Assembly (NCBI GenBank): GCA_047601445.1
Contig: JASGJH010000001.1
Span: 1,696,001-1,760,000 of the forward strand
Length of the DNA: 64,000 nucleotides
Origin: Myxococcales bacterium
GTDB taxonomy: Bacteria > Myxococcota_A > Polyangia > Polyangiales > DASUME01
Direction of reading: 5' to 3'
The notes beneath the pieces are model-generated. The model was not told the DNA's origin and did not search any database. It saw nothing but the letters and a program-made list of their open reading frames with translations. This document shows positions 1 to 64,000 of the stretch, piece after piece (the first letter of the stretch is position 1; every line of letters begins with the position of its first letter). The translations under genes were made by a program, and so were the position numbers.

Positions 1-74
1 CGCGCAGCGTGGTGGCGCGGCTGGTAGAGCGGATGCAGCGCCCGCGGCTGATCGCTTCGATTGGAGGGCCGTGA
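1..74 (+). CDS. 3' end of an upstream gene (partial, product unknown)
   Basis: Frame 3 is open from the window edge (RSVVARLVERMQRPRLIASIGGP*). Its TGA at 72-74 overlaps the next ATG (TGATG coupling). Confidence 0.5.
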   Translation, partial: RSVVARLVERMQRPRLIASIGGP

Positions 75-937
75 TGCCGTCGGTAGACACCCCGGCCGGC
101 ACGCTGTGGATCGAGCAGCGCGGCACGGGCGGCCCGTCCCTGCTGTGGTGGCCAGGTCTCTTTTGCCAGGCTTCGGTCTTCGAACAGGTCGTTCGGGAAT
201 TGCCCGGCTTTCGGCACACGCTGATCGATCCGCCAGGCCACGGTCGAAGCACGGCCTCCCGCTTCAGCCTCGACGACTGTGCCACCGCACTGCTGCAGAT
301 CGCAGACCAGAACGGCGACGAGGGCTGTCTGGTGGTCGGTCAATCGTGGGGAGCCGTGGTCGCACTCAAGGCCGCGCTGCGCGCTCCACGGCGCATCGCG
401 GGACTCGTGCTCTTGCATCCAATCGCCGAGCCCGACCCTTGGTGGGTTCGCCTCAAGAACCGCATGCTGCTGGCCATGGTCACGCTGCTCGGCATGGGGC
501 GAGTGACGCGCTCCGCCATCGCCCGTACGGTGTTCTCGCCCCAAACCCCCAGGAGCGTCGTGACCGAAGCGTTCGCAACAACCTCGGGCTGGAGCCGAAG
601 AGGCTTGGCGCGAGCCGTGCGTGCGGTCCTGCTGGAGCGGCAAGGATTTCTCTTCAGCTTGCAGCAGCTACGCTTGCCCGTGGAGATCCTGGTGGGCCGA
701 GACGACCAGGCGTTTCCGGCGCCGTTCGGACTGCGCACGGCAGCCGCAATCCGCGGTGCTCGCCATGTCGTGATCGACGGCGTCGGCCACATGTCGCCGC
801 TCGAGGATCCCTGCGCGGTGCGGCGCGCAGTGCAGCGCGCGAGCGCCCGCTGGCAGGCTAGCGCGGAGCCCCCGTGCGACTCGACCTCCGCAGCTGATCG
901 TCAGGAGGCCGCAGGCCCCAGCGCCACATCGCTATAG
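74..937 (+). CDS. Alpha/beta-fold hydrolase
   Basis: GQSWG nucleophile elbow, DPPGHGRS motif, C-terminal GVGHMSPLE catalytic His. GGAGG precedes the ATG at 74. Confidence 0.85.
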   Translation: MPSVDTPAGTLWIEQRGTGGPSLLWWPGLFCQASVFEQVVRELPGFRHTLIDPPGHGRSTASRFSLDDCATALLQIADQNGDEGCLVVGQSWGAVVALKAALRAPRRIAGLVLLHPIAEPDPWWVRLKNRMLLAMVTLLGMGRVTRSAIARTVFSPQTPRSVVTEAFATTSGWSRRGLARAVRAVLLERQGFLFSLQQLRLPVEILVGRDDQAFPAPFGLRTAAAIRGARHVVIDGVGHMSPLEDPCAVRRAVQRASARWQASAEPPCDSTSAADRQEAAGPSATSL

Positions 938-1550
938 TGTGCGGGACGCTTGCGGCGCCGCGTCCCTGGGGGCCCAGACCGCGGGACGCCCGCAACGCGG
1001 TGGACTCGAATCACGACAGGCCCGACATGCGCGGTCGCAGACTGCCCCATGTGCGACGGGCACGCCTACCCGGGGTGCCCTGGTCGCCCGTGCCTATCTC
1101 CAACTCGCCGCTGGTCACGAGCACGTTCATACCTTCATGTTCATGTCTGGACCGCACCGCGGCACGCTGACCGCCTATGCCCTCCCCCTCACGGGCGTGC
1201 TACCGATGCGCCCGGGTAGCGAGGTGCTGCGGACCCTCGGACACGACATCAGCGGCTTCCCCGAGCTGTGCGTGCACTGCCTCTACGCACCGTCGACGCT
1301 ATCATCGTACCGCGGACCAGCGGCGTCCTGACAGGCGCCAGGAGCGTTCACTGTCTGCACGAAATTCCCGCGCGCCACCGCATGCTGCACGATCCGTCGG
1401 CTACACGATCTGGTGGCCAGGCTTCTGTGACAGGAGCACCGTGAACAGGCCCACCCTGAGCGGCGGCGGCCAGGACTCGAAGGGGCAGACCGCGGGAGCC
1501 CCTGAGTAGAGCGTCCGTTCGTGGTGGCCGATGCTCGCCAGGAAAGGTCC

Positions 1551-2456
1551 TCAAGGCGAGGCCACGCGCTCCACCGTCGAGTATCGCTGCAGCCATGAGA
1601 GAAGCAGGCGGTTGACCTCCTGCGGGCGCTCCTGATGAAGAAAGTGTCCTGCGCCTCGCACACGCTCGACGCGAAGGCCTGCCGGGAAGTCGACCACACG
1701 CATCAAGTCGTCGTGGAGGCGCGTGTCCATGGCTCCATCGCACTCCCCGGTGAGCGCTAGCGTCGGCACAGGAAGCGGGGCGCTCAACACCTTGCGCATC
1801 CGCCGGTGGTTCTCCGAGAAGAACGCGAACAGCGCGCGATAGTAAGACAGGGCGGCGCGGGTAACTCCGGGCTGCGCAAAGGTCTGTTTGAGCCTGACGA
1901 GTTCGTCGGCCGGCAGCTCGTAACCTGGCGACCAGTCCCGACACAGCGTTTCCATCAGCGCGAAGTCGCGGCGAGAGAACACGTACTCCGCGATGCCACG
2001 TAGCTGGAACAGGAACATGTACCAGGACTTCAGGAGCTGGCTCGGACGCGTGGTGAGGAGCTCGCGCTCGATGCGGCCCGGGTGCGCGATGGCCAGCGTG
2101 GTCAGCGAAGCAAAGCGCTCAGGGGCGAGACCGGCGGCGACGTACGCGACGACGGCGCCCCAATCGTGCCCCACGAGGTGACAGCGCTCTTCGCGAAGTT
2201 CCTCAAGCCAGGCCAGCACGTCTTCCGCCAAGTGCAGCATGTGATAGTCGCCGTCCCTCGGTTGAGAGCTCGGCTCGTAGCCGCGCATGGTAGGCACCAC
2301 CACGCGAAAGCCGGCCGCGACGAGCGCCGGCACCTGCAGGCGAAACGAGCGGGGATTCTCGGGAAACCCGTGTAGGCAGAGCACGAGCGGCCCGCTTCCG
2401 AACTCGTGGACAGTGAACGTCAAGGCGCCACGATGGAGCTGGAACGTGCGACTCAT
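1551..2456 (-). CDS. Alpha/beta hydrolase, epoxide hydrolase-like
   Basis: HGFPE oxyanion motif, GHDWG Asp nucleophile, SWYMFLF, GAGHFLHQE. 4-nt overlap with the upstream gene. Confidence 0.9.
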   Translation of the reverse strand: MSRTFQLHRGALTFTVHEFGSGPLVLCLHGFPENPRSFRLQVPALVAAGFRVVVPTMRGYEPSSQPRDGDYHMLHLAEDVLAWLEELREERCHLVGHDWGAVVAYVAAGLAPERFASLTTLAIAHPGRIERELLTTRPSQLLKSWYMFLFQLRGIAEYVFSRRDFALMETLCRDWSPGYELPADELVRLKQTFAQPGVTRAALSYYRALFAFFSENHRRMRKVLSAPLPVPTLALTGECDGAMDTRLHDDLMRVVDFPAGLRVERVRGAGHFLHQERPQEVNRLLLSWLQRYSTVERVASP

Positions 2457-3337
2457 GGCCGCTCCTCGTTCAACTCGCGCGCGGGTCCCTGCACTGCGAC
2501 CGCGGAGCGACCCGCGGCGAGCTCGGCGTAGTAGCGGCTGCGCTCCTCCGCAAACGCGGGGATCGCCAAGTTGCGTGGCGTGTACCAGGGCAAGTAGGTT
2601 CGCAGCGTCATGGGCAGCAAGTAGAAGAAGGACTCACAGCTCCGTTGGAGCGTGCGCAGCAGACCGCCACGCGGCCGTGCACTGGTAGCGCCCGGGGCAT
2701 CTTGCGCAGCGAGCAGCGCCCAGGTCGCACGGAACACGAATCGCAGTAGATGCCACTGTGCAAATAGAGCCACGCGCACGCGATAGCCGTAGTCACCGCA
2801 TACCTGCTCGTAAACGTCGAAGGCCACGGTGCGGTGCTCCAGCTCTTCGAGCAGGTGCCATTCGATGAGCTCGCGGGGTCCCGGCCGCAAGTGCTCGAGC
2901 CACCCCCCTTCCAGGCAAAATAGCGCGAAACCCACCGTGAACGCCTCGAAACCCTCCGCATAGGCCAAGTTGAAGCGCAGCGAACGGGTCCTGGTGAAGC
3001 GCTGACAATCTGCTTCGAACTCGGCTTCGAGGCGCTCCAGCGCTGGCATCGGGGGAAGGCGAACAGCATCGTTGAAGCGCCGGTGTTGACGGTAGTGCTG
3101 GCCCTCCTGTGCACAGAACAGCCGCAGGTCCTCGGCCAGCGCCGGCGATGTGACGTACTGCTTGGCCTCCTGCATGCTGCGAATCAGGTAGGGCTCCACG
3201 TACGGGAGCATGCGCGAGATGGCGAGGAATATGCTCGAGGTCTCCGGCTCCTCACCGAAGATGACCGGATCGATTCGAGAGGTGATGGGAAGATGGAGAC
3301 GACGAACGGTGATGGGCGCCGTGACGGGGGTGTGCAT
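2453..3337 (-). CDS. Predicted metal-dependent hydrolase (Metal_hydrol family)
   Basis: QEGQHYRQH, EGFEAFT and WHLLEELEHRTVAFDVY motifs characteristic of this family. Confidence 0.85.
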   Translation of the reverse strand: MHTPVTAPITVRRLHLPITSRIDPVIFGEEPETSSIFLAISRMLPYVEPYLIRSMQEAKQYVTSPALAEDLRLFCAQEGQHYRQHRRFNDAVRLPPMPALERLEAEFEADCQRFTRTRSLRFNLAYAEGFEAFTVGFALFCLEGGWLEHLRPGPRELIEWHLLEELEHRTVAFDVYEQVCGDYGYRVRVALFAQWHLLRFVFRATWALLAAQDAPGATSARPRGGLLRTLQRSCESFFYLLPMTLRTYLPWYTPRNLAIPAFAEERSRYYAELAAGRSAVAVQGPARELNEERP

Positions 3338-3409
3338 GATGGTCTCGCGGGGGTTGACTCACCCTGGGCCTCCGCCGAAGCAGTGACAAACGATCAATCG
3401 TGAACATAG

Positions 3410-3424
3410 ATAAGACATGCTAAT
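3410..3424. promoter_or_regulatory. Candidate LysR (GcvA-type) binding box
   Basis: ATAAGACATGCTAAT: T-N11-A imperfect dyad containing CTAAT, in the AT-rich gap between the LysR gene and the divergent hydrolase operon. Confidence 0.55.
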
Positions 3425-3451
3425 TCATGTCGGTTCCCACCCCGGAGCACG

Positions 3452-4387
3452 ATGGCCACCCCAATCTCCGTTCCACTGCATTTTTTGCCTGCTTTCGAGC
3501 TCGCTGCGCAGCACTTGAGTATCCGACGTGCAGCGGAGGAACTGCACCTTACCCCCTCCGCCGTCAGCCAGCAGATCCGTGCATTGGAGGGTGCCCTTGG
3601 CTTCAGCTTGTTTCGACGCGCCACCCGTGCACTTCACCTCACGCCCCTTGGCGCAGAGTACGCCGCCGTGGTCAAGGAGACGCTCGACACCTATCGACAG
3701 GGCAGCGAGCGACTACTCAAGCAACGCGGACAACCCGCCCTGCGCCTGTCGAGTGACTCCTTCATCGCGCACGAAGTCCTGATCCCGCAGCTGCACGCAT
3801 TTCGCGAGGTCCAGCGCGGAGTCGACCTGCGCATCGAGACGAGCAACGCATTGGTCGACTTCGAGCGCGAGGGATTCGACGCTGCAGTGCGCTTCGGCCG
3901 AGGTCCCTGGCCAGGGCTCGCAAGCAGCACGCTGTGCTCGGTGCTAGCAACGCCCGTGTGCGCACCAGGCCTCCTTCCCGGAGGTCGTCTCCCCGCGCGG
4001 GGCAACTGGACGCGTTACCCGCTCATCGCCTTCCGCGACTACCCTGATCCATGGCCGGTGATGTCCAAGCTTCTGGGTGTGGTTTTGCCGCGCGAGCGAC
4101 TGGTCTTCGACAGCTACTTCGCGAGCATTCGGGCAGCCGAGAAAGGACTCGGCATCGCGATCGGCCTCTTTCCCGTCACTTCTGGCCCGGTGCTCGAAGG
4201 AAAATTGATCACGCCGCTCAACGTCCGTGTGCGCACGCACGCACGCTACCACTTCGTTTGCCGCCGCGAAGACGCGGCTCGGCCCGCCCTGGGTACCCTA
4301 CGCAAGTGGCTCAAGGAGCGCTTCGCGGCTCTGCCATTTCTGGAAAATCCGGGCAAGACCGCGGTGCGGACGATGGACGAACCTTGA
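3452..4387 (+). CDS. LysR-family transcriptional regulator (GcvA-like)
   Basis: N-terminal HTH (LSIRRAAEELHLTPSAVSQQIRALE) and substrate-binding domain (DAAVRFGRGPWPGL). Divergent from the hydrolase pair. Confidence 0.93.
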   Translation: MATPISVPLHFLPAFELAAQHLSIRRAAEELHLTPSAVSQQIRALEGALGFSLFRRATRALHLTPLGAEYAAVVKETLDTYRQGSERLLKQRGQPALRLSSDSFIAHEVLIPQLHAFREVQRGVDLRIETSNALVDFEREGFDAAVRFGRGPWPGLASSTLCSVLATPVCAPGLLPGGRLPARGNWTRYPLIAFRDYPDPWPVMSKLLGVVLPRERLVFDSYFASIRAAEKGLGIAIGLFPVTSGPVLEGKLITPLNVRVRTHARYHFVCRREDAARPALGTLRKWLKERFAALPFLENPGKTAVRTMDEP

Positions 4388-4541
4388 CCAGGGTTTGCGA
4401 GCAGAGCGGGGCCTGCTGACCCTAGCCGCCGCTGCAAGTTCCTTCTTCGGATCGGAGTCGAGCCAGAACCAGAGGAGGACGGCATTGAAAGATGCCCCGG
4501 AACGCAAGGGCCCAGTCCTGCAGGGTGAATCAGCGCACGCC

Positions 4542-5504
4542 TCAGCTTGGGCGAGTTGCCCTGCTCTGGGACACGTTCACGCTTTCGAGATCGAGGTGGT
4601 CGGAGACTTCGCGCTCGCTAGCCCGACACCGCGCAGCAGCGTGAGTGCCCTCGCTCCCTGCTTTGCAAGCCCGTCCTCCGGACAGAGCGTGCCGGCCGCC
4701 AATGGTCTGCTCCGCGCGGTCGCTGCTTGCTCGATGATCGGGCTTGGGCTGCGATGGAGGAAGGCCGAGCATCATGCGCCAGGGCGTGTTCTCGTAATCC
4801 AGGCCGAGCTGCTCATCGAGCGGGACCAGCTCGGGATCAGTGAAGGTGCCGAACGCGCGATCCCACAGCGTGAACAAGAAGGCGTAGTTGGTATTGGTAA
4901 AGCGGACGTCGGCGCTGTGATGCACGAAGTGCACGCGCGGTGTGACGAATAGCTTCTCCAGCATGCCCTGGTAGGGCAGCCGGATGTTGGAGTGGATCCA
5001 GTGCTGATTGCAGAACTGAAACAGGATCAGCGCGGTCAGCCAGGGCTCACTGGTGGGGGGAAACAAGAGTACGGCGAGGGTGTCTGGTAGCGCGGTGAGC
5101 ACGGCGTGCACGGGCGATGACCGCAGCCCCGCGAGCCACCACACGTGCTTCGAGGAGTGATGAAACGCGTGCGCATGCCAGAGCACGTTCGAATGAAGCG
5201 CGCGATGGGTCCAGTAAACCATGAAGTCGGCGCACACCAGGCTCACGGCGAGCACGAGGAGCGGGGGCCACTCCTCCACCATCGCGTACCAGCGCTCGAC
5301 CGCTGCCAAGGACGTCCACCATTCGGAAAGTGGTCCGCTCACCGCCCGGTCGTATCCGGCTCCCAACAACAGGAAGAGGACCACCGCGATCGCGTCGAGC
5401 CGAATCTCGCGCGGTCCAGACTGCCGGCGAAATGGGATCAGCTTGGACACGAGCTGATGCCCCAGACCGATGGCGAAAAACGCGGCGTGGAAAATAGGTC
5501 CCAT
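4542..5504 (-). CDS. Sterol desaturase / fatty acid hydroxylase family membrane di-iron enzyme
   Basis: His boxes HRALH, HAFHHS, HWIHSN and HFVHHS, plus NYAFLFTLWDRAFGT and hydrophobic helices. Confidence 0.88.
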   Translation of the reverse strand: MGPIFHAAFFAIGLGHQLVSKLIPFRRQSGPREIRLDAIAVVLFLLLGAGYDRAVSGPLSEWWTSLAAVERWYAMVEEWPPLLVLAVSLVCADFMVYWTHRALHSNVLWHAHAFHHSSKHVWWLAGLRSSPVHAVLTALPDTLAVLLFPPTSEPWLTALILFQFCNQHWIHSNIRLPYQGMLEKLFVTPRVHFVHHSADVRFTNTNYAFLFTLWDRAFGTFTDPELVPLDEQLGLDYENTPWRMMLGLPPSQPKPDHRASSDRAEQTIGGRHALSGGRACKAGSEGTHAAARCRASEREVSDHLDLESVNVSQSRATRPS

Positions 5505-5533
5505 GTGCGAGCACTCCGTGGAGACAGCGACTG

Positions 5534-6613
5534 CTAAGCGGCCGATGATTCAGCGGGAGAAGGTCTGGGTCGCAGGGAATGGGTGGCCTCTTGCAGGAGC
5601 CGATCGCTTGCGAGGGCGAGCACCATCACGATGCCCGTCAAGCCCAGTACGGCGAGCTCGCCGTGTTGCTGGAAGCCCACGAGTCCCATGCCCCAACAGA
5701 GCAGCACCCACTGGATCACGTACAGCTGGGTGACGCGTTCGCTGGCGCGATACAGCACGTCAGCCAACCGACTCCGCACGAAAAAGGGCGTGAGCCAATG
5801 GGCCAGGCAGAACAACATGCTCGCGCTCCCCATCGACGCGAGCATGCTGCCGAAGCCGCCGTGGAAGAAGTCGCCGTAGTGGGTGGCGGGATCGACCTGA
5901 CAAAGGACGTAGCCGACGACCGCGAGTGCGAGACCGAGTCGCAGCATCACGCGGAGCAGGCGTTCGACGTCGCACCCGGCGTGCTGGTAGAGGCGCCCCA
6001 AGAACACGCCGTAGAGAATCACCGACAGCCAAGGAAAGACGGGGAAGAACACGTTCGAGTCGGCGGCCCACATCAGGTCGCACAGGTAGTCGAGCCCCGC
6101 GATCTGCGGTCGATAGCCGCGCAGCCCGCTGCTCACCAAGGCGACCGCGAGCGACGAAGCCAGCACGAAGTACGGCCGCACCAGGAGACCCCGGAGCAGC
6201 GCCATCAAGCCAGCGGAGATCCCCGCGAGCTGCAAGACGTCTCCAGTGAGGAGCAAGTACAGGAGCCCTGCGGGTTGAATCGGCGGCACGAAGCCGTAGC
6301 TGCGAACGAATGACTCCGGCATGAACTGACCGAAGTACGGAACCAAGAAGCTGAGCAGGTTCATGACGTAACCGAGGGCAAAGAGCGTGGCGCCCCGGCG
6401 TGCCGCCTGCGTCGGCGTCTTCTCCGAGAGGGCGAACGAAAAGCCCATGGCGACAAGGAACATCGCGGCGCCCCTTCCCGCGAAGTGAATCGGCATGCCG
6501 AACGTGGCGCTCGTCTGGACGTCGGGCCGCCCATACATGAGGAGCGTGTGCACGAGCATCATCACGAAGACGCTCGCGCCGCGGCCAAAGTCGATGGCGA
6601 TCACTCGCTGCAT
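5534..6613 (-). CDS. DUF1624 / HGSNAT-like membrane acyltransferase
   Basis: N-terminal RVIAIDFGRG..MMLVH motif, FPVFPW motif, multiple TM helices. Confidence 0.8.
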   Translation of the reverse strand: MQRVIAIDFGRGASVFVMMLVHTLLMYGRPDVQTSATFGMPIHFAGRGAAMFLVAMGFSFALSEKTPTQAARRGATLFALGYVMNLLSFLVPYFGQFMPESFVRSYGFVPPIQPAGLLYLLLTGDVLQLAGISAGLMALLRGLLVRPYFVLASSLAVALVSSGLRGYRPQIAGLDYLCDLMWAADSNVFFPVFPWLSVILYGVFLGRLYQHAGCDVERLLRVMLRLGLALAVVGYVLCQVDPATHYGDFFHGGFGSMLASMGSASMLFCLAHWLTPFFVRSRLADVLYRASERVTQLYVIQWVLLCWGMGLVGFQQHGELAVLGLTGIVMVLALASDRLLQEATHSLRPRPSPAESSAA

Positions 6614-6800
6614 GAGACTGCCTCGCAGGGCGGGTTGAGCCGACTACCGGCTCATGGCCGGACCGAGGCCGACGCCTACTCACTCGTGACATTAATGAAC
6701 TCGCGAATCAACTTCATTTACCAACCGAATCGACCATCAACTGATTTTATTAATTTTATTTCCAGTCACATCCGCATCCCGTCGGCGATTCCATGTCACA

Positions 6801-6819
6801 ATTGAATTTGCATATCGAC
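6801..6819. promoter_or_regulatory. Candidate Fur-like box in an AT-rich divergent promoter
   Basis: ATTGAATTTGCATATCGAC is a partial match to a TGAnAATnATTnTCA-type dyad, inside an AT-rich island (about 6690-6825) upstream of siderophore genes. Confidence 0.35.
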
Positions 6820-6944
6820 AACAACCGTGCGAGAGATCGCACGCCTTCCGCCAACAGACCACCTCAAGGCCCGAGGACCGCGCTCCCAGTGCCTCAATGC
6901 AGCCCTCCCAGCATCGCTGGACGGGCTCCGGAGAGCTTGGACGC

Positions 6945-8594
6945 ATGGATTCGCACCACGAGACTGCAGGATCGATCCAGATCGGGTCGCTGCCCCACGA
7001 CGTCGCCAACGATCCACTCACATCGCTGCTGGCCGCGCACGGGCGCGGCGTCGAAGCGGGTACCTCCGCCCACGAACCAAGCGTCGCCCCTGTCTTGGCG
7101 GGCTCACGCGAAGGGCTGACACAGCTCGCGCGGTTGCTCGCACGGGCCACGGACACGGCCCTTTCGGCACGCAGACTGAGCGGGCCGCTGCCTCCGGGAA
7201 GTCCCGGCGAAGTTATGCGCAACGCCGCACTCGCACTAGGGCCGGCCGAGCTGCCGCGCGATGGAATCGGCGCAGAAGCCGCGCTCGAGCGCGTCACACG
7301 CTTGCTCATCGAGTACGGACTCGATTTGACGCACCCACGCGCGGTTGCGCACTTGCAGCCAGCGCCGCTGGCCGTGGCCGTGGTCGCGGATACGCTCGCG
7401 AGTCTTAGCAATGCCTCCCTCGACACCTACGACTCGGGTCCGTCGGGCATCGCCGTGGAGCGCTGGCTGATCGCGACGCTCGCCAGAATGGCGAAGCTCG
7501 GCGCATGTGCAGGCGGCGTGATGACTCCGGGCGGGTCGATGTCCAACCTCCTCGCCCTGCTGCTGGCGCGCGATGCGGCCGCACTGCGGCGCGGTGTAGA
7601 TGCCCGCCGTTCAGGCGTGAGCGCAATGTCGAAGCCGGTGGTCTTCTGCTCGGAGCTCTCGCACTTCTCCGTGCATCGTGCATGCGCCGCGTTGGGCCTC
7701 GGTGAGGACGCGGTCCGGCCCGTCCCCACGGACGACCGTCGGTGCATGCGCGTGGACGCGCTGGCGGCGCTCTTGAGCAGCCTCGACGCGTCTCACACAC
7801 CGATCGCGATCGTGGCCACCGCGGGCACGACCGACTTCGGTTCGGTCGACCCGCTGCATGCCATCGCCGAGCTCGCGCGAGCGCACCGCGTGTGGCTGCA
7901 CGTGGACGCCGCCTACGGCTTCGGGGCGCTCTTCTCGGAGCGCCTGGCCGAAAAGCTTACGGGCCTGGAGCGCGCTGACTCCATCACGCTCGACCTGCAC
8001 AAGCTCGGATGGCAGCCGGCTGCCACCAGTGTGCTCCTGGTGGCAGACACCGCGACCTTCACGGCGCTCGAACGCGAGGTGGCCTATTTGAATCCGAACG
8101 ACGACGCCGAGGCTGGTCTCGACGGCCTGCTCGGACGCAGTCTGCAGACCACCCGCCGGCCCGATGCGCTGAAGGTGGCAGCCACCTTTCTGTCGGAGGG
8201 CCAACGGGGTCTCGGCGACATGGTGGACACCTGCCACGCGCTCGCGCGCCATGCCGAAGAGCGCATTGCGGCGGAGCCCGAGCTCGAGCTGATCGCTCCC
8301 GCGGAGCTCACTACCGTGGTGTTTCGCTATCGCTGCCGACACTGGCTCGGCGACCGCGACCACTTCGAAAACCAAGTGAACGGCGCCTTGCGCCGCCGGC
8401 TCCTGGAGCGTGGCCACGCGCTGATCGGGCGCACGGAAGTCACTCCCACAAGGGCCCAGGCACGTCCGCTCGTCTGCCTCAAGTTCACCTTGCTCAATCC
8501 CACCACCAAGCCCGATGAGCTCGACGAGCTCGTGCAGACCGTTCTGCGGGCGGGCCGCGAAGCCGAGCGCCACCTGGGAGACCACCTCGCATGA
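6945..8594 (+). CDS. PLP-dependent (group II) lysine/ornithine decarboxylase, DesA/DfoJ-like
   Basis: GGSMSN, SHFSV, ATAGTTDFG, HVDAAYG, DLHK (PLP lysine), SLQTTRR. GGAGAG lies upstream of ATG 6945 (the ORF track starts at 6897). Confidence 0.9.
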   Translation: MDSHHETAGSIQIGSLPHDVANDPLTSLLAAHGRGVEAGTSAHEPSVAPVLAGSREGLTQLARLLARATDTALSARRLSGPLPPGSPGEVMRNAALALGPAELPRDGIGAEAALERVTRLLIEYGLDLTHPRAVAHLQPAPLAVAVVADTLASLSNASLDTYDSGPSGIAVERWLIATLARMAKLGACAGGVMTPGGSMSNLLALLLARDAAALRRGVDARRSGVSAMSKPVVFCSELSHFSVHRACAALGLGEDAVRPVPTDDRRCMRVDALAALLSSLDASHTPIAIVATAGTTDFGSVDPLHAIAELARAHRVWLHVDAAYGFGALFSERLAEKLTGLERADSITLDLHKLGWQPAATSVLLVADTATFTALEREVAYLNPNDDAEAGLDGLLGRSLQTTRRPDALKVAATFLSEGQRGLGDMVDTCHALARHAEERIAAEPELELIAPAELTTVVFRYRCRHWLGDRDHFENQVNGALRRRLLERGHALIGRTEVTPTRAQARPLVCLKFTLLNPTTKPDELDELVQTVLRAGREAERHLGDHLA

Positions 8595-10042
8595 CCCAAG
8601 CACGCTTCAACGGTCCCAAGGCAGACAGCCGAGTCGAAGCGGGCGGTTCGGCCCGCGAGCAAGCCTACCAGGCGGTCGCCATTGGCTGCGGCCCATTCAA
8701 CCTGGGACTCGCGGCGCTCGCGTCGACGCTACCCGAACTCGATCTCGTGGCGTTCGAGGCGCAGCCCGAGCTGCGCTGGCACCCGGGGCTGATGTTCGAA
8801 GACGCCACCTTCCAGCTCAGCTTTCTCGCCGATCTCGTCACCCTGGTGGATCCCACCCATCCACTCTCGTTCCTCGCTTACCTGCGCGACGTCGATCGGA
8901 TGTATCCGTTCTTCATCCGCGAGCGCTTCCACCCTACCCGACGCGAGTACGAGGACTACCTGCGTTGGGTGGCCGGAAAGCTGCCCAGCGTTCGCTTCGG
9001 CCACCGCGTGGAGGAGGTGCGCTGGGACCGGAGTCTTTTCCTGTTCGTGGTGCACGTCGTCGGCCCCGCCGGCCGCACGCGCGTGCTGGCAAAAGACCTC
9101 GTCATCGGCATCGGCACCGAGCCGTGCTTGCCCGAAGCGCTCACAGCTCTGCCTCGCAACCGCTGCGTGCATTCAGGGCACTACCTGCACGAACTCCCGC
9201 AGATCACCCGGGCTCGGCATCTCACGGTGGTGGGCTCGGGCCAGTCGGCCGCGGAGTGTGCGCTCGACGCGCTGCGGCGCAACCTCGATGGCGGTGCGCC
9301 CCTGTCATGGATCACGCGCACCCCCGCGTTTGCGCCGCTCGATTACACGAAGCTCGTCCTCGAAATGACCACGCCTGCCTACGTCCGCTACTTCCACGGA
9401 TTGCCGCAGGACACCAAGGACCGCCTCGTACGCGAGCAGTGGCAGCACTACAAAGGGATCTCCGTCGACACCCTCGAAGCCATCCACGACACGCTCTATC
9501 AGCGCGAGCTCAGGACAGGCCTCGAACCTGTGGAGCTACGCAGCGGAGTGGCCGTGGAAGGGGCGCGGCTCGACGGGTCGGGGGACGTGATTCTGCGCTG
9601 TCGCCACCGCGACACCAACACCACATTCGAGCACAGGACGTCTTTGGTGGTGGCGGCCACGGGATACCGTGAGCGCTCGCCGGCCTTCCTCGAACCGCTC
9701 GAGCCCCTGCTGATGCGCGACGACCTGGGCCGCTACCGGGTCCGGCTCGACTACTCGATCGAGCTCGACTCCACCATCACCGGACGCATCTTCGTGGCCA
9801 ACGCCGAGCTGCATACCCACGGCGTCGCCACGCCGGACCTCGGCATGTGCGCGTTCCGCAACGCCACCATCCTCAACACGATCACGGGACGCGAGGTGCA
9901 CCGTCTACCTCGGCGCACAGCCTTCAGCAGCTTCGCCCTGCCCGCGCCCGAGCCGGTGCGTGAGCGAGAGCAAGCCGTGCGGCGCCAGGGTGCCGCCGTG
10001 GTCGGCCACGCCGGGCTCGACTTACCACAGCTGGAGCGTTGA
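8591..10042 (+). CDS. Lysine/diamine N-hydroxylase (IucD/DesB/AlcA family flavin monooxygenase)
   Basis: IGCGPFNLGLA FAD motif, WHPGL, VGSGQSAAE NADPH motif, AATGY, HTHG..TPDLG. ATGA overlap with the decarboxylase. Confidence 0.93.
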   Translation: MTQARFNGPKADSRVEAGGSAREQAYQAVAIGCGPFNLGLAALASTLPELDLVAFEAQPELRWHPGLMFEDATFQLSFLADLVTLVDPTHPLSFLAYLRDVDRMYPFFIRERFHPTRREYEDYLRWVAGKLPSVRFGHRVEEVRWDRSLFLFVVHVVGPAGRTRVLAKDLVIGIGTEPCLPEALTALPRNRCVHSGHYLHELPQITRARHLTVVGSGQSAAECALDALRRNLDGGAPLSWITRTPAFAPLDYTKLVLEMTTPAYVRYFHGLPQDTKDRLVREQWQHYKGISVDTLEAIHDTLYQRELRTGLEPVELRSGVAVEGARLDGSGDVILRCRHRDTNTTFEHRTSLVVAATGYRERSPAFLEPLEPLLMRDDLGRYRVRLDYSIELDSTITGRIFVANAELHTHGVATPDLGMCAFRNATILNTITGREVHRLPRRTAFSSFALPAPEPVREREQAVRRQGAAVVGHAGLDLPQLER

Positions 10043-10896
10043 CCATGACTCAGCAGCATTTCCACGTGGTGATCGTGGGCGCGGGACCCGCAGGCCTCGG
10101 AGCCGGTCTGTTCACAGCGCGCTACGGCCTGCGAACGCTCCTCTTCGATTGCGGCAAGAGCGTGCTCAAGCAGTGCGCCTACCTGGACAACTACCTCGGT
10201 TTTCCCGGCGGCATCGACGCCGACCAGTTCCTGGCATCGGCGCGCGCCCACGTGCTGGAAGCAGGCTGCCAGATCGCGCGCCGACGCGTGGTCTCCGTGC
10301 AGCGGGCGCCGCACGGGCCAGCGCGCTTCGTGGTCACGACGAATACCGGAGAGTGTGCCCTGGCTGATCGCGTGATCGCCGCGAGCGGCTTCGTCGCCCC
10401 TTACTTGCTCGGGCTCGAAGCCCAGTTGGTCGACTCAGAAGGCGAACTGCGGCCGGGCGCGGTAGCGAACCATGGCCGCACCGCGGTGGAGGGACTGTAT
10501 TTGGCGGGCTGTCTCTCGGGCGCCGAGAGCCAGGCGATGATCAGCGCTGGACACGCCGCCCAGGTCGCCCTCGAACTGGTGCGCGACGTGCGCCAAGAGG
10601 GAGGCCTGTGGGAAGCCCTCGCACGCTACCTCGACTGGCAGGTACGGCGGGGCACGTACGACCGTGAAAGCTGGGTCGAACGCGTACGCGCGTACTTCGA
10701 ACCACTGGTGCGCGCCGAGTCCGAGCACGATCGCACTGCCTTCGAGGCACAGCTCGCACGCTGGATCTCGGCCAAGCGCGCCCAGCAACTCGACACGAGC
10801 GAGGTCAAGCAACGCAGGGGCCGTGCGCGCGAGCTGCGTGGTGCAGTCTCCCCTCACACCGCAAGCCCGGTACAGACCGGACTGGAGGGATCGTGA
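10039..10896 (+). CDS. NAD(P)/FAD-dependent oxidoreductase, thioredoxin reductase-like but lacking CxxC
   Basis: VIVGAGPAG, NYLGFPGGI, GLYLAG. Overlaps both neighbours; the start is TTG 10039 or ATG 10045. Confidence 0.8.
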   Translation: MTMTQQHFHVVIVGAGPAGLGAGLFTARYGLRTLLFDCGKSVLKQCAYLDNYLGFPGGIDADQFLASARAHVLEAGCQIARRRVVSVQRAPHGPARFVVTTNTGECALADRVIAASGFVAPYLLGLEAQLVDSEGELRPGAVANHGRTAVEGLYLAGCLSGAESQAMISAGHAAQVALELVRDVRQEGGLWEALARYLDWQVRRGTYDRESWVERVRAYFEPLVRAESEHDRTAFEAQLARWISAKRAQQLDTSEVKQRRGRARELRGAVSPHTASPVQTGLEGS

Positions 10897-12125
10897 CCCT
10901 CAAGCTTTTTCTGCTGCTCATGACGGCCATCGCGGTGGTGTGCGACTCGATGCTGCACCCCTTCTATCCCCAGTACTTCGCCAGCGTGTTCGGCGTGACG
11001 GACGCCCGTCACGTCGGGGCCTACATCGCCAGCTGCAGCCTGACCGTGCTGCTTACGTTCCCGCTCTGGGCGCTGATCGCGAAGCGAGTGAGCGTCCTTC
11101 GGCTCCTGATCGGGACTCAGCTCGGCACCTGCTTGTTGAGCCTCGTCTGCTACGGCACGCGCTCGCTCCTCGCATTCTGGGTCCTCTCCCTGTGCATGAT
11201 GGTGTGCAAGGCCAGCTATCTCCTGATCTATCCGTACGTGATGAGCTTGGAGCCCAAGGAGAACCATGTCAGCACCATCAGCCTGCTCGCGTTCGTGGTG
11301 TACTTCGGGAACATCTTGGCGGCCCTTGCGAGCGGTGCGCTCTTCGAGTTCGTCGACCCGCGCTCGCTGTTCGTTGCCATGGCGGCAGGCGACGCGCTTC
11401 AAATCGCCCTGTGCTGCTTCATGTTGCGTGCGGCCGAATCGCACCCAGCCCCGTCGTCGAGCAAGGACGAAACCCGGATCCCGACGCGCTACTTGCTGAA
11501 GCTCGGGCTCGTGATGTTCGTGCTCTACTTCAGCGCCTACATCAGCGAGCCTTTTTTTGCACAGTTCTGGGAGACGGTCGCTGCCCTCGACAACAAGTTC
11601 GTGGCCGGCAGTGTGTTCGCCATCCCGGGTGCGGCCGCACTGCTCGGGCTCTTCTTGAACGCTTCCGCAAGCGACGAGGAGGCCACCCCCTACTCCGGAA
11701 TCGCGCCCGCCATCGCGCTCGGAGTGGCCTCGCTGGCGATGCAAGCGAGTGGGCTTCCGCTCGCCGTGGTGGCCGGGCGCTTCCTGTACGGTTGGGCACT
11801 CTTCCAATCGATGGTGCGGCTCGATGGACTGCTATTCCGCTACAGCACCCCCGAGACCTACGCCGTCGATTTCAGCCAAGCCAACCTCTTTCAAGGGCTC
11901 GGCGTCCTGGTCGCCTCGAGCTGTGCAGGTTCGCTCGTCGAGGCCTTCGGGGTGCGGTTGCCCTTTGGCGTGGCCGCCCTCGGTTTCGTGATCGGCGGCC
12001 TCTTGTACCTGAGCCTCTTTCGCTCGGAGCTGCGCGGAGGCGCAGAGGCCTCGCTCGACTCGCGGGCAGAACCGCCCGCTTCGACTTCTCAGGTGACCGT
12101 CGACGAAGGGAGCAGTGCAGCGTGA
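10893..12125 (+). CDS. MFS transporter (probable siderophore exporter)
   Basis: About 12 hydrophobic helices over 410 aa, GTGA overlaps at both ends, embedded in the NIS operon. Confidence 0.85.
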   Translation: MTLKLFLLLMTAIAVVCDSMLHPFYPQYFASVFGVTDARHVGAYIASCSLTVLLTFPLWALIAKRVSVLRLLIGTQLGTCLLSLVCYGTRSLLAFWVLSLCMMVCKASYLLIYPYVMSLEPKENHVSTISLLAFVVYFGNILAALASGALFEFVDPRSLFVAMAAGDALQIALCCFMLRAAESHPAPSSSKDETRIPTRYLLKLGLVMFVLYFSAYISEPFFAQFWETVAALDNKFVAGSVFAIPGAAALLGLFLNASASDEEATPYSGIAPAIALGVASLAMQASGLPLAVVAGRFLYGWALFQSMVRLDGLLFRYSTPETYAVDFSQANLFQGLGVLVASSCAGSLVEAFGVRLPFGVAALGFVIGGLLYLSLFRSELRGGAEASLDSRAEPPASTSQVTVDEGSSAA

Positions 12126-14011
12126 AGACCGAACCTTTGTCCCCACTCCAAGTGACCGAACACCTCGAGCCCGAGGTGTGGTCCAAGGTCAATCGGCTAG
12201 TCATCGCCAAGGCGATCAGCGAGTTCGCTCACGAGCTGCTGATCGCGCCGCTCCTGGTGCGGATGGAAGGAGACTGGGGGCACTACGTGCTCACCACGGA
12301 CCAGCCCGACGTGGAGTATCGCTTCCGCGCCCGCGTCCTGAGCCTCGATCACTGGTGGATCGACAAGCTGTCTTTGAAGAAGGTCCAGCGCGGCTCCGCC
12401 GCCTCCCTCGACGCCCTCTGGTTCATGGTCGAGCTCCGAACCATGCTCGGGCTCTCGGACGCAGTGCTCCCTGAGTATCTCGAAGAGCTCGCCTGCACGC
12501 TCTATGGAGCCGCCCACAAGCACGCACGACCGGGGCCGAGCGCCGCCGTCCTGTGCCGCGGAACGTTCCAGGAGATCGAGACCGCCATGCTCGAAGGCCA
12601 CCCCATCTTCGTGGCCAACAACGCTCGCCTCGGCTTCAACGCTCGAGACTACCCTGCCTACGCGCCAGAGCTGGGGAAACCCATCTCGCTGACCTGGCTT
12701 GCGGTGCGCAAGGAGCTGCTCGCCTTCTCCTGTGTCGATGCGAGCGATTCTGCCCGTGCGCAAGACCCGCACCGCCTCGACTACACCGAGCTCATGGAGC
12801 AGGAGCTGGACCCGAAGACGCGGGACGCCTTCCACGGTGTGCTCGCTGCGCGCGGACTCGACACCGTGGACTATCGCCTGATGCCCGTCCACCCCTGGCA
12901 ATGGACCGATTGCGTCGCCCAGCTCTTCGCGGCCGACCTGGCGCGCGCCGACCTCGTCTACCTGGGTTCAGGCAGCGATCACTACCTCGCGCAGCAGTCG
13001 ATCCGCACACTCTACAACATCAGCCAGCCGCACAAGCGCTACGTAAAGACCTCGCTAAACATCCTGAACATGGGATTCACGCGCGGCATTCCGGCCTCCA
13101 TCGTGCGGGGCGCGGGCGTCAACGAGTGGGTCGAAGAGTTGGTGCGCGGGGATCCCTACCTCCATGCCCACGGCTTCCGCGTGATCCGCGAAGTGGCTTT
13201 CATGGCCTACCGCCACCGTCACTACGAGCGCGTCGTCAGTGAGCGCTCCTCCACTTACAAGGAGATGATGGGGGCCGTCTTCCGCGAGAACCCGGCGCGC
13301 CATCTCGCGACGGGTCAACGCTTGATGACGATGGCCGCGCTCATGTACATCGATCGCGACGGTGCGGCCCTGCTCCCGGCGCTGATCGAGGCCTCCGGAC
13401 TCGGCGTCGCCGAATGGCTGCGCCGCTACCTGCGCTGCTACCTGAAGCCCCTCCTGCACTGTTTCTACCAGCATCACCTGACGTTCTCTCCACACTGTGA
13501 AAACGTCATCCTGGTCCTCGAGCACCACGCGCCCGTGCGCCTCATCATCAAGGACCTCGCCGAAGACATCGGCGTGCTCAACCCGGACTTCGAACTTCCA
13601 CCGAAGGTACGAGGGCTCGCGCTCAAGGTTCCAGAGGATGTCATGACGCTCTCGATCTTCACGGATGCGTTCGACTGCGTGTTCCGCTTCCTGGCCCAGA
13701 TTCTCCTCGAACACGAGAACTTCTCCAACGAGGCCTTCTGGAGCGTCGTGGCGGCCTCCATCCACGAATACCAGTCGGAGCACCCTCACCTCGCCGAGAA
13801 GTTCCGCCGCTACGACCTCTTTGCCCCCACCTTCCTCCGCAACTGCCTCAATCGCCTGCAGCTCACCAACAACCGGATGATGGTCGACCTCAACGCACCC
13901 GAGCCGGTGGACAGCCTGCAGTTCGTTGGCACCCTGCTGAACCCGATCACTCACTTGAAAACGCGACGGGCCCTCCCCGTTCGAGCCGGAGAGACCCACG
14001 ATGCACTCTGA
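12122..14011 (+). CDS. IucA/IucC-family NIS siderophore synthetase (stand-alone, AlcC/DesD-like), 629 aa
   Basis: KAISEFAHE, EGHP, PVHPWQW, QQSIRT, PHCEN and NCLNRLQL motifs. True start is GTG 12122; the ORF-track extension to 10664 shadows the MFS gene. Confidence 0.93.
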   Translation: MKTEPLSPLQVTEHLEPEVWSKVNRLVIAKAISEFAHELLIAPLLVRMEGDWGHYVLTTDQPDVEYRFRARVLSLDHWWIDKLSLKKVQRGSAASLDALWFMVELRTMLGLSDAVLPEYLEELACTLYGAAHKHARPGPSAAVLCRGTFQEIETAMLEGHPIFVANNARLGFNARDYPAYAPELGKPISLTWLAVRKELLAFSCVDASDSARAQDPHRLDYTELMEQELDPKTRDAFHGVLAARGLDTVDYRLMPVHPWQWTDCVAQLFAADLARADLVYLGSGSDHYLAQQSIRTLYNISQPHKRYVKTSLNILNMGFTRGIPASIVRGAGVNEWVEELVRGDPYLHAHGFRVIREVAFMAYRHRHYERVVSERSSTYKEMMGAVFRENPARHLATGQRLMTMAALMYIDRDGAALLPALIEASGLGVAEWLRRYLRCYLKPLLHCFYQHHLTFSPHCENVILVLEHHAPVRLIIKDLAEDIGVLNPDFELPPKVRGLALKVPEDVMTLSIFTDAFDCVFRFLAQILLEHENFSNEAFWSVVAASIHEYQSEHPHLAEKFRRYDLFAPTFLRNCLNRLQLTNNRMMVDLNAPEPVDSLQFVGTLLNPITHLKTRRALPVRAGETHDAL

Positions 14012-16413
14012 ACCCCTGGTCGCGCCAAAAGGCGAGTCCGCCGCGCTGACGGGCGGCGTCGTATTCGCCCAGCACCATCCTGTTTTCGGACCCGTGCAGA
14101 TTCGGCGCATGCGCAATCCGGAGGACATTCCGACGGTTCACGCCTGGGTTGGCCGAGAGTACGCGCGCTTCTGGGGCATGGTCGGGTACTCGTCCGAGCA
14201 GGTGGCCGCCGGCTATCGCGAGATCGCTCGCAACGCAGACGTCTTCCTCGGCTTTCAGGGGGACACGCCCATTTTCCTCATCGAATCCTACGACCCAAGA
14301 CGCGACCCCGTCGGGGGTCACTACGAGGTGCTGCCGGGCGACCGCGGCATGCACGTATTGATGGCTCCACCTGACCGACGCGTGAAGGGCTTCAGCTGGG
14401 CGGTCTTCTCGCTCGTGATGGACTTTCTTTTCGCCGATCCCGGCACGAAGCGCATCGTGGTGGAGCCGGACATCCGCAATCGCCGTATCCACGCGCTCAA
14501 CCGGCGCGCAGGCTTCCGCTACCAGAAGATGATCGAGCTTGGAAGCAAGACCGCCCACTTGGCATTCTGCACGCGCGCTCACTATCTGGAAGCCCTGGCA
14601 ACGCGAGAGGATACCCGGCTCGCCTACCCGCGCGCGCCTACGGCTCCCCATGGGCACGTCCAGCCAGAAGCCTGGCAGGCCGCCAACCGCGCACTGATCT
14701 GCAAGGCGATCTCCGAGTTTGCACACGAGGCGTTGCTCGAGCCCGTGCGAGTCGCCGAGGACGGACCGTGGGGGGTCTACGTACTGGAAGACTCCGAGCA
14801 TACCGTCAGCTATCGCTTTCGCGCACGCATGCTCGCCCTCGACCACTGGTGGATTCGAGCGTAGTTCGCTCGAGAAGCGCGCGGAACACGCCCCCAGCGA
14901 ACTCGACGCGCTCGCGTTCTTCGTGGAGTTCAACCTGCAGCTCGGCATGACCTCCGCGTTGCTACCGGTGTACTTGCAGGAGATCTCCGCCACGCTCTAT
15001 GCAGCGGCCTACAAGCACGAGCGCCAGGTGTTGAGCGCGGCCGACCTGGTCCACGCGGACTTCCAGGAGATCGAGACGTCCATGGCAGAGGGGCACCCAT
15101 GCTTCGTCGCCAACAGCGGACGCGTCGGCTTCGACGCCGATGACTACATCGCCTTTGCACCGGAAGCGGGCACCGATATCCGCATCGTTTGGCTCGCCGC
15201 CCACCGGCAGCACACGCAGTTCACCTCATCGTCCGATCTTTCCTATGAACGGCTCCTCCTGGAGGAGCTCGGTCCGGACACGCTGGCCGACTTCGCGCAG
15301 CGCCTCACGGGCCTGGGCCTCGTGGCCAGCGACTACGTCTATGTGCCGGTTCACCCTTGGCAGTGGTTCAACAAGCTGGTGTTCTTGTTCGCCACCGACC
15401 TGGCCAAGCGCGACCTCGTGTGCCTCGGCTACGGTGAGGATCGCTATCGGGCCCAGCAGTCCATCCGCACCCTGTTCAACCTGAGCCACCCCCGGAAGCG
15501 CTACGTCAAGATGGCGCTGTCGGTGCTCAACATGGGGTTCATGCGCGGATTGTCGGCCGACTACATGCGGGCCACGCCGGCGATCAACGACTGGGTTCAT
15601 CAGGTCGTCGAGAACGATCCTTGTTTCGCCGAGCTCGGCTTTGGCATCCTGCGCGAAGAAGCTGCCGTGGGCTACCGCAGTCCGCTGCTGCAAGCGGCCG
15701 TGCCCAGCGCGAGCCCATACCGCAAGATGCTCGCTGCGCTTTGGCGGGAGAGTCCGACGCAGCTGCTCGGCCCGGGCCGTCGGCTGATGACGATGGCCGC
15801 GCTCCTGCATCGCGATCGCGACGGGCGGGCGCTCTTGCCCCAGCTCATCAAGGCGTCCGGAGTGGACGTCGACGCGTGGCTCGCAGCGTACCTACGCTGC
15901 TATCTCGCGCCGCTACTTCACTGCCTGTACCGCTACGAGCTCGCCTTCATGCCGCACGGAGAAAACATCATTCTGCTGCTGGAGGAGAACCTGCCCATCA
16001 AGGCTCTGCTGAAGGACATCGCGGAGGAGGCCGTCGTGATGGACCCGGAAGCTGAGCTTCCCCCCGAGGTCGCGCGGCTGCGCGCTCCGGTTCCCGAGGA
16101 CGTGAAGGTGCTGTCCATCTTCACGGACGTATTCGACTGCTTCTTTCGCTACCTCGTTCAGATCCTGCTCGAGGAGGCGGGCTACCCCGAGGATCGCTTC
16201 TGGGAACGCGTGGCGGACTGCATCCGCGTCTACCAGGCAAGCCATCCCGAGCTCGCCGCGAAGTTCCAGCGCTACGACGTATTCGCAGCCACGTTCCAGC
16301 GGTCGTGCTTGAACCGTCTTCAACTGCGCAACAATCGCCAGCTGATCGATCTGACCGACCCTGCCAAGAACCTGCAGTTCGTGGGCACGCTGGCAAACCC
16401 AGTCGCGAGCTAA
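14001..16413 (+). pseudogene. Fused N-acyltransferase (AlcB/IucB GNAT) + IucA/IucC synthetase (DfoC/BibC-type), frameshifted as assembled
   Basis: GNAT motifs GDRGMH and VVEPDIRN, then KAISEFAHE...DHWWI. Removing one T at 14854-14855 gives DHWWIERSSLEK and a continuous 803-aa protein with EGHP, PVHPWQW, MPHGEN and SCLNRLQL. May be a sequencing error. Confidence 0.88.
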
Positions 16414-16419
16414 TCCCAG

Positions 16420-17328
16420 ATGGACGACATGGCGTCGCGACTGGAATCGACCCTCGATGCTATCGAAGGGGTGTCGCTGCATTTTCTCTACACGGTGATC
16501 GCCCTCGAGTTGTTGGTCTTGTGGGTGCGGAAGAAGTGGGGCGCAAAGAAAGAGAGCTGGGCGAGCCTCGTCGGATTCAACCTCGGCACGGTGCCCTACG
16601 ACTTGTTCTTTGCGGCAATGCAGTACGAACTCATGGTTTGGATGTACGACCACGCCCGGCTGCTGACGCTCGGGGACGCCTGGTACGTTTGGGTCTTGGC
16701 GTTCGTGCTCTACGACCTGGCCTGGTGGCTGGTGCACTTCGCGGCTCACAAAAATCGCTTCTTGTGGTGCATCCACGGTGCGCATCACACGCCGTCGGAG
16801 ATGAACATGAGCGTGGCCATCCGTGGCTCACTATTGGATTTCGTTCAGTACGTGCACTTGATGGTCTGGCTCCCGATACTGGGCTTCCATCCATTCATGG
16901 TCCTGATCGTCAACGTGACCGCCAGGCTCTACGGCCTGTTCACGCACGTACACAAGGACTTCGCACCGCGCACGCCGATGCTGGATGGCTTCCTCATCAC
17001 TCCCTCGTTGCACCGAGTGCATCACGCGAAGAATCCCGTCTACATCGACACCAACTACGCCAACATGTTTTCGCTCTGGGACCGGGTGTTCGGGACACTG
17101 CAGTTGGAGGTGGCGGACGAGGAACCCGTGTTCGGCGTCACCGACGAAGGCGTGAATGCAGAGAGCGTGATCAGCAGTCAGCTCGGAATCTGGAAGAGCA
17201 TGCTCGCAGACATGCGGGCCACACCGCGGTGGATGGACAAGATCAAGATTCCGTTCATGCCGCCGGACTGGCATCCGCGTGCAGCAACGAACGCGCGGGT
17301 GATTCGCGGGACAGCCCTACGGTCCTAG
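16420..17328 (+). CDS. Sterol desaturase / fatty acid hydroxylase family (alkylglycerol monooxygenase-like)
   Basis: His boxes HFAAH, HGAHH, FTH and HRVHH, plus NYANMFSLWDRVFGT. Starts 6 nt after the synthetase stop. Confidence 0.88.
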   Translation: MDDMASRLESTLDAIEGVSLHFLYTVIALELLVLWVRKKWGAKKESWASLVGFNLGTVPYDLFFAAMQYELMVWMYDHARLLTLGDAWYVWVLAFVLYDLAWWLVHFAAHKNRFLWCIHGAHHTPSEMNMSVAIRGSLLDFVQYVHLMVWLPILGFHPFMVLIVNVTARLYGLFTHVHKDFAPRTPMLDGFLITPSLHRVHHAKNPVYIDTNYANMFSLWDRVFGTLQLEVADEEPVFGVTDEGVNAESVISSQLGIWKSMLADMRATPRWMDKIKIPFMPPDWHPRAATNARVIRGTALRS

Positions 17329-17668
17329 TCGTCGGCCGAAGCCATCGTCGTGTACAGGCTCGGAGCACTCTGCGTTCCCTCACTTCGCCCGCGAGGCGTG
17401 GGCCGTTCCGACGGTTCTCGTCGCGTTGGCCGGCCAGTCTCCCGATACTCAGGAAATAGTATGGTTCACCCCGCCGATCGCGAGCGTCGTTTCAGGACTT
17501 CTGATACCAACTGGTGCCCCAACCATCGTCGAGCTAGCGAAGGCGACGCGACGTCGGTGAGCTCCAGGTGAACGTTCACGGCGCAGCCAAGCGACGTCGA
17601 GCGACGCCTCGCGCCTCCGTCCGCGACCGGCTCGTGCGCCGACGCACGTTCAGTCCAGAGGAGAGAAC

Positions 17669-19252
17669 ATGTCCGCTACGTCCTTCAAAATCAGCGCGCT
17701 CGCGCTGAGCCTGTCCGCCGTCGGCGCCTGCGCCGACCAGGGCGCGCACACCAACCTCGACCAGGCTGAGGGCCGTCGAGTGCTGGCTTCGACGCCCCAG
17801 GCGTTGACTGCGCCAACCACCTATCTCGTCGTCTACAAGCCGGCACCGTTCACGACCGTCCTTTACGTTCCTGCAACGGCTTCCTTCGACATCAGTGTCG
17901 CCGGTGGCAAGCTGGTGTCTTCGTTCCCGGACATCGGCGTGGCCGTCGCCCAGTCCACCAGCGAGACCTTCGCTTCGAAGCTCGCCAAGAACCTGCTCGT
18001 CGAGGGCGTGACCGCCACTGGCGCTGCCGGGATCGCGCTGTCGCCCGCCAGCTTCTCCCCGCCCGCCTGGCCGCCGCTCGGCAACCTGCCCGCGGCCCCG
18101 GCGCCGACGCCCGGTGCCGAGCCCCTGGCTGGCTATCAGTGGAACATGGATCAGATCCACGCCGCACAGGCGCGCGCGATCACCCCGGGTAGGCGCTCGA
18201 TCGTGGTGGGCGTGGCGGATAGCGGCATCGACGACTCGCACGTCGACCTCGCCGGCCAGGTCGACACCAAGCGCAGCGTGAGCTGTGTCGGTGGTATCCC
18301 GGACGATCGCGCCGCGTCATGGCGGGCCGACGACGCGGGCCACGGCACCGCCATGGCGGGCGTAATCGCGGCCAAGAAGAACGGCAAGGGCGTCGCCGGT
18401 ATCGCGCCCGGTGTGTCACTCGCAGCCATCAAGGTTGCGCAGTACGTCCCGGACATCGACTACTACGCAATCTACCCGGAAGCCTTCGTGTGCGGCCTGT
18501 ACTGGGCGGCCAACCGCGGTGTGAACCTGGTCAACGCCAGCCTGGCGCTCGACCCCTGGCTGTACAACTGCCCCAGCGACCCGGCGCAGAAGACGATCAT
18601 CACGGCCACGCAGCGCGCCGTTGCCTACGCTTCCAGCAAGAACGTCACCGTAGTGGCAGCGATGAGCAACGAGGGCGAGGACCTGACCAAGAAGAGCATG
18701 GACCCTTACACCGGTGCGGCCGTCACGCCCGACTGCAAGCTGCTCCCGGTCGAGGCCAGCAACGTGATCGGCGTCAGCGCCGTCGGCTTCACCGGCGACC
18801 TCGCCTTCTACAGCAACTACGGCCTCGGCGTGACCGACTTCGCCGCTCCCGGTGGCGACATGTTCGTGGACGCTGTCGGCTACCCGTCGCCCCAGATCAT
18901 CTCGCCTATCCCGAAGACCAGCAGCATCTACAACTGGGCTGCCGGCTGGGACGGACGCGTGGGCGTGAACTGCAGCGACGGCCTCGACCCCAATGACTCC
19001 ACGGACGTGACCGCCTGCGAGGAGACCTACGCGCTGCTCCAGGGCACCTCGATCGCCACGCCCCACGTGACGGGCATCGCGGCGCTCGCCCTGAGCAAGA
19101 ACCCGCTGCTCACGCCCACGGCGCTCTTCAACGCCCTGAAGGCGGGTGCCACGCCGAAGGCATGCCCGGCCGCCTCCACCTGCGAAGGCCCGGTCGCCAA
19201 CAACGGCTACTTTGGCAACGGCCTCGTGGACGCCCTCAACACGATCGACTGA
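17669..19252 (+). CDS. S8 subtilisin-like serine peptidase, secreted or lipoprotein
   Basis: Catalytic triad motifs VADSGID, GHGTAMAG and QGTSIATPHV. Signal peptide ending AVGAC; GAGGAG RBS. Confidence 0.93.
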   Translation: MSATSFKISALALSLSAVGACADQGAHTNLDQAEGRRVLASTPQALTAPTTYLVVYKPAPFTTVLYVPATASFDISVAGGKLVSSFPDIGVAVAQSTSETFASKLAKNLLVEGVTATGAAGIALSPASFSPPAWPPLGNLPAAPAPTPGAEPLAGYQWNMDQIHAAQARAITPGRRSIVVGVADSGIDDSHVDLAGQVDTKRSVSCVGGIPDDRAASWRADDAGHGTAMAGVIAAKKNGKGVAGIAPGVSLAAIKVAQYVPDIDYYAIYPEAFVCGLYWAANRGVNLVNASLALDPWLYNCPSDPAQKTIITATQRAVAYASSKNVTVVAAMSNEGEDLTKKSMDPYTGAAVTPDCKLLPVEASNVIGVSAVGFTGDLAFYSNYGLGVTDFAAPGGDMFVDAVGYPSPQIISPIPKTSSIYNWAAGWDGRVGVNCSDGLDPNDSTDVTACEETYALLQGTSIATPHVTGIAALALSKNPLLTPTALFNALKAGATPKACPAASTCEGPVANNGYFGNGLVDALNTID

Positions 19253-19258
19253 GCGACT

Positions 19259-19286
19259 GGCAGGCGCCTGCTTGGGGGCGCCTGCC
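19259..19286. terminator. GC-rich hairpin between convergent genes
   Basis: Perfect 10-bp stem GGCAGGCGCC / GGCGCCTGCC with an 8-nt loop, 6 nt after the S8 stop. No strong U-tract. Confidence 0.6.
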
Positions 19287-19318
19287 TTGCAACGTCGTGC
19301 CGGGGTTTGGCGGACCGC

Positions 19319-20221
19319 CTAGTCCGAGAACCCCTGCTTGAACAATCCCGCTTTCAGGTCCCGCTCGAGCGCCGTTGCGTCGTGGGCGACCACCACGTGG
19401 ACGTCCTTGGGCAGCGCGTTCAATGCCTGGAGCTCGGCGGCCACGGCGGCGCGGTCCTCCTTCATCAAGGGTGTGCCCGCGAGGCCGGGACGACCGCGCT
19501 CGAGGCGGATGTTGTCCTCGGTCCAGGCGATGTCGCCCACGAACAGGTAGCGCTTGCCATCCGCCAGCTCGACGTAGATCAGCTGTGTACCCGGCGTGTG
19601 ACCCGGCGCCTTCTGGAGCACCACACCAGGCGCCACCGCGTGCAGACCGCTGTAGTCAAGCAACTTGAGTTGCTCGAGGGTTCCAGGCGCGAACTTCTCG
19701 CGATCGAGCTTGGGCCCATTGAACTGCTCGCGCGTCATGATCACGTGACCCACGATGGCCGGAAAGTTGGGCGCACTGGCGACGCCACCCACGTGATCCG
19801 GATGCTCGTGCGTAAACACGATGCTCTGCGTTTTCAGCATGGCCTTTTGCAGGCGCGCGTAGGCACTCTCATCGAACTTGGACCCCGGCATGTCTTCACC
19901 GTCCTTGGGGCTGAAGGCGGTGTCGATGATCAACGAGTGGTCTGGCCACATCACGCGGTGGGCGAGCAACACCATGGGATGCATCTTGAAGCCGTCGCCC
20001 GCGACGACCATGGTGCGCGGAAACGCGAAGTCGGCGATCTTTTCTACCTCGATCGACGTGGGCAGCGGACCGCCGCCCTGAGTCGCGGCTTGATGAAGGG
20101 CCTTCAGATCGATCACGAAGGGGGCGTCCGGGTCCGCCGCCGTGTCGAGCAGCAGAACCTTGGCAGCCAACAAGAACGCCGAGAACACAGCCAAACCGAT
20201 GAGCCAACGCTTGAGTCGCAT
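19319..20221 (-). CDS. MBL-fold metallo-hydrolase with N-terminal signal/anchor
   Basis: THEHPDHVGG, PGHTPG, VGD and AHD metal-binding motifs. Confidence 0.9.
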   Translation of the reverse strand: MRLKRWLIGLAVFSAFLLAAKVLLLDTAADPDAPFVIDLKALHQAATQGGGPLPTSIEVEKIADFAFPRTMVVAGDGFKMHPMVLLAHRVMWPDHSLIIDTAFSPKDGEDMPGSKFDESAYARLQKAMLKTQSIVFTHEHPDHVGGVASAPNFPAIVGHVIMTREQFNGPKLDREKFAPGTLEQLKLLDYSGLHAVAPGVVLQKAPGHTPGTQLIYVELADGKRYLFVGDIAWTEDNIRLERGRPGLAGTPLMKEDRAAVAAELQALNALPKDVHVVVAHDATALERDLKAGLFKQGFSD

Positions 20222-20296
20222 CGCTCACTCTCGTAGCACACGCGCTACGTGCCGACAGCGGGCCGCCCCTCGCGCCCAGTAGGTCCGCTTGGCGAA

Positions 20297-22819
20297 TCAG
20301 TGACCGCCGAGTTTCGCCTTGAAGAGATCGATTAGCGGCTGATTGATGATCCCATCGGTGGGCCACGTCGTGTTTGGATTGCTGCGGTAAACCGCGAAGT
20401 TCGGCTCGTGGTAGGCGTGGAACGTGAAGTGAACGTTGCGCGCCAGCAAGGTATCGAAGACGTCGTTCACCCAGGTTATCCCGCCGCGGTTGTCCTCGTA
20501 GCAGTGGTAGATGACGCCGAACTCGCCCAGGTACACCGGCACCTTGTTCAGAGCCGCCCAATTCAGCGTGTCGTCGATCTCCGCAGCGAGGGCGGCCTGG
20601 TTCCTGTGGGCAACCGCTCCTCCCTTCCAGAACTCGAGGCGCGCCATGGCTCGCGGGCACTGCGGGCGATTCTCTTCGGGATGCGGACGGCACATGTCCT
20701 GGCCCCATACAGCGTCGCCGCGCATCCACACCTCCACGCTGTAGGTATGGCCGGGCTTCGGCGTGAAGAAATGGGCCTGGTTGGTGAGGACCGCCCAGTG
20801 ATCGCTGTTGGCTATCGCGACGGATGTCGAGCCGCCGTGGGGCCCCGTCGATTCGGCGCTCTTGTCCCCGCTCGCTCCGGCCGGCTTCCACAGATCGAAG
20901 CCGGCGATCGTCTCGAGCGGATCGACCACGACGTTACGCACGAAGGCGCCGTTCGGTGCGAACTCCTTGACCACGAGGTCGTCGAAGTAGACCTTGCCAC
21001 CCGCGCGCTCGGCGGTGAGAGCGGGCCGCATCATCGTGGTAGTCGAAGCGTCCCACGCAAACCTCGCCGAGGTGTAGAGCTGCCATCCCGTGGTCCCAGA
21101 CGGAAGCTGCGGGGGCGGCGGGTTATCTCCGACGCCGATCAGCCCGGACTGTTCGTTCAACACGGGAAAATCGGCAGGGTAGCCGCGACCTTCCCCGAAG
21201 GAGGTCCAGTCCGCGAATTGGTGCGTGTACTCGATGGGCGAATAGAAATGGAACTGGTAGAGGATGTTGTCATCCTGCACCATGAAGAAGCTACCGCCGT
21301 TGATGGCCCGCTCGACGACGATGACATGCAGCGGATCCTCGACCCGGATGGCATTCACGATCCGCTGCGCGAGGTTGGGCCAATCCGCGGGGTTGGCCGG
21401 GGTCGCCTCGTTCAGGATGTCGTAGCCAGCGATCGTGGGCTCGTTCCGGTAGCGCCGGGCAATGGCCGCCCACATATCGATCAGGCGCTGCTGGGTGTTC
21501 ACGTTCGTCCAGAGCTCGGTGCCGCCGCCCGTCGATTGATAGCCACCCTGGGGGACGTGCACGTTCAAGACTAGATAGACGCCGTGGGCGCGGGCCCACT
21601 CGATGTTCTTGTCGATCCAGTCCCAACCGCTCTTCTTGTAGCGGCGTGGCAGCCCCGTGGTCCCTGGGGCGGGGTCGTCTTCGAGGAGCTGGTAGTTCAG
21701 GTAGAAGCGGACGGCGTTCATTCCCCACTGAGAGATGCGCGCGAAGTCGTCCTCGTTGTGGTGAAAAGCCGGCGGTTGAGTCGGCAAGCCCCACACGCTG
21801 TTCCCGAAGGCGACGCCGCGCAGCATGGTCTTCTGGCCGGCATCGTTCACGAGATCCTGGAGCTGGCGCTTCAACATCCGCGGAGAGCCCACGCGCCCGA
21901 TGCGATTCTGGCGACGCCCCACGTCCTCGTAGTGCTGGATGGCCCAGCGCCAGGAGGTGCCGTACTGAGCCGCCACGTCCGCATAGAGTTGCGAGTACTC
22001 CTTGACGTGAAAATCAGGCGCAGAGGGGCGCCCCTCGACCATGCCGGTGTCGAAGAAATGATGCAGCCCCAGCAGGTTCGTCGGATTCGCGGCGCGAAGC
22101 TCCGGGTTGATGCCGAGGTAGTACGCAGAGTGGATCGCGTAGCTCGCACGACGCCCTTCACCCACGCCGTGAACGAGCCAGTGCATCGTGGCGCCGTAGT
22201 CGTCGTAGTTCTCGGCGATGTCCGGGTTGTATTTCTTGTACTCGTCCAGATTGAAGAGCGGTGAGGTGAGGACGACTCGTCCGACGCGCCTCTCGATGGG
22301 GTAGCCGCGCGTGAGGTAGTGGTTTGCGGCCGCCACGTAGTTGATGCCGAAGGCCTTCTGGAGATCGGCGTAGATGCGAAGATACTCCTTCACGTAGAAA
22401 TCGTCGGCCGACGCGCGCCCCTCTTTCACGCCAGCGACCACGTAGTGGTTGACGTGCTGCGGCCAGCTCGCTGAGCCAGTGCCGTAGGCGGTGACCAAAT
22501 CCGGATTCAGCCGGGCGTAGGCCTGGACGTCGAAGGTCGAAGAGGCGCGTCGCCCCTCGCCAATGCCGGTCGTCCACCAGTGGGATTGGAGCTGCGCATC
22601 CGTCATCGAAGCCAGATCCGCATTTCTGGTTCGGTAATACTTCACGTTGAAGACGAACGGGCTGAACGCCTTCGCCTGATCGAGCGCGCTCTCGACACGG
22701 CCGACTTCTTCGAGGGGCTCGCTCGTCTCTTCATCCGGGCCGCAGCTACCAGCGGCGACGAGCACGACAACCAATAGGACTCGAGCGAGTCCCTCACGGG
22801 CGCGTTGGGTTTGGCTCAT
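20297..22819 (-). CDS. GH5 glycoside hydrolase lipoprotein with six N-terminal repeats and an inserted CBM-like domain
   Basis: Lipobox AAGSC. GH5 motifs MNAVRF, YDILNE (acid/base), FHFYSP and YLGEFG (nucleophile). Start placed at ATG 22819 (MSQTQ). Confidence 0.88.
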   Translation of the reverse strand: MSQTQRAREGLARVLLVVVLVAAGSCGPDEETSEPLEEVGRVESALDQAKAFSPFVFNVKYYRTRNADLASMTDAQLQSHWWTTGIGEGRRASSTFDVQAYARLNPDLVTAYGTGSASWPQHVNHYVVAGVKEGRASADDFYVKEYLRIYADLQKAFGINYVAAANHYLTRGYPIERRVGRVVLTSPLFNLDEYKKYNPDIAENYDDYGATMHWLVHGVGEGRRASYAIHSAYYLGINPELRAANPTNLLGLHHFFDTGMVEGRPSAPDFHVKEYSQLYADVAAQYGTSWRWAIQHYEDVGRRQNRIGRVGSPRMLKRQLQDLVNDAGQKTMLRGVAFGNSVWGLPTQPPAFHHNEDDFARISQWGMNAVRFYLNYQLLEDDPAPGTTGLPRRYKKSGWDWIDKNIEWARAHGVYLVLNVHVPQGGYQSTGGGTELWTNVNTQQRLIDMWAAIARRYRNEPTIAGYDILNEATPANPADWPNLAQRIVNAIRVEDPLHVIVVERAINGGSFFMVQDDNILYQFHFYSPIEYTHQFADWTSFGEGRGYPADFPVLNEQSGLIGVGDNPPPPQLPSGTTGWQLYTSARFAWDASTTTMMRPALTAERAGGKVYFDDLVVKEFAPNGAFVRNVVVDPLETIAGFDLWKPAGASGDKSAESTGPHGGSTSVAIANSDHWAVLTNQAHFFTPKPGHTYSVEVWMRGDAVWGQDMCRPHPEENRPQCPRAMARLEFWKGGAVAHRNQAALAAEIDDTLNWAALNKVPVYLGEFGVIYHCYEDNRGGITWVNDVFDTLLARNVHFTFHAYHEPNFAVYRSNPNTTWPTDGIINQPLIDLFKAKLGGH
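21890..22666 (-). repeat. Six protein-level repeats of about 43 aa, arranged ABC-ABC
   Basis: Consensus F..xxY...(N/Y)(P/A)DL....H(W/Y/F)...G..EGR. Units 1/4 end EGRRAS, 2/5 end EGR.SA, 3/6 end R.GRV. Confidence 0.8.
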
Positions 22820-23416
22820 TCCGCACGCGTAACAGGAGTGCATGCTGCTTGGGCGTAGCGTCACCCCGTATGACCGTGAGGTCCCACGGCCACGCTCGAC
22901 GCCATCCGTATCGACACGCGTGCCCAAATGGGGACGAACCAGGGCGCGCGCGATCCAGCGAAGCGCCGTGATGATGCCGCGCTCGAAGTTCTCACGCTGT
23001 TCGCGGTGCCCTGAGTTGACCCGGACGCGGAGGCACGAGCTCTACCTGCGCTTCCCCCGATCGAGTTCACGGTCCGCTCGAAGCAATCATGCACGACGCA
23101 CACCCTTGGCTCCCTGCGCGTACAGGCAGAGCCCTTCGGGTCGCACTGCTTTGGCGAGGCAGGCCACACTCGCTAGCGAGGTGCGCGCGGGGCCGGTTCC
23201 TTGCGCGCAAAACTTTACGAATCGCTGTGATGGCGATCACCAAGCCGCGCTAACACTTCCCGCTCAATAACGACAAAATGGGATCCGTGAAGCTCTCGAA
23301 TCCAGGACGCGCCTGCATCTCCCCCTACATTGGCGCCGCGGATCCGCAATCGAAATTGCGTGATTGACGCTCACTTTCTCAATAAGCTGACCAACAGTGA
23401 CTAGGAAGGACCCACG

Positions 23417-26398
23417 TTGGGCGCAATTCAGAATGCACTGAGACCGGCGCCCGAAGCCGCTCCCGCGCGACCGCATAGGCCCCGGCAGAAGAGGCCCGAG
23501 AGGTTACTGCGGAGGGCTCCGCTCAAATGGCTCGTACGTAACGCGCTCAGGGTCGTCGCAGGCAGCTGGCTGTTGACGCGCGCCTATCTGCTTTGGGTAT
23601 TGGTCCCCCCCCAGCAGCTGGTCACCTATACGAAGGCAGCCAATCTGTGGCTGCAGGGCCAGGCTCCCTATCTCGACTTCCCGGTCCCCTACGCACCCGG
23701 CATGTTGGTGCTGTCGACCGTACCGCAACTGCTCGCGAACCAGGTCTCCTACGAGCACCTGTTTGCAGGGCTCATGCTGCTGTTCGACTTGGCGATCGTG
23801 TTCGTGCTGTGGCGACTGCCCACGGCTGTGTTCGGCGAGAGCGTCGGGTCGAAGAATCAGGCCGCGGCGCGCAACCGGTATCGATCGCTGGTCACGGTCG
23901 TCGGCTATCTGGGGCTGACGGCCGTGGCGGGGCCGTTCGGCCTCAGCAGCTTCGAGCTGGTGCCGGCGTTCTTCACGGTCGCCTTCCTGTCGGCGGCCCT
24001 GAGTCGCAAGCGTAACCGGTGGCTGCCCGAGCTGCTGCTCGCGCTCGGCATCTGGGTCGACCTGGTTCCGCTGGTTCTCCTGCTGCCATTTGCGGCGCTA
24101 CGCCTGGCCCGTACCCGAAGGCCTGCGAGCGGACCCCACGAGGGCTCGATCCCGGAGATGAGCGGGCCGCGAGTCAAGAGGGCTCGCGGCCCGGCCCGCA
24201 GGCTCGCGCAAAGCGCTGCCACGCTGGCCGTGTTTCTGGTCGCCCTTTTCTGGCCGTTCTACCAGCTGGCTGGCTCGGACCTCTGGCAGTTCTTGCCCGG
24301 CGAGTCGAATGCCGGCCTCGGCCTCGAAAGCCTCTACGCGAGCGTCGCCATGCTCGCCCAAAAGGTGTTCTCGCTGTCCGAGCCGGTGCGCACCACGTAC
24401 TCCGCGAAGGGGCTCGAGCTCACGGGACCTCTCGCCAGCTCGCTGGCGTCGGCATCCGTGTGGGTGGTCGGCCTGGGCCAGCTGGCGGCAGGCGCGTGGT
24501 TCGCCGTGCGGGTTTGCCGAGCGCGGCCAGAGGCGCGAAACGTCGTGTTCGCGCAGGCGGCCCTGGCCCAGCTCCTCTCGCTGCTCGTTCTGCACAGAGC
24601 CTCTTCATCAGAACGCCTGCTCTGGGTGGCCCCGCTGTGCGCGCTCTTTTTCGGGCAGCCGAATCGCCTGGCACCGCGTCTCACCACCCAGGCATTTGCT
24701 ATTTTCGCCCTCGGCTGGGTGACTCTGCGCTTCCATGCGCCCGAGCTGAGAGGCCTCGAGCTGCTCCCGGCACTGCTGGTGGGCGCGCGCTATGCGCTCT
24801 TGGGCCTGACCTTCGTGCAGCTGCTGGGGCCGGAGCCAGCCGCCCCGACCGCGGCACACAGCCGCGCCCAGCGCCCATGGACCCGGGCCCTCCCCTACCT
24901 GACGGCCACGCTCTTCCTGGCCTGGACCGTGGCGGCGAGTCTGAGCGACGAGACGGACTCCGACATCTTCTTTCACATGAAGGTCGCCGAAGACATCTTC
25001 GCGTCCTTCACCTTCCCCACCCTCGACGGCTACTCGGCGACAGCGGCTGGGCGTCCCTTCGTGGCGCACGAGTGGCTCTCCGGGTCGATCTTCCTGTGGA
25101 CGCTGAACCTTTTCGGGCCCTCCGGGCTCAGCTGGCTGGTGGCGCTGCTCGCCTCCGGCTGCGCGGCGCTGATGTTCTCGACCCTGCCCAAGCGCCTTCG
25201 CAACAACGTGCTCGCGCTCCCGCTGTTGATGCTGTGCACGTACATGTTCTTGACGCGCGCGTACATGCGGCCACACATGTTCTCGCTCGTGCTCGAGGCG
25301 CTGCTCGTGGGCAGCCTCGAACGCTGGCGCGTCACGCGCTCGTGGCGCAGCTTGGTGTGGCTGGTGCCGATGCAGGTCCTCTGGATCAACCTGCATGGAG
25401 GCGCGCTCCTCGCGCCGACGCTGGTGGGCGTGGTGTTCGGCGCAGTGGCGCTGTGCGTGGTCTTTCCGCGACTCCAAAGCAGCCATCCAGACGACGCAGC
25501 GTTCACCTGGGACCACGTGCGCCAGCTGTTCTGGCTCGAGCTGGCGATGCTGGCCGCAACGCTCGTGAATCCCTACGGGATCGGCATATTCTTGTTCGCC
25601 ATCAGGCTGGGGTCCGGGCCTGAATACGTGACGCAGATGGTGACCGAGTGGCGGCCGACCCTGCACCTCGCCAACCGCCTCGACTATTGGTTCTGGCCGT
25701 ACCTGGCCTACATGGCGGTGCTGGCCTGTTGCCTGATCGCTCGTCGGCGCGAGAAGCCGGTGGTCGATGTCTTTCTGGCCCTGACGCTCGCCTGGATTTC
25801 GTTGCGCGCCCGGCGCTTTTTGGGTGAGTTCGCCGTGCTCACGTTCCCCATCATGGCGCGCTCCATCTACCGAGCCCTCGACTCCAAGGTGAGGCCGCGG
25901 TTTTGGCTGCCGCGCCATGGCTTCAACATCGCGCTGGCCGCATTGATGCTCGCCACCACGCTGCGCCACGGGTTCGCCGTCAACATGTTCGCCCGGCGCC
26001 ACCTCGGAATCGGCATGCAGGGCGACCTCGCCTACGACGAGATCGCGTCCCTCAAGGCGATGGACCTGAGCGGAGCGATCATGAACGACTACGAAGACGG
26101 GGGACTCATCATTCGCGAGCTCGGTCCCAAGCTCCGGCCCGTGATGGACCCGCGCATCGACATCTATGGCGCCGAGCTGGTCGAGGAGTGGGTCGCCGCG
26201 TCGCTCTCCGTGGATGCATTCGTGGCCTATGCCGACAAATACGGCGTCAATGCTGTCTTGAGGAAGCGGTTCATGATGCGCCAGGACGAAGTGAGGGCAT
26301 ACCTCGCGAGCAGTCCCGACTGGCAGCTGTTGCCTTCGAGTCACGGTCGGTATCTCTACGTGCGCAAGGAACCGCTCGGCGCGGCAGGCCACCCCTAG
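23417..26398 (+). CDS. Polytopic membrane protein with two GT-C-like glycosyltransferase domains
   Basis: N-half resembles GT87/DUF2029 (G.APYLDF). C-half has DSDIFFH, HEWLS, RPHMFS, WINLHGG, EWRP and DPRIDIYG. AGGAAGGA precedes the TTG start. Confidence 0.7.
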   Translation: MGAIQNALRPAPEAAPARPHRPRQKRPERLLRRAPLKWLVRNALRVVAGSWLLTRAYLLWVLVPPQQLVTYTKAANLWLQGQAPYLDFPVPYAPGMLVLSTVPQLLANQVSYEHLFAGLMLLFDLAIVFVLWRLPTAVFGESVGSKNQAAARNRYRSLVTVVGYLGLTAVAGPFGLSSFELVPAFFTVAFLSAALSRKRNRWLPELLLALGIWVDLVPLVLLLPFAALRLARTRRPASGPHEGSIPEMSGPRVKRARGPARRLAQSAATLAVFLVALFWPFYQLAGSDLWQFLPGESNAGLGLESLYASVAMLAQKVFSLSEPVRTTYSAKGLELTGPLASSLASASVWVVGLGQLAAGAWFAVRVCRARPEARNVVFAQAALAQLLSLLVLHRASSSERLLWVAPLCALFFGQPNRLAPRLTTQAFAIFALGWVTLRFHAPELRGLELLPALLVGARYALLGLTFVQLLGPEPAAPTAAHSRAQRPWTRALPYLTATLFLAWTVAASLSDETDSDIFFHMKVAEDIFASFTFPTLDGYSATAAGRPFVAHEWLSGSIFLWTLNLFGPSGLSWLVALLASGCAALMFSTLPKRLRNNVLALPLLMLCTYMFLTRAYMRPHMFSLVLEALLVGSLERWRVTRSWRSLVWLVPMQVLWINLHGGALLAPTLVGVVFGAVALCVVFPRLQSSHPDDAAFTWDHVRQLFWLELAMLAATLVNPYGIGIFLFAIRLGSGPEYVTQMVTEWRPTLHLANRLDYWFWPYLAYMAVLACCLIARRREKPVVDVFLALTLAWISLRARRFLGEFAVLTFPIMARSIYRALDSKVRPRFWLPRHGFNIALAALMLATTLRHGFAVNMFARRHLGIGMQGDLAYDEIASLKAMDLSGAIMNDYEDGGLIIRELGPKLRPVMDPRIDIYGAELVEEWVAASLSVDAFVAYADKYGVNAVLRKRFMMRQDEVRAYLASSPDWQLLPSSHGRYLYVRKEPLGAAGHP

Positions 26399-26668
26399 CT
26401 GCGGTGCGATCCGACCGCGTGCCTGCGCACGAGCACGCTGCCGTCGGGCCCGCATGACGACCTAGCCCGGCCAACGTGACGGACCCAAGGTGACCTCACC
26501 GGGCTGCGGCTGGTCGTCGGCGTCCCCAGAGGGCCCTTATCAGCCCCCTCAGCCTGCTCGAATTGAGTCGGCTGGCACGGACGCGGGGGGTCGACGCTGG
26601 CCGATCCGGCGTCAGCCGGCTGGTCGGCAGGCCGAAAACAGAGCAGGATGGCCCCTTCATCGGGAGCT

Positions 26669-27784
26669 ATGACGCAGCACGACCGTGACCGGGCTTGGGC
26701 GGACTGGGCCATGCGCTTGATCGCGGCCGACTTCCGACGGTCGGCCGATACCAATCTGTTGCCGGTACACGTGCCGGGCTTCCCGGGCATCAAGCTCTAC
26801 CTCAAAGACGAATCGACCCACGTCACGGGTAGCCTGAAGCACCGCCTGGCGCGCGCACTCTTCCTCTACGCGCTGGCGAATGGGAACTTGCGTGAGGGCA
26901 CCCTGGTGGTCGAGGCGTCGTCTGGGAGCACGGCCATCTCGGAGGCTTACTTCGCCCGCCTGCTGAAGCTACCTTTCGTGGCGGTGATGCCCGCGGCGAC
27001 CTCCAAGGAGAAGGTGGCCATCATCGAGTCCTATGGGGCGCGCTGCCACCTGGTCGATGATCCCACAACGGTCTACGCGGTGGCCGCGCGGATCGCAGGC
27101 GAGGCACGTGGCCACTACATGGATCAGTTTACGTTCGCCGAGCGAGCCACCGATTGGCGCGGCAACAACAACATCGCCGAGAGCATTTTCCAGCAGATGT
27201 CCGAGGAGGAGCATCCCGTGCCACGCTGGCTCGTGGTGGGCGCGGGGACGGGCGGCACGGCGACCACGCTAGGGCGCTACATCCGTTACCGCAATTACGC
27301 CACGCAGCTGTGCGCGGTGGACCCCGAACACTCGGTCACCTTCGACTACTACCGCACGGGAAACGCCGCGCTGCAATCCGAGCGCTCTTCGGGCATCGAA
27401 GGCATCGGGCGCCCACGAGTCGAACCGTCCTTCGTGCGCACCGTGATCCACCGCATGATCAAAGTACCCGATGCGGCCTCCTACGCGGCAATGTTCTTCC
27501 TGGCCAAGCTGATCGGCAAACGCACGGGGCCTTCCACGGGAACGAACCTGTGGGCGGCCTTCGAGTTGATGTGCGAGATGGCCGCCGCGGGGGAGCAGGG
27601 GTCCGTCGTCACGTTGATCTGCGACTCGGGCGAGCGCTACTTGCAGACCTACTACAGCGACGTGTGGATGGCGCAGAAGAAGATCGACCTACGCGCATGG
27701 CGTCGCCAGCTCAAGTCGGCCTCCGAGACCGGCACCTGGGAGTCGCTCGTTCCTAGCGCAACCCTGGACGACCTTGAAAGGTGA
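26669..27784 (+). CDS. cds1: PLP-dependent L-cysteine desulfhydrase Cds1 (cysteine synthase-like family)
   Basis: [30 protein letters not shown] signature, [27 protein letters not shown] precedes ATG 26669. Confidence 0.8.
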
Positions 27785-27791
27785 GAGGGGC

Positions 27792-28163
27792 ATGGCGAAG
27801 ATCCTTCTGATTGAAGACAACGAAATGAACCGCGATATGCTCTCTCGCCGGCTAGTCCGCAGAGGGCACGAGGTCTCGCTGGCATTCGACGGACGACAGG
27901 GCCTCGACAAGGCGCAGCGCGAGCTCCCCGATCTCGTTCTGATGGACATTAGCCTCCCCGAGATCGATGGTTGGGAGGCAACCCGCCGCTTGCGCGCGAA
28001 TCCCACGACGGCGGGTATCCCGGTGATCGCACTGACGGCCCATGCCTTGGAGACCGATCGCGCGACGTCGCTGGAGGCGGGCTGCGACGACTACGACACC
28101 AAGCCCGTGGAGCTAGAGCGCCTGTTGGGCAAGATGGACGCGTTGCTCGCGCGCAAGCGCTGA
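27792..28163 (+). CDS. Single-domain response regulator (DivK-like)
   Basis: ILLIEDNEMN, LMDISLP (phospho-Asp), ALTAHA, GCDDYDTKP. Confidence 0.92.
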   Translation: MAKILLIEDNEMNRDMLSRRLVRRGHEVSLAFDGRQGLDKAQRELPDLVLMDISLPEIDGWEATRRLRANPTTAGIPVIALTAHALETDRATSLEAGCDDYDTKPVELERLLGKMDALLARKR

Positions 28164-28166
28164 CCG

Positions 28167-29375
28167 ATGCCGGGCCCTGCGGCATTTCTCGTGCAGATGC
28201 GCCACGAGCTGCGCAACCCGGTGAATGCCATCCTGGGCTACAGCCAGCTCTTGCTCGAGGAGGCTGATGGCGATGCGCTCGATGCCGAGGCGCGCCGCGA
28301 CATCTTGCGTATCGAGGACGCCGGTCGCCAGCTGCTGCGGGTGATCAACGAGATCCTCGATCCCGTGGGGTCCCTCGAGCAGGACGTCGCCGTGATCGGG
28401 GCACGCCTGCGCCATGCGGTACGCACCCCGGTGACGAGCGTGCAGGGATACGTCGAGATGATCCTCGAGCAGGAAAACGAGGACACTCCCCTTGCCAAAG
28501 ACCTGCTGCGGATTCACCAGGCCGCGGGCACGCTGGTCGAGCTGACCAACTCCATGGAGAGGCTGTACCTGTTGCGCACCGGCGCGAGCGCCAACATCGA
28601 ACCGGGCGAGAGCTCGGCCGAGGCCATCCAAGTGGCCAGCACGCTGGAGCAACTTCCCAAGGACACCACGCGCGCAGGACTCTTGCTGGTGATCGACGAC
28701 GAGGAGCCCAATCGCTCGCTGCTTCAGCGCAGGTTGGCCCTACAAGGGCACGACGTGTTGCTGGCCGCGAGTGGTGAGGAGGGACTCACGTTGGCCGAGA
28801 GTTACCCGGTGGACGTGATCCTGCTCGATATCATGATGCCCGGCCTCAACGGCTATGAAGTGCTCGCGCGCATCAAGGCGAGCGCACGTCTGCGCGAGAT
28901 CCCGGTGCTGATGACGACCGCGCTCGACGAACCTGCCAGCATCAGCGCCTGCCTCCAACTGGGTGCCGAGGACTACCTTGCCAAGCCGTTCGAGCCCGTC
29001 GTGCTGCGGGCACGTGTCTCGTCTTGCCTGGCGCGCAAACGTGCGCGCAGCTTCGAGCTCGACTACCTGCGCGGTGTCGCCGCGGTGACCTCGGCGGCGG
29101 TGGCCGTGGAGAGCGGTTCGTTCGATCCCGCCTCTTTGGATGAAGTCGGGCAGAGGCCCGACGCCCTGGGCAACCTGGCCCGACTCTTTCGGCGAGTTGG
29201 AGTCGAGGTCGCCGCGCGCGAGCGCCGTCTACGCGAACGCGTGGAGCAGCTGAAGATCGAGATCGATCACCACAAGAAGGCGACGCAGGTCGCCGAGATT
29301 ACCGAGTCGGACTACTTTCGTGGCCTGCGCGAGCAGGTGCGCGGACTCGCCGCGCGTCGGAAAGACCGCCCATGA
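28167..29375 (+). CDS. Signalling protein: two HisKA/DHp-like segments, REC, HAMP and a C-terminal coiled tail
   Basis: HELRNPVNAILGY and HAVRTPVTSVQGY; REC (IDDE, LLDIMMP, AKP); HAMP-like RPDALGNLARLF; tail EIDHHKKATQVAEITESDYF. No HATPase domain. Confidence 0.8.
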   Translation: MPGPAAFLVQMRHELRNPVNAILGYSQLLLEEADGDALDAEARRDILRIEDAGRQLLRVINEILDPVGSLEQDVAVIGARLRHAVRTPVTSVQGYVEMILEQENEDTPLAKDLLRIHQAAGTLVELTNSMERLYLLRTGASANIEPGESSAEAIQVASTLEQLPKDTTRAGLLLVIDDEEPNRSLLQRRLALQGHDVLLAASGEEGLTLAESYPVDVILLDIMMPGLNGYEVLARIKASARLREIPVLMTTALDEPASISACLQLGAEDYLAKPFEPVVLRARVSSCLARKRARSFELDYLRGVAAVTSAAVAVESGSFDPASLDEVGQRPDALGNLARLFRRVGVEVAARERRLRERVEQLKIEIDHHKKATQVAEITESDYFRGLREQVRGLAARRKDRP

Positions 29376-29423
29376 CTCAACGCGACCCCGCTAGCCCGCG
29401 TCAGGCCCGCATCAGGAGGTAGC

Positions 29424-30176
29424 ATGTCGAAGATCGTCTCCATCCACTCGTATCGGGGCGGCACCGGAAAGTCGAACCTCACGGCTAACCTGGCGGCAGC
29501 GCTCGCGGGCCTGGGCAAGCGCGTGGCCGTGGTCGACACGGACATTCAATCCCCTGGCATCCACATGTTGTTCGGGCTCTCGGACATGGACGAGCTCAAG
29601 ACGCTCAACGACTACCTCTGGGGACGCTGCGCCATCCGCGAGACTGCAGTCGACGTCACCCCTACCTCCCTCGATGGCACGGGGGGCAAGGTGTGGCTAG
29701 TCCCCTCGAGCCTCAAAGCTGGCGAGATCGCCAAGGTGCTGCGCGAGGGCTACGACGTCGGGCTACTCAACGATGGCTTCCGTGACCTGATGGACGAGCT
29801 CGAGCTCGATCACTTGCTGATCGACACGCACCCAGGGCTGAACGAGGAGACCTTGCTCTCGATTGCCATCTCCGACGAGCTCGTCGTCTTGCTGCGCCCA
29901 GATCGCCAGGATTTTCAGGGCACGGCGGTCACGGTGGAGGTCGCACGCAAGCTCGAGGTCACCCAGCTCGTGATGGTGCTCAACAAGGTACTGCCCAGCG
30001 TTCTCGAGCGCGGCTTCGTGGCAGAAGTCGAGCGTGCGTACGGAGCGCCCGTGATCGGCGTCTTGCCAGAGTCGAGCGAGATGCTGGAGCTTGGCAGCAG
30101 CGCCTTGTTCAGCCTGCGTTTTCCAGACCATCCGCTCAGCCGCGAGATGAGGCGGGTTGCGGCGCAACTAGTCTAG
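29424..30176 (+). CDS. MinD/ParA-family ATPase
   Basis: Deviant Walker A SYRGGTGKSN, DTDIQSPG, IDTHPG, VLNKV. AGGAGG RBS. Confidence 0.9.
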   Translation: MSKIVSIHSYRGGTGKSNLTANLAAALAGLGKRVAVVDTDIQSPGIHMLFGLSDMDELKTLNDYLWGRCAIRETAVDVTPTSLDGTGGKVWLVPSSLKAGEIAKVLREGYDVGLLNDGFRDLMDELELDHLLIDTHPGLNEETLLSIAISDELVVLLRPDRQDFQGTAVTVEVARKLEVTQLVMVLNKVLPSVLERGFVAEVERAYGAPVIGVLPESSEMLELGSSALFSLRFPDHPLSREMRRVAAQLV

Positions 30177-30179
30177 AGG

Positions 30180-31613
30180 TCAGCCGGGTTCGCTGCTTTC
30201 GGGTGCGGTCCGAGGTAGCGTCACCGTGAAGGTCGAGCCGACGCCCTGCGTGCTCTCGACGGTGATGTCGCCGCCCAGGATGCGACAGAGCTTGCGGCTG
30301 AGCGCGAGCCCGAGCCCCGTCCCGCCGTACTTGCTGCTGGTGCTGCTTTCGGCCTGCGTGAACTCCTGAAACAGCGAGCCGAGCTGGTCGGGCGTGATGC
30401 CGATGCCCGTGTCGCGCACCGCGAACTTCAAGAGCTTGCCGTCGGCTTCTGCCGAGACCGAGAGCGTGACCGTGCCGCGTTCGGTGAACTTCGCCGCGTT
30501 GGACATCAAGTTGAGGAGCACCTGCCGAACCTTGGTGACGTCCGTATGAAGTGCGCCGAGCTCTCCCTGGGTCTCCACGACGAGCTTGTTATCCTTCTTC
30601 TTGAACAAGGGCTCGGCCACGGACACCACAGCGGTCAGCATCGCCGTGACATCGACTTGCTCGGCAAAGATCGCCATTCGGCCCGCCTCGATCTTGCTCA
30701 GGTCGAGCACGTCGGTGATGAGCGCCAAGAGGTGTCGTCCGCTCGCGTTGATCTTCGACAGGTCCTCCGTGAAGGCTCCTTCGCCGCGCTCCGTGGCCTC
30801 TTCGTGCAGCATCTCGCTGTAGCCGATGATGGCGTTGAGCGGGGTGCGCAGCTCGTGGGACATGTTGGCCAGAAAGCGCGACTTGTGGCGGCTGGCCTCC
30901 GCGATCTCGAGGTTGCGTTGCTCGAGCTGGCTCAGCGCTTCGGACAACGCGCTGGTCGACACCTCCAGGCGCTGGTTGAGCGAAACTTGGGCGGCCTTCT
31001 CTGCGTCGAGCAGGGAGGCGTGGTAGCGGATGGCGGAATACACGATGGTGCCGACCGCGGCGATGTGGAACAGGAAGAAGAACCTGCGCGCGTTCTCGGG
31101 CAAGAACGGCGCGTGGCTCGCCAGCATGGGGTCGATGGCCGTGAACGCCAAGAGCGCGACCAAGAGCGCGACGAACCAGGGTAGCGATTGGCGCGCACCG
31201 TGGAAGAGGATGGCGACGAGCGGGGCCAGGAACGTCCACAGGATGAACCCGCTCGAGTTGGCAAAGCCCCCAAGAAAGAACTGCAACGCCAGGGGTCCCA
31301 GGAAGATGAGCAATGCCTGCTGGAAGCGAAACCGCGGGAAGTTGCGCGTGATCAGAAACACGATCGCACTCACGACCGTCAGTCCCTGATAAACGAGGGG
31401 CACCATCGCAGCGAGTGGCACGCCGAGCTTGTAGTAGGTCAAAGCCAGGGTCGGACAGGCCGGCGCCTTGGCTAGCGCGACGGTGAGGAGCAGGCGCTTC
31501 TTGCGCAACGCTGCATCGTCATCTCCCGGCGCCGCAACCACCGTGACCAGACGTTCCCACAACCGAGCTATGGCCCCCGGCGGGCTCGTCTCCGCGGTTG
31601 CTGCTGCCGACAT
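30180..31613 (-). CDS. Membrane sensor histidine kinase
   Basis: About six TM helices, then H box [11 protein letters not shown] box [19 protein letters not shown] and GTGLGL. Start placed at ATG 31613. Confidence 0.92.
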
Positions 31614-31679
31614 CCCAACCTCCCGAGTCGCCCGCAAGCTATCACAAAACAGCAGTACCCAAGGCCGCGGAGCACCTTC

Positions 31680-31695
31680 TGGCGTGCTTTCTGCA
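31680..31695 (+). promoter_or_regulatory. Candidate sigma54 (-24/-12) promoter
   Basis: TGGCGTGCTTTCTGCA has canonical GG-N10-GC spacing, followed by GGAGG and ATG 31719. Confidence 0.55.
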
Positions 31696-31718
31696 TCGCG
31701 CTCGGCTGGAGGGGCACG

Positions 31719-32099
31719 ATGAAATTGCACGTCCTGGCCGCGCTGGCCTTGTCCGCCCTGGCGTCCTGCGGCAGCGATGACCTCGGCACCGGCGTGGAGG
31801 AGCCCGACTGTCCAAAGGGCTCCACGCTCACCTACGCAGAGAACATCCAGCCCTTCATGGCGGAGTACTGCACCAGCTGTCACTCCGCTAGCGTGCCGGA
31901 ATCCCAGCGCGACGGGGCACCGACCAATCTGAACTTCGACACCGAAGCGGAGATCATCGCGAATACCACCGGAATCATCAAGCAAGCGGCGGCTGGTCCA
32001 GGCTTCAAGAACACCAAGATGCCCGAAGGAGACGGCCCCAAGCCGTCGAACGACGAGCGCAAGATGCTAGGCGAGTGGCTCGCCTGCCAAGCCGAATAG
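31719..32099 (+). CDS. Mono-heme c-type cytochrome lipoprotein
   Basis: Lipobox LASC, heme motif CTSCH, distal KMP (possible axial Met). Confidence 0.75.
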
Positions 32100-32450
32100 G
32101 ACGCCGATCGGCGAGGCGGGGCCCGGCGTCGCGTCGACGTGCTGTGGCGAAATCCTCGCTGGGCGCAGCGCCACCACACTTGGCAGCCCCCGGCGCAACC
32201 GGGCCGAGCGCCCACGCGCGCGACCACCGACTCGACGAGCGAGGCTGGCACCCTCCCGTTTCGTTGGGTGGCTCACCCGCAGGATGCGAACGTTGCTGCA
32301 CGGCTCCTTTGTCCTTGAGCTAGGAATGGTGACCCCAACCTCCATCTCGGAGGCCTTCCGTCCGGCCCAAGCGGCGTGAGCGCCCGTCCCTGCATTCGAA
32401 GCGGGCCGAGGGCACCCCGCGCGCCCCTTCCCCGCGGCATGCTGAGGCTC

Positions 32451-32927
32451 ATGGACAACAGCCTTCGCGCGAGCGCCCGTGAGCGCGCTTCGGTCCGGCT
32501 TGCTAGCGCACCCGATCTGCAACGCCTGCTGCCGCACGTCCGTGAGTTCTGGAAGTTCGAACAGCTCTCGTGGGACACCGTCGACGTAGCCGCCGTCCTC
32601 GGCAACTTGCTGGCAGATCCGCGCCTGGGCTGTGTTTTCGTGGTCGAGCTGGAGCAGGAGCTGGTGGGGTACCTCGTGCTGACTTTTGGGTACAGCATCG
32701 AGCACGGGGGCCGCGACGCGCTCGTCGACGAGCTCTATCTGCGGCCCGACCTGAGGGGCGCCGGGGTGGGCGCACGCTTGATCGACAGCGCCGCCGCGGC
32801 CTGCCGCGCCCAGGGAGTTCGCCGGCTTCATCTGGAGGTCGATGACACCAACCTCCGCGCATCGCAGCTGTACGGACGACTTGGGTTCGCGCGGAACCAA
32901 CGCTTCTTGATGACCATGAAGCTGTGA
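32451..32927 (+). CDS. GNAT N-acetyltransferase
   Basis: VDELYLRPDLRGAGVG acetyl-CoA motif, LEVDDTN..A..LY..LGF. Confidence 0.88.
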   Translation: MDNSLRASARERASVRLASAPDLQRLLPHVREFWKFEQLSWDTVDVAAVLGNLLADPRLGCVFVVELEQELVGYLVLTFGYSIEHGGRDALVDELYLRPDLRGAGVGARLIDSAAAACRAQGVRRLHLEVDDTNLRASQLYGRLGFARNQRFLMTMKL

Positions 32928-33012
32928 GCGGCCGTTCGCGCGAGAACGCCGTGGCCGTGGCGGGATCAGCGGGTAAGGGTAGAAACGGGCACGCAGGTGC
33001 TCCCAACCAACT

Positions 33013-33720
33013 ATGGAGATGACCATGAGCAGTGCACAGGTGAGTAAGGCATCCGAGGCCCGCGGTGCGAGCACTGAGTCGCAAGAGCGCAAGCTCGAGG
33101 TCGTCGTCGTTCCCGTTTCAGACGTGGACAGGGCGAAGCGCTTCTACGAGGGCTTGGGCTGGCGCATGGATGGGGACTTCGCAGCAGGCGACAACTGGCG
33201 CGTCGTGCAGATGACACCTCCCGGATCTCCGTGCTCGGTGCTTTTCGGCAAGGGGCTCACGACGGCGACGCCCGGTTCGGTTCAAGGGTTGTTCTTGGTG
33301 GTGTCGGATCTCGAAGGCGCCCGCAACGATCTTCAAAAGCACGATGTCGCGGTGAGTGAGGTCTTTCACTTCGCTGACGGTCTGCACGTGGTCGGTGAGC
33401 AAGGACGCGCGCCAGGTCCGGATCCACAGGGCCGCTCTTACTTCTCGTTTGCGTCCTTCCAGGATCCCGACGGCAACGGCTGGCTGCTGCAGGAGATCAA
33501 GGAGCGGCTGCCCGGACGTGGGCTCAGTTTGGATATCGGCGCCCTAACCGAGCTACTGCGGGAGGCGGAGCAGCAACACGGCAAGTACGAGCCCTCGGCC
33601 CCCAAGCATCACTGGTCGCACTTCTACGCCGCGTACGTGATCGCCCGCGAACGAGGGAAGAGCGCGGACGAGGCCGCCAAGGAAGGCAAGCAGCGCGTGG
33701 AGTCCTCTCTCGGGTCCTGA
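33013..33720 (+). CDS. VOC/glyoxalase family protein with C-terminal helical extension
   Basis: VPVSDVDRAKRFY, TPPGSPCS, FQDPDGNGWLLQE. Start may be 33019 or 33025. Confidence 0.88.
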   Translation: MEMTMSSAQVSKASEARGASTESQERKLEVVVVPVSDVDRAKRFYEGLGWRMDGDFAAGDNWRVVQMTPPGSPCSVLFGKGLTTATPGSVQGLFLVVSDLEGARNDLQKHDVAVSEVFHFADGLHVVGEQGRAPGPDPQGRSYFSFASFQDPDGNGWLLQEIKERLPGRGLSLDIGALTELLREAEQQHGKYEPSAPKHHWSHFYAAYVIARERGKSADEAAKEGKQRVESSLGS

Positions 33721-34093
33721 CGCGGCAGCCATCCGCTCTGGTGGCGCGCGCCAAACTCGCCTGGTTCAACCGAGCCGAATTCGCCCCCGCCAGAGGGAGC
33801 CCCCAAGCCGTTGTCGAAACTCGATTCTCCCTGCCGCTCACGGGATCGAGGACGAGCCCGGTCGTGCGCCCACCTCACTTTCCCTTCCGCTGCCTGCTGA
33901 CCGCCGGTTTTGGGCAGATTTTGGGTCGTAAGCCTGGGCGCCAGCGACGGCAGATTGCAACCTGTGCGCAAACTCCCGGCCAGCGCCCAGCTTGGTGTGG
34001 CTATAGTCATATCGTGCACGCTGCCACTCCAGCCTACGGTAGTCAGCTTGACCGCCCCTTGCGGAGTGGGGTACCGACAACGCCGGGGGAAAC

Positions 34094-34711
34094 GTGATCG
34101 CCACGACTAGCGAGATCAGCGACGAGCGTTTGCGGCTTATCGAGGCCGTGTCCAAGCACTGCGACCTGCGCGAGCGACTCGCCTTGGTCCCGCCTTCCGC
34201 CAAGGTCCGCGGGCTCTACTTCGGCAGCATCGAGGCCGTGCTTGGGCGCGCGGGTAAGGCACAGAAATACAAGGGGCTTTTCCCTGAGCGGTTCGCCGCA
34301 GTGAGTTGGCATCCGGCGGGCGAGTTCCTGACGCGCCTCGCGGTGGGGGGAGCACTCCTCATGTCTCCCGAGCGTGTGCACGAAGGCATGTACGAGATCG
34401 GCCGGCGCAACGCCGCGGCGTTCACCGAGAGCTTGCTCGGACGTACGTTGCTCCGCTTCCTCTCGCGCGACCCGAAGAAGCTCTTGCAGCAGGCCAACGC
34501 CGGACGGCGCCAAAGCACCAATTTCGCGCGCTGGGATATCAGCTTTCCCGACCAGCACACAGCGATCGTCGAGATGGCGGAAGAGTACCAGTGGATTGAA
34601 TCGAACGCGCTCGGCGCCGCCGTCGGTACCTTCGAGGCAGTAGGAATTCCCATGAAAGCCGAGGTTGAGCTGACCAGCCGCTTTGTGGGGCGTCACATCC
34701 TGCGCTGGTAG
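34094..34711 (+). CDS. DUF2378 / TIGR02265 myxobacterial family protein
   Basis: KVRGLYF, IGRRNAAAFTESLLGR and C-terminal ...LRW pattern typical of this family. Confidence 0.75.
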   Translation: MIATTSEISDERLRLIEAVSKHCDLRERLALVPPSAKVRGLYFGSIEAVLGRAGKAQKYKGLFPERFAAVSWHPAGEFLTRLAVGGALLMSPERVHEGMYEIGRRNAAAFTESLLGRTLLRFLSRDPKKLLQQANAGRRQSTNFARWDISFPDQHTAIVEMAEEYQWIESNALGAAVGTFEAVGIPMKAEVELTSRFVGRHILRW

Positions 34712-34876
34712 CGCAAGCTTGTTATCGTCAAATGCAAGGGTTATTGCGCTTTTGGTCGGGAAGAATTGCACGTTTGAAAACGTACGCCCCCCTCCCGCGG
34801 CTGGTTCGGCATCAACGCTTACAGTCCCAGTAAGGTAACATCCCGAAGTGGGGTGTAGTGTGGGCAATTCGGCGCT

Positions 34877-34892
34877 CGGCATCGAACGTGCT
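34877..34892 (+). promoter_or_regulatory. Candidate sigma54 promoter of the ThDP/KAS III operon
   Basis: CGGCATCGAACGTGCT with GG-N10-GC spacing, 57 nt before ATG 34950 and downstream of an AT-rich tract. Confidence 0.4.
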
Positions 34893-34949
34893 TAGCGCCG
34901 AAACCGCAGGCGTCTGCCCCCCGGCGAGAGGCCTGCGTGAGGAAGTTCC

Positions 34950-36767
34950 ATGCACCCAGTGCGAGACGAGCGCGCGGCTTCAAGCCGTCGACGCACCCCT
35001 TTGCTTCGTGAAGCCCCCGACGCTGCTCCCCGTACCGCGAGCCCCACTGAGTCAACACTGGCAGAAGGCGCTGCCGCACGACGGCTAGTAGCGGCCCTGC
35101 TCGCGCGCGGTGTCGACACCTTCTTCGGGATCCCGGGCGGCCCCGTATGTCCCGTATTCGACGCGATCCGGATGACGCCAGGCGCGCACCTCGTCGAGTC
35201 ACGGCACGAAAGTCACGCCGCCTTCGCAGCATCACTCTATGCACGCGCGAGTGGACGCGTGCCGGCGTTGGTGGTCACCGCAGGACCGGGGGTCACGCAC
35301 GCTGTGACGGGCATCGCCTCGGCGAGTCTCGAGCGCACTCCCATGCTGGTCATCGCTGGTGACGTGGCTTGGGCAACCACGGGTGCACGCACGGCGCAGG
35401 ACTCGGGCCCGGAGGGCATCGCTATCGAGACGATGCTCGCACCGATCACCCGCGTGCAGATCCGCGCCGCGCATTCACGCAGCGTGGTGAGCCAGGCGCT
35501 CGCAGCGCTCGACATTGCGTCGGATCCGCTGTTTCCAGGGCCCGCCCTGTTCGTGCTGCCGCTCGACCGCGGCATGGGCGAGTGCGGCATGTTCGAGGTG
35601 ACCCCGAAAGCCGCGCGCTACGAAGTGCCGGCTCCCGAGGCCGCAGTGGAGCAGACGGCGGCTTGGCTGTCCGAGGCGACGCGACCTTTGCTCGTCATCG
35701 GCGCTGGCTGCCGGGGCAACGAAGAAGCGATACGCGAGCTCGTCGACGCCCTCGACGTACCCTTCGTCACCACACCGCGCGCGAAGGGCCTCGTCAGCGA
35801 GCGCCATCCTCGCTCTCTACGCAACGGCGGCATGGCGGCTTCGCTCTGGGCACGTCGCTACACGGCTGAGCCCGTCGATGTGTGCGTGGCGCTCGGGACG
35901 GACCTCGACGACACATCGGTAGGCCCCACGCGCTATCTCGGCGCGGAGGGCAAGCTCGTGCACGTGGACCTCGACGCGCGCGTCTTCGGCCGGAACTTGC
36001 CGACGGCGCTCGCCGTGACCGCCGACGTGGCTGCCTTCGCGCGCGCACTTTGTCGCCGCGTCGACGGCGCACCGATCGGTACGATGAGCGCACGCACCGC
36101 CCTGCACGAAGCGCGCTGTGTGCCGCCGTTCGACGTAGCCGACCCCTCGCGCGACGATGCAGCACCGATTCGTCCGCACCGAGCCATCGCCGACCTCGAA
36201 GCCGCCATGCCTGCGGGCACCCGCTACGTGACCGACATCGGCGAGCACATGTTGTTCGGGCTGCACTACTTGACCGCGTCGGCCCCGGACTCGTTCTACA
36301 TGCAGCTGAATCTCGGCAGCATGGGCTCGGGCATCGCGGGCGCCATCGGCCTCGCGCTCGCGGATCGCGAGCGCCCGGTCGCATGCATCGCGGGCGATGG
36401 CGGCATGCAAATGTCCGGCATGGAGGCGCTCGTCGCGGTACGCGAGCGCTTGCCCATCCTGTTCGTCGTGTTCAACGACGCTCGCTACAACATGGTGCAT
36501 CACGGCATGCGCCAGATCTTCGGCGCAGCGCACACCTACGATATGCCTCAGATCGACTTTACGACCTGGGCGAGCTCGTTCGGGATGCCGGCTGCGAAGA
36601 TCACCAAGCCCGCCGAGCTATCGCCAGCGCTCGTCTGGCGCCTGCTCGCGTCGGGGGGCCCGGCGCTGCTCGACGTGCGCATCGATGCGAGCGTACGGAT
36701 CCGCGGTGGCGGGCGCGTCGAAGCCCTACAACACATGTCGATGCTCTCGCAAAGCAAGCAAGGATAG
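34950..36767 (+). CDS. Thiamine diphosphate-dependent enzyme (acetolactate synthase-like, candidate acyloin synthase)
   Basis: FGIPGG, SRHE (catalytic Glu), TAGPG, GSMGSG and the GDGG...NDARY ThDP/Mg motif. Confidence 0.9.
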   Translation: MHPVRDERAASSRRRTPLLREAPDAAPRTASPTESTLAEGAAARRLVAALLARGVDTFFGIPGGPVCPVFDAIRMTPGAHLVESRHESHAAFAASLYARASGRVPALVVTAGPGVTHAVTGIASASLERTPMLVIAGDVAWATTGARTAQDSGPEGIAIETMLAPITRVQIRAAHSRSVVSQALAALDIASDPLFPGPALFVLPLDRGMGECGMFEVTPKAARYEVPAPEAAVEQTAAWLSEATRPLLVIGAGCRGNEEAIRELVDALDVPFVTTPRAKGLVSERHPRSLRNGGMAASLWARRYTAEPVDVCVALGTDLDDTSVGPTRYLGAEGKLVHVDLDARVFGRNLPTALAVTADVAAFARALCRRVDGAPIGTMSARTALHEARCVPPFDVADPSRDDAAPIRPHRAIADLEAAMPAGTRYVTDIGEHMLFGLHYLTASAPDSFYMQLNLGSMGSGIAGAIGLALADRERPVACIAGDGGMQMSGMEALVAVRERLPILFVVFNDARYNMVHHGMRQIFGAAHTYDMPQIDFTTWASSFGMPAAKITKPAELSPALVWRLLASGGPALLDVRIDASVRIRGGGRVEALQHMSMLSQSKQG

Positions 36768-36774
36768 GAAGACC

Positions 36775-37854
36775 ATGAAAGTTGCATCGGTCACAGGGCT
36801 CGGCACTTGGCTGCCCGAGGCGATTCGCACCAACGACGCTTGGCCTGAAAGCTTCGCCAAGCGCGATCACGTGAAGGGGGATCGCACCTTCAACGATATT
36901 CCCGCCTCTCTCGATCCCCGAGGTGCCGCACTGGTCGAGCACGAGCTCGCGCGCGAAGCGAGCGACCCGTTTCTGGGAGCGAAGCTGAGGCACGTGGCCG
37001 ACGCTGAGACCTCGACGCTCGACGGCGAGACCATCGCGGCACAGCGCGCGCTCGAGGACGCCGCAGTCGACCCGAAAGACGTTGATCTCGTGCTCACGTT
37101 TTCAGCCGTCCCAGATCGCATTTCGCCGCCGAGCGCGGGCGGAATTGCCGATCGTCTGGGGGCGCACAATGCGCGTGGCATCGGCATGGATGCGGCCTGC
37201 GCCAGCGGAGTCGTCCAGCTCGAGATGGCTCGCGCGTTCATCGGCACCGGCATGGCCAAGGTGGTCCTGCTCGTACACTCGCACCTGATGCTGCGCGCCA
37301 TGCCCATGACGCACCCGGCCAGCCCAGGTCTCGGTGACGCCGCAAGCGCCATTGTCGTCACCGCCGGCGAGTCCGGCCTCGTCCTGCGCAGCACCTACGT
37401 GCGCACCCACGGCGAGTACAGGCAGGCCGTGTGCTGGGTCCGAGGTGTCGACGACGATACCGACATTCCGTGGTGGAAAGCCGGCGGCGAATTTCGCCCC
37501 GGGAGCCGCCAGCCAGAGGCCGTCAAAGCCCTGATGCGAGACACGGTGAGCTACGGGTCGGCCACGCTGCGTGAAGCGGCCCACGCCATCGGCACCGACC
37601 TGGAGCGCGTCTCGGTCCTCGCCTGCGTGCAGCCTCGCGGGTTCCTGCCGGGCGCCATCGCGGAGCACGCCGGTCTTCGGCGCGAGTGCGCCGTGACCAC
37701 CTACGAACGCATCGCTCACGTGGGCTCGTGCGGTCCGGTGTTCAACCTACTCGAGAGTCGACGCCAGGGCCGACTCAACAGGGGCGACCTGGTTGGGCTG
37801 TACGGACAAGGCGCCGGCTTCACACGCGCCGCAGCCCTGCTCGAAATGGTCTAA
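36775..37854 (+). CDS. KAS III/FabH-fold enzyme with atypical active site
   Basis: TGLGTWLP, DAACASG (catalytic Cys), GDAASA, YGQGAGF. Starts 7 nt after the ThDP gene with an AGGA RBS. Confidence 0.85.
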   Translation: MKVASVTGLGTWLPEAIRTNDAWPESFAKRDHVKGDRTFNDIPASLDPRGAALVEHELAREASDPFLGAKLRHVADAETSTLDGETIAAQRALEDAAVDPKDVDLVLTFSAVPDRISPPSAGGIADRLGAHNARGIGMDAACASGVVQLEMARAFIGTGMAKVVLLVHSHLMLRAMPMTHPASPGLGDAASAIVVTAGESGLVLRSTYVRTHGEYRQAVCWVRGVDDDTDIPWWKAGGEFRPGSRQPEAVKALMRDTVSYGSATLREAAHAIGTDLERVSVLACVQPRGFLPGAIAEHAGLRRECAVTTYERIAHVGSCGPVFNLLESRRQGRLNRGDLVGLYGQGAGFTRAAALLEMV

Positions 37855-37897
37855 AAAAAACTTTGGACTACGCGCCGCGGCCGTAGACACTCCCCTG

Positions 37898-39541
37898 ATG
37901 GGAGCGAATCGGACACTCGTGCTGGTGAGGAGCGAAGAGGCTCTCCAGATCCTGCTCGGAATGGTCGAACAGCTGCCTGGGGTGCGCGGTCGCGCCTTCG
38001 AGTTCGACATCCTGCGGGGTGAACCCAGCCAGGCCATGTCCGAGCGCCGCGAGCAAGAGGGGAACATCCCCATCGGCGTGATCGCCGAGGATGAGCCGAC
38101 CGCCTTGGCAGCTCTGTCCGGGGGCGCCGACGAGGCCCTCGTGCTGCCCGAGCTCAGCACGGCGAGCGTGGTGACCTTTATCGATCGCACCGAATTTCGC
38201 GCGGGCCTGCGGGTCGAAACCCATCGCCTGCACGAGCGCTTCGCGCACACCGAGAAGCTGACCGCCCTGGGCACCTTGGTCGCAGGCGTCGGCCACGAAA
38301 TCAACAACCCACTCTCCGCCGTGCTCCTGCTACTCGAGGCTGGACGCCGTGAAATCCTGCCCGCGATGCAAACGGCCTGGGAAGTGGTGCGCTTGCTCGA
38401 GCAGGGAGAGCGCGTACCCGAGTCTCTCGTGCGAAGCCTGAGCGCGCGCCTGAAGCCAACACGAGATGGCGTCGAGCCCACGCGCATTTTCGACGAGATT
38501 GGCTCCGCCTCCGACGCCATCGCCGGCATCGTGCGCGACCTGCGCGTCTTCGCGCGCACGGACGAGGAAGAGGCGCTCGAACTCGTCACCGTGCCCGACC
38601 TGATGGATCACACCATTCGGCTACTCGGCCGCGATCTTTTCAAGCGTTGCCTGATCGAGCGCGACTACGCATCCAACCTGCCCAGCCTGGTGATTCCCCG
38701 CAATCGGGTGACGCAGGTGCTCATGAACGTGCTCGTGAACGCGACCCATGCCATCAGCGAAGTCGAGCGCCCGATGCACCGCGTGAGCATCAGCGCGCGT
38801 GCCGACGAGGAGTTCGTAGCCATCGCCATCAGCGACACGGGGGTGGGCATCCCGCCCAAGTCCCTCGAGCGCATCTTCGACCCATTCTTCACGACCAAAC
38901 GCAAGGAGATGGGCACGGGTCTCGGGCTCTCCATCTCGCGTTCCATCGTACGGAGGCTAGGCGGCGAGTTGTCCGTCGAATCCGTATACGGAGAGGGCGC
39001 GACGTTCATTTGCTTCTTGCCCATCCCCACGCGCGACATGCTGCGGAGCGCCTTCAAGCGCACCGTCATCAGGGCTCGCGACACCTCCGCTTCATCCAGC
39101 ATGCGCGTCCTCGTGGTCGAGGATGACGTGCAGCTCCTGCGCTCCTATGCACGACTCCTGGGCGCGAGCCACCGCATGATCGTCGCCCACGATGGCCGCG
39201 AAGCCGTGGATCTGCTCGAGTCCGGCTCTGGGGCGGACATCGCGCTGTTGGAGCTCGACTTACTCGACATCGGAGACGGCTCGCTGCTCGACTGGCTGCA
39301 GACCCATCGACCGGAGCTCGCGCGCCGCACGGTGCTGGTGACCTCCATGGGATCCGCGCCCGAGCATGCAGAGCTCCTGCACCAGTACCCGGGCAAAGTG
39401 CTGCACAAGCCGATGCGGGGCGAGATCGTGCTCGAGACCATTGCGCGCCTCGCGAACCCGAGCCAGCCGCCCCCGGTACGAGAACGGTCGCCGACTGGCG
39501 AGGAGCGCGTCGCCGAAGAGCGCGTCGCCGAGGAACGCTGA
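37898..39541 (+). CDS. Soluble hybrid histidine kinase (degenerate REC - HisKA - HATPase - pseudo-REC)
   Basis: EKLTALGTLVAGVGHEINNPL, DTGVG, FDPFFTTK, GTGLGL. C-terminal REC has VEDD...LLELDL...HKP. Confidence 0.88.
   Translation: MGANRTLVLVRSEEALQILLGMVEQLPGVRGRAFEFDILRGEPSQAMSERREQEGNIPIGVIAEDEPTALAALSGGADEALVLPELSTASVVTFIDRTEFRAGLRVETHRLHERFAHTEKLTALGTLVAGVGHEINNPLSAVLLLLEAGRREILPAMQTAWEVVRLLEQGERVPESLVRSLSARLKPTRDGVEPTRIFDEIGSASDAIAGIVRDLRVFARTDEEEALELVTVPDLMDHTIRLLGRDLFKRCLIERDYASNLPSLVIPRNRVTQVLMNVLVNATHAISEVERPMHRVSISARADEEFVAIAISDTGVGIPPKSLERIFDPFFTTKRKEMGTGLGLSISRSIVRRLGGELSVESVYGEGATFICFLPIPTRDMLRSAFKRTVIRARDTSASSSMRVLVVEDDVQLLRSYARLLGASHRMIVAHDGREAVDLLESGSGADIALLELDLLDIGDGSLLDWLQTHRPELARRTVLVTSMGSAPEHAELLHQYPGKVLHKPMRGEIVLETIARLANPSQPPPVRERSPTGEERVAEERVAEER
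39500..39538 (+). repeat. 15-bp in-frame tandem repeat (EERVA x2.6) at the kinase C-terminus
   Basis: GAGGAGCGCGTCGCC GAAGAGCGCGTCGCC GAGGAACGC. Confidence 0.7.
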
Positions 39542-39803
39542 AGCCATGAGCGAGAAAGGCGGCCCCCCCTTCCCTTGGTTCGCCGGTCGGTCGACGGATT
39601 CGGACATAAGTCTGGGTGGAGGCATCCACAGAATCGGAAGCGGTGTAGAACTGGGCGAGGACCATCCAACCCCGGTCCAGCGTGTCTTCTCGACAGCTAG
39701 CCGTAGCGCGCGATGCTGTTTGTGCGGTAGAGCTCACCGACGGGGAGCCCGGCCGCACGCGTCGCGACCGTCGAGGCACTGAAGGAGCGCAATTCAGGCA
39801 TCT

Positions 39804-40397
39804 ATGGCGACGCCTTTCACGGGAAACCACTTCTCCGGCCATCCAAGACCTAGCGTGAGGCAACTCCTCAAGGATGTAGGCGAACGTGCGCAGCGTGAAT
39901 CCCACGCCGGTAGAAGGTCTGTAAGACACGGCCTGAGTCTCATCGTACTGGCCTTGGTTGCCTGCACACCCCGCACCGAGCCGAGTCAGAAAGAGCGCGA
40001 ACAGGACCGTCAGCCGTTCGCCCGCAGCCTCAAGGAACTGAGAGACGCCTCGAGCCCGACGAGCAGCGACTTGGTGGGGGTCGACACCGCCGAGTACCTC
40101 GTGCGCTGCGCGCTGCCCGCCTACGACGCGATCACAATCAAGGATCACACAGGTGGGATCATCACGCTCCACGGTGAGCTCGGTCTCGCTCCGGAGTGGA
40201 AGGCGACCCGCTGCGACAGCAACTGCGAGGAAAAGGTCCGCGCTTGCCTGATGGCGCGGGCCAACGCCTCCGGCAAGCAGGTGCAACTCGAGCTTCTCGA
40301 TTACGACGTGCAGGGGCCCGGACGCTCACCGACTGTCACCACGTTGCCCGTCGCCGTTGCACTTCTTCTGGGTCGGCAAAACCTGCGAGACGAATAG
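39804..40397 (+). CDS. Myxobacterial Cys-rich lipoprotein, possibly truncated
   Basis: Lipobox LVAC and YLVRCALP...GELGLAPEW...C...C...ACLMARAN. Start position uncertain. Confidence 0.55.
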   Translation: MATPFTGNHFSGHPRPSVRQLLKDVGERAQRESHAGRRSVRHGLSLIVLALVACTPRTEPSQKEREQDRQPFARSLKELRDASSPTSSDLVGVDTAEYLVRCALPAYDAITIKDHTGGIITLHGELGLAPEWKATRCDSNCEEKVRACLMARANASGKQVQLELLDYDVQGPGRSPTVTTLPVAVALLLGRQNLRDE

Positions 40398-40457
40398 ACG
40401 TTTGCTGCCGCGATCCGGACCAGCAGGCCGCTCCACCCGACGTACTTTCACGAGCGT

Positions 40458-41999
40458 TTAGTGCAGGTCCGTGACGCACGTGGTGTCCGCGGGATCGCAC
40501 TCCACCAGGCCGAATCCGAACTCGGCGGGCGCGGTGCCACCCGTGCCCTGGCTGGCGTCCACGACGAAATAGTGATCGCCGGCCGCGACTTCCAGCTGCA
40601 ACAGAGCGAAGTGCGAGCTCGCGCAGTGATCCAGACCGCCGATGAAGTGGTGCACGTAGCTGCTCGCCGAGCTGCCATTGCGGTCGAAGACGAACGCGCG
40701 CAGCTTGGTGGCCTTGGTCGCGGTGTACTTGTAGATGCGCTCGCCAGCGCTCTCGTTCTTGCCAGGGCCTTCGCCGTTGAACCCAGCGGGGCTCGGGCAC
40801 GCCGAGTACGAGGACCTATTGCCACTCGCCGCAAACTCACGCAGATCCGAAAAAGGGAGACTCCGCGCGAAGTAAGGGGTCGTTTCCGTTCCTTCCCCTT
40901 CGAGGGTCGACCCATCCGCATCCGGCACGGCCGCGCTGTCGAGCAGGACGGTCTTTGCACGGTGCATCTGCTCCACGACGCTGCGATTCATCACGTTGTC
41001 GCCGAACGCGAGGGCCGGAACCGAGAAGTCGCATGGATTGCCCATGTAGTCCGCGAGATGGGCACCGTCGCTCCAGTAGCCCTCAGCGCCGAGCTTCTGA
41101 TACTCGGGGTACGGATCCGCAAATGGCACTTGCCGCCCCTGGGCCACGGCGCGCGAGAGCGCATTCACCAGGGAAAAGAGCATGTTCGGCTGGGGGCGCC
41201 CGTAGTACGGCGGTGCCGAGCGCAGCAAGGGAATCGTGCCATGGGCGATCAGCGTATCGACGATTTCGAGCATGGGTGCACCCACGTTCTCCACGATCAA
41301 GTAGTCGTCGGCGTTGGGATCTCCGGCTCCTGCATGCCCAATCGGCCCGAAACTCACGAGCGCAAACGCCGGATGCGCCAGCTCGATCTGCTGCTGCAAC
41401 CACGAGCTACCGCCGCTGCCGTCGATGACGGACCGCGGTACGAAGCTCTCCATGTCGACCGTGTAGGCAAACGGACTCACCCCCTGGATGCTGCCCCCGA
41501 GAAAGTACTGGAGCGTCGGTTCTGCGGAGACCGTGGCACCCAGCACAGGAGTCTCGCCTGACTTGGGGTCGAAACACCCGAGCAGGTGCGACGCATGCGA
41601 GAGGTTGTCGCCCACGCGAATGAAGTTCTTTCGATTGGTGTCGCTTCCCTTCGCAAGAATGCTTCGCAGCGTCTGCGCCACCGATGGCGTCAGGGGCGAG
41701 TGGCGAAGGTCGCCTGGATAGAGGACGGGCCTATCCCCGGCGCGCGGCCCACTGCCCCCGTCCTGTCCGTTCCCTGCGCCACTATCGGCATCGGCTGCAT
41801 CGTGGTCCGTGTCAGAGCCGGCGTCGCGCTGCATGCCTCCGTCGCGCTCTGAGCCAGCGTCCCCGCCCGACCCGCGATCAGCATGCTGGACAGTGCACGC
41901 GACGAGCAGCCCAGAACCGAAGGCCAGCGCTGCCCACCTACCCTGGACGACCACCAGCTTCTTGCGAGCGCGCTCTCCGTTGTCTCGATTCTGCAGCAT
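40458..41999 (-). CDS. SGNH/GDSL-like lipoprotein with degenerate block I
   Basis: Lipobox LVAC, Asp/Gly linker, RVGDNLS (GDS expected), DGAHL (DxxH), C-terminal beta domain. Confidence 0.6.
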   Translation of the reverse strand: MLQNRDNGERARKKLVVVQGRWAALAFGSGLLVACTVQHADRGSGGDAGSERDGGMQRDAGSDTDHDAADADSGAGNGQDGGSGPRAGDRPVLYPGDLRHSPLTPSVAQTLRSILAKGSDTNRKNFIRVGDNLSHASHLLGCFDPKSGETPVLGATVSAEPTLQYFLGGSIQGVSPFAYTVDMESFVPRSVIDGSGGSSWLQQQIELAHPAFALVSFGPIGHAGAGDPNADDYLIVENVGAPMLEIVDTLIAHGTIPLLRSAPPYYGRPQPNMLFSLVNALSRAVAQGRQVPFADPYPEYQKLGAEGYWSDGAHLADYMGNPCDFSVPALAFGDNVMNRSVVEQMHRAKTVLLDSAAVPDADGSTLEGEGTETTPYFARSLPFSDLREFAASGNRSSYSACPSPAGFNGEGPGKNESAGERIYKYTATKATKLRAFVFDRNGSSASSYVHHFIGGLDHCASSHFALLQLEVAAGDHYFVVDASQGTGGTAPAEFGFGLVECDPADTTCVTDLH

Positions 42000-42010
42000 T
42001 CGATCAACCC

Positions 42011-43534
42011 TCAGCCGAGCAGGGAAGAAATCCCCTGCGTGAATTCCGTATGCCCGCAGGTGCCATAGCTCTCGAGATTTTCGCCAAACAGGTTGGCGAT
42101 CGCGACCAGCACCGGATTGTGCGAGGTGAGCGTTGCCCCCTCGCAGTAGTCTTGGACCTGGGGGGTGCGCGCGGGAGCGACGATGCGCTTTCCTAGTTTG
42201 ACCTTACCGTTGGTACCACCGGCCAAGATCATGGGCACCTGGACGGTGCTGTGGGCGGAGCCCTGACCGCCGTCGCTGCCAGCGAAAACTACGGTGCTGT
42301 CCAGGATCCCCGCTTCGTCCAGTCGCTGCATGAACTTGGCGATGCGCATGAAGTACATACGATTGATGCCCGCGACGATGCGCTGGCTGAACAGTGCGTC
42401 GTCGCTGCTCCCATCCTGCAGACGGTGCGCGCCGTCATCGTGGATGTTGTGGTAGAGCGGGAGAGCCCAGTCCTGGGTGCCGTCTTCCACCTGAATGTTT
42501 TGTCCGGTCCAGCGGCTCGTCACGGTCCGTCCGTCCGGCACCGGCCCCAGATCATTGGGCATCAGAAACGTGGCGAACCGGGTGAGGTCGCACACGACCG
42601 CCTCCGCCAGCATGTCCATTTGGAGCTGCCAGGTCGGAACGATGTTACCCGGCGTGAACTTGTCTTCGATGTAGCCGCTGCTGGCCGGCACCGGACGCGC
42701 AGGTGGACTGCATTGCGCGCTGACCTGGATATCGTTCAAGCGCTTCTCGAGCCCACGCACCACCGTCAGATGCTGGTCCAGCTTCTCTTTCTCGGCGCCC
42801 GCCAGTCTCCCGTTCAGGCGTTGAATATCTTTCACCACGAAGTCGAGCACGCTGGCACCGATGGCGCGTTTGCGGGCGGCCGCCGCCTGGGCCGCAGGAT
42901 CGGTGCCCACGATCGCGCCTGCGAACACCTTGTCCCAGAGCTGAAGCGGCGTCTCCAGCGGCGCTAGCGGCGTGCCCCCGGTATCGAAGGAAAGACACCA
43001 GCCCGACTCGAGGGGGAAGGCAAACTGATCGAAGCCACGGATCTGCAGCGAACGAAACCGGGTGTCGTTCCCGTACTTGGCCGCCAAGTACTGATCGATG
43101 GAGGCGTTGAGGAGGCCGTTCGTTCCCTTGCAGCTGCCGGTCATCAGCAAACCCATGGCGCCATGCATGGGCACGTGCATGCTCGCGCCGCTCTGGTCGT
43201 ACTCACCGACTCCAAAGTCGAACCCCTCGAAGATGTCGATGCGGTCTTTGAAGGAGCGGCCGTAGGTGGTGGCGTCGTCGAAGGGCGTGAACGGAGACTC
43301 AGGGTAAGTCAGGGAAAACGAGGTCGAGGTATCGCCTGGCTGCCGTGCCCAAAACCGCTGGGCGGTGCCATGGAAGAAGCCAAAGCCGACGAACTTCAAG
43401 GGCAGCTGCCCCGTTTGGGCGAGCACGAAGTTGTTTTCCAACAGTTTGTAGAACGGCAAGAGCACGGCCGACGCACCCAACGCCTTCAGGAACGATCGAC
43501 GCGAAGCAAGGGCGCTACGAGATGGCTCGCTCAT
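42011..43534 (-). CDS. DUF1552 family protein with Tat signal
   Basis: SRRSFLK twin-arginine motif, SIDQYLA, SVLDFV, KLDQHL, CDLTRFAT, ILDST, P.ILAGG. Confidence 0.85.
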   Translation of the reverse strand: MSEPSRSALASRRSFLKALGASAVLLPFYKLLENNFVLAQTGQLPLKFVGFGFFHGTAQRFWARQPGDTSTSFSLTYPESPFTPFDDATTYGRSFKDRIDIFEGFDFGVGEYDQSGASMHVPMHGAMGLLMTGSCKGTNGLLNASIDQYLAAKYGNDTRFRSLQIRGFDQFAFPLESGWCLSFDTGGTPLAPLETPLQLWDKVFAGAIVGTDPAAQAAAARKRAIGASVLDFVVKDIQRLNGRLAGAEKEKLDQHLTVVRGLEKRLNDIQVSAQCSPPARPVPASSGYIEDKFTPGNIVPTWQLQMDMLAEAVVCDLTRFATFLMPNDLGPVPDGRTVTSRWTGQNIQVEDGTQDWALPLYHNIHDDGAHRLQDGSSDDALFSQRIVAGINRMYFMRIAKFMQRLDEAGILDSTVVFAGSDGGQGSAHSTVQVPMILAGGTNGKVKLGKRIVAPARTPQVQDYCEGATLTSHNPVLVAIANLFGENLESYGTCGHTEFTQGISSLLG

Positions 43535-45181
43535 TTTGCACTCCGCGTGGCGAATGTGTCGCTCTGAACGAACGCGCCGAACATGGCGAGGATGTCGTCA
43601 TGCTTCTCGACGGGAAGCGCGTCCCATGCGGCCAGGAACGCTTGCTCCGCCTCTGGTGCCGAGGTCGTTGCTGCAAAACGGAACACGTTGCGAGCAAAAC
43701 AGCGACGAACGTCCACGCTCTCACTGAGTAGCTCCACGAACGCACGCCCGTCCGTGTAGGGCCCCTTCACGTCCGTGCTGTTCAGCATGCCCGAGGCATC
43801 GATCGTCTTTCCGTTCTCGGTCGCGCGAAACTGGCCTGCCTGGTCGAAATTCTCGAACGCGAAGCCGAGCGGGTCAATTTGCGAATGGCAGCCCTTGCAG
43901 GCCGCATTGGTCGAGTGACTCGCGAAGCGCTCGCGCGTGGTCTGATTGGGCGTGGGTTCCGGGATCATCATGGCGGTCTTGGCGAGATCTCCGGTGGGGA
44001 AGGAGATCTCCTGGCACAGAAGGCGTCGCAGGACGGTGGCTCCGCGCTTGACCGGGGAGCTGTGATCTCGACTCGCGTGCCCCGCGAGGAACGCCCCCTG
44101 CATCAAGATGCCGCGCCGCGCAGTCGAATCGAGAGATGTCTCGACATAGTCGCTCGCGCTCGCCCCTGAGAGGCCGTAGAAGTCTGCCAGCGCAGCGTTG
44201 GCCATGGTGGAAATTGGCCGACAGCAACGTCTTGAAGGAGCTCCCGTCGCCAAACACCACCGCGCTGACGAACTCGGCGGTCTCCTGCTCGAACTCCGAC
44301 CTCAGCAGATTGAAGTCGAGCCCCTCCACCAACGGAACCGCCTGCGCCAGTTGGTCGATTCCGAGCCACTCTTTGACAAAGCGCTGCATCTGAGTGCGCG
44401 CCCGTGGGTCGGACTGGATCAAGCGCGTGAAGTGCGCGAGGCGCTCGGTGCCCGAGCCGAGCTCATCGGCGGCAGCGGCTGCGAGCAACTCCTGATCCGG
44501 AGGGGCACCGATCACGAAGTACGACAGAGCCGAGGCGAGTTCGTAGGGCTCGAGGTCGCGAGTGGATCCGTCGGCTCCACCGAGCTGTGGAATGTAGAGA
44601 AACGAAGCCGACTGCAACACGGCTTGGATGACAGCTTGCACGCCATCGTTGAAGGTACCGCCCGTCGCTGCCACGTTGAAAACGGCGAGAAGATCCGCTT
44701 CTTCCTCGCTGCTCGTGGGACGACGGAACGCCTTCTCGGCAAAACTCTTCACGAACTGCTTGGCACAGCTGTCGCCAGCCGTCGCCGAACATGGCAGAAG
44801 CCTGCCTAGCTTCCCGGCCACCGCCTGAGCCGCCAAGCCCTCTGCACTCAGCCGCAACTGATCGCCGCGGGTCTCGTCTACGCGCTGTGCCATGGACGAC
44901 GTGAACCATGCGTTGCGCACGTCCGGGGCAAAGGTAGTCACCGCGTTCGCGTTCAGGTCCAGGAGATCTTTGATGGACGCGTCGTACTCTGCATTGGTGA
45001 GTTTGCGCAGACCGGCGGGCAGGAGACTGGCAGTGCTTGAATCAAGGCTACCGCCGTCGGCAATCGCCCCTTCGCTGGGGCCTGCGGGAGCGCTCAGGAC
45101 GCCGTCACAGGCGGAAGGCGCCACGAGGACCGCGCAGCACAAAGCCGCGGTGCGAAGTACATGCGGGATGGTTCGCTGCAT
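43531..45181 (-). pseudogene. DUF1587/1595/1592/1588/1585 (PSD/PSCyt) lipoprotein, frameshifted as assembled
   Basis: LRKLTNAEY, AFRRP, LEPYELASALSYF, RRGIL, SSPVKRG, CKGCH..IDPLGFAFENFD. Removing one G at 44209-44210 restores LLSANFTMANAALADFYG and a 549-aa ORF. Confidence 0.85.
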
Positions 45182-45509
45182 TGGAGTTTCGTGTTGGGGG
45201 TCGAAAGACCGCCTGAAAACAAGCTCTCACGCTACCGAGGCACGTCTGCGCGCGCAAGAGAGGCACACCCCAAACGAAGACGTGGGCGCTGCCGAACCCA
45301 GCCGAGTGGCTGGTGCGCTGCGATGGCAGATCGAATCAGTACCCCGTGGGCACCGAACCGGCTCAACAGGCCACCTTACTTACTTACCGGCTCGCTCCGG
45401 GGCCGCTGTCATCACGGTGCCCACTCGAGCTGGAGCTTCCGGGGAAACACTGACCCGAGCAGGCGTTCTGGCGCCACCCGCCCATGCGACATACCCTTCA
45501 CCCCGTCCG

Positions 45510-46496
45510 ATGCCCTCCCAGCCTGATCCCGCGACGGTCGACACGAGCCACATCCATGCTCTCGAAGAAGCTCTGACGAACTGCGGAGTGAGCGAGGGCC
45601 AGCGCCAGGTCGCCCTCAAGGCAGCCGGCGCAAAGCGAGCAGGCTTTTGGCAGCGAGCGCTCCAGGCACAGGCTCCCCTCTTGGCCAAAGTCACGGGCGA
45701 CTCGGCCCTGGGACTGCGCATGGGGTGCGCGATGCCAAAAGGTGCAGGGGGCGCGGTGGAGTACCTCCTGTGCACGGCGCCTTCCTTTCGCAGGGCGCAC
45801 GTCCTGTATGAGCGTTTCAGGCCGCTCGTTGGCGACTCCCTGCGTCACGAAGCGCGCGAAGAGCACGGCTACGCCTGCCTCGAACTCGTGCCTCTACCGA
45901 ACGCGCCCCTCGATCGCGTGATTGAGGACTTCCGCTTGGCACGCATGTGGACGTTTGCGCGCCGTCAGCTCGGCCCGGAGGTCACCCCATCCCAGGTCTG
46001 CTTCACCTATCGGCGCCCCAAGGACCTGGCGCCCTACGAGCGCGCTTTCGGCCGGGCGTCCTTCGAGTTCGCCCAACCACGGGCCGGCATCCGCGTGCCT
46101 CAGCAGCTTGCCGACCAGCCCCTCGAAGGCAGCGCCCCCCTTCTACACGCCATCGTGCTGGAGCACGCCGAGCGGCTCCTCGCCCACCACCGAGAACCGC
46201 AAACCGTGGCCACCCAGGTGCGCGCGATTCTCGGTGAGGTCTTGCACGAGGGGCGGCCCGAGATCGCCGACGTGGCGCGTCAACTTGGTCTGGGCGAACG
46301 AACGCTGCGCCGCCGCCTGGCGGCGGAAGGCACGAACTACGCGGAGCTGCTCGACGGCGTGCGACTTTCTCTCTCGCAGGTGTTCGCCGACACGCCCGTT
46401 CGCGATCAGCAGCCCTTGGCTTTCCGCCTGGGGTTCGAGAGTGCCAGCGCATTGCGGCGAGCACGCAAGCGCTGGGCAGCACAGAGTCCCACCTAG
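45510..46496 (+). CDS. AraC-family regulator (Arabinose_bd_2-type N-domain)
   Basis: TGDSALGLRMG, IADVARQLGLGERTLRRRLAAEG, LGFESASALRRA. Divergent from the DUF1592 operon. Confidence 0.88.
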   Translation: MPSQPDPATVDTSHIHALEEALTNCGVSEGQRQVALKAAGAKRAGFWQRALQAQAPLLAKVTGDSALGLRMGCAMPKGAGGAVEYLLCTAPSFRRAHVLYERFRPLVGDSLRHEAREEHGYACLELVPLPNAPLDRVIEDFRLARMWTFARRQLGPEVTPSQVCFTYRRPKDLAPYERAFGRASFEFAQPRAGIRVPQQLADQPLEGSAPLLHAIVLEHAERLLAHHREPQTVATQVRAILGEVLHEGRPEIADVARQLGLGERTLRRRLAAEGTNYAELLDGVRLSLSQVFADTPVRDQQPLAFRLGFESASALRRARKRWAAQSPT

Positions 46497-46708
46497 AGTA
46501 CGGTTCAGCGGGAGGACCCGACCCGTTCGACGCGGGCTGAGGTTCACGCGGAGAAACCCGTACGATACGCGGGTCATCCAGCTCCAGTCGGTGTTCGCCC
46601 TGGTGTCCGCCGCGGCTTCCATTTTGTCCGGCGCGGTCTCTGTGCCCGCCGAATCCCACCCTACTTTCACCCCACAAAAGTAGGCAATCAACGAACAGGA
46701 AGCCGCTC

Positions 46709-47695
<987 letters not shown>

Positions 47696-47722
47696 TCCGC
47701 AGTGCGTCGCAGGGGGCCAAGC

Positions 47723-48415
47723 TCAGAAGCGCCCTCTGAATCCCGCCACGGCGCCCTGGGGACTGAGCGAGACGTCCACGCTACTGCGCAGCGCAGACAC
47801 GTAGCTTGCCCCACGCTGGCGCGCGAGGACCTCGAGGCAGAACAGCATGGCGCTGCCGGTTGCCAAGCCGAGGCCCGCACCGGCCAAGACATCCTTGTCC
47901 TTGCGCTCACCGTAGATGCTCAAGCCGACACCAGCTGCCGCGGCTCCGAGTTCGATGCCCAACAGCCACGAAAAGCGGTTCATGACGCCTCTCATGCGGG
48001 CGAGCTCCTCGCTTCGAAAACGCTCGGGGTCGGCGGCAATACGAGACTTACGGTCTTCGACCTGACCCTTTGCCGTCGCGGCCACCAAAACGCCGACGAG
48101 CAGCTGCAGCCCGCCGGTTGCGAATAGCGGATAGCTGGCGCCGCGCGCCCGGTCGCCGTCGTTCGTGACGAGATACGCACCCGTGCCGAGATAGGTGATG
48201 GCGCTGGCAACGAAGACCAGCCCTCCTGCCTTCTCAGCAGCGAAGTAGTGCTCCATGTGCTCGCTCAGCCTGAGCTTCTCGAACGAGCCCGAGTCCGCGC
48301 GTGCGGACACGGGAAGCGCCGCGAACATGGCAAGCAGGCCTGCCTGGATCCAAGGCACGGCTCCAACGACGGCAACGGCCCTGAAGAACAACCTCACTTC
48401 GGTCAGCTTGTTCAT
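47723..48415 (-). CDS. Hypothetical membrane protein
   Basis: Signal-like N-terminus, four hydrophobic segments, C-terminal ..GFRGRF. Confidence 0.65.
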   Translation of the reverse strand: MNKLTEVRLFFRAVAVVGAVPWIQAGLLAMFAALPVSARADSGSFEKLRLSEHMEHYFAAEKAGGLVFVASAITYLGTGAYLVTNDGDRARGASYPLFATGGLQLLVGVLVAATAKGQVEDRKSRIAADPERFRSEELARMRGVMNRFSWLLGIELGAAAAGVGLSIYGERKDKDVLAGAGLGLATGSAMLFCLEVLARQRGASYVSALRSSVDVSLSPQGAVAGFRGRF

Positions 48416-48765
48416 GCCGGGCTATGTCATCGGCGCAGGCTTCCAGCAATCGCGCCTAACCCGAAGCCTCCGCTGCATCCGAAAATGGGTGCCGCTCAGC
48501 GCGACGCCTGAATCTCGCTGTAGCTGACCACGTGACTACCAGCCGCGCCTCCGTCGTCGAGCAGCAGCACGATCTTGTCCCCAGGCAGGTACACGCCCGC
48601 ACGCTCCTTGGCCTGGACGATGCCGGGATTGGAGCTGCTCTGGGCCCTCTCGTCGAATCCATCGACCGGCGCGTCATCGAGGGTGAGCGGGCCGACGTAG
48701 CTCGCGCCGCTGTCCGTGATCGAGAAGCGTCGATCCCGGTGGCGTGTTCGCAGCAGGTGGCGCCC

Positions 48766-49296
48766 TCATTTCTCCAAACAGAGCTCGTGGACCGCCATGA
48801 CCGGGGTCGCCACAGCGGCCAGCAGGGCCGCAAGCAATCCTTTGAGGCCCACGGCAAAGCCGAGTGACAACGAGTTCACGCCCATGAGGGTAAGGATGAG
48901 AACGACCAACGAACCGAGCACCACAGAGCACAGGCTCCCCATGAGAATGGCTCTAGGCCAGACAGATACCGGCAGGTGTCGCAAGATTGGATGATCGGCC
49001 CGGCGAATCGCGAGCAAAGCCACCTTGCCTTCGCGCACCGCCCCCACGACGAAGCGGGTGACCGCGAGACAAGTCACGAGCGGCAGGAAGAAGAACATCC
49101 CGCTCACGTCGCCGGCGAAGTTGGGCTGCAGGATCCCCGGCCAGCTCAACTCGGGCCACATGCGCACGGGCAGGGCGTGCCGGAAGATGAGCCAACCGAT
49201 CGCCGCGTTGAACACGAGGTTGACCAACGCGGGCAACAAGCAGTGCTCCAGGAGGAGGTAGCGGCGTTGGTCTGGGGTCAAGGCGAGCGCTTGCAT
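48766..49296 (-). CDS. Hypothetical 4-TM membrane protein
   Basis: Four hydrophobic helices and GC3-biased codons. Start placed at ATG 49296. Confidence 0.65.
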   Translation of the reverse strand: MQALALTPDQRRYLLLEHCLLPALVNLVFNAAIGWLIFRHALPVRMWPELSWPGILQPNFAGDVSGMFFFLPLVTCLAVTRFVVGAVREGKVALLAIRRADHPILRHLPVSVWPRAILMGSLCSVVLGSLVVLILTLMGVNSLSLGFAVGLKGLLAALLAAVATPVMAVHELCLEK

Positions 49297-49572
49297 CGAC
49301 GGCGCGCCGATTCTTGCCTGACCACACGATACCCACAACGGTTTTCCCAGGCGTCCGCGTTCTTCTCTATGCGGTGATTCGAACCTCCTTCAGCCCTGGA
49401 GACGGGGTGATACGGTTCGCCCCTCCCACGGGTCGTTGGCTACGCGGCGGGCACCGCTCGGCGTGCCGCACACAAGCCCCAGGCAAGCTTTTAGACGCTT
49501 TGTTTGCGCGCGGCGCTTGGCTCGGCAGCGCCGGGTGATAGTACGTCGGGTGCGCGACGCGCACGGAGTGAG

Positions 49573-50061
49573 ATGGGCAAAGTGGAACAAGAGATTCGCG
49601 ACCGCCTGCATGCCTACGCTGCGGCCTTCTCGAGCCAGGAGATTGCGCGGATCTTGCCGCACTACGCTCGGAACGGCTTGGTTACCTTTTACCGCTTCCC
49701 GCGCGGCAACCAGGCGGCGCCGAGCACCGTACGCGTATTCAACGGGAAGCTTCCGTCGGCACTGCTCCGTTTCAAGTTACCACTCGGCTTGATGATGCGC
49801 GCGATGTTGTACGGCCTGCGCAGGCGCGGCTATGCGCGCTCGGTGATCGAGATCTTCGACGTCGAAGCGCGCGACGCGAACCTGGCCCGCGCGCATGTGC
49901 GCTTCGATCGGCTCGACGGCACAGGCAAGGTCTATGAGTCGCTCACCGCCGTCTACGTGCTGACTCTTGAAGTAGACACGTGGCGCATCCACGAGGTTTG
50001 GGCCTTCGACCCCGACAGCCCACCGCCCCCCGCACTCGGCATCGCGCGGCACGCTCGCTAG
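49573..50061 (+). CDS. NTF2/SnoaL-like fold protein
   Basis: YAAAF..., RGYARS, RFDRLDGTG, VYVL...WRI pattern. GGAG RBS. Confidence 0.6.
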   Translation: MGKVEQEIRDRLHAYAAAFSSQEIARILPHYARNGLVTFYRFPRGNQAAPSTVRVFNGKLPSALLRFKLPLGLMMRAMLYGLRRRGYARSVIEIFDVEARDANLARAHVRFDRLDGTGKVYESLTAVYVLTLEVDTWRIHEVWAFDPDSPPPPALGIARHAR

Positions 50062-50150
50062 CCACCCACCCGAGAAAACGCCGCGCTGCGTTGCTCCTAC
50101 TGCTCCGGTCCCTCGATGATCTTCGTGTCCAGGGGCAGCAGAGCGCGGGC

Positions 50151-51338
50151 CTACTTGAGATCGCCCACGAAGTCTTCGTTCACGAAGTGGCAAAACAGAT
50201 AGCTGGCGCTGCGGCCAGGCTCGAGGGGCTCGCGATAGTGGGGCAGCGTGCGCCCGAAGAACAGCGCGCCATCGCCGGGGGCCAAGCGCAGGGCGCTCGC
50301 TCCCACGCCGCCTGGTCGCGCCACCCACAGCGGCCAGGCCTCCTCACGAGCTTCGTCAGGCGTAACGTCGAGACAAACGGACAGGGTGTATTCGCACTGC
50401 TCGCGATCGGTGTGTGGCAAAAGCTCGGAGCCGGCGCAGTAGCTCGTGAAGTAGCAATAGGACGGCAGCACCGTGCGACCCAACAAGCGCGATACGAACG
50501 GCGCTAGCGCGTTGTGCAGCGGGACGAAGACGGGATGGTCGTGCACGATGTAGCGATCGGACTGGTTGTCGCCGCGCGGCAAGTGGCCCTGCCCGACAAG
50601 CTCGCGCGTGTAGGCTCGTAGTGCGCCCAGGAGGTGCGGCTGCAATAGCTCCGCGACAAACGTACTGCCCTCGCGGGCTAGCTTCTCCCGCAGGCCAGGC
50701 AAGCGCTCGGCAAAAACGCTCGCCCGGGCGCGCGCTCCTGCCGGATCGAGCAGCACCCCTGCAGCGATCCAGGAGCGGCGGCGCTCGGGGGCGAGTTCGC
50801 GGAGTCGCTCCGGCTCCAGCAGCGCCTGCCGGTAGGACTCCAACTCTGCCGCGTCCATTTGCACGCCGAACTCGAGCGGTGGGCCCGGATCAAACGCCAT
50901 CACCCAGCCGCCACGGGCCTCGGCGTGCGCCGGATCGACCCAGCTCGCCTCGATCACGCGTGCCGCCCGCGGAAACTCGAACTCCAGCGCCTCACTGGCC
51001 GCACCCTGCTCCACGCTCGCCGGACAGGCGTAGCGCGCCGCGCGCGGCAAGAACGAGCGCCGCACCAACACGCCGGCCTCCGCCAGGGCGGCCAACCCCT
51101 CGCTCAGCACGTCGAGCACCACCCCCTCGAGCGCACGGTGCTTGAGCAGCCACTTGAGCTCGCGCGGCTGCTCCGCCAACGAGAAGTGACGCTCGAGCAG
51201 CCCGCGCCCCGGCACGGGCGCCCGCACGCGCACGCTGAAGTCGGGATTGAGATCAACCCGGGCCAGGCCATTGCCCACCCAAGGATCCGCGGAAACGTCG
51301 CTCGGAGGCGCTTGATCCATGAAAGCCTGGTCGCCCAT
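50151..51338 (-). CDS. 2OG-Fe(II) oxygenase-like protein with N-terminal extension
   Basis: PHTDREQCE (HxD), PGDGALF, PHYRE (distal His), LFCHFV. Confidence 0.72.
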   Translation of the reverse strand: MGDQAFMDQAPPSDVSADPWVGNGLARVDLNPDFSVRVRAPVPGRGLLERHFSLAEQPRELKWLLKHRALEGVVLDVLSEGLAALAEAGVLVRRSFLPRAARYACPASVEQGAASEALEFEFPRAARVIEASWVDPAHAEARGGWVMAFDPGPPLEFGVQMDAAELESYRQALLEPERLRELAPERRRSWIAAGVLLDPAGARARASVFAERLPGLREKLAREGSTFVAELLQPHLLGALRAYTRELVGQGHLPRGDNQSDRYIVHDHPVFVPLHNALAPFVSRLLGRTVLPSYCYFTSYCAGSELLPHTDREQCEYTLSVCLDVTPDEAREEAWPLWVARPGGVGASALRLAPGDGALFFGRTLPHYREPLEPGRSASYLFCHFVNEDFVGDLK

Positions 51339-51442
51339 TCCTTACCTGGAGACGCCCCCGGTGCAGGGCAGGCGTCCCCAACTGTAGCCTGTTCGGCAAG
51401 ACTTGCGGGTGGGTCTGACTTTATTCGAAGATGGGGCGGTAG

Positions 51443-51982
51443 ATGGCTTACTTCGTCCTCCCAGTAGGCTCCTCTGGACCGCCCGCGCGCGGCCTCTGGT
51501 TGGTCGCGCTGCTGACTCTCTTCGCGTTCCCGCGCGAGGCCCGAGCGCAGCCGCTCGAGTCGGGGACGCCCACCCCAGTGATGGAGGAGGTAGGCCGTCG
51601 ACCTCAGCAACCCGAGATCGAGCAGATTGACGCCCGACTCGCCGAGATCCGCCGTCAGCGGCCGAGCATCGTGGGTCCGATCGTTCTGTTGGCGTTGGGC
51701 GGCGGACTCTGCGGGGGTGCGCTGTTCCTGATGCCGTTCGCCTACGACAGTCCCGATGGGACGGGAGCCGGGCCGTTGCTGGGGATCGGCGTCGTCGGTG
51801 CCTTGGTCTCCGTCGGCAGTGCCATCTGGCTCGTCAAGCGACGCCGCGCTCGCCGGGCGTTCGCGCCTGAGATCCAGCGGCTAAGGCTCCGACGCAGGGA
51901 CCTGCGCGAGATGTACGGCTTCGACTACGGCGTCGACCCGGCGGTGAACGGACTGCGATTCACCGTCTCTGGCCGATTCTGA
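51443..51982 (+). CDS. Hypothetical exported/membrane protein
   Basis: Signal peptide (EARA), two TM helices, C-terminal FTVSGRF. Confidence 0.6.
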   Translation: MAYFVLPVGSSGPPARGLWLVALLTLFAFPREARAQPLESGTPTPVMEEVGRRPQQPEIEQIDARLAEIRRQRPSIVGPIVLLALGGGLCGGALFLMPFAYDSPDGTGAGPLLGIGVVGALVSVGSAIWLVKRRRARRAFAPEIQRLRLRRRDLREMYGFDYGVDPAVNGLRFTVSGRF

Positions 51983-52014
51983 GCCGTGCGAGAAACGTCG
52001 GCCCCATCAGACGA

Positions 52015-54372
52015 TCACTCGAGCCAGCGCAAATCCCACTCGACACGCCGCACGATCGGCACCGAGAGGCCCTCCAGTTGGTACGTACCGATCATCTGCG
52101 TGTCGCTGCCGCGCAGGAAGTCTTCGCCGTGGTTGGCCTGAAGCTGAAGGTTCACGTTCAGGGGGCTGGGGTAAACGGTTTCGGTATGGGACGAGTAGTC
52201 GGGCAGCTCGTGCCAGGCGCTCGAGTAGTAGTCGTTCGTGAGGCTCGCGAACTGCTCATTGGTCTCGTAGTCCCCGCACAGGGCGCTCGGCAAGCTGATG
52301 GAGACCTTGCTGTACGTGTCCTTCATCGACGCGGGCAACTGGGAACACGGGATGTCCTCGCACGCGGCACGCCCGTCTTGGACCGCCGCCACGGAGCTAT
52401 CGTCGGGTTCGCCCTGCCAGCGTGCGTCGAACTTGCGCACCTCGCGGTCCACGCGCTTGCCCACGACCTCGCCTCCCTCGACCACGGCGTAGGCCTCTTG
52501 GCCCCACTCGTAGCTCTGGGCGCAGTGCTCGTTGCCGTAGGCTTTGGTGTAGCCGGCCCTGGTGCTCACGATCTCGACGTAGCCGTCCTGATGGAGTGTG
52601 CCGCGTTCGACGATGTGATTTTCGTAGTTCTCCACGTTGCCTTCGTCGCGGTTGGCCTTGCCGTCGAGCGTCCAGCGGACGAAGCCCACGAGGCCGGTCG
52701 GCATGATCTCGATCAGGTCCTGCTGGACGTAGGCCGAAGGAGATGCGCCCTCCAGCGCCCATTTGGTGCTGATGTCCGCGATTGCATCCGCGATGCCCAA
52801 CGCTGCGCCGATGGGATTCGCCATGGCCGCCGCCGCGCCCGCCTTACCGCTGCCCCAGAGCGTGTTGGCGTCGGGCATGGAGCCGCGCTTCAACTGGACC
52901 TTGAACACGGCCTTGCGCATGCGTCGCTTGCCCACGGTGGCCTTGGTCTTCTGGGGCAGGATGTCGAAGTCGACCTCGTTGATCGCGGTGCTGTCGTCCA
53001 CGCGCGTGAGCTTGTTCTCGAAGCGCGAGGCGATGTCCCACTCTTCGCCCTCGCTCCACAGCACCTGCGAGCCTCCGCCCGAGACGATGCTCCAGGAGAC
53101 ACGCCAATTCTCCACGTCCGACGCGACGTCCCGCGCGTCCGTGGGCGTAGGCAGGTTCAGCGACTCCAGGCAGTCCGAGATGGCTTGCATTTGGTCGCTG
53201 TTCTCGGCGCCGCCAGCTGCCGCTACTTTGTCGGCGTACTGCATCGGGTCGACGCCCGCGGTGGCCTTGAGCTTGCCTGGCGTATTGGGCGTGTCGAAGA
53301 GGGGCTTTTGCACCTGCTTGGCCGTCTCGAGCTCGAGCTTCACGTAGCCATAGCGGAACTCCTGGATGAGCTTGGCGATCTTCGCCAGCGTGCCCAGCGC
53401 GTTGAGCCCATTGCTGAGACCTGCCGCCGCACCGTCTCCAAAGAGCTTCTTGAGGCCGCCTTCGATCGCTTGCCCCACGCCCTCGCCGGCGCCCACCTGT
53501 CCGGCTTGCCCGAGCCCACCGGCTTGATCCACGAAGTCCGAGCACGGTGAGCCCCCAGCCTTCGGGATAGCGGAGCCTGCTGCTCGGCTCTTGGCCTTGG
53601 GTGCCCCACGCCGCGTGCGATCGAAGGCGCCGATCAAGAGCTCGATCTCCAGCCCAGACAGACGGATCAGGTTCGGATCTTCCGTGCCGCTCGCGAGATT
53701 GGCCGGCGGGGACTGCCGCTGGTTGAGCTCCGCCATCAACAGCACCGCGAAGCTATCGGGTGCGTCCGGCTGTTCCGCAGCGGCCTGGTACCATGCCGCC
53801 AAGAAGTCCCGCCAGTGTTCTTGAGGAGGGGTGTTCTCTGGCGTGGGCCAGCCGAGCTCGTCCATCATGCGCGCGAACTCGGTGAGCGAGAAGGTAGCCG
53901 TGGTGACGCGCGCCTGCGCCTCGAGCGTCAGGTTCATCGCGCTCACCGGGAACACGAAGGAAGAAGACGCCGGCTCCTGCGCGGCTCGCCTCACGTCATC
54001 CCCGAACTTGGTGGCCACGCCGCCTGCGGCCAGGATGTCGAGCGTGGCTTGGTACGCGCCGTCGAAAGTGCTCGCGGTGAGCAGGGTGCTGGCGAGCGCA
54101 GGAGCCGCGCCGGGGACGCTCAAGGTGGGGCTCGGTGCGAGCCAGTCGCCTGCCAGGCCGCCGTCTGAATCGAGCTCGCCCAGGCCTGCGTCCCCATCGG
54201 TAGGGCCCTCCGTTTGGTCGCCGCCGCCATCAGCCCGGTGCGAACCGGAGCCTGGCCCGTCCGAGCCACATGCCGCGACGAAAACGGTGAGGAGGAGGCC
54301 AGCAAAAGCTGTCGAGTTTCCTGAAAAGCGCATCGTGTCCATATTCCTAACGCCCGAGCGCATCGTGTCCAT
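52015..54372 (-). CDS. Large hypothetical lipoprotein
   Basis: Lipobox VAAC, Gly/Asp linker, 785-aa ORF with strong GC3 bias. The start region is duplicated. Confidence 0.75.
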   Translation of the reverse strand: MDTMRSGVRNMDTMRFSGNSTAFAGLLLTVFVAACGSDGPGSGSHRADGGGDQTEGPTDGDAGLGELDSDGGLAGDWLAPSPTLSVPGAAPALASTLLTASTFDGAYQATLDILAAGGVATKFGDDVRRAAQEPASSSFVFPVSAMNLTLEAQARVTTATFSLTEFARMMDELGWPTPENTPPQEHWRDFLAAWYQAAAEQPDAPDSFAVLLMAELNQRQSPPANLASGTEDPNLIRLSGLEIELLIGAFDRTRRGAPKAKSRAAGSAIPKAGGSPCSDFVDQAGGLGQAGQVGAGEGVGQAIEGGLKKLFGDGAAAGLSNGLNALGTLAKIAKLIQEFRYGYVKLELETAKQVQKPLFDTPNTPGKLKATAGVDPMQYADKVAAAGGAENSDQMQAISDCLESLNLPTPTDARDVASDVENWRVSWSIVSGGGSQVLWSEGEEWDIASRFENKLTRVDDSTAINEVDFDILPQKTKATVGKRRMRKAVFKVQLKRGSMPDANTLWGSGKAGAAAAMANPIGAALGIADAIADISTKWALEGASPSAYVQQDLIEIMPTGLVGFVRWTLDGKANRDEGNVENYENHIVERGTLHQDGYVEIVSTRAGYTKAYGNEHCAQSYEWGQEAYAVVEGGEVVGKRVDREVRKFDARWQGEPDDSSVAAVQDGRAACEDIPCSQLPASMKDTYSKVSISLPSALCGDYETNEQFASLTNDYYSSAWHELPDYSSHTETVYPSPLNVNLQLQANHGEDFLRGSDTQMIGTYQLEGLSVPIVRRVEWDLRWLE

Positions 54373-54386
54373 ACTCCTAACGCCCG
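54327..54386. repeat. 30-bp tandem duplication covering the RBS and start codons
   Basis: AGCGCATCGTGTCCATA(T/C)TCCTAACGCCCG x2 with one mismatch. Confidence 0.9.
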
Positions 54387-54541
54387 TTGGAATGCTTCGC
54401 CCGGAAGCTCAGCGAGCGTACGTGCCAGCCCGAGTTAACTCAGAGGCCCTGCGCGCTCGCCACCACAAAAGTGTTTACGTTTACGCGGACCCGCGGGTGC
54501 AGCGGTACCAATGCTAACGTCCCGAGAATGCGAGGGGACCA

Positions 54542-55576
54542 GTGACCAAGGAAGCAGCAGTCGTCTTGGACCTTCTGGAGACGAGCTATCGAATCGACCT
54601 GGATGGCTCCGCCTACGTGGCAGCCTTGGCAGAGGGAGCCGCGCCGTTGCTGGACCGCGGGCTCGGGGTCATGTCCTACACCTACGACGCGCGTGACCCC
54701 GCGCACCCGATCATCGATCACTTCGCGACCTCCTCGCGCTTCGACCCCAGCTGGTTGGCCCCGTTTTACGCAGCGATCGAGGCTGCGGCCGTCGATATCG
54801 GTAGCCCTGAGCACCCCACCGGCTTCGCGGCCTGGGGCCATCTAACCTGCGGGCAGGCAAGCCGCATCCCCGCCATGAAGCCCATTCTGCCGCTGTTTGC
54901 GCACATCGGCGGCTCGGTGGACGCCTTCGCCGTGAACGGTCGCGACGCCAGCGGCCGCGGACTCTGGATCGGCGCGCCACTCCCCACCACGCGTAGGGAG
55001 CCCCCGGAGAATTTCGAACTCCTCACTCGGCTTTCGGCACACCTCACTTCGGCTGTGCGTCTGCGCCGAAATACCGGCAACTCGCGGCCCAAGCCGAGCG
55101 CGGTGATGAAGCCCGACGGCACCCTACTCCACGCCGAACCCGATCCGGCCATCGTCGATGCCCGCCAGACCCTTCGCCTGGCAACTCTCGCGTTTGATCG
55201 GGCACGCACCAAGAAGATGCGCGGAGACGTGGAGCTCGCCACGCGTCGCTGGCGCCCCCTCGTGGCCTCTCGCTGGTCGCTGATCGATGACTTCGACTCC
55301 GACGGTCGCCGCTTCGTGGTGGCGGTCGAAAACGAGCCGCCAACCCGGCCACCTCGCACGACGCTGAGCGAGCGCGAGCATCAGGTGCTCACGCAAGCCC
55401 ACATGGGACATTCGATGAAGCTCATCGCTTACGAGCTGGGGCTCTCGGCTGCCACGGTGCGAGTGCTCTTCCACCGCGCCGCGCGCAAGCTCGGAGCCTC
55501 GACGCGACAGGAAGCCATCACCCGTTTCGACGCGCTCGGAAAGGCGCCGCCGGAGAGCGACGAGGGCGAAGAGTAG
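54542..55576 (+). CDS. LuxR-type HTH transcriptional regulator (myxobacterial type)
   Basis: C-terminal LSEREHQVL...GHSMKLIAYELGLSAATVRV...KLG; RWSLIDDFDSDGRRFVVA linker. Confidence 0.85.
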   Translation: MTKEAAVVLDLLETSYRIDLDGSAYVAALAEGAAPLLDRGLGVMSYTYDARDPAHPIIDHFATSSRFDPSWLAPFYAAIEAAAVDIGSPEHPTGFAAWGHLTCGQASRIPAMKPILPLFAHIGGSVDAFAVNGRDASGRGLWIGAPLPTTRREPPENFELLTRLSAHLTSAVRLRRNTGNSRPKPSAVMKPDGTLLHAEPDPAIVDARQTLRLATLAFDRARTKKMRGDVELATRRWRPLVASRWSLIDDFDSDGRRFVVAVENEPPTRPPRTTLSEREHQVLTQAHMGHSMKLIAYELGLSAATVRVLFHRAARKLGASTRQEAITRFDALGKAPPESDEGEE

Positions 55577-55654
55577 ACCCATCCGACCGGCGTAGACTGT
55601 GGGCAAGGCCGGCCGCAAGTCGGGGGCTTCAAGCGATCGCCGTCAGGTCCGGGG

Positions 55655-56749
55655 TCACGGCTTCCGAAAAACCGTGTTGGGGGTGCTGCTCGAGCTGCGA
55701 AGCACGAGCAGCGTGCCGTCTGCGGCGGCAGCGACCGCCTTGCAGTTGCCGGCGTCGCTCACGACGTCCCAGTTGGTCCCATTCCACTTGGCGACGGTGC
55801 CCGCCGAGTTTACTGCGTAGACGATCGAGGCGCTGCCCACTGCGACCTGAACTGCAGAACCGGGGATCGTGGTCCAGGTCGTGCCATTCCACTTCACGAT
55901 CGCCGACCCGGGCGTGACGCCCCAGACCGTTCCGTCGCTGGCGACCGCGATGTTGGTCAGCTCGCCGGCCATCTTGGTCCAACTCGAGCCGCTCCATTTG
56001 TAGACGACATTGGTCGCGCTGACGCCCCAGATGTTCGTCGCGTTGCCGACCGACACCTGCTTCAGTGAACCGGTGGGTACCTTGGACCAGCTCGTGGTCA
56101 TGTTGCGCCAGACCGTTCCATCGGCCTTCACGCCCCACCATGTTCCGTCCGCACCGATCGAGGTCTGAACCAACACGAGCTTGTCGGTGCTATTGGGCTG
56201 CTTGTAGTACTCGAAGTTCGCACCCGACGAGTTGAGCACGTAGTTGTTCCCGTCTGACCAAGCCGTGCTCGTGCCCACCAGCTTCGAGGCAGAGCCTGCC
56301 GACACGCTCGCGAACTGCGTCTGGGAGCCGATGTCCGTCCATGCCACCGGCGGCGGCGGAGTGGGCACGGCTTGCCCGTACTTGTAGCTGACCACCGGAG
56401 ACTTGGCGCCCGACGTGCGGGGAGTCGTGGCCGAGCTGGCATTGACCGTGAAGTTGTAGGTGACGCCTTTCTGGAGTCCCCACACATTCACGGGCCCGCC
56501 CTTGCCCGTCATCGACGATTGCCTGGTGTCGCCCGGAACGACCCACTGCACGTAGCACTCCTCACCAGCGACGAGCATGCTGCACGCGACCGGGAGGCCG
56601 AACAGATCCTTGTTGGCTTTGTCCTCCTGGGGCTGACCCAGTACCACGGTTGGCGCGGAGTGCACCTGCGCGGAGGCGTCCGCACTAAAGCCAGTGATCG
56701 AGGAGACGCTCAGACACGACAGCAAGCCAACGATGGACCAATTCTTCAT
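55655..56749 (-). CDS. Secreted FN3-like + tectonin (six-bladed beta-propeller) lectin-like protein
   Basis: Signal peptide (ASA), GLQKGVTYNFTVNA (FN3), repeated W..(I/V)PG.L.Q(I/V)SVG....VWGV blades. Confidence 0.8.
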   Translation of the reverse strand: MKNWSIVGLLSCLSVSSITGFSADASAQVHSAPTVVLGQPQEDKANKDLFGLPVACSMLVAGEECYVQWVVPGDTRQSSMTGKGGPVNVWGLQKGVTYNFTVNASSATTPRTSGAKSPVVSYKYGQAVPTPPPPVAWTDIGSQTQFASVSAGSASKLVGTSTAWSDGNNYVLNSSGANFEYYKQPNSTDKLVLVQTSIGADGTWWGVKADGTVWRNMTTSWSKVPTGSLKQVSVGNATNIWGVSATNVVYKWSGSSWTKMAGELTNIAVASDGTVWGVTPGSAIVKWNGTTWTTIPGSAVQVAVGSASIVYAVNSAGTVAKWNGTNWDVVSDAGNCKAVAAAADGTLLVLRSSSSTPNTVFRKP

Positions 56750-56779
56750 GCCAAGCGTCTACGTTCGCGGGCCCGCCAT

Positions 56780-56804
56780 GGCTATCCAGTTTGCGAAATC
56801 ATGT
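56780..56804 (-). promoter_or_regulatory. XylS-type AraC activator site / promoter, copy 1
   Basis: Minus strand reads ACATGATTTCGCAAACTGGATAGCC. TGGATA-N21-TAGACG, then ATG 6 nt later. Confidence 0.7.
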
Positions 56805-56829
56805 GCACGGGTCCCGCTGGCGTGTGAGT

Positions 56830-57035
56830 TCCTGTGGAACACCGGCAAGGTCAACACGGGCGGGCGCGTGACCATGCACACCGATGGCAACCTCGTTTCC
56901 TACGACTCCGCCGGCAAGGCGCTCTGGTCAACCAGCGCCCACAACAGGCCGGGCGCGACGCTCGGCATGCGCGACGACGGCAACATCGCGATCTACCCCG
57001 GCACCAGCTGCGCCACGGTCTCGACGGCTCGCTGA
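56830..57035 (+). pseudogene. Bulb-type (B-)lectin domain fragment
   Basis: LWNTG...MHTDGNLVSYD..GKALWST...MRDDGNIAIY. No convincing start codon or signal peptide. Confidence 0.6.
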
Positions 57036-57043
57036 CCTAGACT

Positions 57044-59032
57044 TCAGGCAGATGAAGTGCCGCCAGGCACGCCTGGCCGAGGGCCCAAGGCGATATTCGC
57101 GATCGGCAATTCCGCCCGGTAACACTCCAGAAAGCGCTGATTCAGCTCGGAGGTCAGGAGCAGGGCGAAGCCAGTTGCCGGCATACTCGAAGCTCGCTGA
57201 CCGACCGCCATTCGGATCGCGAGATCCATCGGCGGCTGCACGGGGCCCAGCCGTTGCAGGGAGCGTTGGCGCCCGTAGAACCCGGAGATCCAGAGCAGGT
57301 TGCGCACGAGTCCGGCATCCGCTTCGGCGAGATTGGTGGTGGCCTGCGCGACGCGCTGAAACATCGCGGCGAAATCCGGGGGCGCCACGATGCTCTCGAG
57401 CGCGGCAGCCGCTTCCACGTCCACGGGCATCACGACGGCTTGTGGAAAACCAGCGGCGTCGGCGGCTCCCCGCAGCCCGTCGAGGCAGCTTCGAAAGGTT
57501 GCCTGTCGCGTCTCGGGCGGTTCTCCACTCACGTCGACCCAGTTTTCCCAGCGCACCGCGAGCAGATGCAGCGTGACGGCGAACCCTGCGTCGCGCACGA
57601 GCCGCGCGACGGCGAGAAAATCGGGCAACTCCGTCAGCGCGGTTGGACTCGCGAGGACCATTCGGAGGTCGATGGGCCGTTTTCCCTCGAGCACGTTGTC
57701 ATAGAGTGCATTGGCAAGCGCCGCGTGGGATCGCCGAGGCGAGAGAGGCGATCGGAGGCTACCCATCAGCGCCGCCGTCATCACCAGGAGCCGATCGAAA
57801 TCCGGTGTGTTGACAGCGCCCTCTGGGCCTTGCGCGGGAGCGGGCCGGCTCGCGTGTCGCTCCAGCAGCGCCTCACGAAGCGCGGCGGCATCGGTGCGCA
57901 GGGCCTCGGCGAAACCATCGGCCGGCGTCGCGGCCTCGACATCGGCGATGCGGGCATAGTCCTCTGCGATGGCTTGGGGCAGAGGCAGGTGCCAGCGCCC
58001 CGTGGTCACATCGCGTTGCCACAACGACGCAGACGTCGTCTCCGGAAAGAAGTGCCCGAGCGGTCGCAGCGAGCCTTCAGTTGCTTGACCGGCGGGAGGC
58101 GGGTTGCTGCTGGCCCGCGCTACGAGAGAATTGATTTGCCTGATGCGCTCCGAGAGGGTCGCGTGGATGCCTTTCACCACGGCAGGCGCCTGCGCGATCG
58201 CAGCGAAGAACTGAGCTTGCGTAAGCGTCAAAAAGCGGCAAGCCGTCTCGGCGGTGACGGCCGCTGAACGCGGTTCTCCGTCGAGCAATGCCATCTCGCC
58301 GACGTGGCTTCCGGGGCCGAGTCGGGCGAGCTCCAAATCGTCGAGATGCACGCGGAGATTGCCCTCGACCACCAGATAGAGCCGATCCCCTGCGTCCCCC
58401 TGGGTGAAGAGACGGTCACCGGCCGCGGCGTCCACCGGCTGCAGAAAACCAGCAACCCGGCGCAGGAAGCGCTCGTCGGTCACTGCGGCGAAGATCGGCA
58501 CCGCGCTCAGCAACGACAGTGCGTCGTCGAAGTTGCTCGCCGCCGGCGACATCTGAGGCGGAGCGAGCCGCAGGCTGAGCAGCATCCCGTTCAAGGCCCT
58601 GATGCGCTCCGTCAAGGCGCGCATCAGGTTCATGCCGAGGCGTGGAATCTTCAATACGGCCTGCTCCAGACCTGATCGATCGAGGTAGGCGCAGAGCACC
58701 GGCTCGAGCGCGATGACCTCGGCGGATCGGGGCGCTTCGCCGAAGAGTCCCATTTCACCGAAACTCTGGCCTGGGCCGAGATTCGCGACGGGCGTCCCGT
58801 CGACTTCCACACGCACGTGGCCGGCCAGCAAGAAGAACACCCCATCGGCCAGGTCGGCTTGCCGAATCACCACATCGCCGGCTGCGATGTCGCGATAGCT
58901 CAGACAGGAGACGAGCGTACGCAGCCCAGCATCGACCTTGAGGTTGCGGAAGAGCGGCACCGCTGCGAGCAAATCCTCGACCGAGGCCAAAGGTCGGTTC
59001 ACAACGACGGCTGGAGTGTCGGCGACGTTCAT
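57044..59032 (-). CDS. Tandem cyclic-nucleotide-binding domain protein with unknown C-terminal domain
   Basis: Two CNB domains with phosphate-binding cassettes FGEMGLFGEAPRSA and VGEMALLDGEPRSA. Start placed at ATG 59032. Confidence 0.85.
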   Translation of the reverse strand: MNVADTPAVVVNRPLASVEDLLAAVPLFRNLKVDAGLRTLVSCLSYRDIAAGDVVIRQADLADGVFFLLAGHVRVEVDGTPVANLGPGQSFGEMGLFGEAPRSAEVIALEPVLCAYLDRSGLEQAVLKIPRLGMNLMRALTERIRALNGMLLSLRLAPPQMSPAASNFDDALSLLSAVPIFAAVTDERFLRRVAGFLQPVDAAAGDRLFTQGDAGDRLYLVVEGNLRVHLDDLELARLGPGSHVGEMALLDGEPRSAAVTAETACRFLTLTQAQFFAAIAQAPAVVKGIHATLSERIRQINSLVARASSNPPPAGQATEGSLRPLGHFFPETTSASLWQRDVTTGRWHLPLPQAIAEDYARIADVEAATPADGFAEALRTDAAALREALLERHASRPAPAQGPEGAVNTPDFDRLLVMTAALMGSLRSPLSPRRSHAALANALYDNVLEGKRPIDLRMVLASPTALTELPDFLAVARLVRDAGFAVTLHLLAVRWENWVDVSGEPPETRQATFRSCLDGLRGAADAAGFPQAVVMPVDVEAAAALESIVAPPDFAAMFQRVAQATTNLAEADAGLVRNLLWISGFYGRQRSLQRLGPVQPPMDLAIRMAVGQRASSMPATGFALLLTSELNQRFLECYRAELPIANIALGPRPGVPGGTSSA

Positions 59033-59065
59033 GGGAACCACGCGATAGCGGACGCTGCCCCGCGC

Positions 59066-59090
59066 GGCTATCCAGTTTGCGAAGTCACGT
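59066..59090 (-). promoter_or_regulatory. XylS-type AraC activator site / promoter, copy 2
   Basis: Minus strand reads ACGTGACTTCGCAAACTGGATAGCC (23/25 identical to copy 1). TGGATA-N21-TATCGC, then ATG 9 nt later. Confidence 0.7.
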
Positions 59091-59135
59091 AGGACGCAGG
59101 TGGCGGACTCGTCTCTTTGGGCAACGGGAGGACGG

Positions 59136-60155
59136 CTAGCCCGTGCGTTTCCAGCGCCTCGCGAGCGTGTGCATGGGCCCCTCGCCAAAGCGCTGCCTGT
59201 AGCGGACGCTGAACCGACCTAGGTGCTCGATCCCGGCCAGCCGAGCCACCTCACTCACCGTCTGCACGGCGTCGTCCATGACGAGCAGTACGCGTGCACG
59301 CTCGAGTCGCCGAGCGCGCACGAAGTCGAGCGGTGAGCAGCCGCGATACTTGCGGAACCCAAGCTGCAGCGCACGCGCGGTCACACCGGTCAAGGAGGTG
59401 AGTTCAGCCATGGTGACCGCTCGCTCGAAATTCGCGTCGATGTAGTCCGCGGCGCGTCGCACATGTCGTGGTTCGGCCGAGCGCGCAGCCCTGGAGAACA
59501 GTGCCGACTGGCTGTGAGGCTGAGACAGCAAGAGACGGAAGACCAGCGTTTCGGCCAGCCGGTCGCGCTCGCCGGGCGCGTCGAACTCGGGGGGATCGTG
59601 CTCTGCCTCCGCCATGATGAAGCTCAGCAGTCGCAGCAGGGGCGCGGCCTGCGGGGCGTCGAGCTTGAAGCCAGTCGCGAAGGTGATCTCGCGGGACGTG
59701 AGACCGGTGAGCGTTCGCATGGCATCGATCAGGTACTGGCGGGGTACGATCAGCTGCAGGACCTGGAAGTTCGGCTCCGAGAGCACCTCCGAGTCTTGCC
59801 AGGGTGCGCAAAGCACGCCTGACTTGCGGCGTACCACGGGCATCGAGCGCCCGCCGATGTTCAGCTGCGCCGAAGGCTCGCTCAGTGGAATGGACAACAG
59901 ATACGTGTCCGAGGTGCCTGCGCACGCGGCGCGCAGGTCGGCCGAGTTCTCGGTCGCGATCAGCATCAGCGGACCGAGTGGGAGACAGTGGAGCCGCCAC
60001 GAAAAGCTCGCCTGGCCACGGATCTCCTCGAAGCGGACCTCAGCGGTCATGCGCTTGTAGATCTCGTACGTCTGCTCGATCGAGGCGCCGTCGACGACGC
60101 AATGGCGGGACAAGGCCAGACGAGGGCGCGTGGGAACTCCCTGAACGTTCAACAT
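59136..60155 (-). CDS. AraC-family regulator, XylS/BenR-like
   Basis: LLLSQPHSQS...PRHVRRAADYI, GVTARALQLGFRKYRGCSP, HLGRFSVRYRQRFGEGP. Confidence 0.92.
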   Translation of the reverse strand: MLNVQGVPTRPRLALSRHCVVDGASIEQTYEIYKRMTAEVRFEEIRGQASFSWRLHCLPLGPLMLIATENSADLRAACAGTSDTYLLSIPLSEPSAQLNIGGRSMPVVRRKSGVLCAPWQDSEVLSEPNFQVLQLIVPRQYLIDAMRTLTGLTSREITFATGFKLDAPQAAPLLRLLSFIMAEAEHDPPEFDAPGERDRLAETLVFRLLLSQPHSQSALFSRAARSAEPRHVRRAADYIDANFERAVTMAELTSLTGVTARALQLGFRKYRGCSPLDFVRARRLERARVLLVMDDAVQTVSEVARLAGIEHLGRFSVRYRQRFGEGPMHTLARRWKRTG

Positions 60156-60190
60156 TCGACCTTCACGGCGAGTCCTGGAACTTTAACACC

Positions 60191-60205
60191 GATCAAGTTT
60201 GCGAA
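60191..60205 (-). promoter_or_regulatory. Degenerate third copy of the AraC motif (possible autoregulatory site)
   Basis: TTCGCAAACTTGATC matches the core 13/15, lies 35 nt before the AraC ATG and is next to a TAAAGT -10-like hexamer. Confidence 0.5.
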
Positions 60206-60511
60206 AAAATCCGGCGCTCGGCCAGCGCCGATCGCAGAGCGGGGTGCTGCCGCCACGCGCGCGCCACCGAAGCTCCCGATGCTCACCGCACTCGTCCATC
60301 GTCGAGAAAGCCGCTCGCAACCCCGCCCGGGCCAAACCTGGTCGCCCAAGGCCTCGATCCGACCGCGTCGCAGCCCGACGATTGATACCGTGTACAGGGC
60401 TTCCCACCGGGATCGAGTAACCCAGACGAGCCACGCCCCGTTCGCCGCGGGCCTTCGAAGCGAGGTCAAGTGAGGCTCTGGGCCCCGTGGACAGGACACT
60501 GATCCGCGCGT

Positions 60512-60911
60512 CTAGATGAACGGCGCGTAGCACCGGTACTTGCCGTCCTTGCCCGTGCACAGCACGCGATCTTCCTCACCACCGTAGGTGCACGTGAGAG
60601 CCGAGTCCTCACATGCCGAGCCTTGCTCTGGTTGCGTGCACGGACACGACGCTGCGTTGCTCGTTCCACCAGCGCATCCGGCATCTCCCGCGGCGTCGGC
60701 CTCGGGCTTGTCGGCCCCGTCGGTGGCGGGCGTGGCCATCACCATCGCCCGCATCCTGCGCGGACAGCGGCACGCGAGCAGGCGCGTTCGAGTTGCCACA
60801 GGCGCCGCACGCGAACATCAGCACGCACAGCTCCATGCCGCGCCATCGACGAGCGAACGAGCGAGGCACACCCCAGGGCGCGCGAGCGAGCAGGAAACGT
60901 GCGCGACGCAT
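60512..60911 (-). pseudogene. Small Cys-rich lipoprotein, frameshifted as assembled
   Basis: One frame gives the lipobox LMFACGAC..QDAGDGDG; the next gives TPATDGAD...CPC..C...CTY...C...C. Removing one base near 60734 joins them. Start at 60911 or 60836. Confidence 0.55.
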
Positions 60912-61040
60912 GTGACACCTTGGGCGCGCAGATTCGGAATCGGTCACATCTCGGTGCCATCTTGGTCGGACCACTTCCGCAAGGACGACTTTGGGAGCAC
61001 ACAGCGGCACCCCAGTTTTGGTCGGACAGGACGGTTCTCG

Positions 61041-64000
61041 GTGCCAAGACAACACGCCCTCGGCGGCTTTCGCCTCGGTTGCGCAGCGCTGCTCTGCGCG
61101 TATCTCGCGATGTCCAGTATTCCCGCGCAAGCCGACCCACCCACCTCGGTGGACCTGTCGACTTACGTTCGCGTAGGGCGCTACGACCTGCCCGAGCCCA
61201 CGCGCACCGCGGCGCCGGCCAACAGCCTGCTGGCGCAGGAAGCCTCCAACGTCACGTACAACTGGGACACCGACACCCTGTTCATCACGGGCGACGGCGG
61301 CACTTCCGTGGTCCAGGTTTCGAAGACCGGGCAATTGATCGACTCCATGAGTCTGGCGCCGGGCGGTAGCCCCCAAGGCACCGAATTTTACGACACGGAA
61401 GGCCTCACCTACGTCGGGAACGGCCAATTCGTTCTATTGGAGGAGCGCTACCGCCAGGCGAACTTGTTCACCTACGTTGCAGGGGGCACCCTTCAGCGCT
61501 CGGCCACCAAGACCGTGAAGCTGGGCACGACCATCGGCAATACCGGCCTGGAAGGTCTTTCCTGGGATCCGTCGACCTCCGGTTTCATCTTCGTCAAAGA
61601 GAAAGACCCCGAGTCGGTTTTTCAGACGACGATCAACTGGACTTCCCTCACGGCATCCAATGGCTCGCCGACCGCGACCAGCTCGACCGACCTGTTCAAC
61701 CCGTCGCTGGCCGGTTTGCTGGATTTCTCGGACGTATTCGCGCTCTCAGGCGTGCCGTCGCTGAGCGGTCAGCCTGACTCCAGTCATCTGCTCATCATCA
61801 GCCAGGAGTCGGGTCAGGTCGTCAATGTCGACCGCTCCGGCGTGGTGTACAGCCGCCTGACCATTCAGGCCGATCCGAACAGCCCGTTGACGGTGCCGGA
61901 CATGACGATGGAAGGCGTCACGATGGACGACGACGGCTTCCTCTACGTAGCGAACGAAAACGGCGGCGGCGACGCAAACCATCCGCAGCTCTGGGTCTAC
62001 GCGCCATCGACGGCGTCGAATCTGGCGCCCACCGGGGTCACGCTGATCAATCAGACCAACTCATTGCCGGAGAACACGAGCACAGCGGCGGCGGTCAAGG
62101 TGGCCGACATTGCCATCGCCGACGATGGGCTGGGCAACAACGCGATTACTCTGAGCGGAGGGGACGCGAGCTCCTTCCAGGTAGTCGGAGTCGCGCTGTT
62201 CCTGAAGGCCGGCACCGTGCTGAACGCGAGCGGCAAGCCCAGCTACAGCGTCACGGTGAACGTGGATGATGCGGCGGTCGGCAGTAGCCCTGATGCCTCG
62301 GTCAACTTCAACCTGAACATCACGAGCTCCACGGGTGGCACGCCCGCCTTCACCATCTCCGAGGTGGCGCCCTGGGCCAGCGGCGACAGCACGCTAGGTG
62401 CCGATTGGTTCGAACTGACCAACACCGGCACCGCTACTGCGGTCATCACCGGCTGGAAGATGGATGACAACTCCAACTCGTTCGGCTCGGCCGTCGCGCT
62501 GAACGGTGTCACCAACATCGCGCCTGGCGAATCGGTGATCTTCATCGAGAGCGCTTCCGGCAGCGTCGCCAACACGTTCAAGACGCTGTGGTTCGGCGCG
62601 ACCCCTCCGGCGAACCTCCAGGTTGGCACCTATTCCGGCTCGGGTGTTGGCTTGAGCACTTCCAACGATGCCGTCAACGTGTACAACAGCGCCGGCGCGC
62701 TCCAAGCCAACGTGTCCTTCGGTGCGTCCCCCACGGGACCGTTCCGAACCTTCGATAACGCGGCCGGGCTCAGCAATGCCAGCATCTCCGCGTTGAGCGC
62801 CGTGGGCATCAACGGGGCGTTCGCGGCGGCCAACCACGCTACGGAGATCGGCTCGCCTGGAACCGTTGGTGCTCCGACCGCACCGGTGGTGACGATCGTG
62901 GCCACGGACGCGAGCGCGTCGGAGACCAACGACCCCGGCTCATTCCGCATTTCGCGCACCGGTAGCACCATCAGCGCCCTGAACGTCAACTACATCCTCG
63001 GCACCGGCGCCGGCAAGGCCAGCAGCAGCGACTACACGCCTGCGCTGAGCGGCGTGGTGACCATTCCCGCGGGCCAATCGTTCATGGACGTCACCATCAC
63101 TCCCGTTGCAGACGTTCTGATCGAAGGCACCGAGTCGCTCCTCCTGACGCTCGGCGACACGGGCAGCTACGACGTCGGCTCGCCCGGGAGCGCCACCATC
63201 AGCATCGCGGACGTGCCTCCCCCGGCGCCCTTCACAGCAGGGGATCTGGCCTTGTTTCAGGCGGCTGCGTCGGCGAACAACACCACCGCGTCGATCGTCG
63301 AGATCGATACCGTGACCGCCAACCAGGTGGCCACGCAAACCATCCCCATCAGCGTGACCTATCGCTTCAGCGGTTCGGCGACCAGCACCGGCTACCTCTC
63401 TCACAGCGACGATCGCACGCTCCTGACGTTCAACGGCGCGACGGGCGCTACGACCGGCAATGCCAACACGCTGTTGCCACGCAACGTCCTTACTCTCGAT
63501 CCTACCGGCGCGTTCGCCGTGAAGGCCAGCTACACCGGTCTCAGCGGCCAACAGACCCGCTCGGCGACGTCGCTGAACGACAGCGCATGGTTCATCGGGG
63601 ATCAGAACGGCATCTACACGAACAACAGCACGAGCCCGAGTCCGGGCGGAAATTTCCGTAGCACCAAGGCCTTCGCGGGCGTGGTCTACGTGGCCCAGGC
63701 CGCGGCATCGCTGCCATCGATCGTGACCGTCAGCGCCCCGAGCGGCACCACCGTCACCGCACTCCCCGGGTTCGGCAGCGTCTTCGACAACAACCTTCAG
63801 GACTTCTACTTGGTGCAAAGCGGGCAGAACGGCAGCGCGTATGACGTGATCTACACGCTCGCAGCCACATCCGATAGCGCCGGCACCATTCGCAAGTACT
63901 CGCGCGTCTCTGGCACCTGGGTGGCCAACGGCAACGCGACCACGAGCTACGGTGGCTTCGGTCTCGCCGCCAAGAAAAACGGCAGCGGCGCTTCGCTGTT
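61041..64000 (+). CDS. Large secreted multidomain protein: SdiA-regulated propeller, cadherin-like, lamin-tail, Calx-beta (partial, runs off window)
   Basis: Not in the ORF track because it has no stop. GTG start, signal peptide ending AQA, then VDLSTYVRVGRYDLPEP, DTEGLTY, ISEVAPW..DWFELTN (LTD) and VTIVATDASASE...F.ISRTG (Calx-beta). Frame spot-checked to the window end. Confidence 0.85.
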   Translation, partial: MPRQHALGGFRLGCAALLCAYLAMSSIPAQADPPTSVDLSTYVRVGRYDLPEPTRTAAPANSLLAQEASNVTYNWDTDTLFITGDGGTSVVQVSKTGQLIDSMSLAPGGSPQGTEFYDTEGLTYVGNGQFVLLEERYRQANLFTYVAGGTLQRSATKTVKLGTTIGNTGLEGLSWDPSTSGFIFVKEKDPESVFQTTINWTSLTASNGSPTATSSTDLFNPSLAGLLDFSDVFALSGVPSLSGQPDSSHLLIISQESGQVVNVDRSGVVYSRLTIQADPNSPLTVPDMTMEGVTMDDDGFLYVANENGGGDANHPQLWVYAPSTASNLAPTGVTLINQTNSLPENTSTAAAVKVADIAIADDGLGNNAITLSGGDASSFQVVGVALFLKAGTVLNASGKPSYSVTVNVDDAAVGSSPDASVNFNLNITSSTGGTPAFTISEVAPWASGDSTLGADWFELTNTGTATAVITGWKMDDNSNSFGSAVALNGVTNIAPGESVIFIESASGSVANTFKTLWFGATPPANLQVGTYSGSGVGLSTSNDAVNVYNSAGALQANVSFGASPTGPFRTFDNAAGLSNASISALSAVGINGAFAAANHATEIGSPGTVGAPTAPVVTIVATDASASETNDPGSFRISRTGSTISALNVNYILGTGAGKASSSDYTPALSGVVTIPAGQSFMDVTITPVADVLIEGTESLLLTLGDTGSYDVGSPGSATISIADVPPPAPFTAGDLALFQAAASANNTTASIVEIDTVTANQVATQTIPISVTYRFSGSATSTGYLSHSDDRTLLTFNGATGATTGNANTLLPRNVLTLDPTGAFAVKASYTGLSGQQTRSATSLNDSAWFIGDQNGIYTNNSTSPSPGGNFRSTKAFAGVVYVAQAAASLPSIVTVSAPSGTTVTALPGFGSVFDNNLQDFYLVQSGQNGSAYDVIYTLAATSDSAGTIRKYSRVSGTWVANGNATTSYGGFGLAAKKNGSGASL

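Follow-up and report, generated by a model that had tools for sequence, protein, structure and literature searches.

Four genes in the analysed window (the whole stretch of 64,000 nucleotides) may work together as a phosphorelay that has a dedicated MinD-fold ATPase for its output, reached through a docking tail, and we give this reading slightly more credence than doubt. The proposal is based on the anatomy of the genes, the conservation of their residues, the co-occurrence of tail and ATPase, and their natural fusions. We predict that the tail docks on the ATPase and sets its ATP or dimer state, and judging from the sequences the pair is likely to be an undescribed way of passing sensor signals to an ATP-driven switch. 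We found no description of it in the open-licence PMC and bioRxiv literature. The cassette consists of a single-domain receiver (REC), a gene encoding two DHp hairpins, a REC, a HAMP-like linker and the tail, and a MinD-fold ATPase with an RGGTGKS motif, with a membrane kinase converging on them (positions in the window):

26648..27784, + strand: Cds1-like PLP enzyme (cysteine desulfhydrase/cysteine synthase family; NF052478, 554.6 bits for a cut-off of 600)
27792..28163, + strand: P0003, single-domain response regulator (PF00072; phospho-Asp52 present)
28167..29375, + strand: P0001, 402 aa, DHp-DHp-REC-HAMP-like-tail protein (Pfam; AlphaFold pLDDT 87)
28176..28583, + strand: two DHp hairpins of P0001 (two HisKA stretches; four helices in the model)
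28680..29036, + strand: receiver domain of P0001 (Asp221 and Lys273, both invariant in 94/94 homologues)
29058..29204, + strand: HAMP-like linker of P0001 (weak PF00672 in homologues; helix-connector-helix in the model)
29208..29360, + strand: conserved C-terminal tail, helix-kink-helix (homologue alignment)
29424..30176, + strand: P0002, MinD-fold ATPase, 250 aa, RGGTGKS Walker A (Pfam ParA/CbiA/AAA_31)
30180..31613, − strand: P0004, membrane histidine kinase, 477 aa (MASE6/7/11-like sensor, HisKA with His253, HATPase_c)

The preliminary description had given this arrangement of receiver, tail gene, ATPase and kinase, and each gene lies where it had been placed, the stop codons of the kinase and the ATPase being 3 nt apart. 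The Cds1-like gene, separated by 7 nt from the REC start, adjoins the same tail gene on its upstream side in loci L001, L002 and L120, and is probably the operon's first gene, with an accessory role. The small receiver, putatively DivK-like, has counterparts 64–68% identical in L011 and L063, directly 5' of the tail gene. The REC-tail-ATPase order recurs in these two loci, and in L063 it is preceded, just upstream, by a kinase core 55% identical to that of P0004. Most loci do not share the converging kinase as a neighbour. Its sensor, with Atlas feature matches at 0.95–0.97, is joined directly to HAMP-tail in 13 of 119 tail homologues. The genome has one copy of the P0002-type ATPase gene. The GC3 of the cassette (0.81–0.86) is the same as that of the flanking genes, so its composition gives no sign of recent transfer; the cassette was not found in the 60 relatives examined. 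A scan for promoters and terminators remained at chance level.

P0001 carries no catalytic or DNA-binding domain detectable with Pfam and its tail reads as quoted earlier, in agreement with the preliminary description. Pfam identifies two HisKA stretches and a REC, and no HATPase_c, a family matched by none of the 94 members of the P0001 family. The hairpins span residues 4–64 (His13) and 74–139 (His83), and the model predicts that they pair into an intramolecular pseudo-dimeric phosphotransfer bundle. His13 is kept in 82 and His83 in 58 of the 94 homologues; by motif match, the tail-ATPase fusions have the first His in 71 of 83 cases and the second in 1 of 61. The sites that a His-Asp-His-Asp phosphorelay would use are all present in the cassette. 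The full relay is not obligatory, because both histidines are missing in 11 of the 94 homologues and no small REC separates the Cds1-like gene from the tail gene in L002 and L120. The linker (residues 298–346) had been called a HAMP domain. It is HAMP-like, and its Atlas structure neighbours are HAMP proteins, but P0001 itself has no PF00672 match in Pfam and only 24 of the 94 homologues match at E<=0.1, weakly (best 6.6e-4). In many other tail proteins HAMP is above cut-off at the equivalent position. A fold search with the P0001 model retrieved receiver domains only, which leaves the DHp pair and the tail without a structural match.

The tail comprises 51 residues (348–398 of P0001), with the consensus I.ID...QV.EI...DYF..L...A..LR, and matches 2,482 representatives of clusters at 50% identity (E<=0.001). 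It has no PDB match at E<=10 and no consistent Pfam family, with scattered weak coiled-coil matches only. It terminates REC, Cache, CHASE2, GAF, cNMP and HAMP sensors, 46 of 47 tail proteins having no catalytic or DNA-binding Pfam domain. It also occurs directly behind GAF, CHASE2-TM, FHA and kinase domains, which makes the HAMP dispensable for it.

The tail is conserved and strongly tied to this ATPase family by neighbourhood, by co-occurrence in genomes and plasmids, and by repeated fusion. A single chain carries the tail and then the ATPase in 106 of the best 120 of 187 long ATPase homologues (P0177 and P0156, apparent frameshifted read-throughs, were left out of this count), and 82 of these best 120 have the order DHp-DHp-REC-HAMP-tail-ATPase. 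The linkers are 7–82 aa long. Fusions with REC, Cache, cNMP and PAS inputs occur at separate places in the ATPase tree, their monophyly not being formally tested. The median tail score is 43 bits in REC fusions (n=84) versus 69.5 (n=119), a difference that is confounded by lineage and profile construction and was given no weight. Natural tail-ATPase fusions occur in many cyanobacteria.

Of 69 tail-bearing genomes sampled from three phyla, 66 have the ATPase, a count that, like those below, overstates the association because the genomes are related. Co-occurrence in Cyanobacteria and Chloroflexota, noted previously, holds in both samples: among 201 cyanobacterial genomes 36 have the tail, 40 the ATPase and 35 both, and among 181 of Chloroflexota the numbers are 31, 29 and 29. 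Four of 201 genomes in the phylum of G253 have the ATPase, each with a tail nearby. The ATPase occurs without the tail in 5 of the 40 cyanobacterial genomes that bear it, and in the phylum of G254 this holds for 7 of 10, the ATPase there belonging to a more distant subclade among enzyme genes. Of 72,556 plasmids, 9 encode the ATPase, with Rhizobium and Deinococcus represented, and each of the 8 that encode the tail belongs to these 9. Of 80 ATPase loci, 43 have a tail no more than 8 kb away, and in 24 of the 43 it lies immediately upstream; the five tail-less loci that were tested all come from genomes carrying a tail elsewhere. A metagenome scan with the P0001 alignment was dominated by generic receivers, and 2 of 80 loci held the tail.

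P0002 is, by its model (pLDDT 93.7), an ATPase with the ParA/MinD (SIMIBI) superfamily fold and a MinD-type P-loop; its best Foldseek match is 1hyq (E 2e-17, TM 0.82), with TM values of 0.80–0.84 against MinD structures. Its Walker A is SYRGGTGKSN, and the previously reported Arg at the signature Lys of KGGxGK[ST] was read in 120/120 and 101/101 family sequences, a conservative substitution for which BcsQ offers a precedent. The DxD sensor (D38/D40), the Walker B Asp, the catalytic Lys and the lone Asn of NKxD are all kept; K16, D38, D40, D134 and N187 are invariant in 101/101 members. The switch residues of MinD for activation by MinE are K11, N45 and D152, according to the part of PMC6803595 cited here. 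Their equivalents are R11, G45 and G166 in 101/101 members, against the suggestion that the tail plays a MinE-like part; a literal MinE mechanism was rejected on these invariant residues. P0002 stops with its last core helix, and from this point the MinD of the same genome runs on into a C-terminal extension, which bears out the earlier remark that a membrane-targeting extension is missing; most of 85 family members end 17–23 residues past the PxHP motif. P0002 scores below the cut-offs of TIGR01968 and TIGR01969 (57.6 of 212.9 and 98.1 of 201.75 bits) and of the BcsQ model TIGR03371 (36 of 158 bits). Neither minC, minE, parB nor flhF was found among the nine window proteins scanned, as previously stated; minE and parB sit beside other ATPases (MinD and ParA) far away in the genome. 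We rejected a MinD of cell division on its signature residues, cut-offs, minC/minE linkage and membrane helix, and a partition ParA/Soj because no basic C-terminal surface is apparent by sequence and parB lies beside another ParA.

In the mechanism that we propose, the membrane kinase P0004 (His253) would phosphorylate Asp52 of P0003, and the phosphate would pass first to His13, in the folded-in DHp pair, then to Asp221. The phosphorylated receiver would shift the HAMP-like helices, these would move the tail, and the tail would change the state of the ATPase, which would act as the sensors' output switch with a chemistry different from that of MinD-MinE. In many genomes its target is probably a small winged-helix protein ending in IW..L, whose gene is missing here. 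We infer the phosphotransfer steps, the binding, the direction of the signal and the effect on hydrolysis. A complex prediction (two ATPases, two tails, ATP and Mg) scored 0.71, with one unrelated-partner control at 0.55 and the others at 0.00, and does not discriminate. The tail, C-terminal and of mixed charge, is unlike the described ParA/MinD partners, which have a basic N-terminal peptide in the sections of 10.1101/2022.06.09.495121 cited here.

It is unlikely that the sensors are clustered or positioned by the ATPase through its binding to the tail, in a cargo role like that of ParC or PpfA, and signal by a different route. According to those same sections, the established role of the family is positioning by way of a partner peptide; the ATPase could be anchored by the many tail proteins that are membrane receptors, and the winged-helix neighbour, present at 38 of 80 ATPase loci, could tether it to DNA (in this genome the best candidate has E 0.0074, and no such partner was found). 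However, P0002 has no membrane helix and a net charge of −11 (family median −10), and towards the C-terminus the only conserved basic residues of the family are R175, K176 and K188, with no conserved basic patch thereafter. Moreover, the 46 tail proteins counted above have no other recognisable output, and covalent fusion would block the cyclic release of cargo. The altered switch residues, the missing membrane helix, the acidity and the genome's own MinD-MinE and ParA-ParB elsewhere leave both positioning and a MinE-like mechanism unsupported; what stands of the preliminary interpretation is the tie between tail and ATPase and the intact receiver. From its sequence, P0002 would be a soluble switch, and not a positioner riding on membrane or nucleoid.

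We consider it rather improbable that the flow is reversed, with the ATPase clamping the tail as FleN might and tuning the relay, or with the tail proteins serving neighbouring cyclases, phosphatases or kinases as accessory subunits and the ATPase as modulator. Class III cyclase genes are found in 14 of 80 ATPase loci and SpoIIE/STAS genes in others, the His and Asp sites of P0001 could drain phosphate from the small REC, and the cassette holds no effector gene; yet the Cache, CHASE2, GAF and cNMP inputs ahead of the tail point towards it, and no single enzyme accompanies it as constantly as the ATPase does. That the tail is a dimerisation helix, its genes merely co-regulated with the ATPase without contact, seems very improbable: its first half is modelled as a coiled-coil extension of the HAMP output helix and tail-less ATPases exist, but repeated fusion with short linkers, co-transfer on plasmids, and a conserved kink with an aromatic pair argue otherwise, as does the last helix, which is repeated alone, in as many as about eight copies, within the long extensions that some members carry, a pattern to be expected if it is a docking motif. 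We find it scarcely credible that the genes are an anti-phage system allied to the ConB2 ParA clade, in spite of the PG motif after the DxD sensor (85/85 members) shared with ConB2 in the part of 10.64898/2026.10.19.760177 cited here and a patchy, mobile distribution, since in ConB2 it is the second Walker A lysine that has become Arg, whereas the P0002 family has lost the first and keeps K16 invariantly, P0002 scores 78.5 bits for an NF047398 cut-off of 90 (on which grounds ConB2 membership was rejected), and the family is highly conserved (55–86% identity) with sensors, not nucleases or other effectors, as neighbours.

Returning to the phosphorelay with an ATPase output, many receptors of Cyanobacteria and Chloroflexota are annotated with inputs and no output. 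Should the tail serve as their output and the ATPase read it, about 2,500 protein clusters would be explained by one small pair, a ParA/MinD ATPase would join the signalling outputs, and the second MinD-like gene that many cyanobacteria have would not be a division gene. Synpcc7942_0220, All2033 and All2797, listed under MinD in the part of PMC7766704 cited here, may belong to this family. The pair, a soluble peptide of 51 residues with an enzyme of 250, would lend itself to direct tests. We hold more tentatively, at somewhat less than even weight, a wider idea: the tail would be a general, unrecognised output domain through which thousands of one- and two-component sensors converge on one dedicated Arg-Walker MinD-fold ATPase. 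That ATPase would behave as a G-protein switch does when coupled to a receptor, with its chemistry rewired, and this locus would show the scheme in its phosphorelay version, with a single-chain DHp-DHp phosphotransferase at the centre.

Among known systems, the ConB2 clade, including ParA-wHTH, resembles the P0002 family in being a MinD-side ParA with a Ser before Walker A, the PG motif and a frequent winged-helix neighbour, and differs in which lysine has become Arg (Li, Burroughs and Aravind, 10.64898/2026.10.19.760177, in the part cited); the main text of that paper mentions no HAMP, receiver, response regulator or two-component system. MinD with MinE/MinC (E. coli; PDB 1hyq, 4v02, 3r9i) is alike in fold, catalytic Lys and Asp, the invariant helix-7 region and a short helical partner candidate. 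P0002, at 28% identity or less, differs in its Arg, its Gly at the N45 and D152 equivalents, the missing membrane helix and a partner candidate that is the C-terminal tail of sensors, with no minC or minE beside it. FleN/FlhG with FleQ or FlhF is likewise a MinD-like ATPase regulating through a partner protein (fold matches 5j1j, 4rz2, 8p53). Unlike P0002, it keeps KGG(V)GK, and BcsQ provides the precedent of Arg at the signature position in a working member (RGGVGTT), both according to the part of PMC9178275 cited here. No flagellar or sigma-54 activator gene is among the annotated neighbours of the tail-ATPase family, nor were bcs genes seen there, and BcsQ lacks the catalytic Lys that is invariant here. 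TadZ/CpaE are receiver-ParA fusions, linking a receiver to a ParA/MinD domain as here, and ChpT/Spo0B are DHp-type phosphotransferases, which likewise use DHp helices without a working kinase domain. In contrast to these, the receiver here is intact and would act through the HAMP-like linker and the tail, the catalytic residues of the ATPase are kept, and the DHp pair lies within one chain.

The tail protein and the ATPase belong to a compact row of genes, with gaps of 7, 3 and 48 nt between the four co-oriented ones:

26648-27784, + strand: Cds1-like PLP enzyme
27792-28163, + strand: single receiver (P0003)
28167-29375, + strand: tail protein (P0001), 402 aa
29424-30176, + strand: ATPase (P0002), 250 aa
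stop 3 nt from the P0002 stop, - strand: membrane kinase (P0004), 477 aa

Coordinates and domains agree with the preliminary description of a receiver, a DHp-DHp-REC-tail protein and an ATPase, with a kinase converging 3 nt away. Neither 250 genomes of the same phylum nor 60 relatives, including 9 congeners (72-99% complete), yielded the cassette, which is therefore of sporadic occurrence here, probably acquired, and may be incomplete. Five congeners partially share window positions 34-39 kb, and their matches to 20-34 kb are limited to short generic ones. The Cds1-like gene, for a putative cysteine desulfhydrase, precedes the receiver gene in the window and lies immediately 5' of the tail gene in L001, L002 and L120 (62-72% identity), making a connection with cysteine or sulfide sensing possible. 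The window also encodes a 993-aa multi-pass membrane protein (23417-26398) for which neither Pfam nor NCBIfam gave a hit at the thresholds applied, an 876-aa lipoprotein-like protein (20297-22927, - strand) with repeated N-terminal units and, read by eye, a glycoside-hydrolase-like C-terminal part, and a small c-type cytochrome lipoprotein (CxxCH; 31719-32099), divergent from the kinase gene, which does not appear in the related loci compared. The last statement concerns the cytochrome gene alone.

The tail, a 51-residue segment closing P0001, had been proposed as a docking or activating peptide of the adjacent ATPase, to be checked with a profile. It is indeed conserved, with 2,482 representatives at 50% identity, and the match stops within 20 residues of the C-terminus in 122 of the best 150. 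The last tail helix is repeated up to about eight times in long extensions of some members; a strict pattern counts 4 among the best 150, and two long arrays were recognised by eye in addition. The tail matches no PDB sequence, Pfam offers no consistent family, and the closest Atlas clusters are unnamed. A first profile, built from P0001 homologues only, found it in 43 of 80 ATPase loci, directly upstream of the ATPase in 24 of them; the refined 51-position profile gave the same 43, with no intermediate scores. One tail (P0482) is followed in the same chain by a sequence resembling the winged-helix partner.

The ATPase family is large, well conserved (8,000 of 8,000 scored candidates at E<=1e-30) and acidic (median net charge -10). 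The Arg noticed at the signature-Lys position is general: RGGTGKS occurs in 120/120 homologues among the matches listed, and the catalytic K16, D38, D40 and D134 are invariant in 101/101 family members. P0002 scores under the cut-offs of the MinD, ParA, BcsQ and KGGVGR families; its predicted structure is closest to MinD (TM 0.80-0.84, identity 28% or less). Aligned to the genome's own MinD, the positions of K11, N45 and D152 are R11, G45 and G166, each invariant in the family; the equivalence of D152 and G166 is presumed, by motif. In MinD, K11 contacts D152, N45 is needed for activation, and D152A is not stimulated by MinE (PMC6803595). P0002 thus shares the MinD fold but has the switch residues replaced and, as described before, no C-terminal membrane helix. 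This genome has single copies of the RGGTGKS ATPase and of the tail, and its MinD-MinE and ParA-ParB pairs are encoded at other places. A positioning role is unlikely for an acidic protein with no membrane helix. Degenerate paralogues with altered Walker A, often fused to a winged-helix domain and possible heterodimer partners, adjoin the intact ATPase in seven loci (L010, L012, L014, L046, L064, L022, L026). In L224 (G964:C2:855186-857235) the ATPase gene lies in two pieces separated by ~1.3 kb; tail and winged-helix genes are close by.

We lean towards a switch in which a sensor would act through the tail on the ATPase. Gene anatomy, conservation, linkage and fusion are observed; phosphotransfer, binding of the tail, the direction of the signal and an effect on hydrolysis are predicted. 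Pfam finds two HisKA stretches and a receiver in P0001, and no catalytic kinase domain. The AlphaFold model (pLDDT 87, from a 94-row alignment) predicts two helical hairpins, then a receiver and a helix-connector-helix segment, followed by a long helix kinked at residues 380-381 before a last short helix. The HAMP domain assigned earlier is at best HAMP-like: the segment is helix-connector-helix, and the PF00672 match is weak (24 of 94 homologues at E<=0.1). Asp221 of the receiver is invariant in the 94; His13 is retained in 82, His83 in 58, and both are gone in 11. Tail-ATPase fusions keep the first His (71 of 83 motif matches) and nearly always lose the second (present in 1 of 61), a pattern that, we infer, fits a folded-in DHp pair with a single active site. 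L011 and L063 repeat the gene order REC, tail protein, ATPase. The latter, from a genome flagged unpublished (G255), has immediately upstream a hybrid kinase (L063:4397-6448) whose core is 55% identical to that of P0004 and whose front is, by motif, putatively glutaminase-like. The membrane region of P0004 is MASE6/7/11-like by Atlas features; such a region runs directly into HAMP-tail in 13 of the 119 tail homologues (38-51% identity), which ties this sensor type to the tail module, phosphorylation or not. Against an obligatory relay, in L002 and L120 Cds1, a tail protein lacking the His residues and the ATPase follow one another without an intervening REC; nor is the converging kinase a constant neighbour. 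A signal running the other way, or a modulator role, appears improbable beside the N-terminal inputs of 47 tail proteins (dCache 10, CHASE2 9, HAMP only 9, REC 6, cNMP 6, GAF 6, Ser/Thr kinase 1), 46 of which have no catalytic or DNA-binding family.

The sensor-tail-ATPase reading also draws on linkage. The co-occurrence suggested for Cyanobacteria and Chloroflexi was borne out, in counts where centre genomes were picked for having the ATPase and related genomes are not independent: among 201 cyanobacterial genomes 40 have the ATPase, 36 the tail and 35 both, and among 181 Chloroflexota 29, 31 and 29. In a third phylum (that of G254; 241 genomes) 10 have the ATPase and 2 the tail; local search added a third tail, FHA-linked, and in the other 7 genomes, where the search met no tail, the ATPase belongs to an RGGTGKS subclade that is more distant and surrounded by enzyme genes. 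As 66 of 69 tail-bearing genomes in the three samples carry the ATPase, which sometimes occurs alone, the tail is nearly always with the ATPase and the converse is looser; for all five tail-less ATPase loci tested, a tail turned up in another part of the genome. The tail-less RGGTGKS subclade (L112-L118) is followed by alpha/beta hydrolase- and enolase-superfamily epimerase-like genes, recognised by eye. In a set of 72,556 plasmids the ATPase is present on 9 and the tail on 8 (second query, E<=1), with plasmids from Rhizobium jaguaris and Deinococcus included; the window's own tail recovered 3 of the 8, and no tail plasmid lay outside the 9. Gene fusion is the strongest evidence: among the best 120 of 187 long homologues, tail and then ATPase form one chain in 106, in the order DHp-DHp-REC-HAMP-tail-ATPase in 82, with others behind cNMP, dCache or PAS domains. 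Fused ATPases retain R11 in 103/106 and K16 in 105/106. In a FastTree of 221 ATPase domains, 85 of the fusions group in one clade, 7 in a Cache clade and 8 in a weakly supported cNMP group, with several singletons besides, which suggests repeated fusion. That tail and ATPase make no contact, for which ATPases without a tail might speak, is very improbable beside these chains.

No output-candidate neighbour is constant across loci. A winged-helix domain ending IW..L occurs in 38/80, alone or fused to a degenerate paralogue, and no such partner gene is found in this genome; cyclases, SpoIIE/STAS, DUF7005, NHLP export, PrsW and ECF sigma genes adjoin subsets. An immunity role, which plasmid carriage might recall, is scarcely credible. 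A cyanobacterial cluster that joins Cache-HAMP-tail and ATPase genes to those for DUF7005, a cNMP protein and NHLP-type peptide export recurs in L006, L013, L016, L021, L031, L043, L080 and L211. Anaerolineales loci (L019, L027, L028, L072) have two ATPase paralogues beside an ECF sigma gene, one accompanied by a variant-sequence cNMP-tail, PrsW, a small Cys-rich protein and a winged-helix gene. Glutaminase-like sequence lies downstream of FHA-tail and ATPase in L110 and L111, and such a sequence (PF04960) is fused to the ATPase in P0254.

The module is real and conserved, and undescribed within the literature searched (open-licence PMC and bioRxiv). Extra MinD homologues, which may belong to this family, are listed in PMC7766704 (Synpcc7942_0220, All2033, All2797), the first of them named MinD in PMC7381316. 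An October 2026 ParA survey (10.64898/2026.10.19.760177), whose main text mentions no HAMP or receiver partners, defines the ConB2 clade by Arg at the second lysine, whereas here K16 is invariant and Arg is at position 11. BcsQ offers a precedent for Arg at the signature position (PMC9178275, Table 1), and McdA shows that a Walker A without the signature Lys is possible (PMC8684754). The general ParA/MinD rule, as stated in 10.1101/2022.06.09.495121, is a matrix plus an N-terminal partner peptide, from which the tail-ATPase system departs; the pair would be a variant of the ParA/MinD-partner switch serving as a signalling output.

Follow-up and report, generated by a model that had tools for sequence, protein, structure and literature searches.

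Chemical signalling cassettes such as LuxI/LuxR, CqsA/CqsS and LqsA/LqsS unite a synthase and a receptor that are inherited together, and have given rise to receptor-only derivatives, the LuxR solos. The Cqs/Lqs systems couple hydroxyketone signals to kinases but, since their synthases are PLP enzymes, their comparison with the locus described here is an analogy only. Co-inheritance of a putative synthase and receptor, and the existence of receptor-only derivatives, are the points of likeness. In contrast, the enzymes of our locus (ThDP plus KAS III) are chemically unrelated, and its proposed receptor is a separate cytoplasmic protein with a predicted H-NOX fold, where those systems use membrane sensor domains or transcription factors.

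Three other described systems bear on individual parts of the locus. In the cyanobacterin, nostoclide and maculalactone pathways, a KAS III-like gene of comparable length (CybF) is described as coming straight after the gene for a ThDP carboligase (CybE), as it does here (PMC8777810, PMC12395478, PMC13288894). Our cassette differs in having no genes for cinnamate supply, in carrying a putative receptor and a kinase, and in a ThDP enzyme scoring far below the cut-off of a ScyA-related NCBIfam model (183 versus 1000). The carbazole enzymes NzsH/NzsJ (CqsB3/CqsB1) similarly combine a ThDP acyloin-type step with a KAS III-like enzyme that uses the β-keto acid together with an acyl-CoA or ACP, but the NzsI-type cyclase, ACP and second KAS III described with them (PMC7466098) are missing from our cassette. 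Lastly, H-NOX genes usually adjoin the kinases that they regulate, and Shewanella oneidensis SO2144/SO2145 and Vibrio cholerae VCA0720/VCA0719 each place a stand-alone H-NOX-fold protein of around 190 residues beside a soluble kinase; an association with a biosynthetic enzyme pair, as seen here for DUF2378, does not figure in the neighbourhood list of that paper (PMC8738867).

A stand-alone pair of ThDP and KAS III genes lacking lyase and ligase has been reported from Plesiocystis/Enhygromyxa (PMC8777810). Since that two-gene pair is already in print, the novelty here lies in the attachment of a receptor and kinase and not in the minimal pathway, which a sequence-only reading of this DNA had put forward; the same reading's expectations of a synthase other than acetolactate synthase, a conserved kinase linkage and a possible ligand-binding role for DUF2378 are supported below, the last by a predicted ligand-sensor fold. 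No description of the four-gene cassette was found in the literature searched.

The four-gene locus

The window, a 64,000-nucleotide stretch of a Myxococcales bacterium contig, contains four open reading frames, co-directional as the sequence-only reading had it and all on the + strand, for which Pfam and NCBIfam assignments agree. They encode a DUF2378/TIGR02265 protein (34094-34711; 205 residues, with PF09536 and TIGR02265 above cut-off), a ThDP-dependent carboligase (34950-36767; 605 residues, TPP_N/M/C domains), a KAS III-like enzyme (36775-37854; 359 residues, ACP_syn_III domains) and a soluble histidine kinase (37898-39541; 547 residues). Gaps of 7 nt between the ThDP and KAS III genes and of 43 nt between the KAS III and kinase genes match the values given previously, which had left out the distance of 238 nt between the DUF2378 and ThDP genes. 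This spacer (34712..34949) has a lower GC content than the locus (58% versus 66%) and is likely to be the promoter region of the ThDP, KAS III and kinase genes. It holds no sigma-70 consensus; comparison by eye with related DUF-ThDP spacers revealed no common motif and a promoter and terminator scan gave results at chance level, including one weak hairpin (34701-34715).

When the region from 23.4 to 48.4 kb, with 20 ORFs, was scanned with Pfam, it showed no ilvN/ilvC, ACP, ammonia lyase or CoA ligase, absences already noted from the sequence. The lack of the last two does not exclude a butenolide product, because the Plesiocystis pair is also without them. Two neighbours, a glyoxalase-family gene upstream and the ORF at 39804 downstream, were rejected as cassette members, neither having a tblastn match in any of the fetched loci. 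In this genome, 0.3% of randomly placed 9-kb windows would include a DUF2378 gene and about 12% a histidine kinase of some kind, whereas 45 of 81 KAS-anchored loci hold all four genes. Such grouping is far beyond chance.

A ThDP carboligase and an atypical KAS III

The best sequence matches of the ThDP enzyme in the PDB are CsmA (8x3z, E = 2e-69) and BbmA (8x3x, E = 1e-65), with AHAS ranking behind, and alignment shows it to be about one third identical to them. By sequence it is therefore closest to the CsmA/BbmA hydroxy-keto-acid synthases and a candidate α-hydroxy-β-keto acid (acyloin) synthase of this type. This description of CsmA and BbmA is that of their PDB titles and of a single sentence in PMC12395478, which terms them CybE homologues.

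The sequence-only reading had named a plain acetolactate synthase as the identity that would undo its proposal. Scores of 259 against the acolac_lg (TIGR00118) cut-off of 538 and of 191 against 551 for TIGR02418 speak against this; the genome's own IlvB scores 755. That housekeeping AHAS is encoded elsewhere in the genome, together with its small subunit. Furthermore, the IlvB motifs HEQ, AFQE, DDRI, GQHQMW and VRQWQ, which we take to be AHAS substrate-site motifs, are replaced in the ThDP enzyme by HES, TAQD, DDTS, GEHMLF and VHHGM, respectively, while Glu87 is invariant (42/42). Judged by its sequence, the enzyme is not the cell's acetolactate synthase.

When aligned with the genome's FabH, the KAS III-like enzyme retains the Cys of the FabH Cys-His-Asn triad (Cys142) but has Val285 in place of the FabH His and His315 in place of the FabH Asn, along with an N-terminal insertion of around 40 residues. 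It scores 91 against a fabH cut-off of 292, and the genome encodes FabH at two other places. Cys142 is present in all 42 four-gene loci compared, whereas a His at the FabH position occurs in only four of 61 loci in the motif table, none of which has a DUF2378 gene. The sequence thus marks the protein as an atypical acyltransferase or condensing enzyme without the FabH His/Asn pair. A CerJ-type His...Asp motif is absent after His315. An alternative start at 36397, giving a 485-residue ORF, was ruled out by its out-of-frame overlap with the ThDP gene and by the length of homologues, about 360 residues.

A search of plasmids for a bona fide Cyb-type cluster returned only distant KAS III genes, situated in salicylate NRPS/PKS loci, in ACP-linked loci and in two cyanobacterial ThDP-KAS pairs. 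The KAS proteins of these two pairs are 21-23% identical to ours and have Asn at the His315 position. With the ThDP enzyme as query, the plasmid search gave no match at E = 1e-50, and a search of genome contigs with the single KAS query yielded one locus from 177 pattern matches.

The DUF2378 protein and its kinase

The structure model of the DUF2378 protein has a pLDDT of 95, and all its top Foldseek matches are H-NOX/sGC proteins (E = 6e-6, TM about 0.6). VIA-align superposes it on 4u99 with a Z-score of 15.5 and an rmsd of 2.6 over 162 residues; matches of lower rank include the small-molecule sensors VirS (Z = 10) and PoxR/DmpR (Z = 8). In sequence, DUF2378 and H-NOX profiles match only weakly (probability 2%, E = 0.024), so that the mapping of residues onto H-NOX rests on the fold. 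The sequence profile found no solved relative, only chance TrpB matches (E = 0.8-1.4), Pfam finds PF09536 alone in the protein and no PF07700 (HNOB) match in this genome, and ESM Atlas matches are to DUF2378 clusters, unnamed clusters and one chemoreceptor domain.

Gly174 aligns with a conserved C-terminal glycine of H-NOX, but the DUF2378 protein lacks the proximal His and the YxSxR motif, and has an additional N-terminal helical arm of some 35 residues. In an alignment of approximate register, His occurs in 0/44 sequences at most positions from 130 to 145 and in six at most (positions 140 and 144), whereas four true H-NOX proteins from relatives all keep His104. The site aligned with YxSxR reads M161-A-E-E-Y165 (consensus EEYxW). 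Invariant residues are R28, R39, G40, G98, E164 and G199; His22/Cys23 and His96 are partly conserved. The model therefore predicts a soluble, cytoplasmic ligand sensor of H-NOX fold without haem-binding residues, which we propose as the receptor of the cassette. That known members of this fold regulate adjacent soluble kinases lends further support to the sensor role suggested from the sequence.

The kinase comprises a pseudo-receiver, HisKA (His133), HATPase and a C-terminal receiver bearing Glu452. It has no transmembrane helix, since its highest 19-residue hydropathy is 1.2. Across 38 kinases (37 of the 46 extracted, plus that of the window) the canonical H, N, D and G boxes are intact, with H133, N281, D313, G315, G317 and the G-box glycines invariant. 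The term 'hybrid kinase' used in the sequence-only reading holds for these boxes and for the presence of a receiver (39107-39433), but the latter matches PF00072 at 25.3 bits, below the cut-off of 30.2, and its phosphoacceptor position is Glu in 28 of the 38 and Asp in only ten. Nor is the N-terminus bare, although the kinase had been supposed to have no sensor domain: while its first 100 or so residues (37898-38197) have no Pfam match at E = 0.5, they are modelled as a degenerate receiver with alternating β and α elements and a conserved GADE, but no conserved phospho-Asp. The best fold match of the model is LvrB, a REC-kinase, and the pseudo-receiver is a candidate docking or input site.

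Co-inheritance and interpretation of the cassette

Among 81 KAS-anchored loci from related genomes, the ThDP gene is adjacent or near in 78, DUF2378 is found in 51 and all four genes in 45. Of the 36 loci with a KAS identity of 40% or more and over 4.5 kb of flank on each side, 30 have the complete cassette and six have ThDP and KAS without DUF2378 or kinase; among 25 well-flanked distant loci, only six are complete. The enzymes therefore often work without the proposed receptor. In 27 of the 78 ThDP-KAS loci, some of them truncated, there is no DUF2378 gene nearby. The genes stay together through seven gene orders, divergent and convergent ones included. Both KAS and DUF2378 occur in 55 of 401 genomes against about 11 expected, a figure in which kin are not independent. 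DUF2378 tracks the kinase most tightly: it is present in all 45 genomes with the cognate kinase and, when the best 57 of 79 DUF2378 places are considered, one of them is no more than 5 kb away at 43 of the 47 sites of the cognate kinase. The kinase linkage, whose loss had been named in advance as fatal to the proposal, is thus conserved.

Gene trees of the 42 complete loci (41 fetched and the window, leaving out truncated or frameshifted loci and L080) are congruent, with distance correlations of 0.85-0.94, that between DUF2378 and KAS being 0.94. Family labels change 14-16 times on these trees versus about 26 when shuffled, and the congruence partly reflects host descent. Ten of 20 further DUF2378 loci are DUF-kinase pairs without the enzymes, and such pairs nest at several places within the cassette trees; in L106, the 3' end of the KAS gene remains between the two. 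Six genomes (G006, G007, G104, G109, G197 and G275; 73-98% complete, four of them at least 93%) have the pair but no KAS match at E = 1e-40. The cognate kinase is missing at six of the 20 further loci, and a short kinase-like gene adjoins in five loci, degenerate in the two that were read out. The 519 neighbouring ORFs contain no conserved response regulator or exporter, and no fifth gene recurs in 45 loci and the window.

The direct evidence thus lies in which genes are present, in their linkage and co-inheritance, in the altered residues and predicted folds, and in the receptor-kinase pairs that lack the enzymes. Because a candidate synthase pair is linked to a predicted haem-less H-NOX relative and a soluble kinase, an undescribed chemical signalling system is likely. 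On balance we lean towards the four genes being a conserved unit for both the production and the sensing of a small diffusible molecule, with a synthase, a soluble receptor and a kinase; the enzyme-less pairs would then resemble LuxR solos, that is, orphan receptors. The ThDP and KAS III-like enzymes would build the molecule, the latter loading an acyl group from housekeeping acyl-CoA on Cys142 and transferring it to the acyloin. The outcome would be an ester of the acyloin, a product acylated on carbon or, if the ring closes, a small butenolide. The product may occupy the cavity that holds haem in H-NOX and, by analogy with H-NOX/kinase pairs, DUF2378 in its bound or free state would contact the kinase and alter autophosphorylation of His133. 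With Glu replacing Asp in the receiver of most of these kinases, phosphate would probably pass to a response regulator encoded elsewhere. Everything from the product to its binding by DUF2378 and that protein's contact with the kinase is inferred. A related class of products acts as a density-dependent mediator in Nostoc, but nostoclides do not autoinduce their own cluster (PMC9324945), which counts against this reading.

The strongest alternative, which we consider rather unlikely, is that DUF2378 acts with the kinase as a cluster-situated regulator responding to an outside cue such as a prey or host compound, a lipid or redox state, the product being a weapon or effector and not the ligand. 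The Pseudomonas quinolone HHQ is reported to upregulate a DUF2378 gene in two myxobacteria (PMC9257966), furanolides are described as antibacterial or algicidal (PMC12395478), some ThDP-KAS pairs adjoin unrelated regulators and P450s, and enzyme-less DUF-kinase pairs would still be useful as general sensors. However, neither an exporter nor a resistance gene nor a transcription factor is conserved among the neighbouring ORFs, a kinase without a cognate DNA-binding regulator would be odd as a pathway-specific regulator, and the DUF2378 tree follows that of KAS, as it should where a ligand changes in step with its synthase.

Less probable still is an intracellular circuit, in which the enzymes would turn pools of 2-oxo acid and acyl-CoA, or an infection trigger, into a messenger read in the same cell. 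All four proteins are cytoplasmic with no linked exporter, distant ThDP-KAS pairs adjoin STAND/NB-ARC/WD40 proteins, and messenger systems of an enzyme plus a V4R domain have been suggested to operate in conflict loci (bioRxiv 10.64898/2026.10.19.760177). However, the cassette has no toxic effector linked to it, and the persistence of receptor-kinase pairs in the genomes where no KAS was found, four of them at least 93% complete, fits better with an external ligand.

We regard as improbable the idea that DUF2378 joins the two enzymes in biosynthesis, as a cyclase or carrier in the manner of NzsI/CqsB2, or is a non-canonical haem or gas sensor, with the kinase link secondary. In its favour, a small third protein is sometimes required in pathways of ThDP plus KAS III enzymes (PMC7466098), clusters of His-less H-NOX proteins are on record (PMC8738867), and DUF2378 has the invariant charged R28, R39 and E164 and the partly conserved His22/Cys23 and His96. 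Yet DUF2378 goes with the kinase and not the enzymes, as the ten enzyme-less pairs and the ThDP-KAS loci without it indicate, and there is neither a conserved His on the helix carrying the H-NOX haem ligand nor YxSxR. That primary-metabolism paralogues came by chance to lie beside one of many kinases (about 127 HATPase-bearing matches in this genome) is already largely refuted, and very improbable, with both enzymes below family cut-offs, true AHAS and FabH elsewhere and the same kinase lineage staying with the cassette through rearrangements.

Myxobacteria are highly social, yet few of their diffusible signals are known to have been linked to a synthase as well as a receptor. The cassette offers a complete candidate circuit, and its four proteins, all soluble, lend themselves to joint expression and assay. 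This makes testable the role of DUF2378 proteins, the products of minimal ThDP plus KAS III pairs and, a question posed in PMC8738867, what His-less H-NOX-fold proteins sense; the enzyme-less pairs are a built-in test of eavesdropping between lineages. More tentatively, and with somewhat less confidence than in the circuit itself, the cassette may represent a new class of cell-to-cell signalling in one myxobacterial order (Polyangiales by database labels), comprising a ThDP plus KAS III autoinducer synthase, an H-NOX fold turned organic-signal receptor and a soluble kinase, with clade-specific dialects and receptor-only eavesdroppers that evolved repeatedly. The co-inheritance of synthase and receptor and the presence of orphan receptors are traits of the autoinducer type. 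The dialects would correspond to different KAS active sites and to a citryl-CoA-lyase-like replacement. If true, this would give the myxobacterial DUF2378 family a function.

The cassette and its two enzymes

The genome (G000) is a single 9.5 Mb contig of 66% GC, on which the window lies at G000:C1:1696001-1760000. The labels of homologues and the taxonomic spread of DUF2378 indicate Myxococcota and, within it, probably Polyangiales. The four + strand genes claimed by the sequence-only reading were all found at their places, namely DUF2378 (34094-34711), a ThDP enzyme (34950-36767), a KAS III-like enzyme (36775-37854) and a histidine kinase (37898-39541), with successive gaps of 238, 7 and 43 nt. 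The last three look like one operon, while DUF2378 may be transcribed apart from them.

The ThDP enzyme scores 259 bits against a cut-off of 538 for biosynthetic AHAS, and another gene of the same genome, adjoining an AHAS small subunit, scores 755. Its closest solved relatives, above every AHAS, are CsmA and BbmA, described as CybE homologues making alpha-hydroxy-beta-keto acids (PMC12395478). On alignment with the genome's own IlvB, the AHAS-type motifs prove to be replaced; the replacements are largely kept across 42 cassettes and the catalytic Glu87 does not vary among them. Identity to CsmA and BbmA is modest, so that substrates cannot be read from the sequence.

The FabH cut-off is 292, which two genes elsewhere in the genome exceed; the KAS III-like enzyme scores 91. 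Its Cys142 is present in all 42 complete cassettes, but Val285 occupies the site of the FabH His and His315 that of the FabH Asn. Across 61 tabulated loci the first site is His in only four, none of them with DUF2378, and the second is His in 52. In FabH the His/Asn pair supports malonyl decarboxylation. Its loss suggests that the acyl group is passed to an acceptor other than a malonyl group, as in the published descriptions of CybF (PMC8777810) and NzsJ/CqsB1 (PMC7466098).

Around the cassette, 26648-31985 upstream encodes a PLP enzyme, a stand-alone receiver, a HisKA-receiver protein, a ParA/MinD-like ATPase and, in opposite orientation, a membrane kinase; these signalling genes show no sign of synteny common to related cassettes. 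The region 40458-45181 (- strand) holds a DUF1552 (HXXSHH) gene paired with a DUF1592/1595/1587 gene, a combination characteristic of myxobacteria and planctomycetes, and an unannotated 513-aa protein. An ORF at 44892-46496, 5 kb downstream of the cassette, encodes an AraC regulator with an Arabinose_bd (PF12625) N-terminal domain, a family presumably sharing a VirS-type sensor fold.

DUF2378 and the kinase

The structure model of DUF2378 is confident (pLDDT 95), and its top Foldseek matches are exclusively H-NOX or soluble guanylate cyclase chains. An independent wide structure search matched it to Shewanella oneidensis H-NOX (Z 15.5, rmsd 2.6, 162 residues), with VirS, TRAPP, BcsD and PoxR/DmpR below at Z 8-10. 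The haem ligands are absent: the equivalent helix has no conserved His and the H-NOX YxSxR site is EEYxW, in a residue register that is approximate, as the two profiles match only weakly (probability 2%). Pfam may already place DUF2378 among H-NOX-like folds, so the fold may not be new by itself. The sole paper found naming the family, in a preprint and a journal version, gives it no known function and reports it as raised by HHQ (PMC9257966); the open full-text literature yielded no account of it as a kinase-linked sensor.

The kinase is soluble and its H, N, D and G boxes are intact in 38 of 38 homologues. The sequence-only reading gave it no sensor domain. This holds in that there is no dedicated ligand-sensing domain, but the N-terminus is not bare: residues 1-100 are predicted to fold as a degenerate receiver, possibly a docking site. 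In 28 of the 38 homologues, Glu occupies the phosphoacceptor position of the C-terminal receiver, and output is therefore likely to pass to a regulator encoded elsewhere. No conserved response regulator was found among 519 neighbouring ORFs from 45 loci and the window; one 15-locus cluster, judged from sequence starts, strings together generic signalling domains, and the others are lineage-limited (at most six loci each).

Linkage, co-inheritance and variant loci

Of the 401 genomes searched in the order, 64 have a KAS match, 70 have DUF2378 and 45 match the N-terminal region of the kinase. KAS and DUF2378 are found together in 55 genomes (one, G122, is unpublished and used in these tallies only) against about 11 expected, a comparison in which kin are not independent, and DUF2378 is present in all 45 kinase genomes. 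The kinase lies within 5 kb of a DUF2378 gene at 43 of its 47 places; of the other four, three fall on contigs that are short or broken, and the last is an orphan. The 81 KAS-anchored loci include ThDP in 78, DUF2378 in 51, the cognate kinase in 47 and all four in 45, and seven gene arrangements are seen. A kinase-family gene accompanies DUF2378 in 50 of the 51, the loci beyond those with the cognate kinase being five with a short kinase-like gene and one truncated.

Trees of the 42 complete loci have 19-26 of 22-29 supported splits in common, with distance correlations of 0.85-0.94. Host-family labels change 14-16 times, where 8 is the minimum and shuffling gives about 26, so that host descent explains part of the congruence; the rest probably reflects the unit being transferred or duplicated as a whole. 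In G058, which has two cassettes, the DUF2378 proteins fall in different clades, each agreeing with its own KAS motif type.

Variants of several kinds were also seen. The window's genome has an orphan receptor-kinase pair at G000:C1:1216822-1219071 (L102), where a second DUF2378 (56% identical) is directly followed by a kinase paralogue (53%) without enzymes, and a third DUF2378 (53%) at G000:C1:3450062-3450646 (L103:4579-7153), immediately upstream of another kind of hybrid kinase, a 7TM protein bound to the membrane. L106:4560-7159 (G370) holds, in order, DUF2378, a frameshifted 3' KAS remnant and a kinase, and seems to have been caught in the course of losing its enzymes; the DUF2378 tree and the kinase tree each place it as sister to the intact cassette L044. 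At L118:2941-7322 and L119:2788-7174, DUF2378 and the ThDP gene precede a 304-aa citryl-CoA-lyase-like gene (PDB 6hxp, E 1.8e-7) in the place of KAS III, then a short kinase. Loci L077-L080 and L091 have ThDP-KAS, a short kinase-like gene lacking the C-terminal receiver (degenerate in both that were read out) and a convergent DUF2378, in two copies at L078. In a single case, L055:3140-4969, a close ThDP-KAS pair without DUF2378 or kinase has beside it a divergently oriented sigma-54 activator of the XylR_N/V4R type, itself a sensor with its fold superfamily in common with DUF2378. Distant KAS homologues at L083, L085 and L087-L090, mostly outside the order, precede a different double-HATPase hybrid kinase of ~1000 aa, with a ThDP gene in four of the six and P450 genes in two, possibly a parallel make-and-sense system. 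Finally, ThDP-KAS pairs adjoin large STAND/NB-ARC/WD40 proteins in myxobacteria (L034, L084, L086) and on cyanobacterial plasmids (L124, L139).

Proposed signal synthesis and response

On balance, we infer that the cassette unites a synthase with a soluble receptor and a kinase, although each chemical and binding step is put forward conditionally. Two 2-oxo acids would be joined, and the product acylated from a housekeeping acyl-CoA and possibly cyclised; it would then bind in the vacant haem cavity of DUF2378 and so switch the kinase. The switch is modelled on H-NOX proteins, described as regulating adjacent kinases (PMC8738867), and nostoclides have been described as density-dependent mediators (PMC9324945). 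Counting against a receptor-kinase reading, only the two enzymes are present in 6 of 36 close, well-flanked loci, and DUF2378 was found in none of the fetched flanks of eight loci from outside the order.

DUF2378 and the kinase form the tightest unit, because pairs without the enzymes occur, even in genomes without a KAS match. Twenty further DUF2378 loci comprise ten with the cognate kinase but no enzymes, two truncated cassettes, two with the citryl-CoA-lyase-like gene and six without the cognate kinase. The ten pairs fall at several points within the cassette trees, and six genomes, four of them 93-98% complete, have the pair with no KAS match at E 1e-40. Such pairs agree with a ligand able to arrive from outside, which may or may not be the cassette's own product. 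Enzyme-less pairs would also suit a regulator of the cluster that responds to a cue from outside, but with the enzymes co-inherited in the complete loci we think this rather unlikely. It is doubtful that the product is an intracellular messenger, read within the producing cell. That DUF2378 is a third enzyme or an unusual haem sensor seems more improbable still, and chance grouping is scarcely credible beside the co-occurrence across genomes.

No account of the four-gene cassette was found in the open full-text literature. Co-inheritance of a synthase with a receptor that also has solos is a logic already known; the combination of parts is new.
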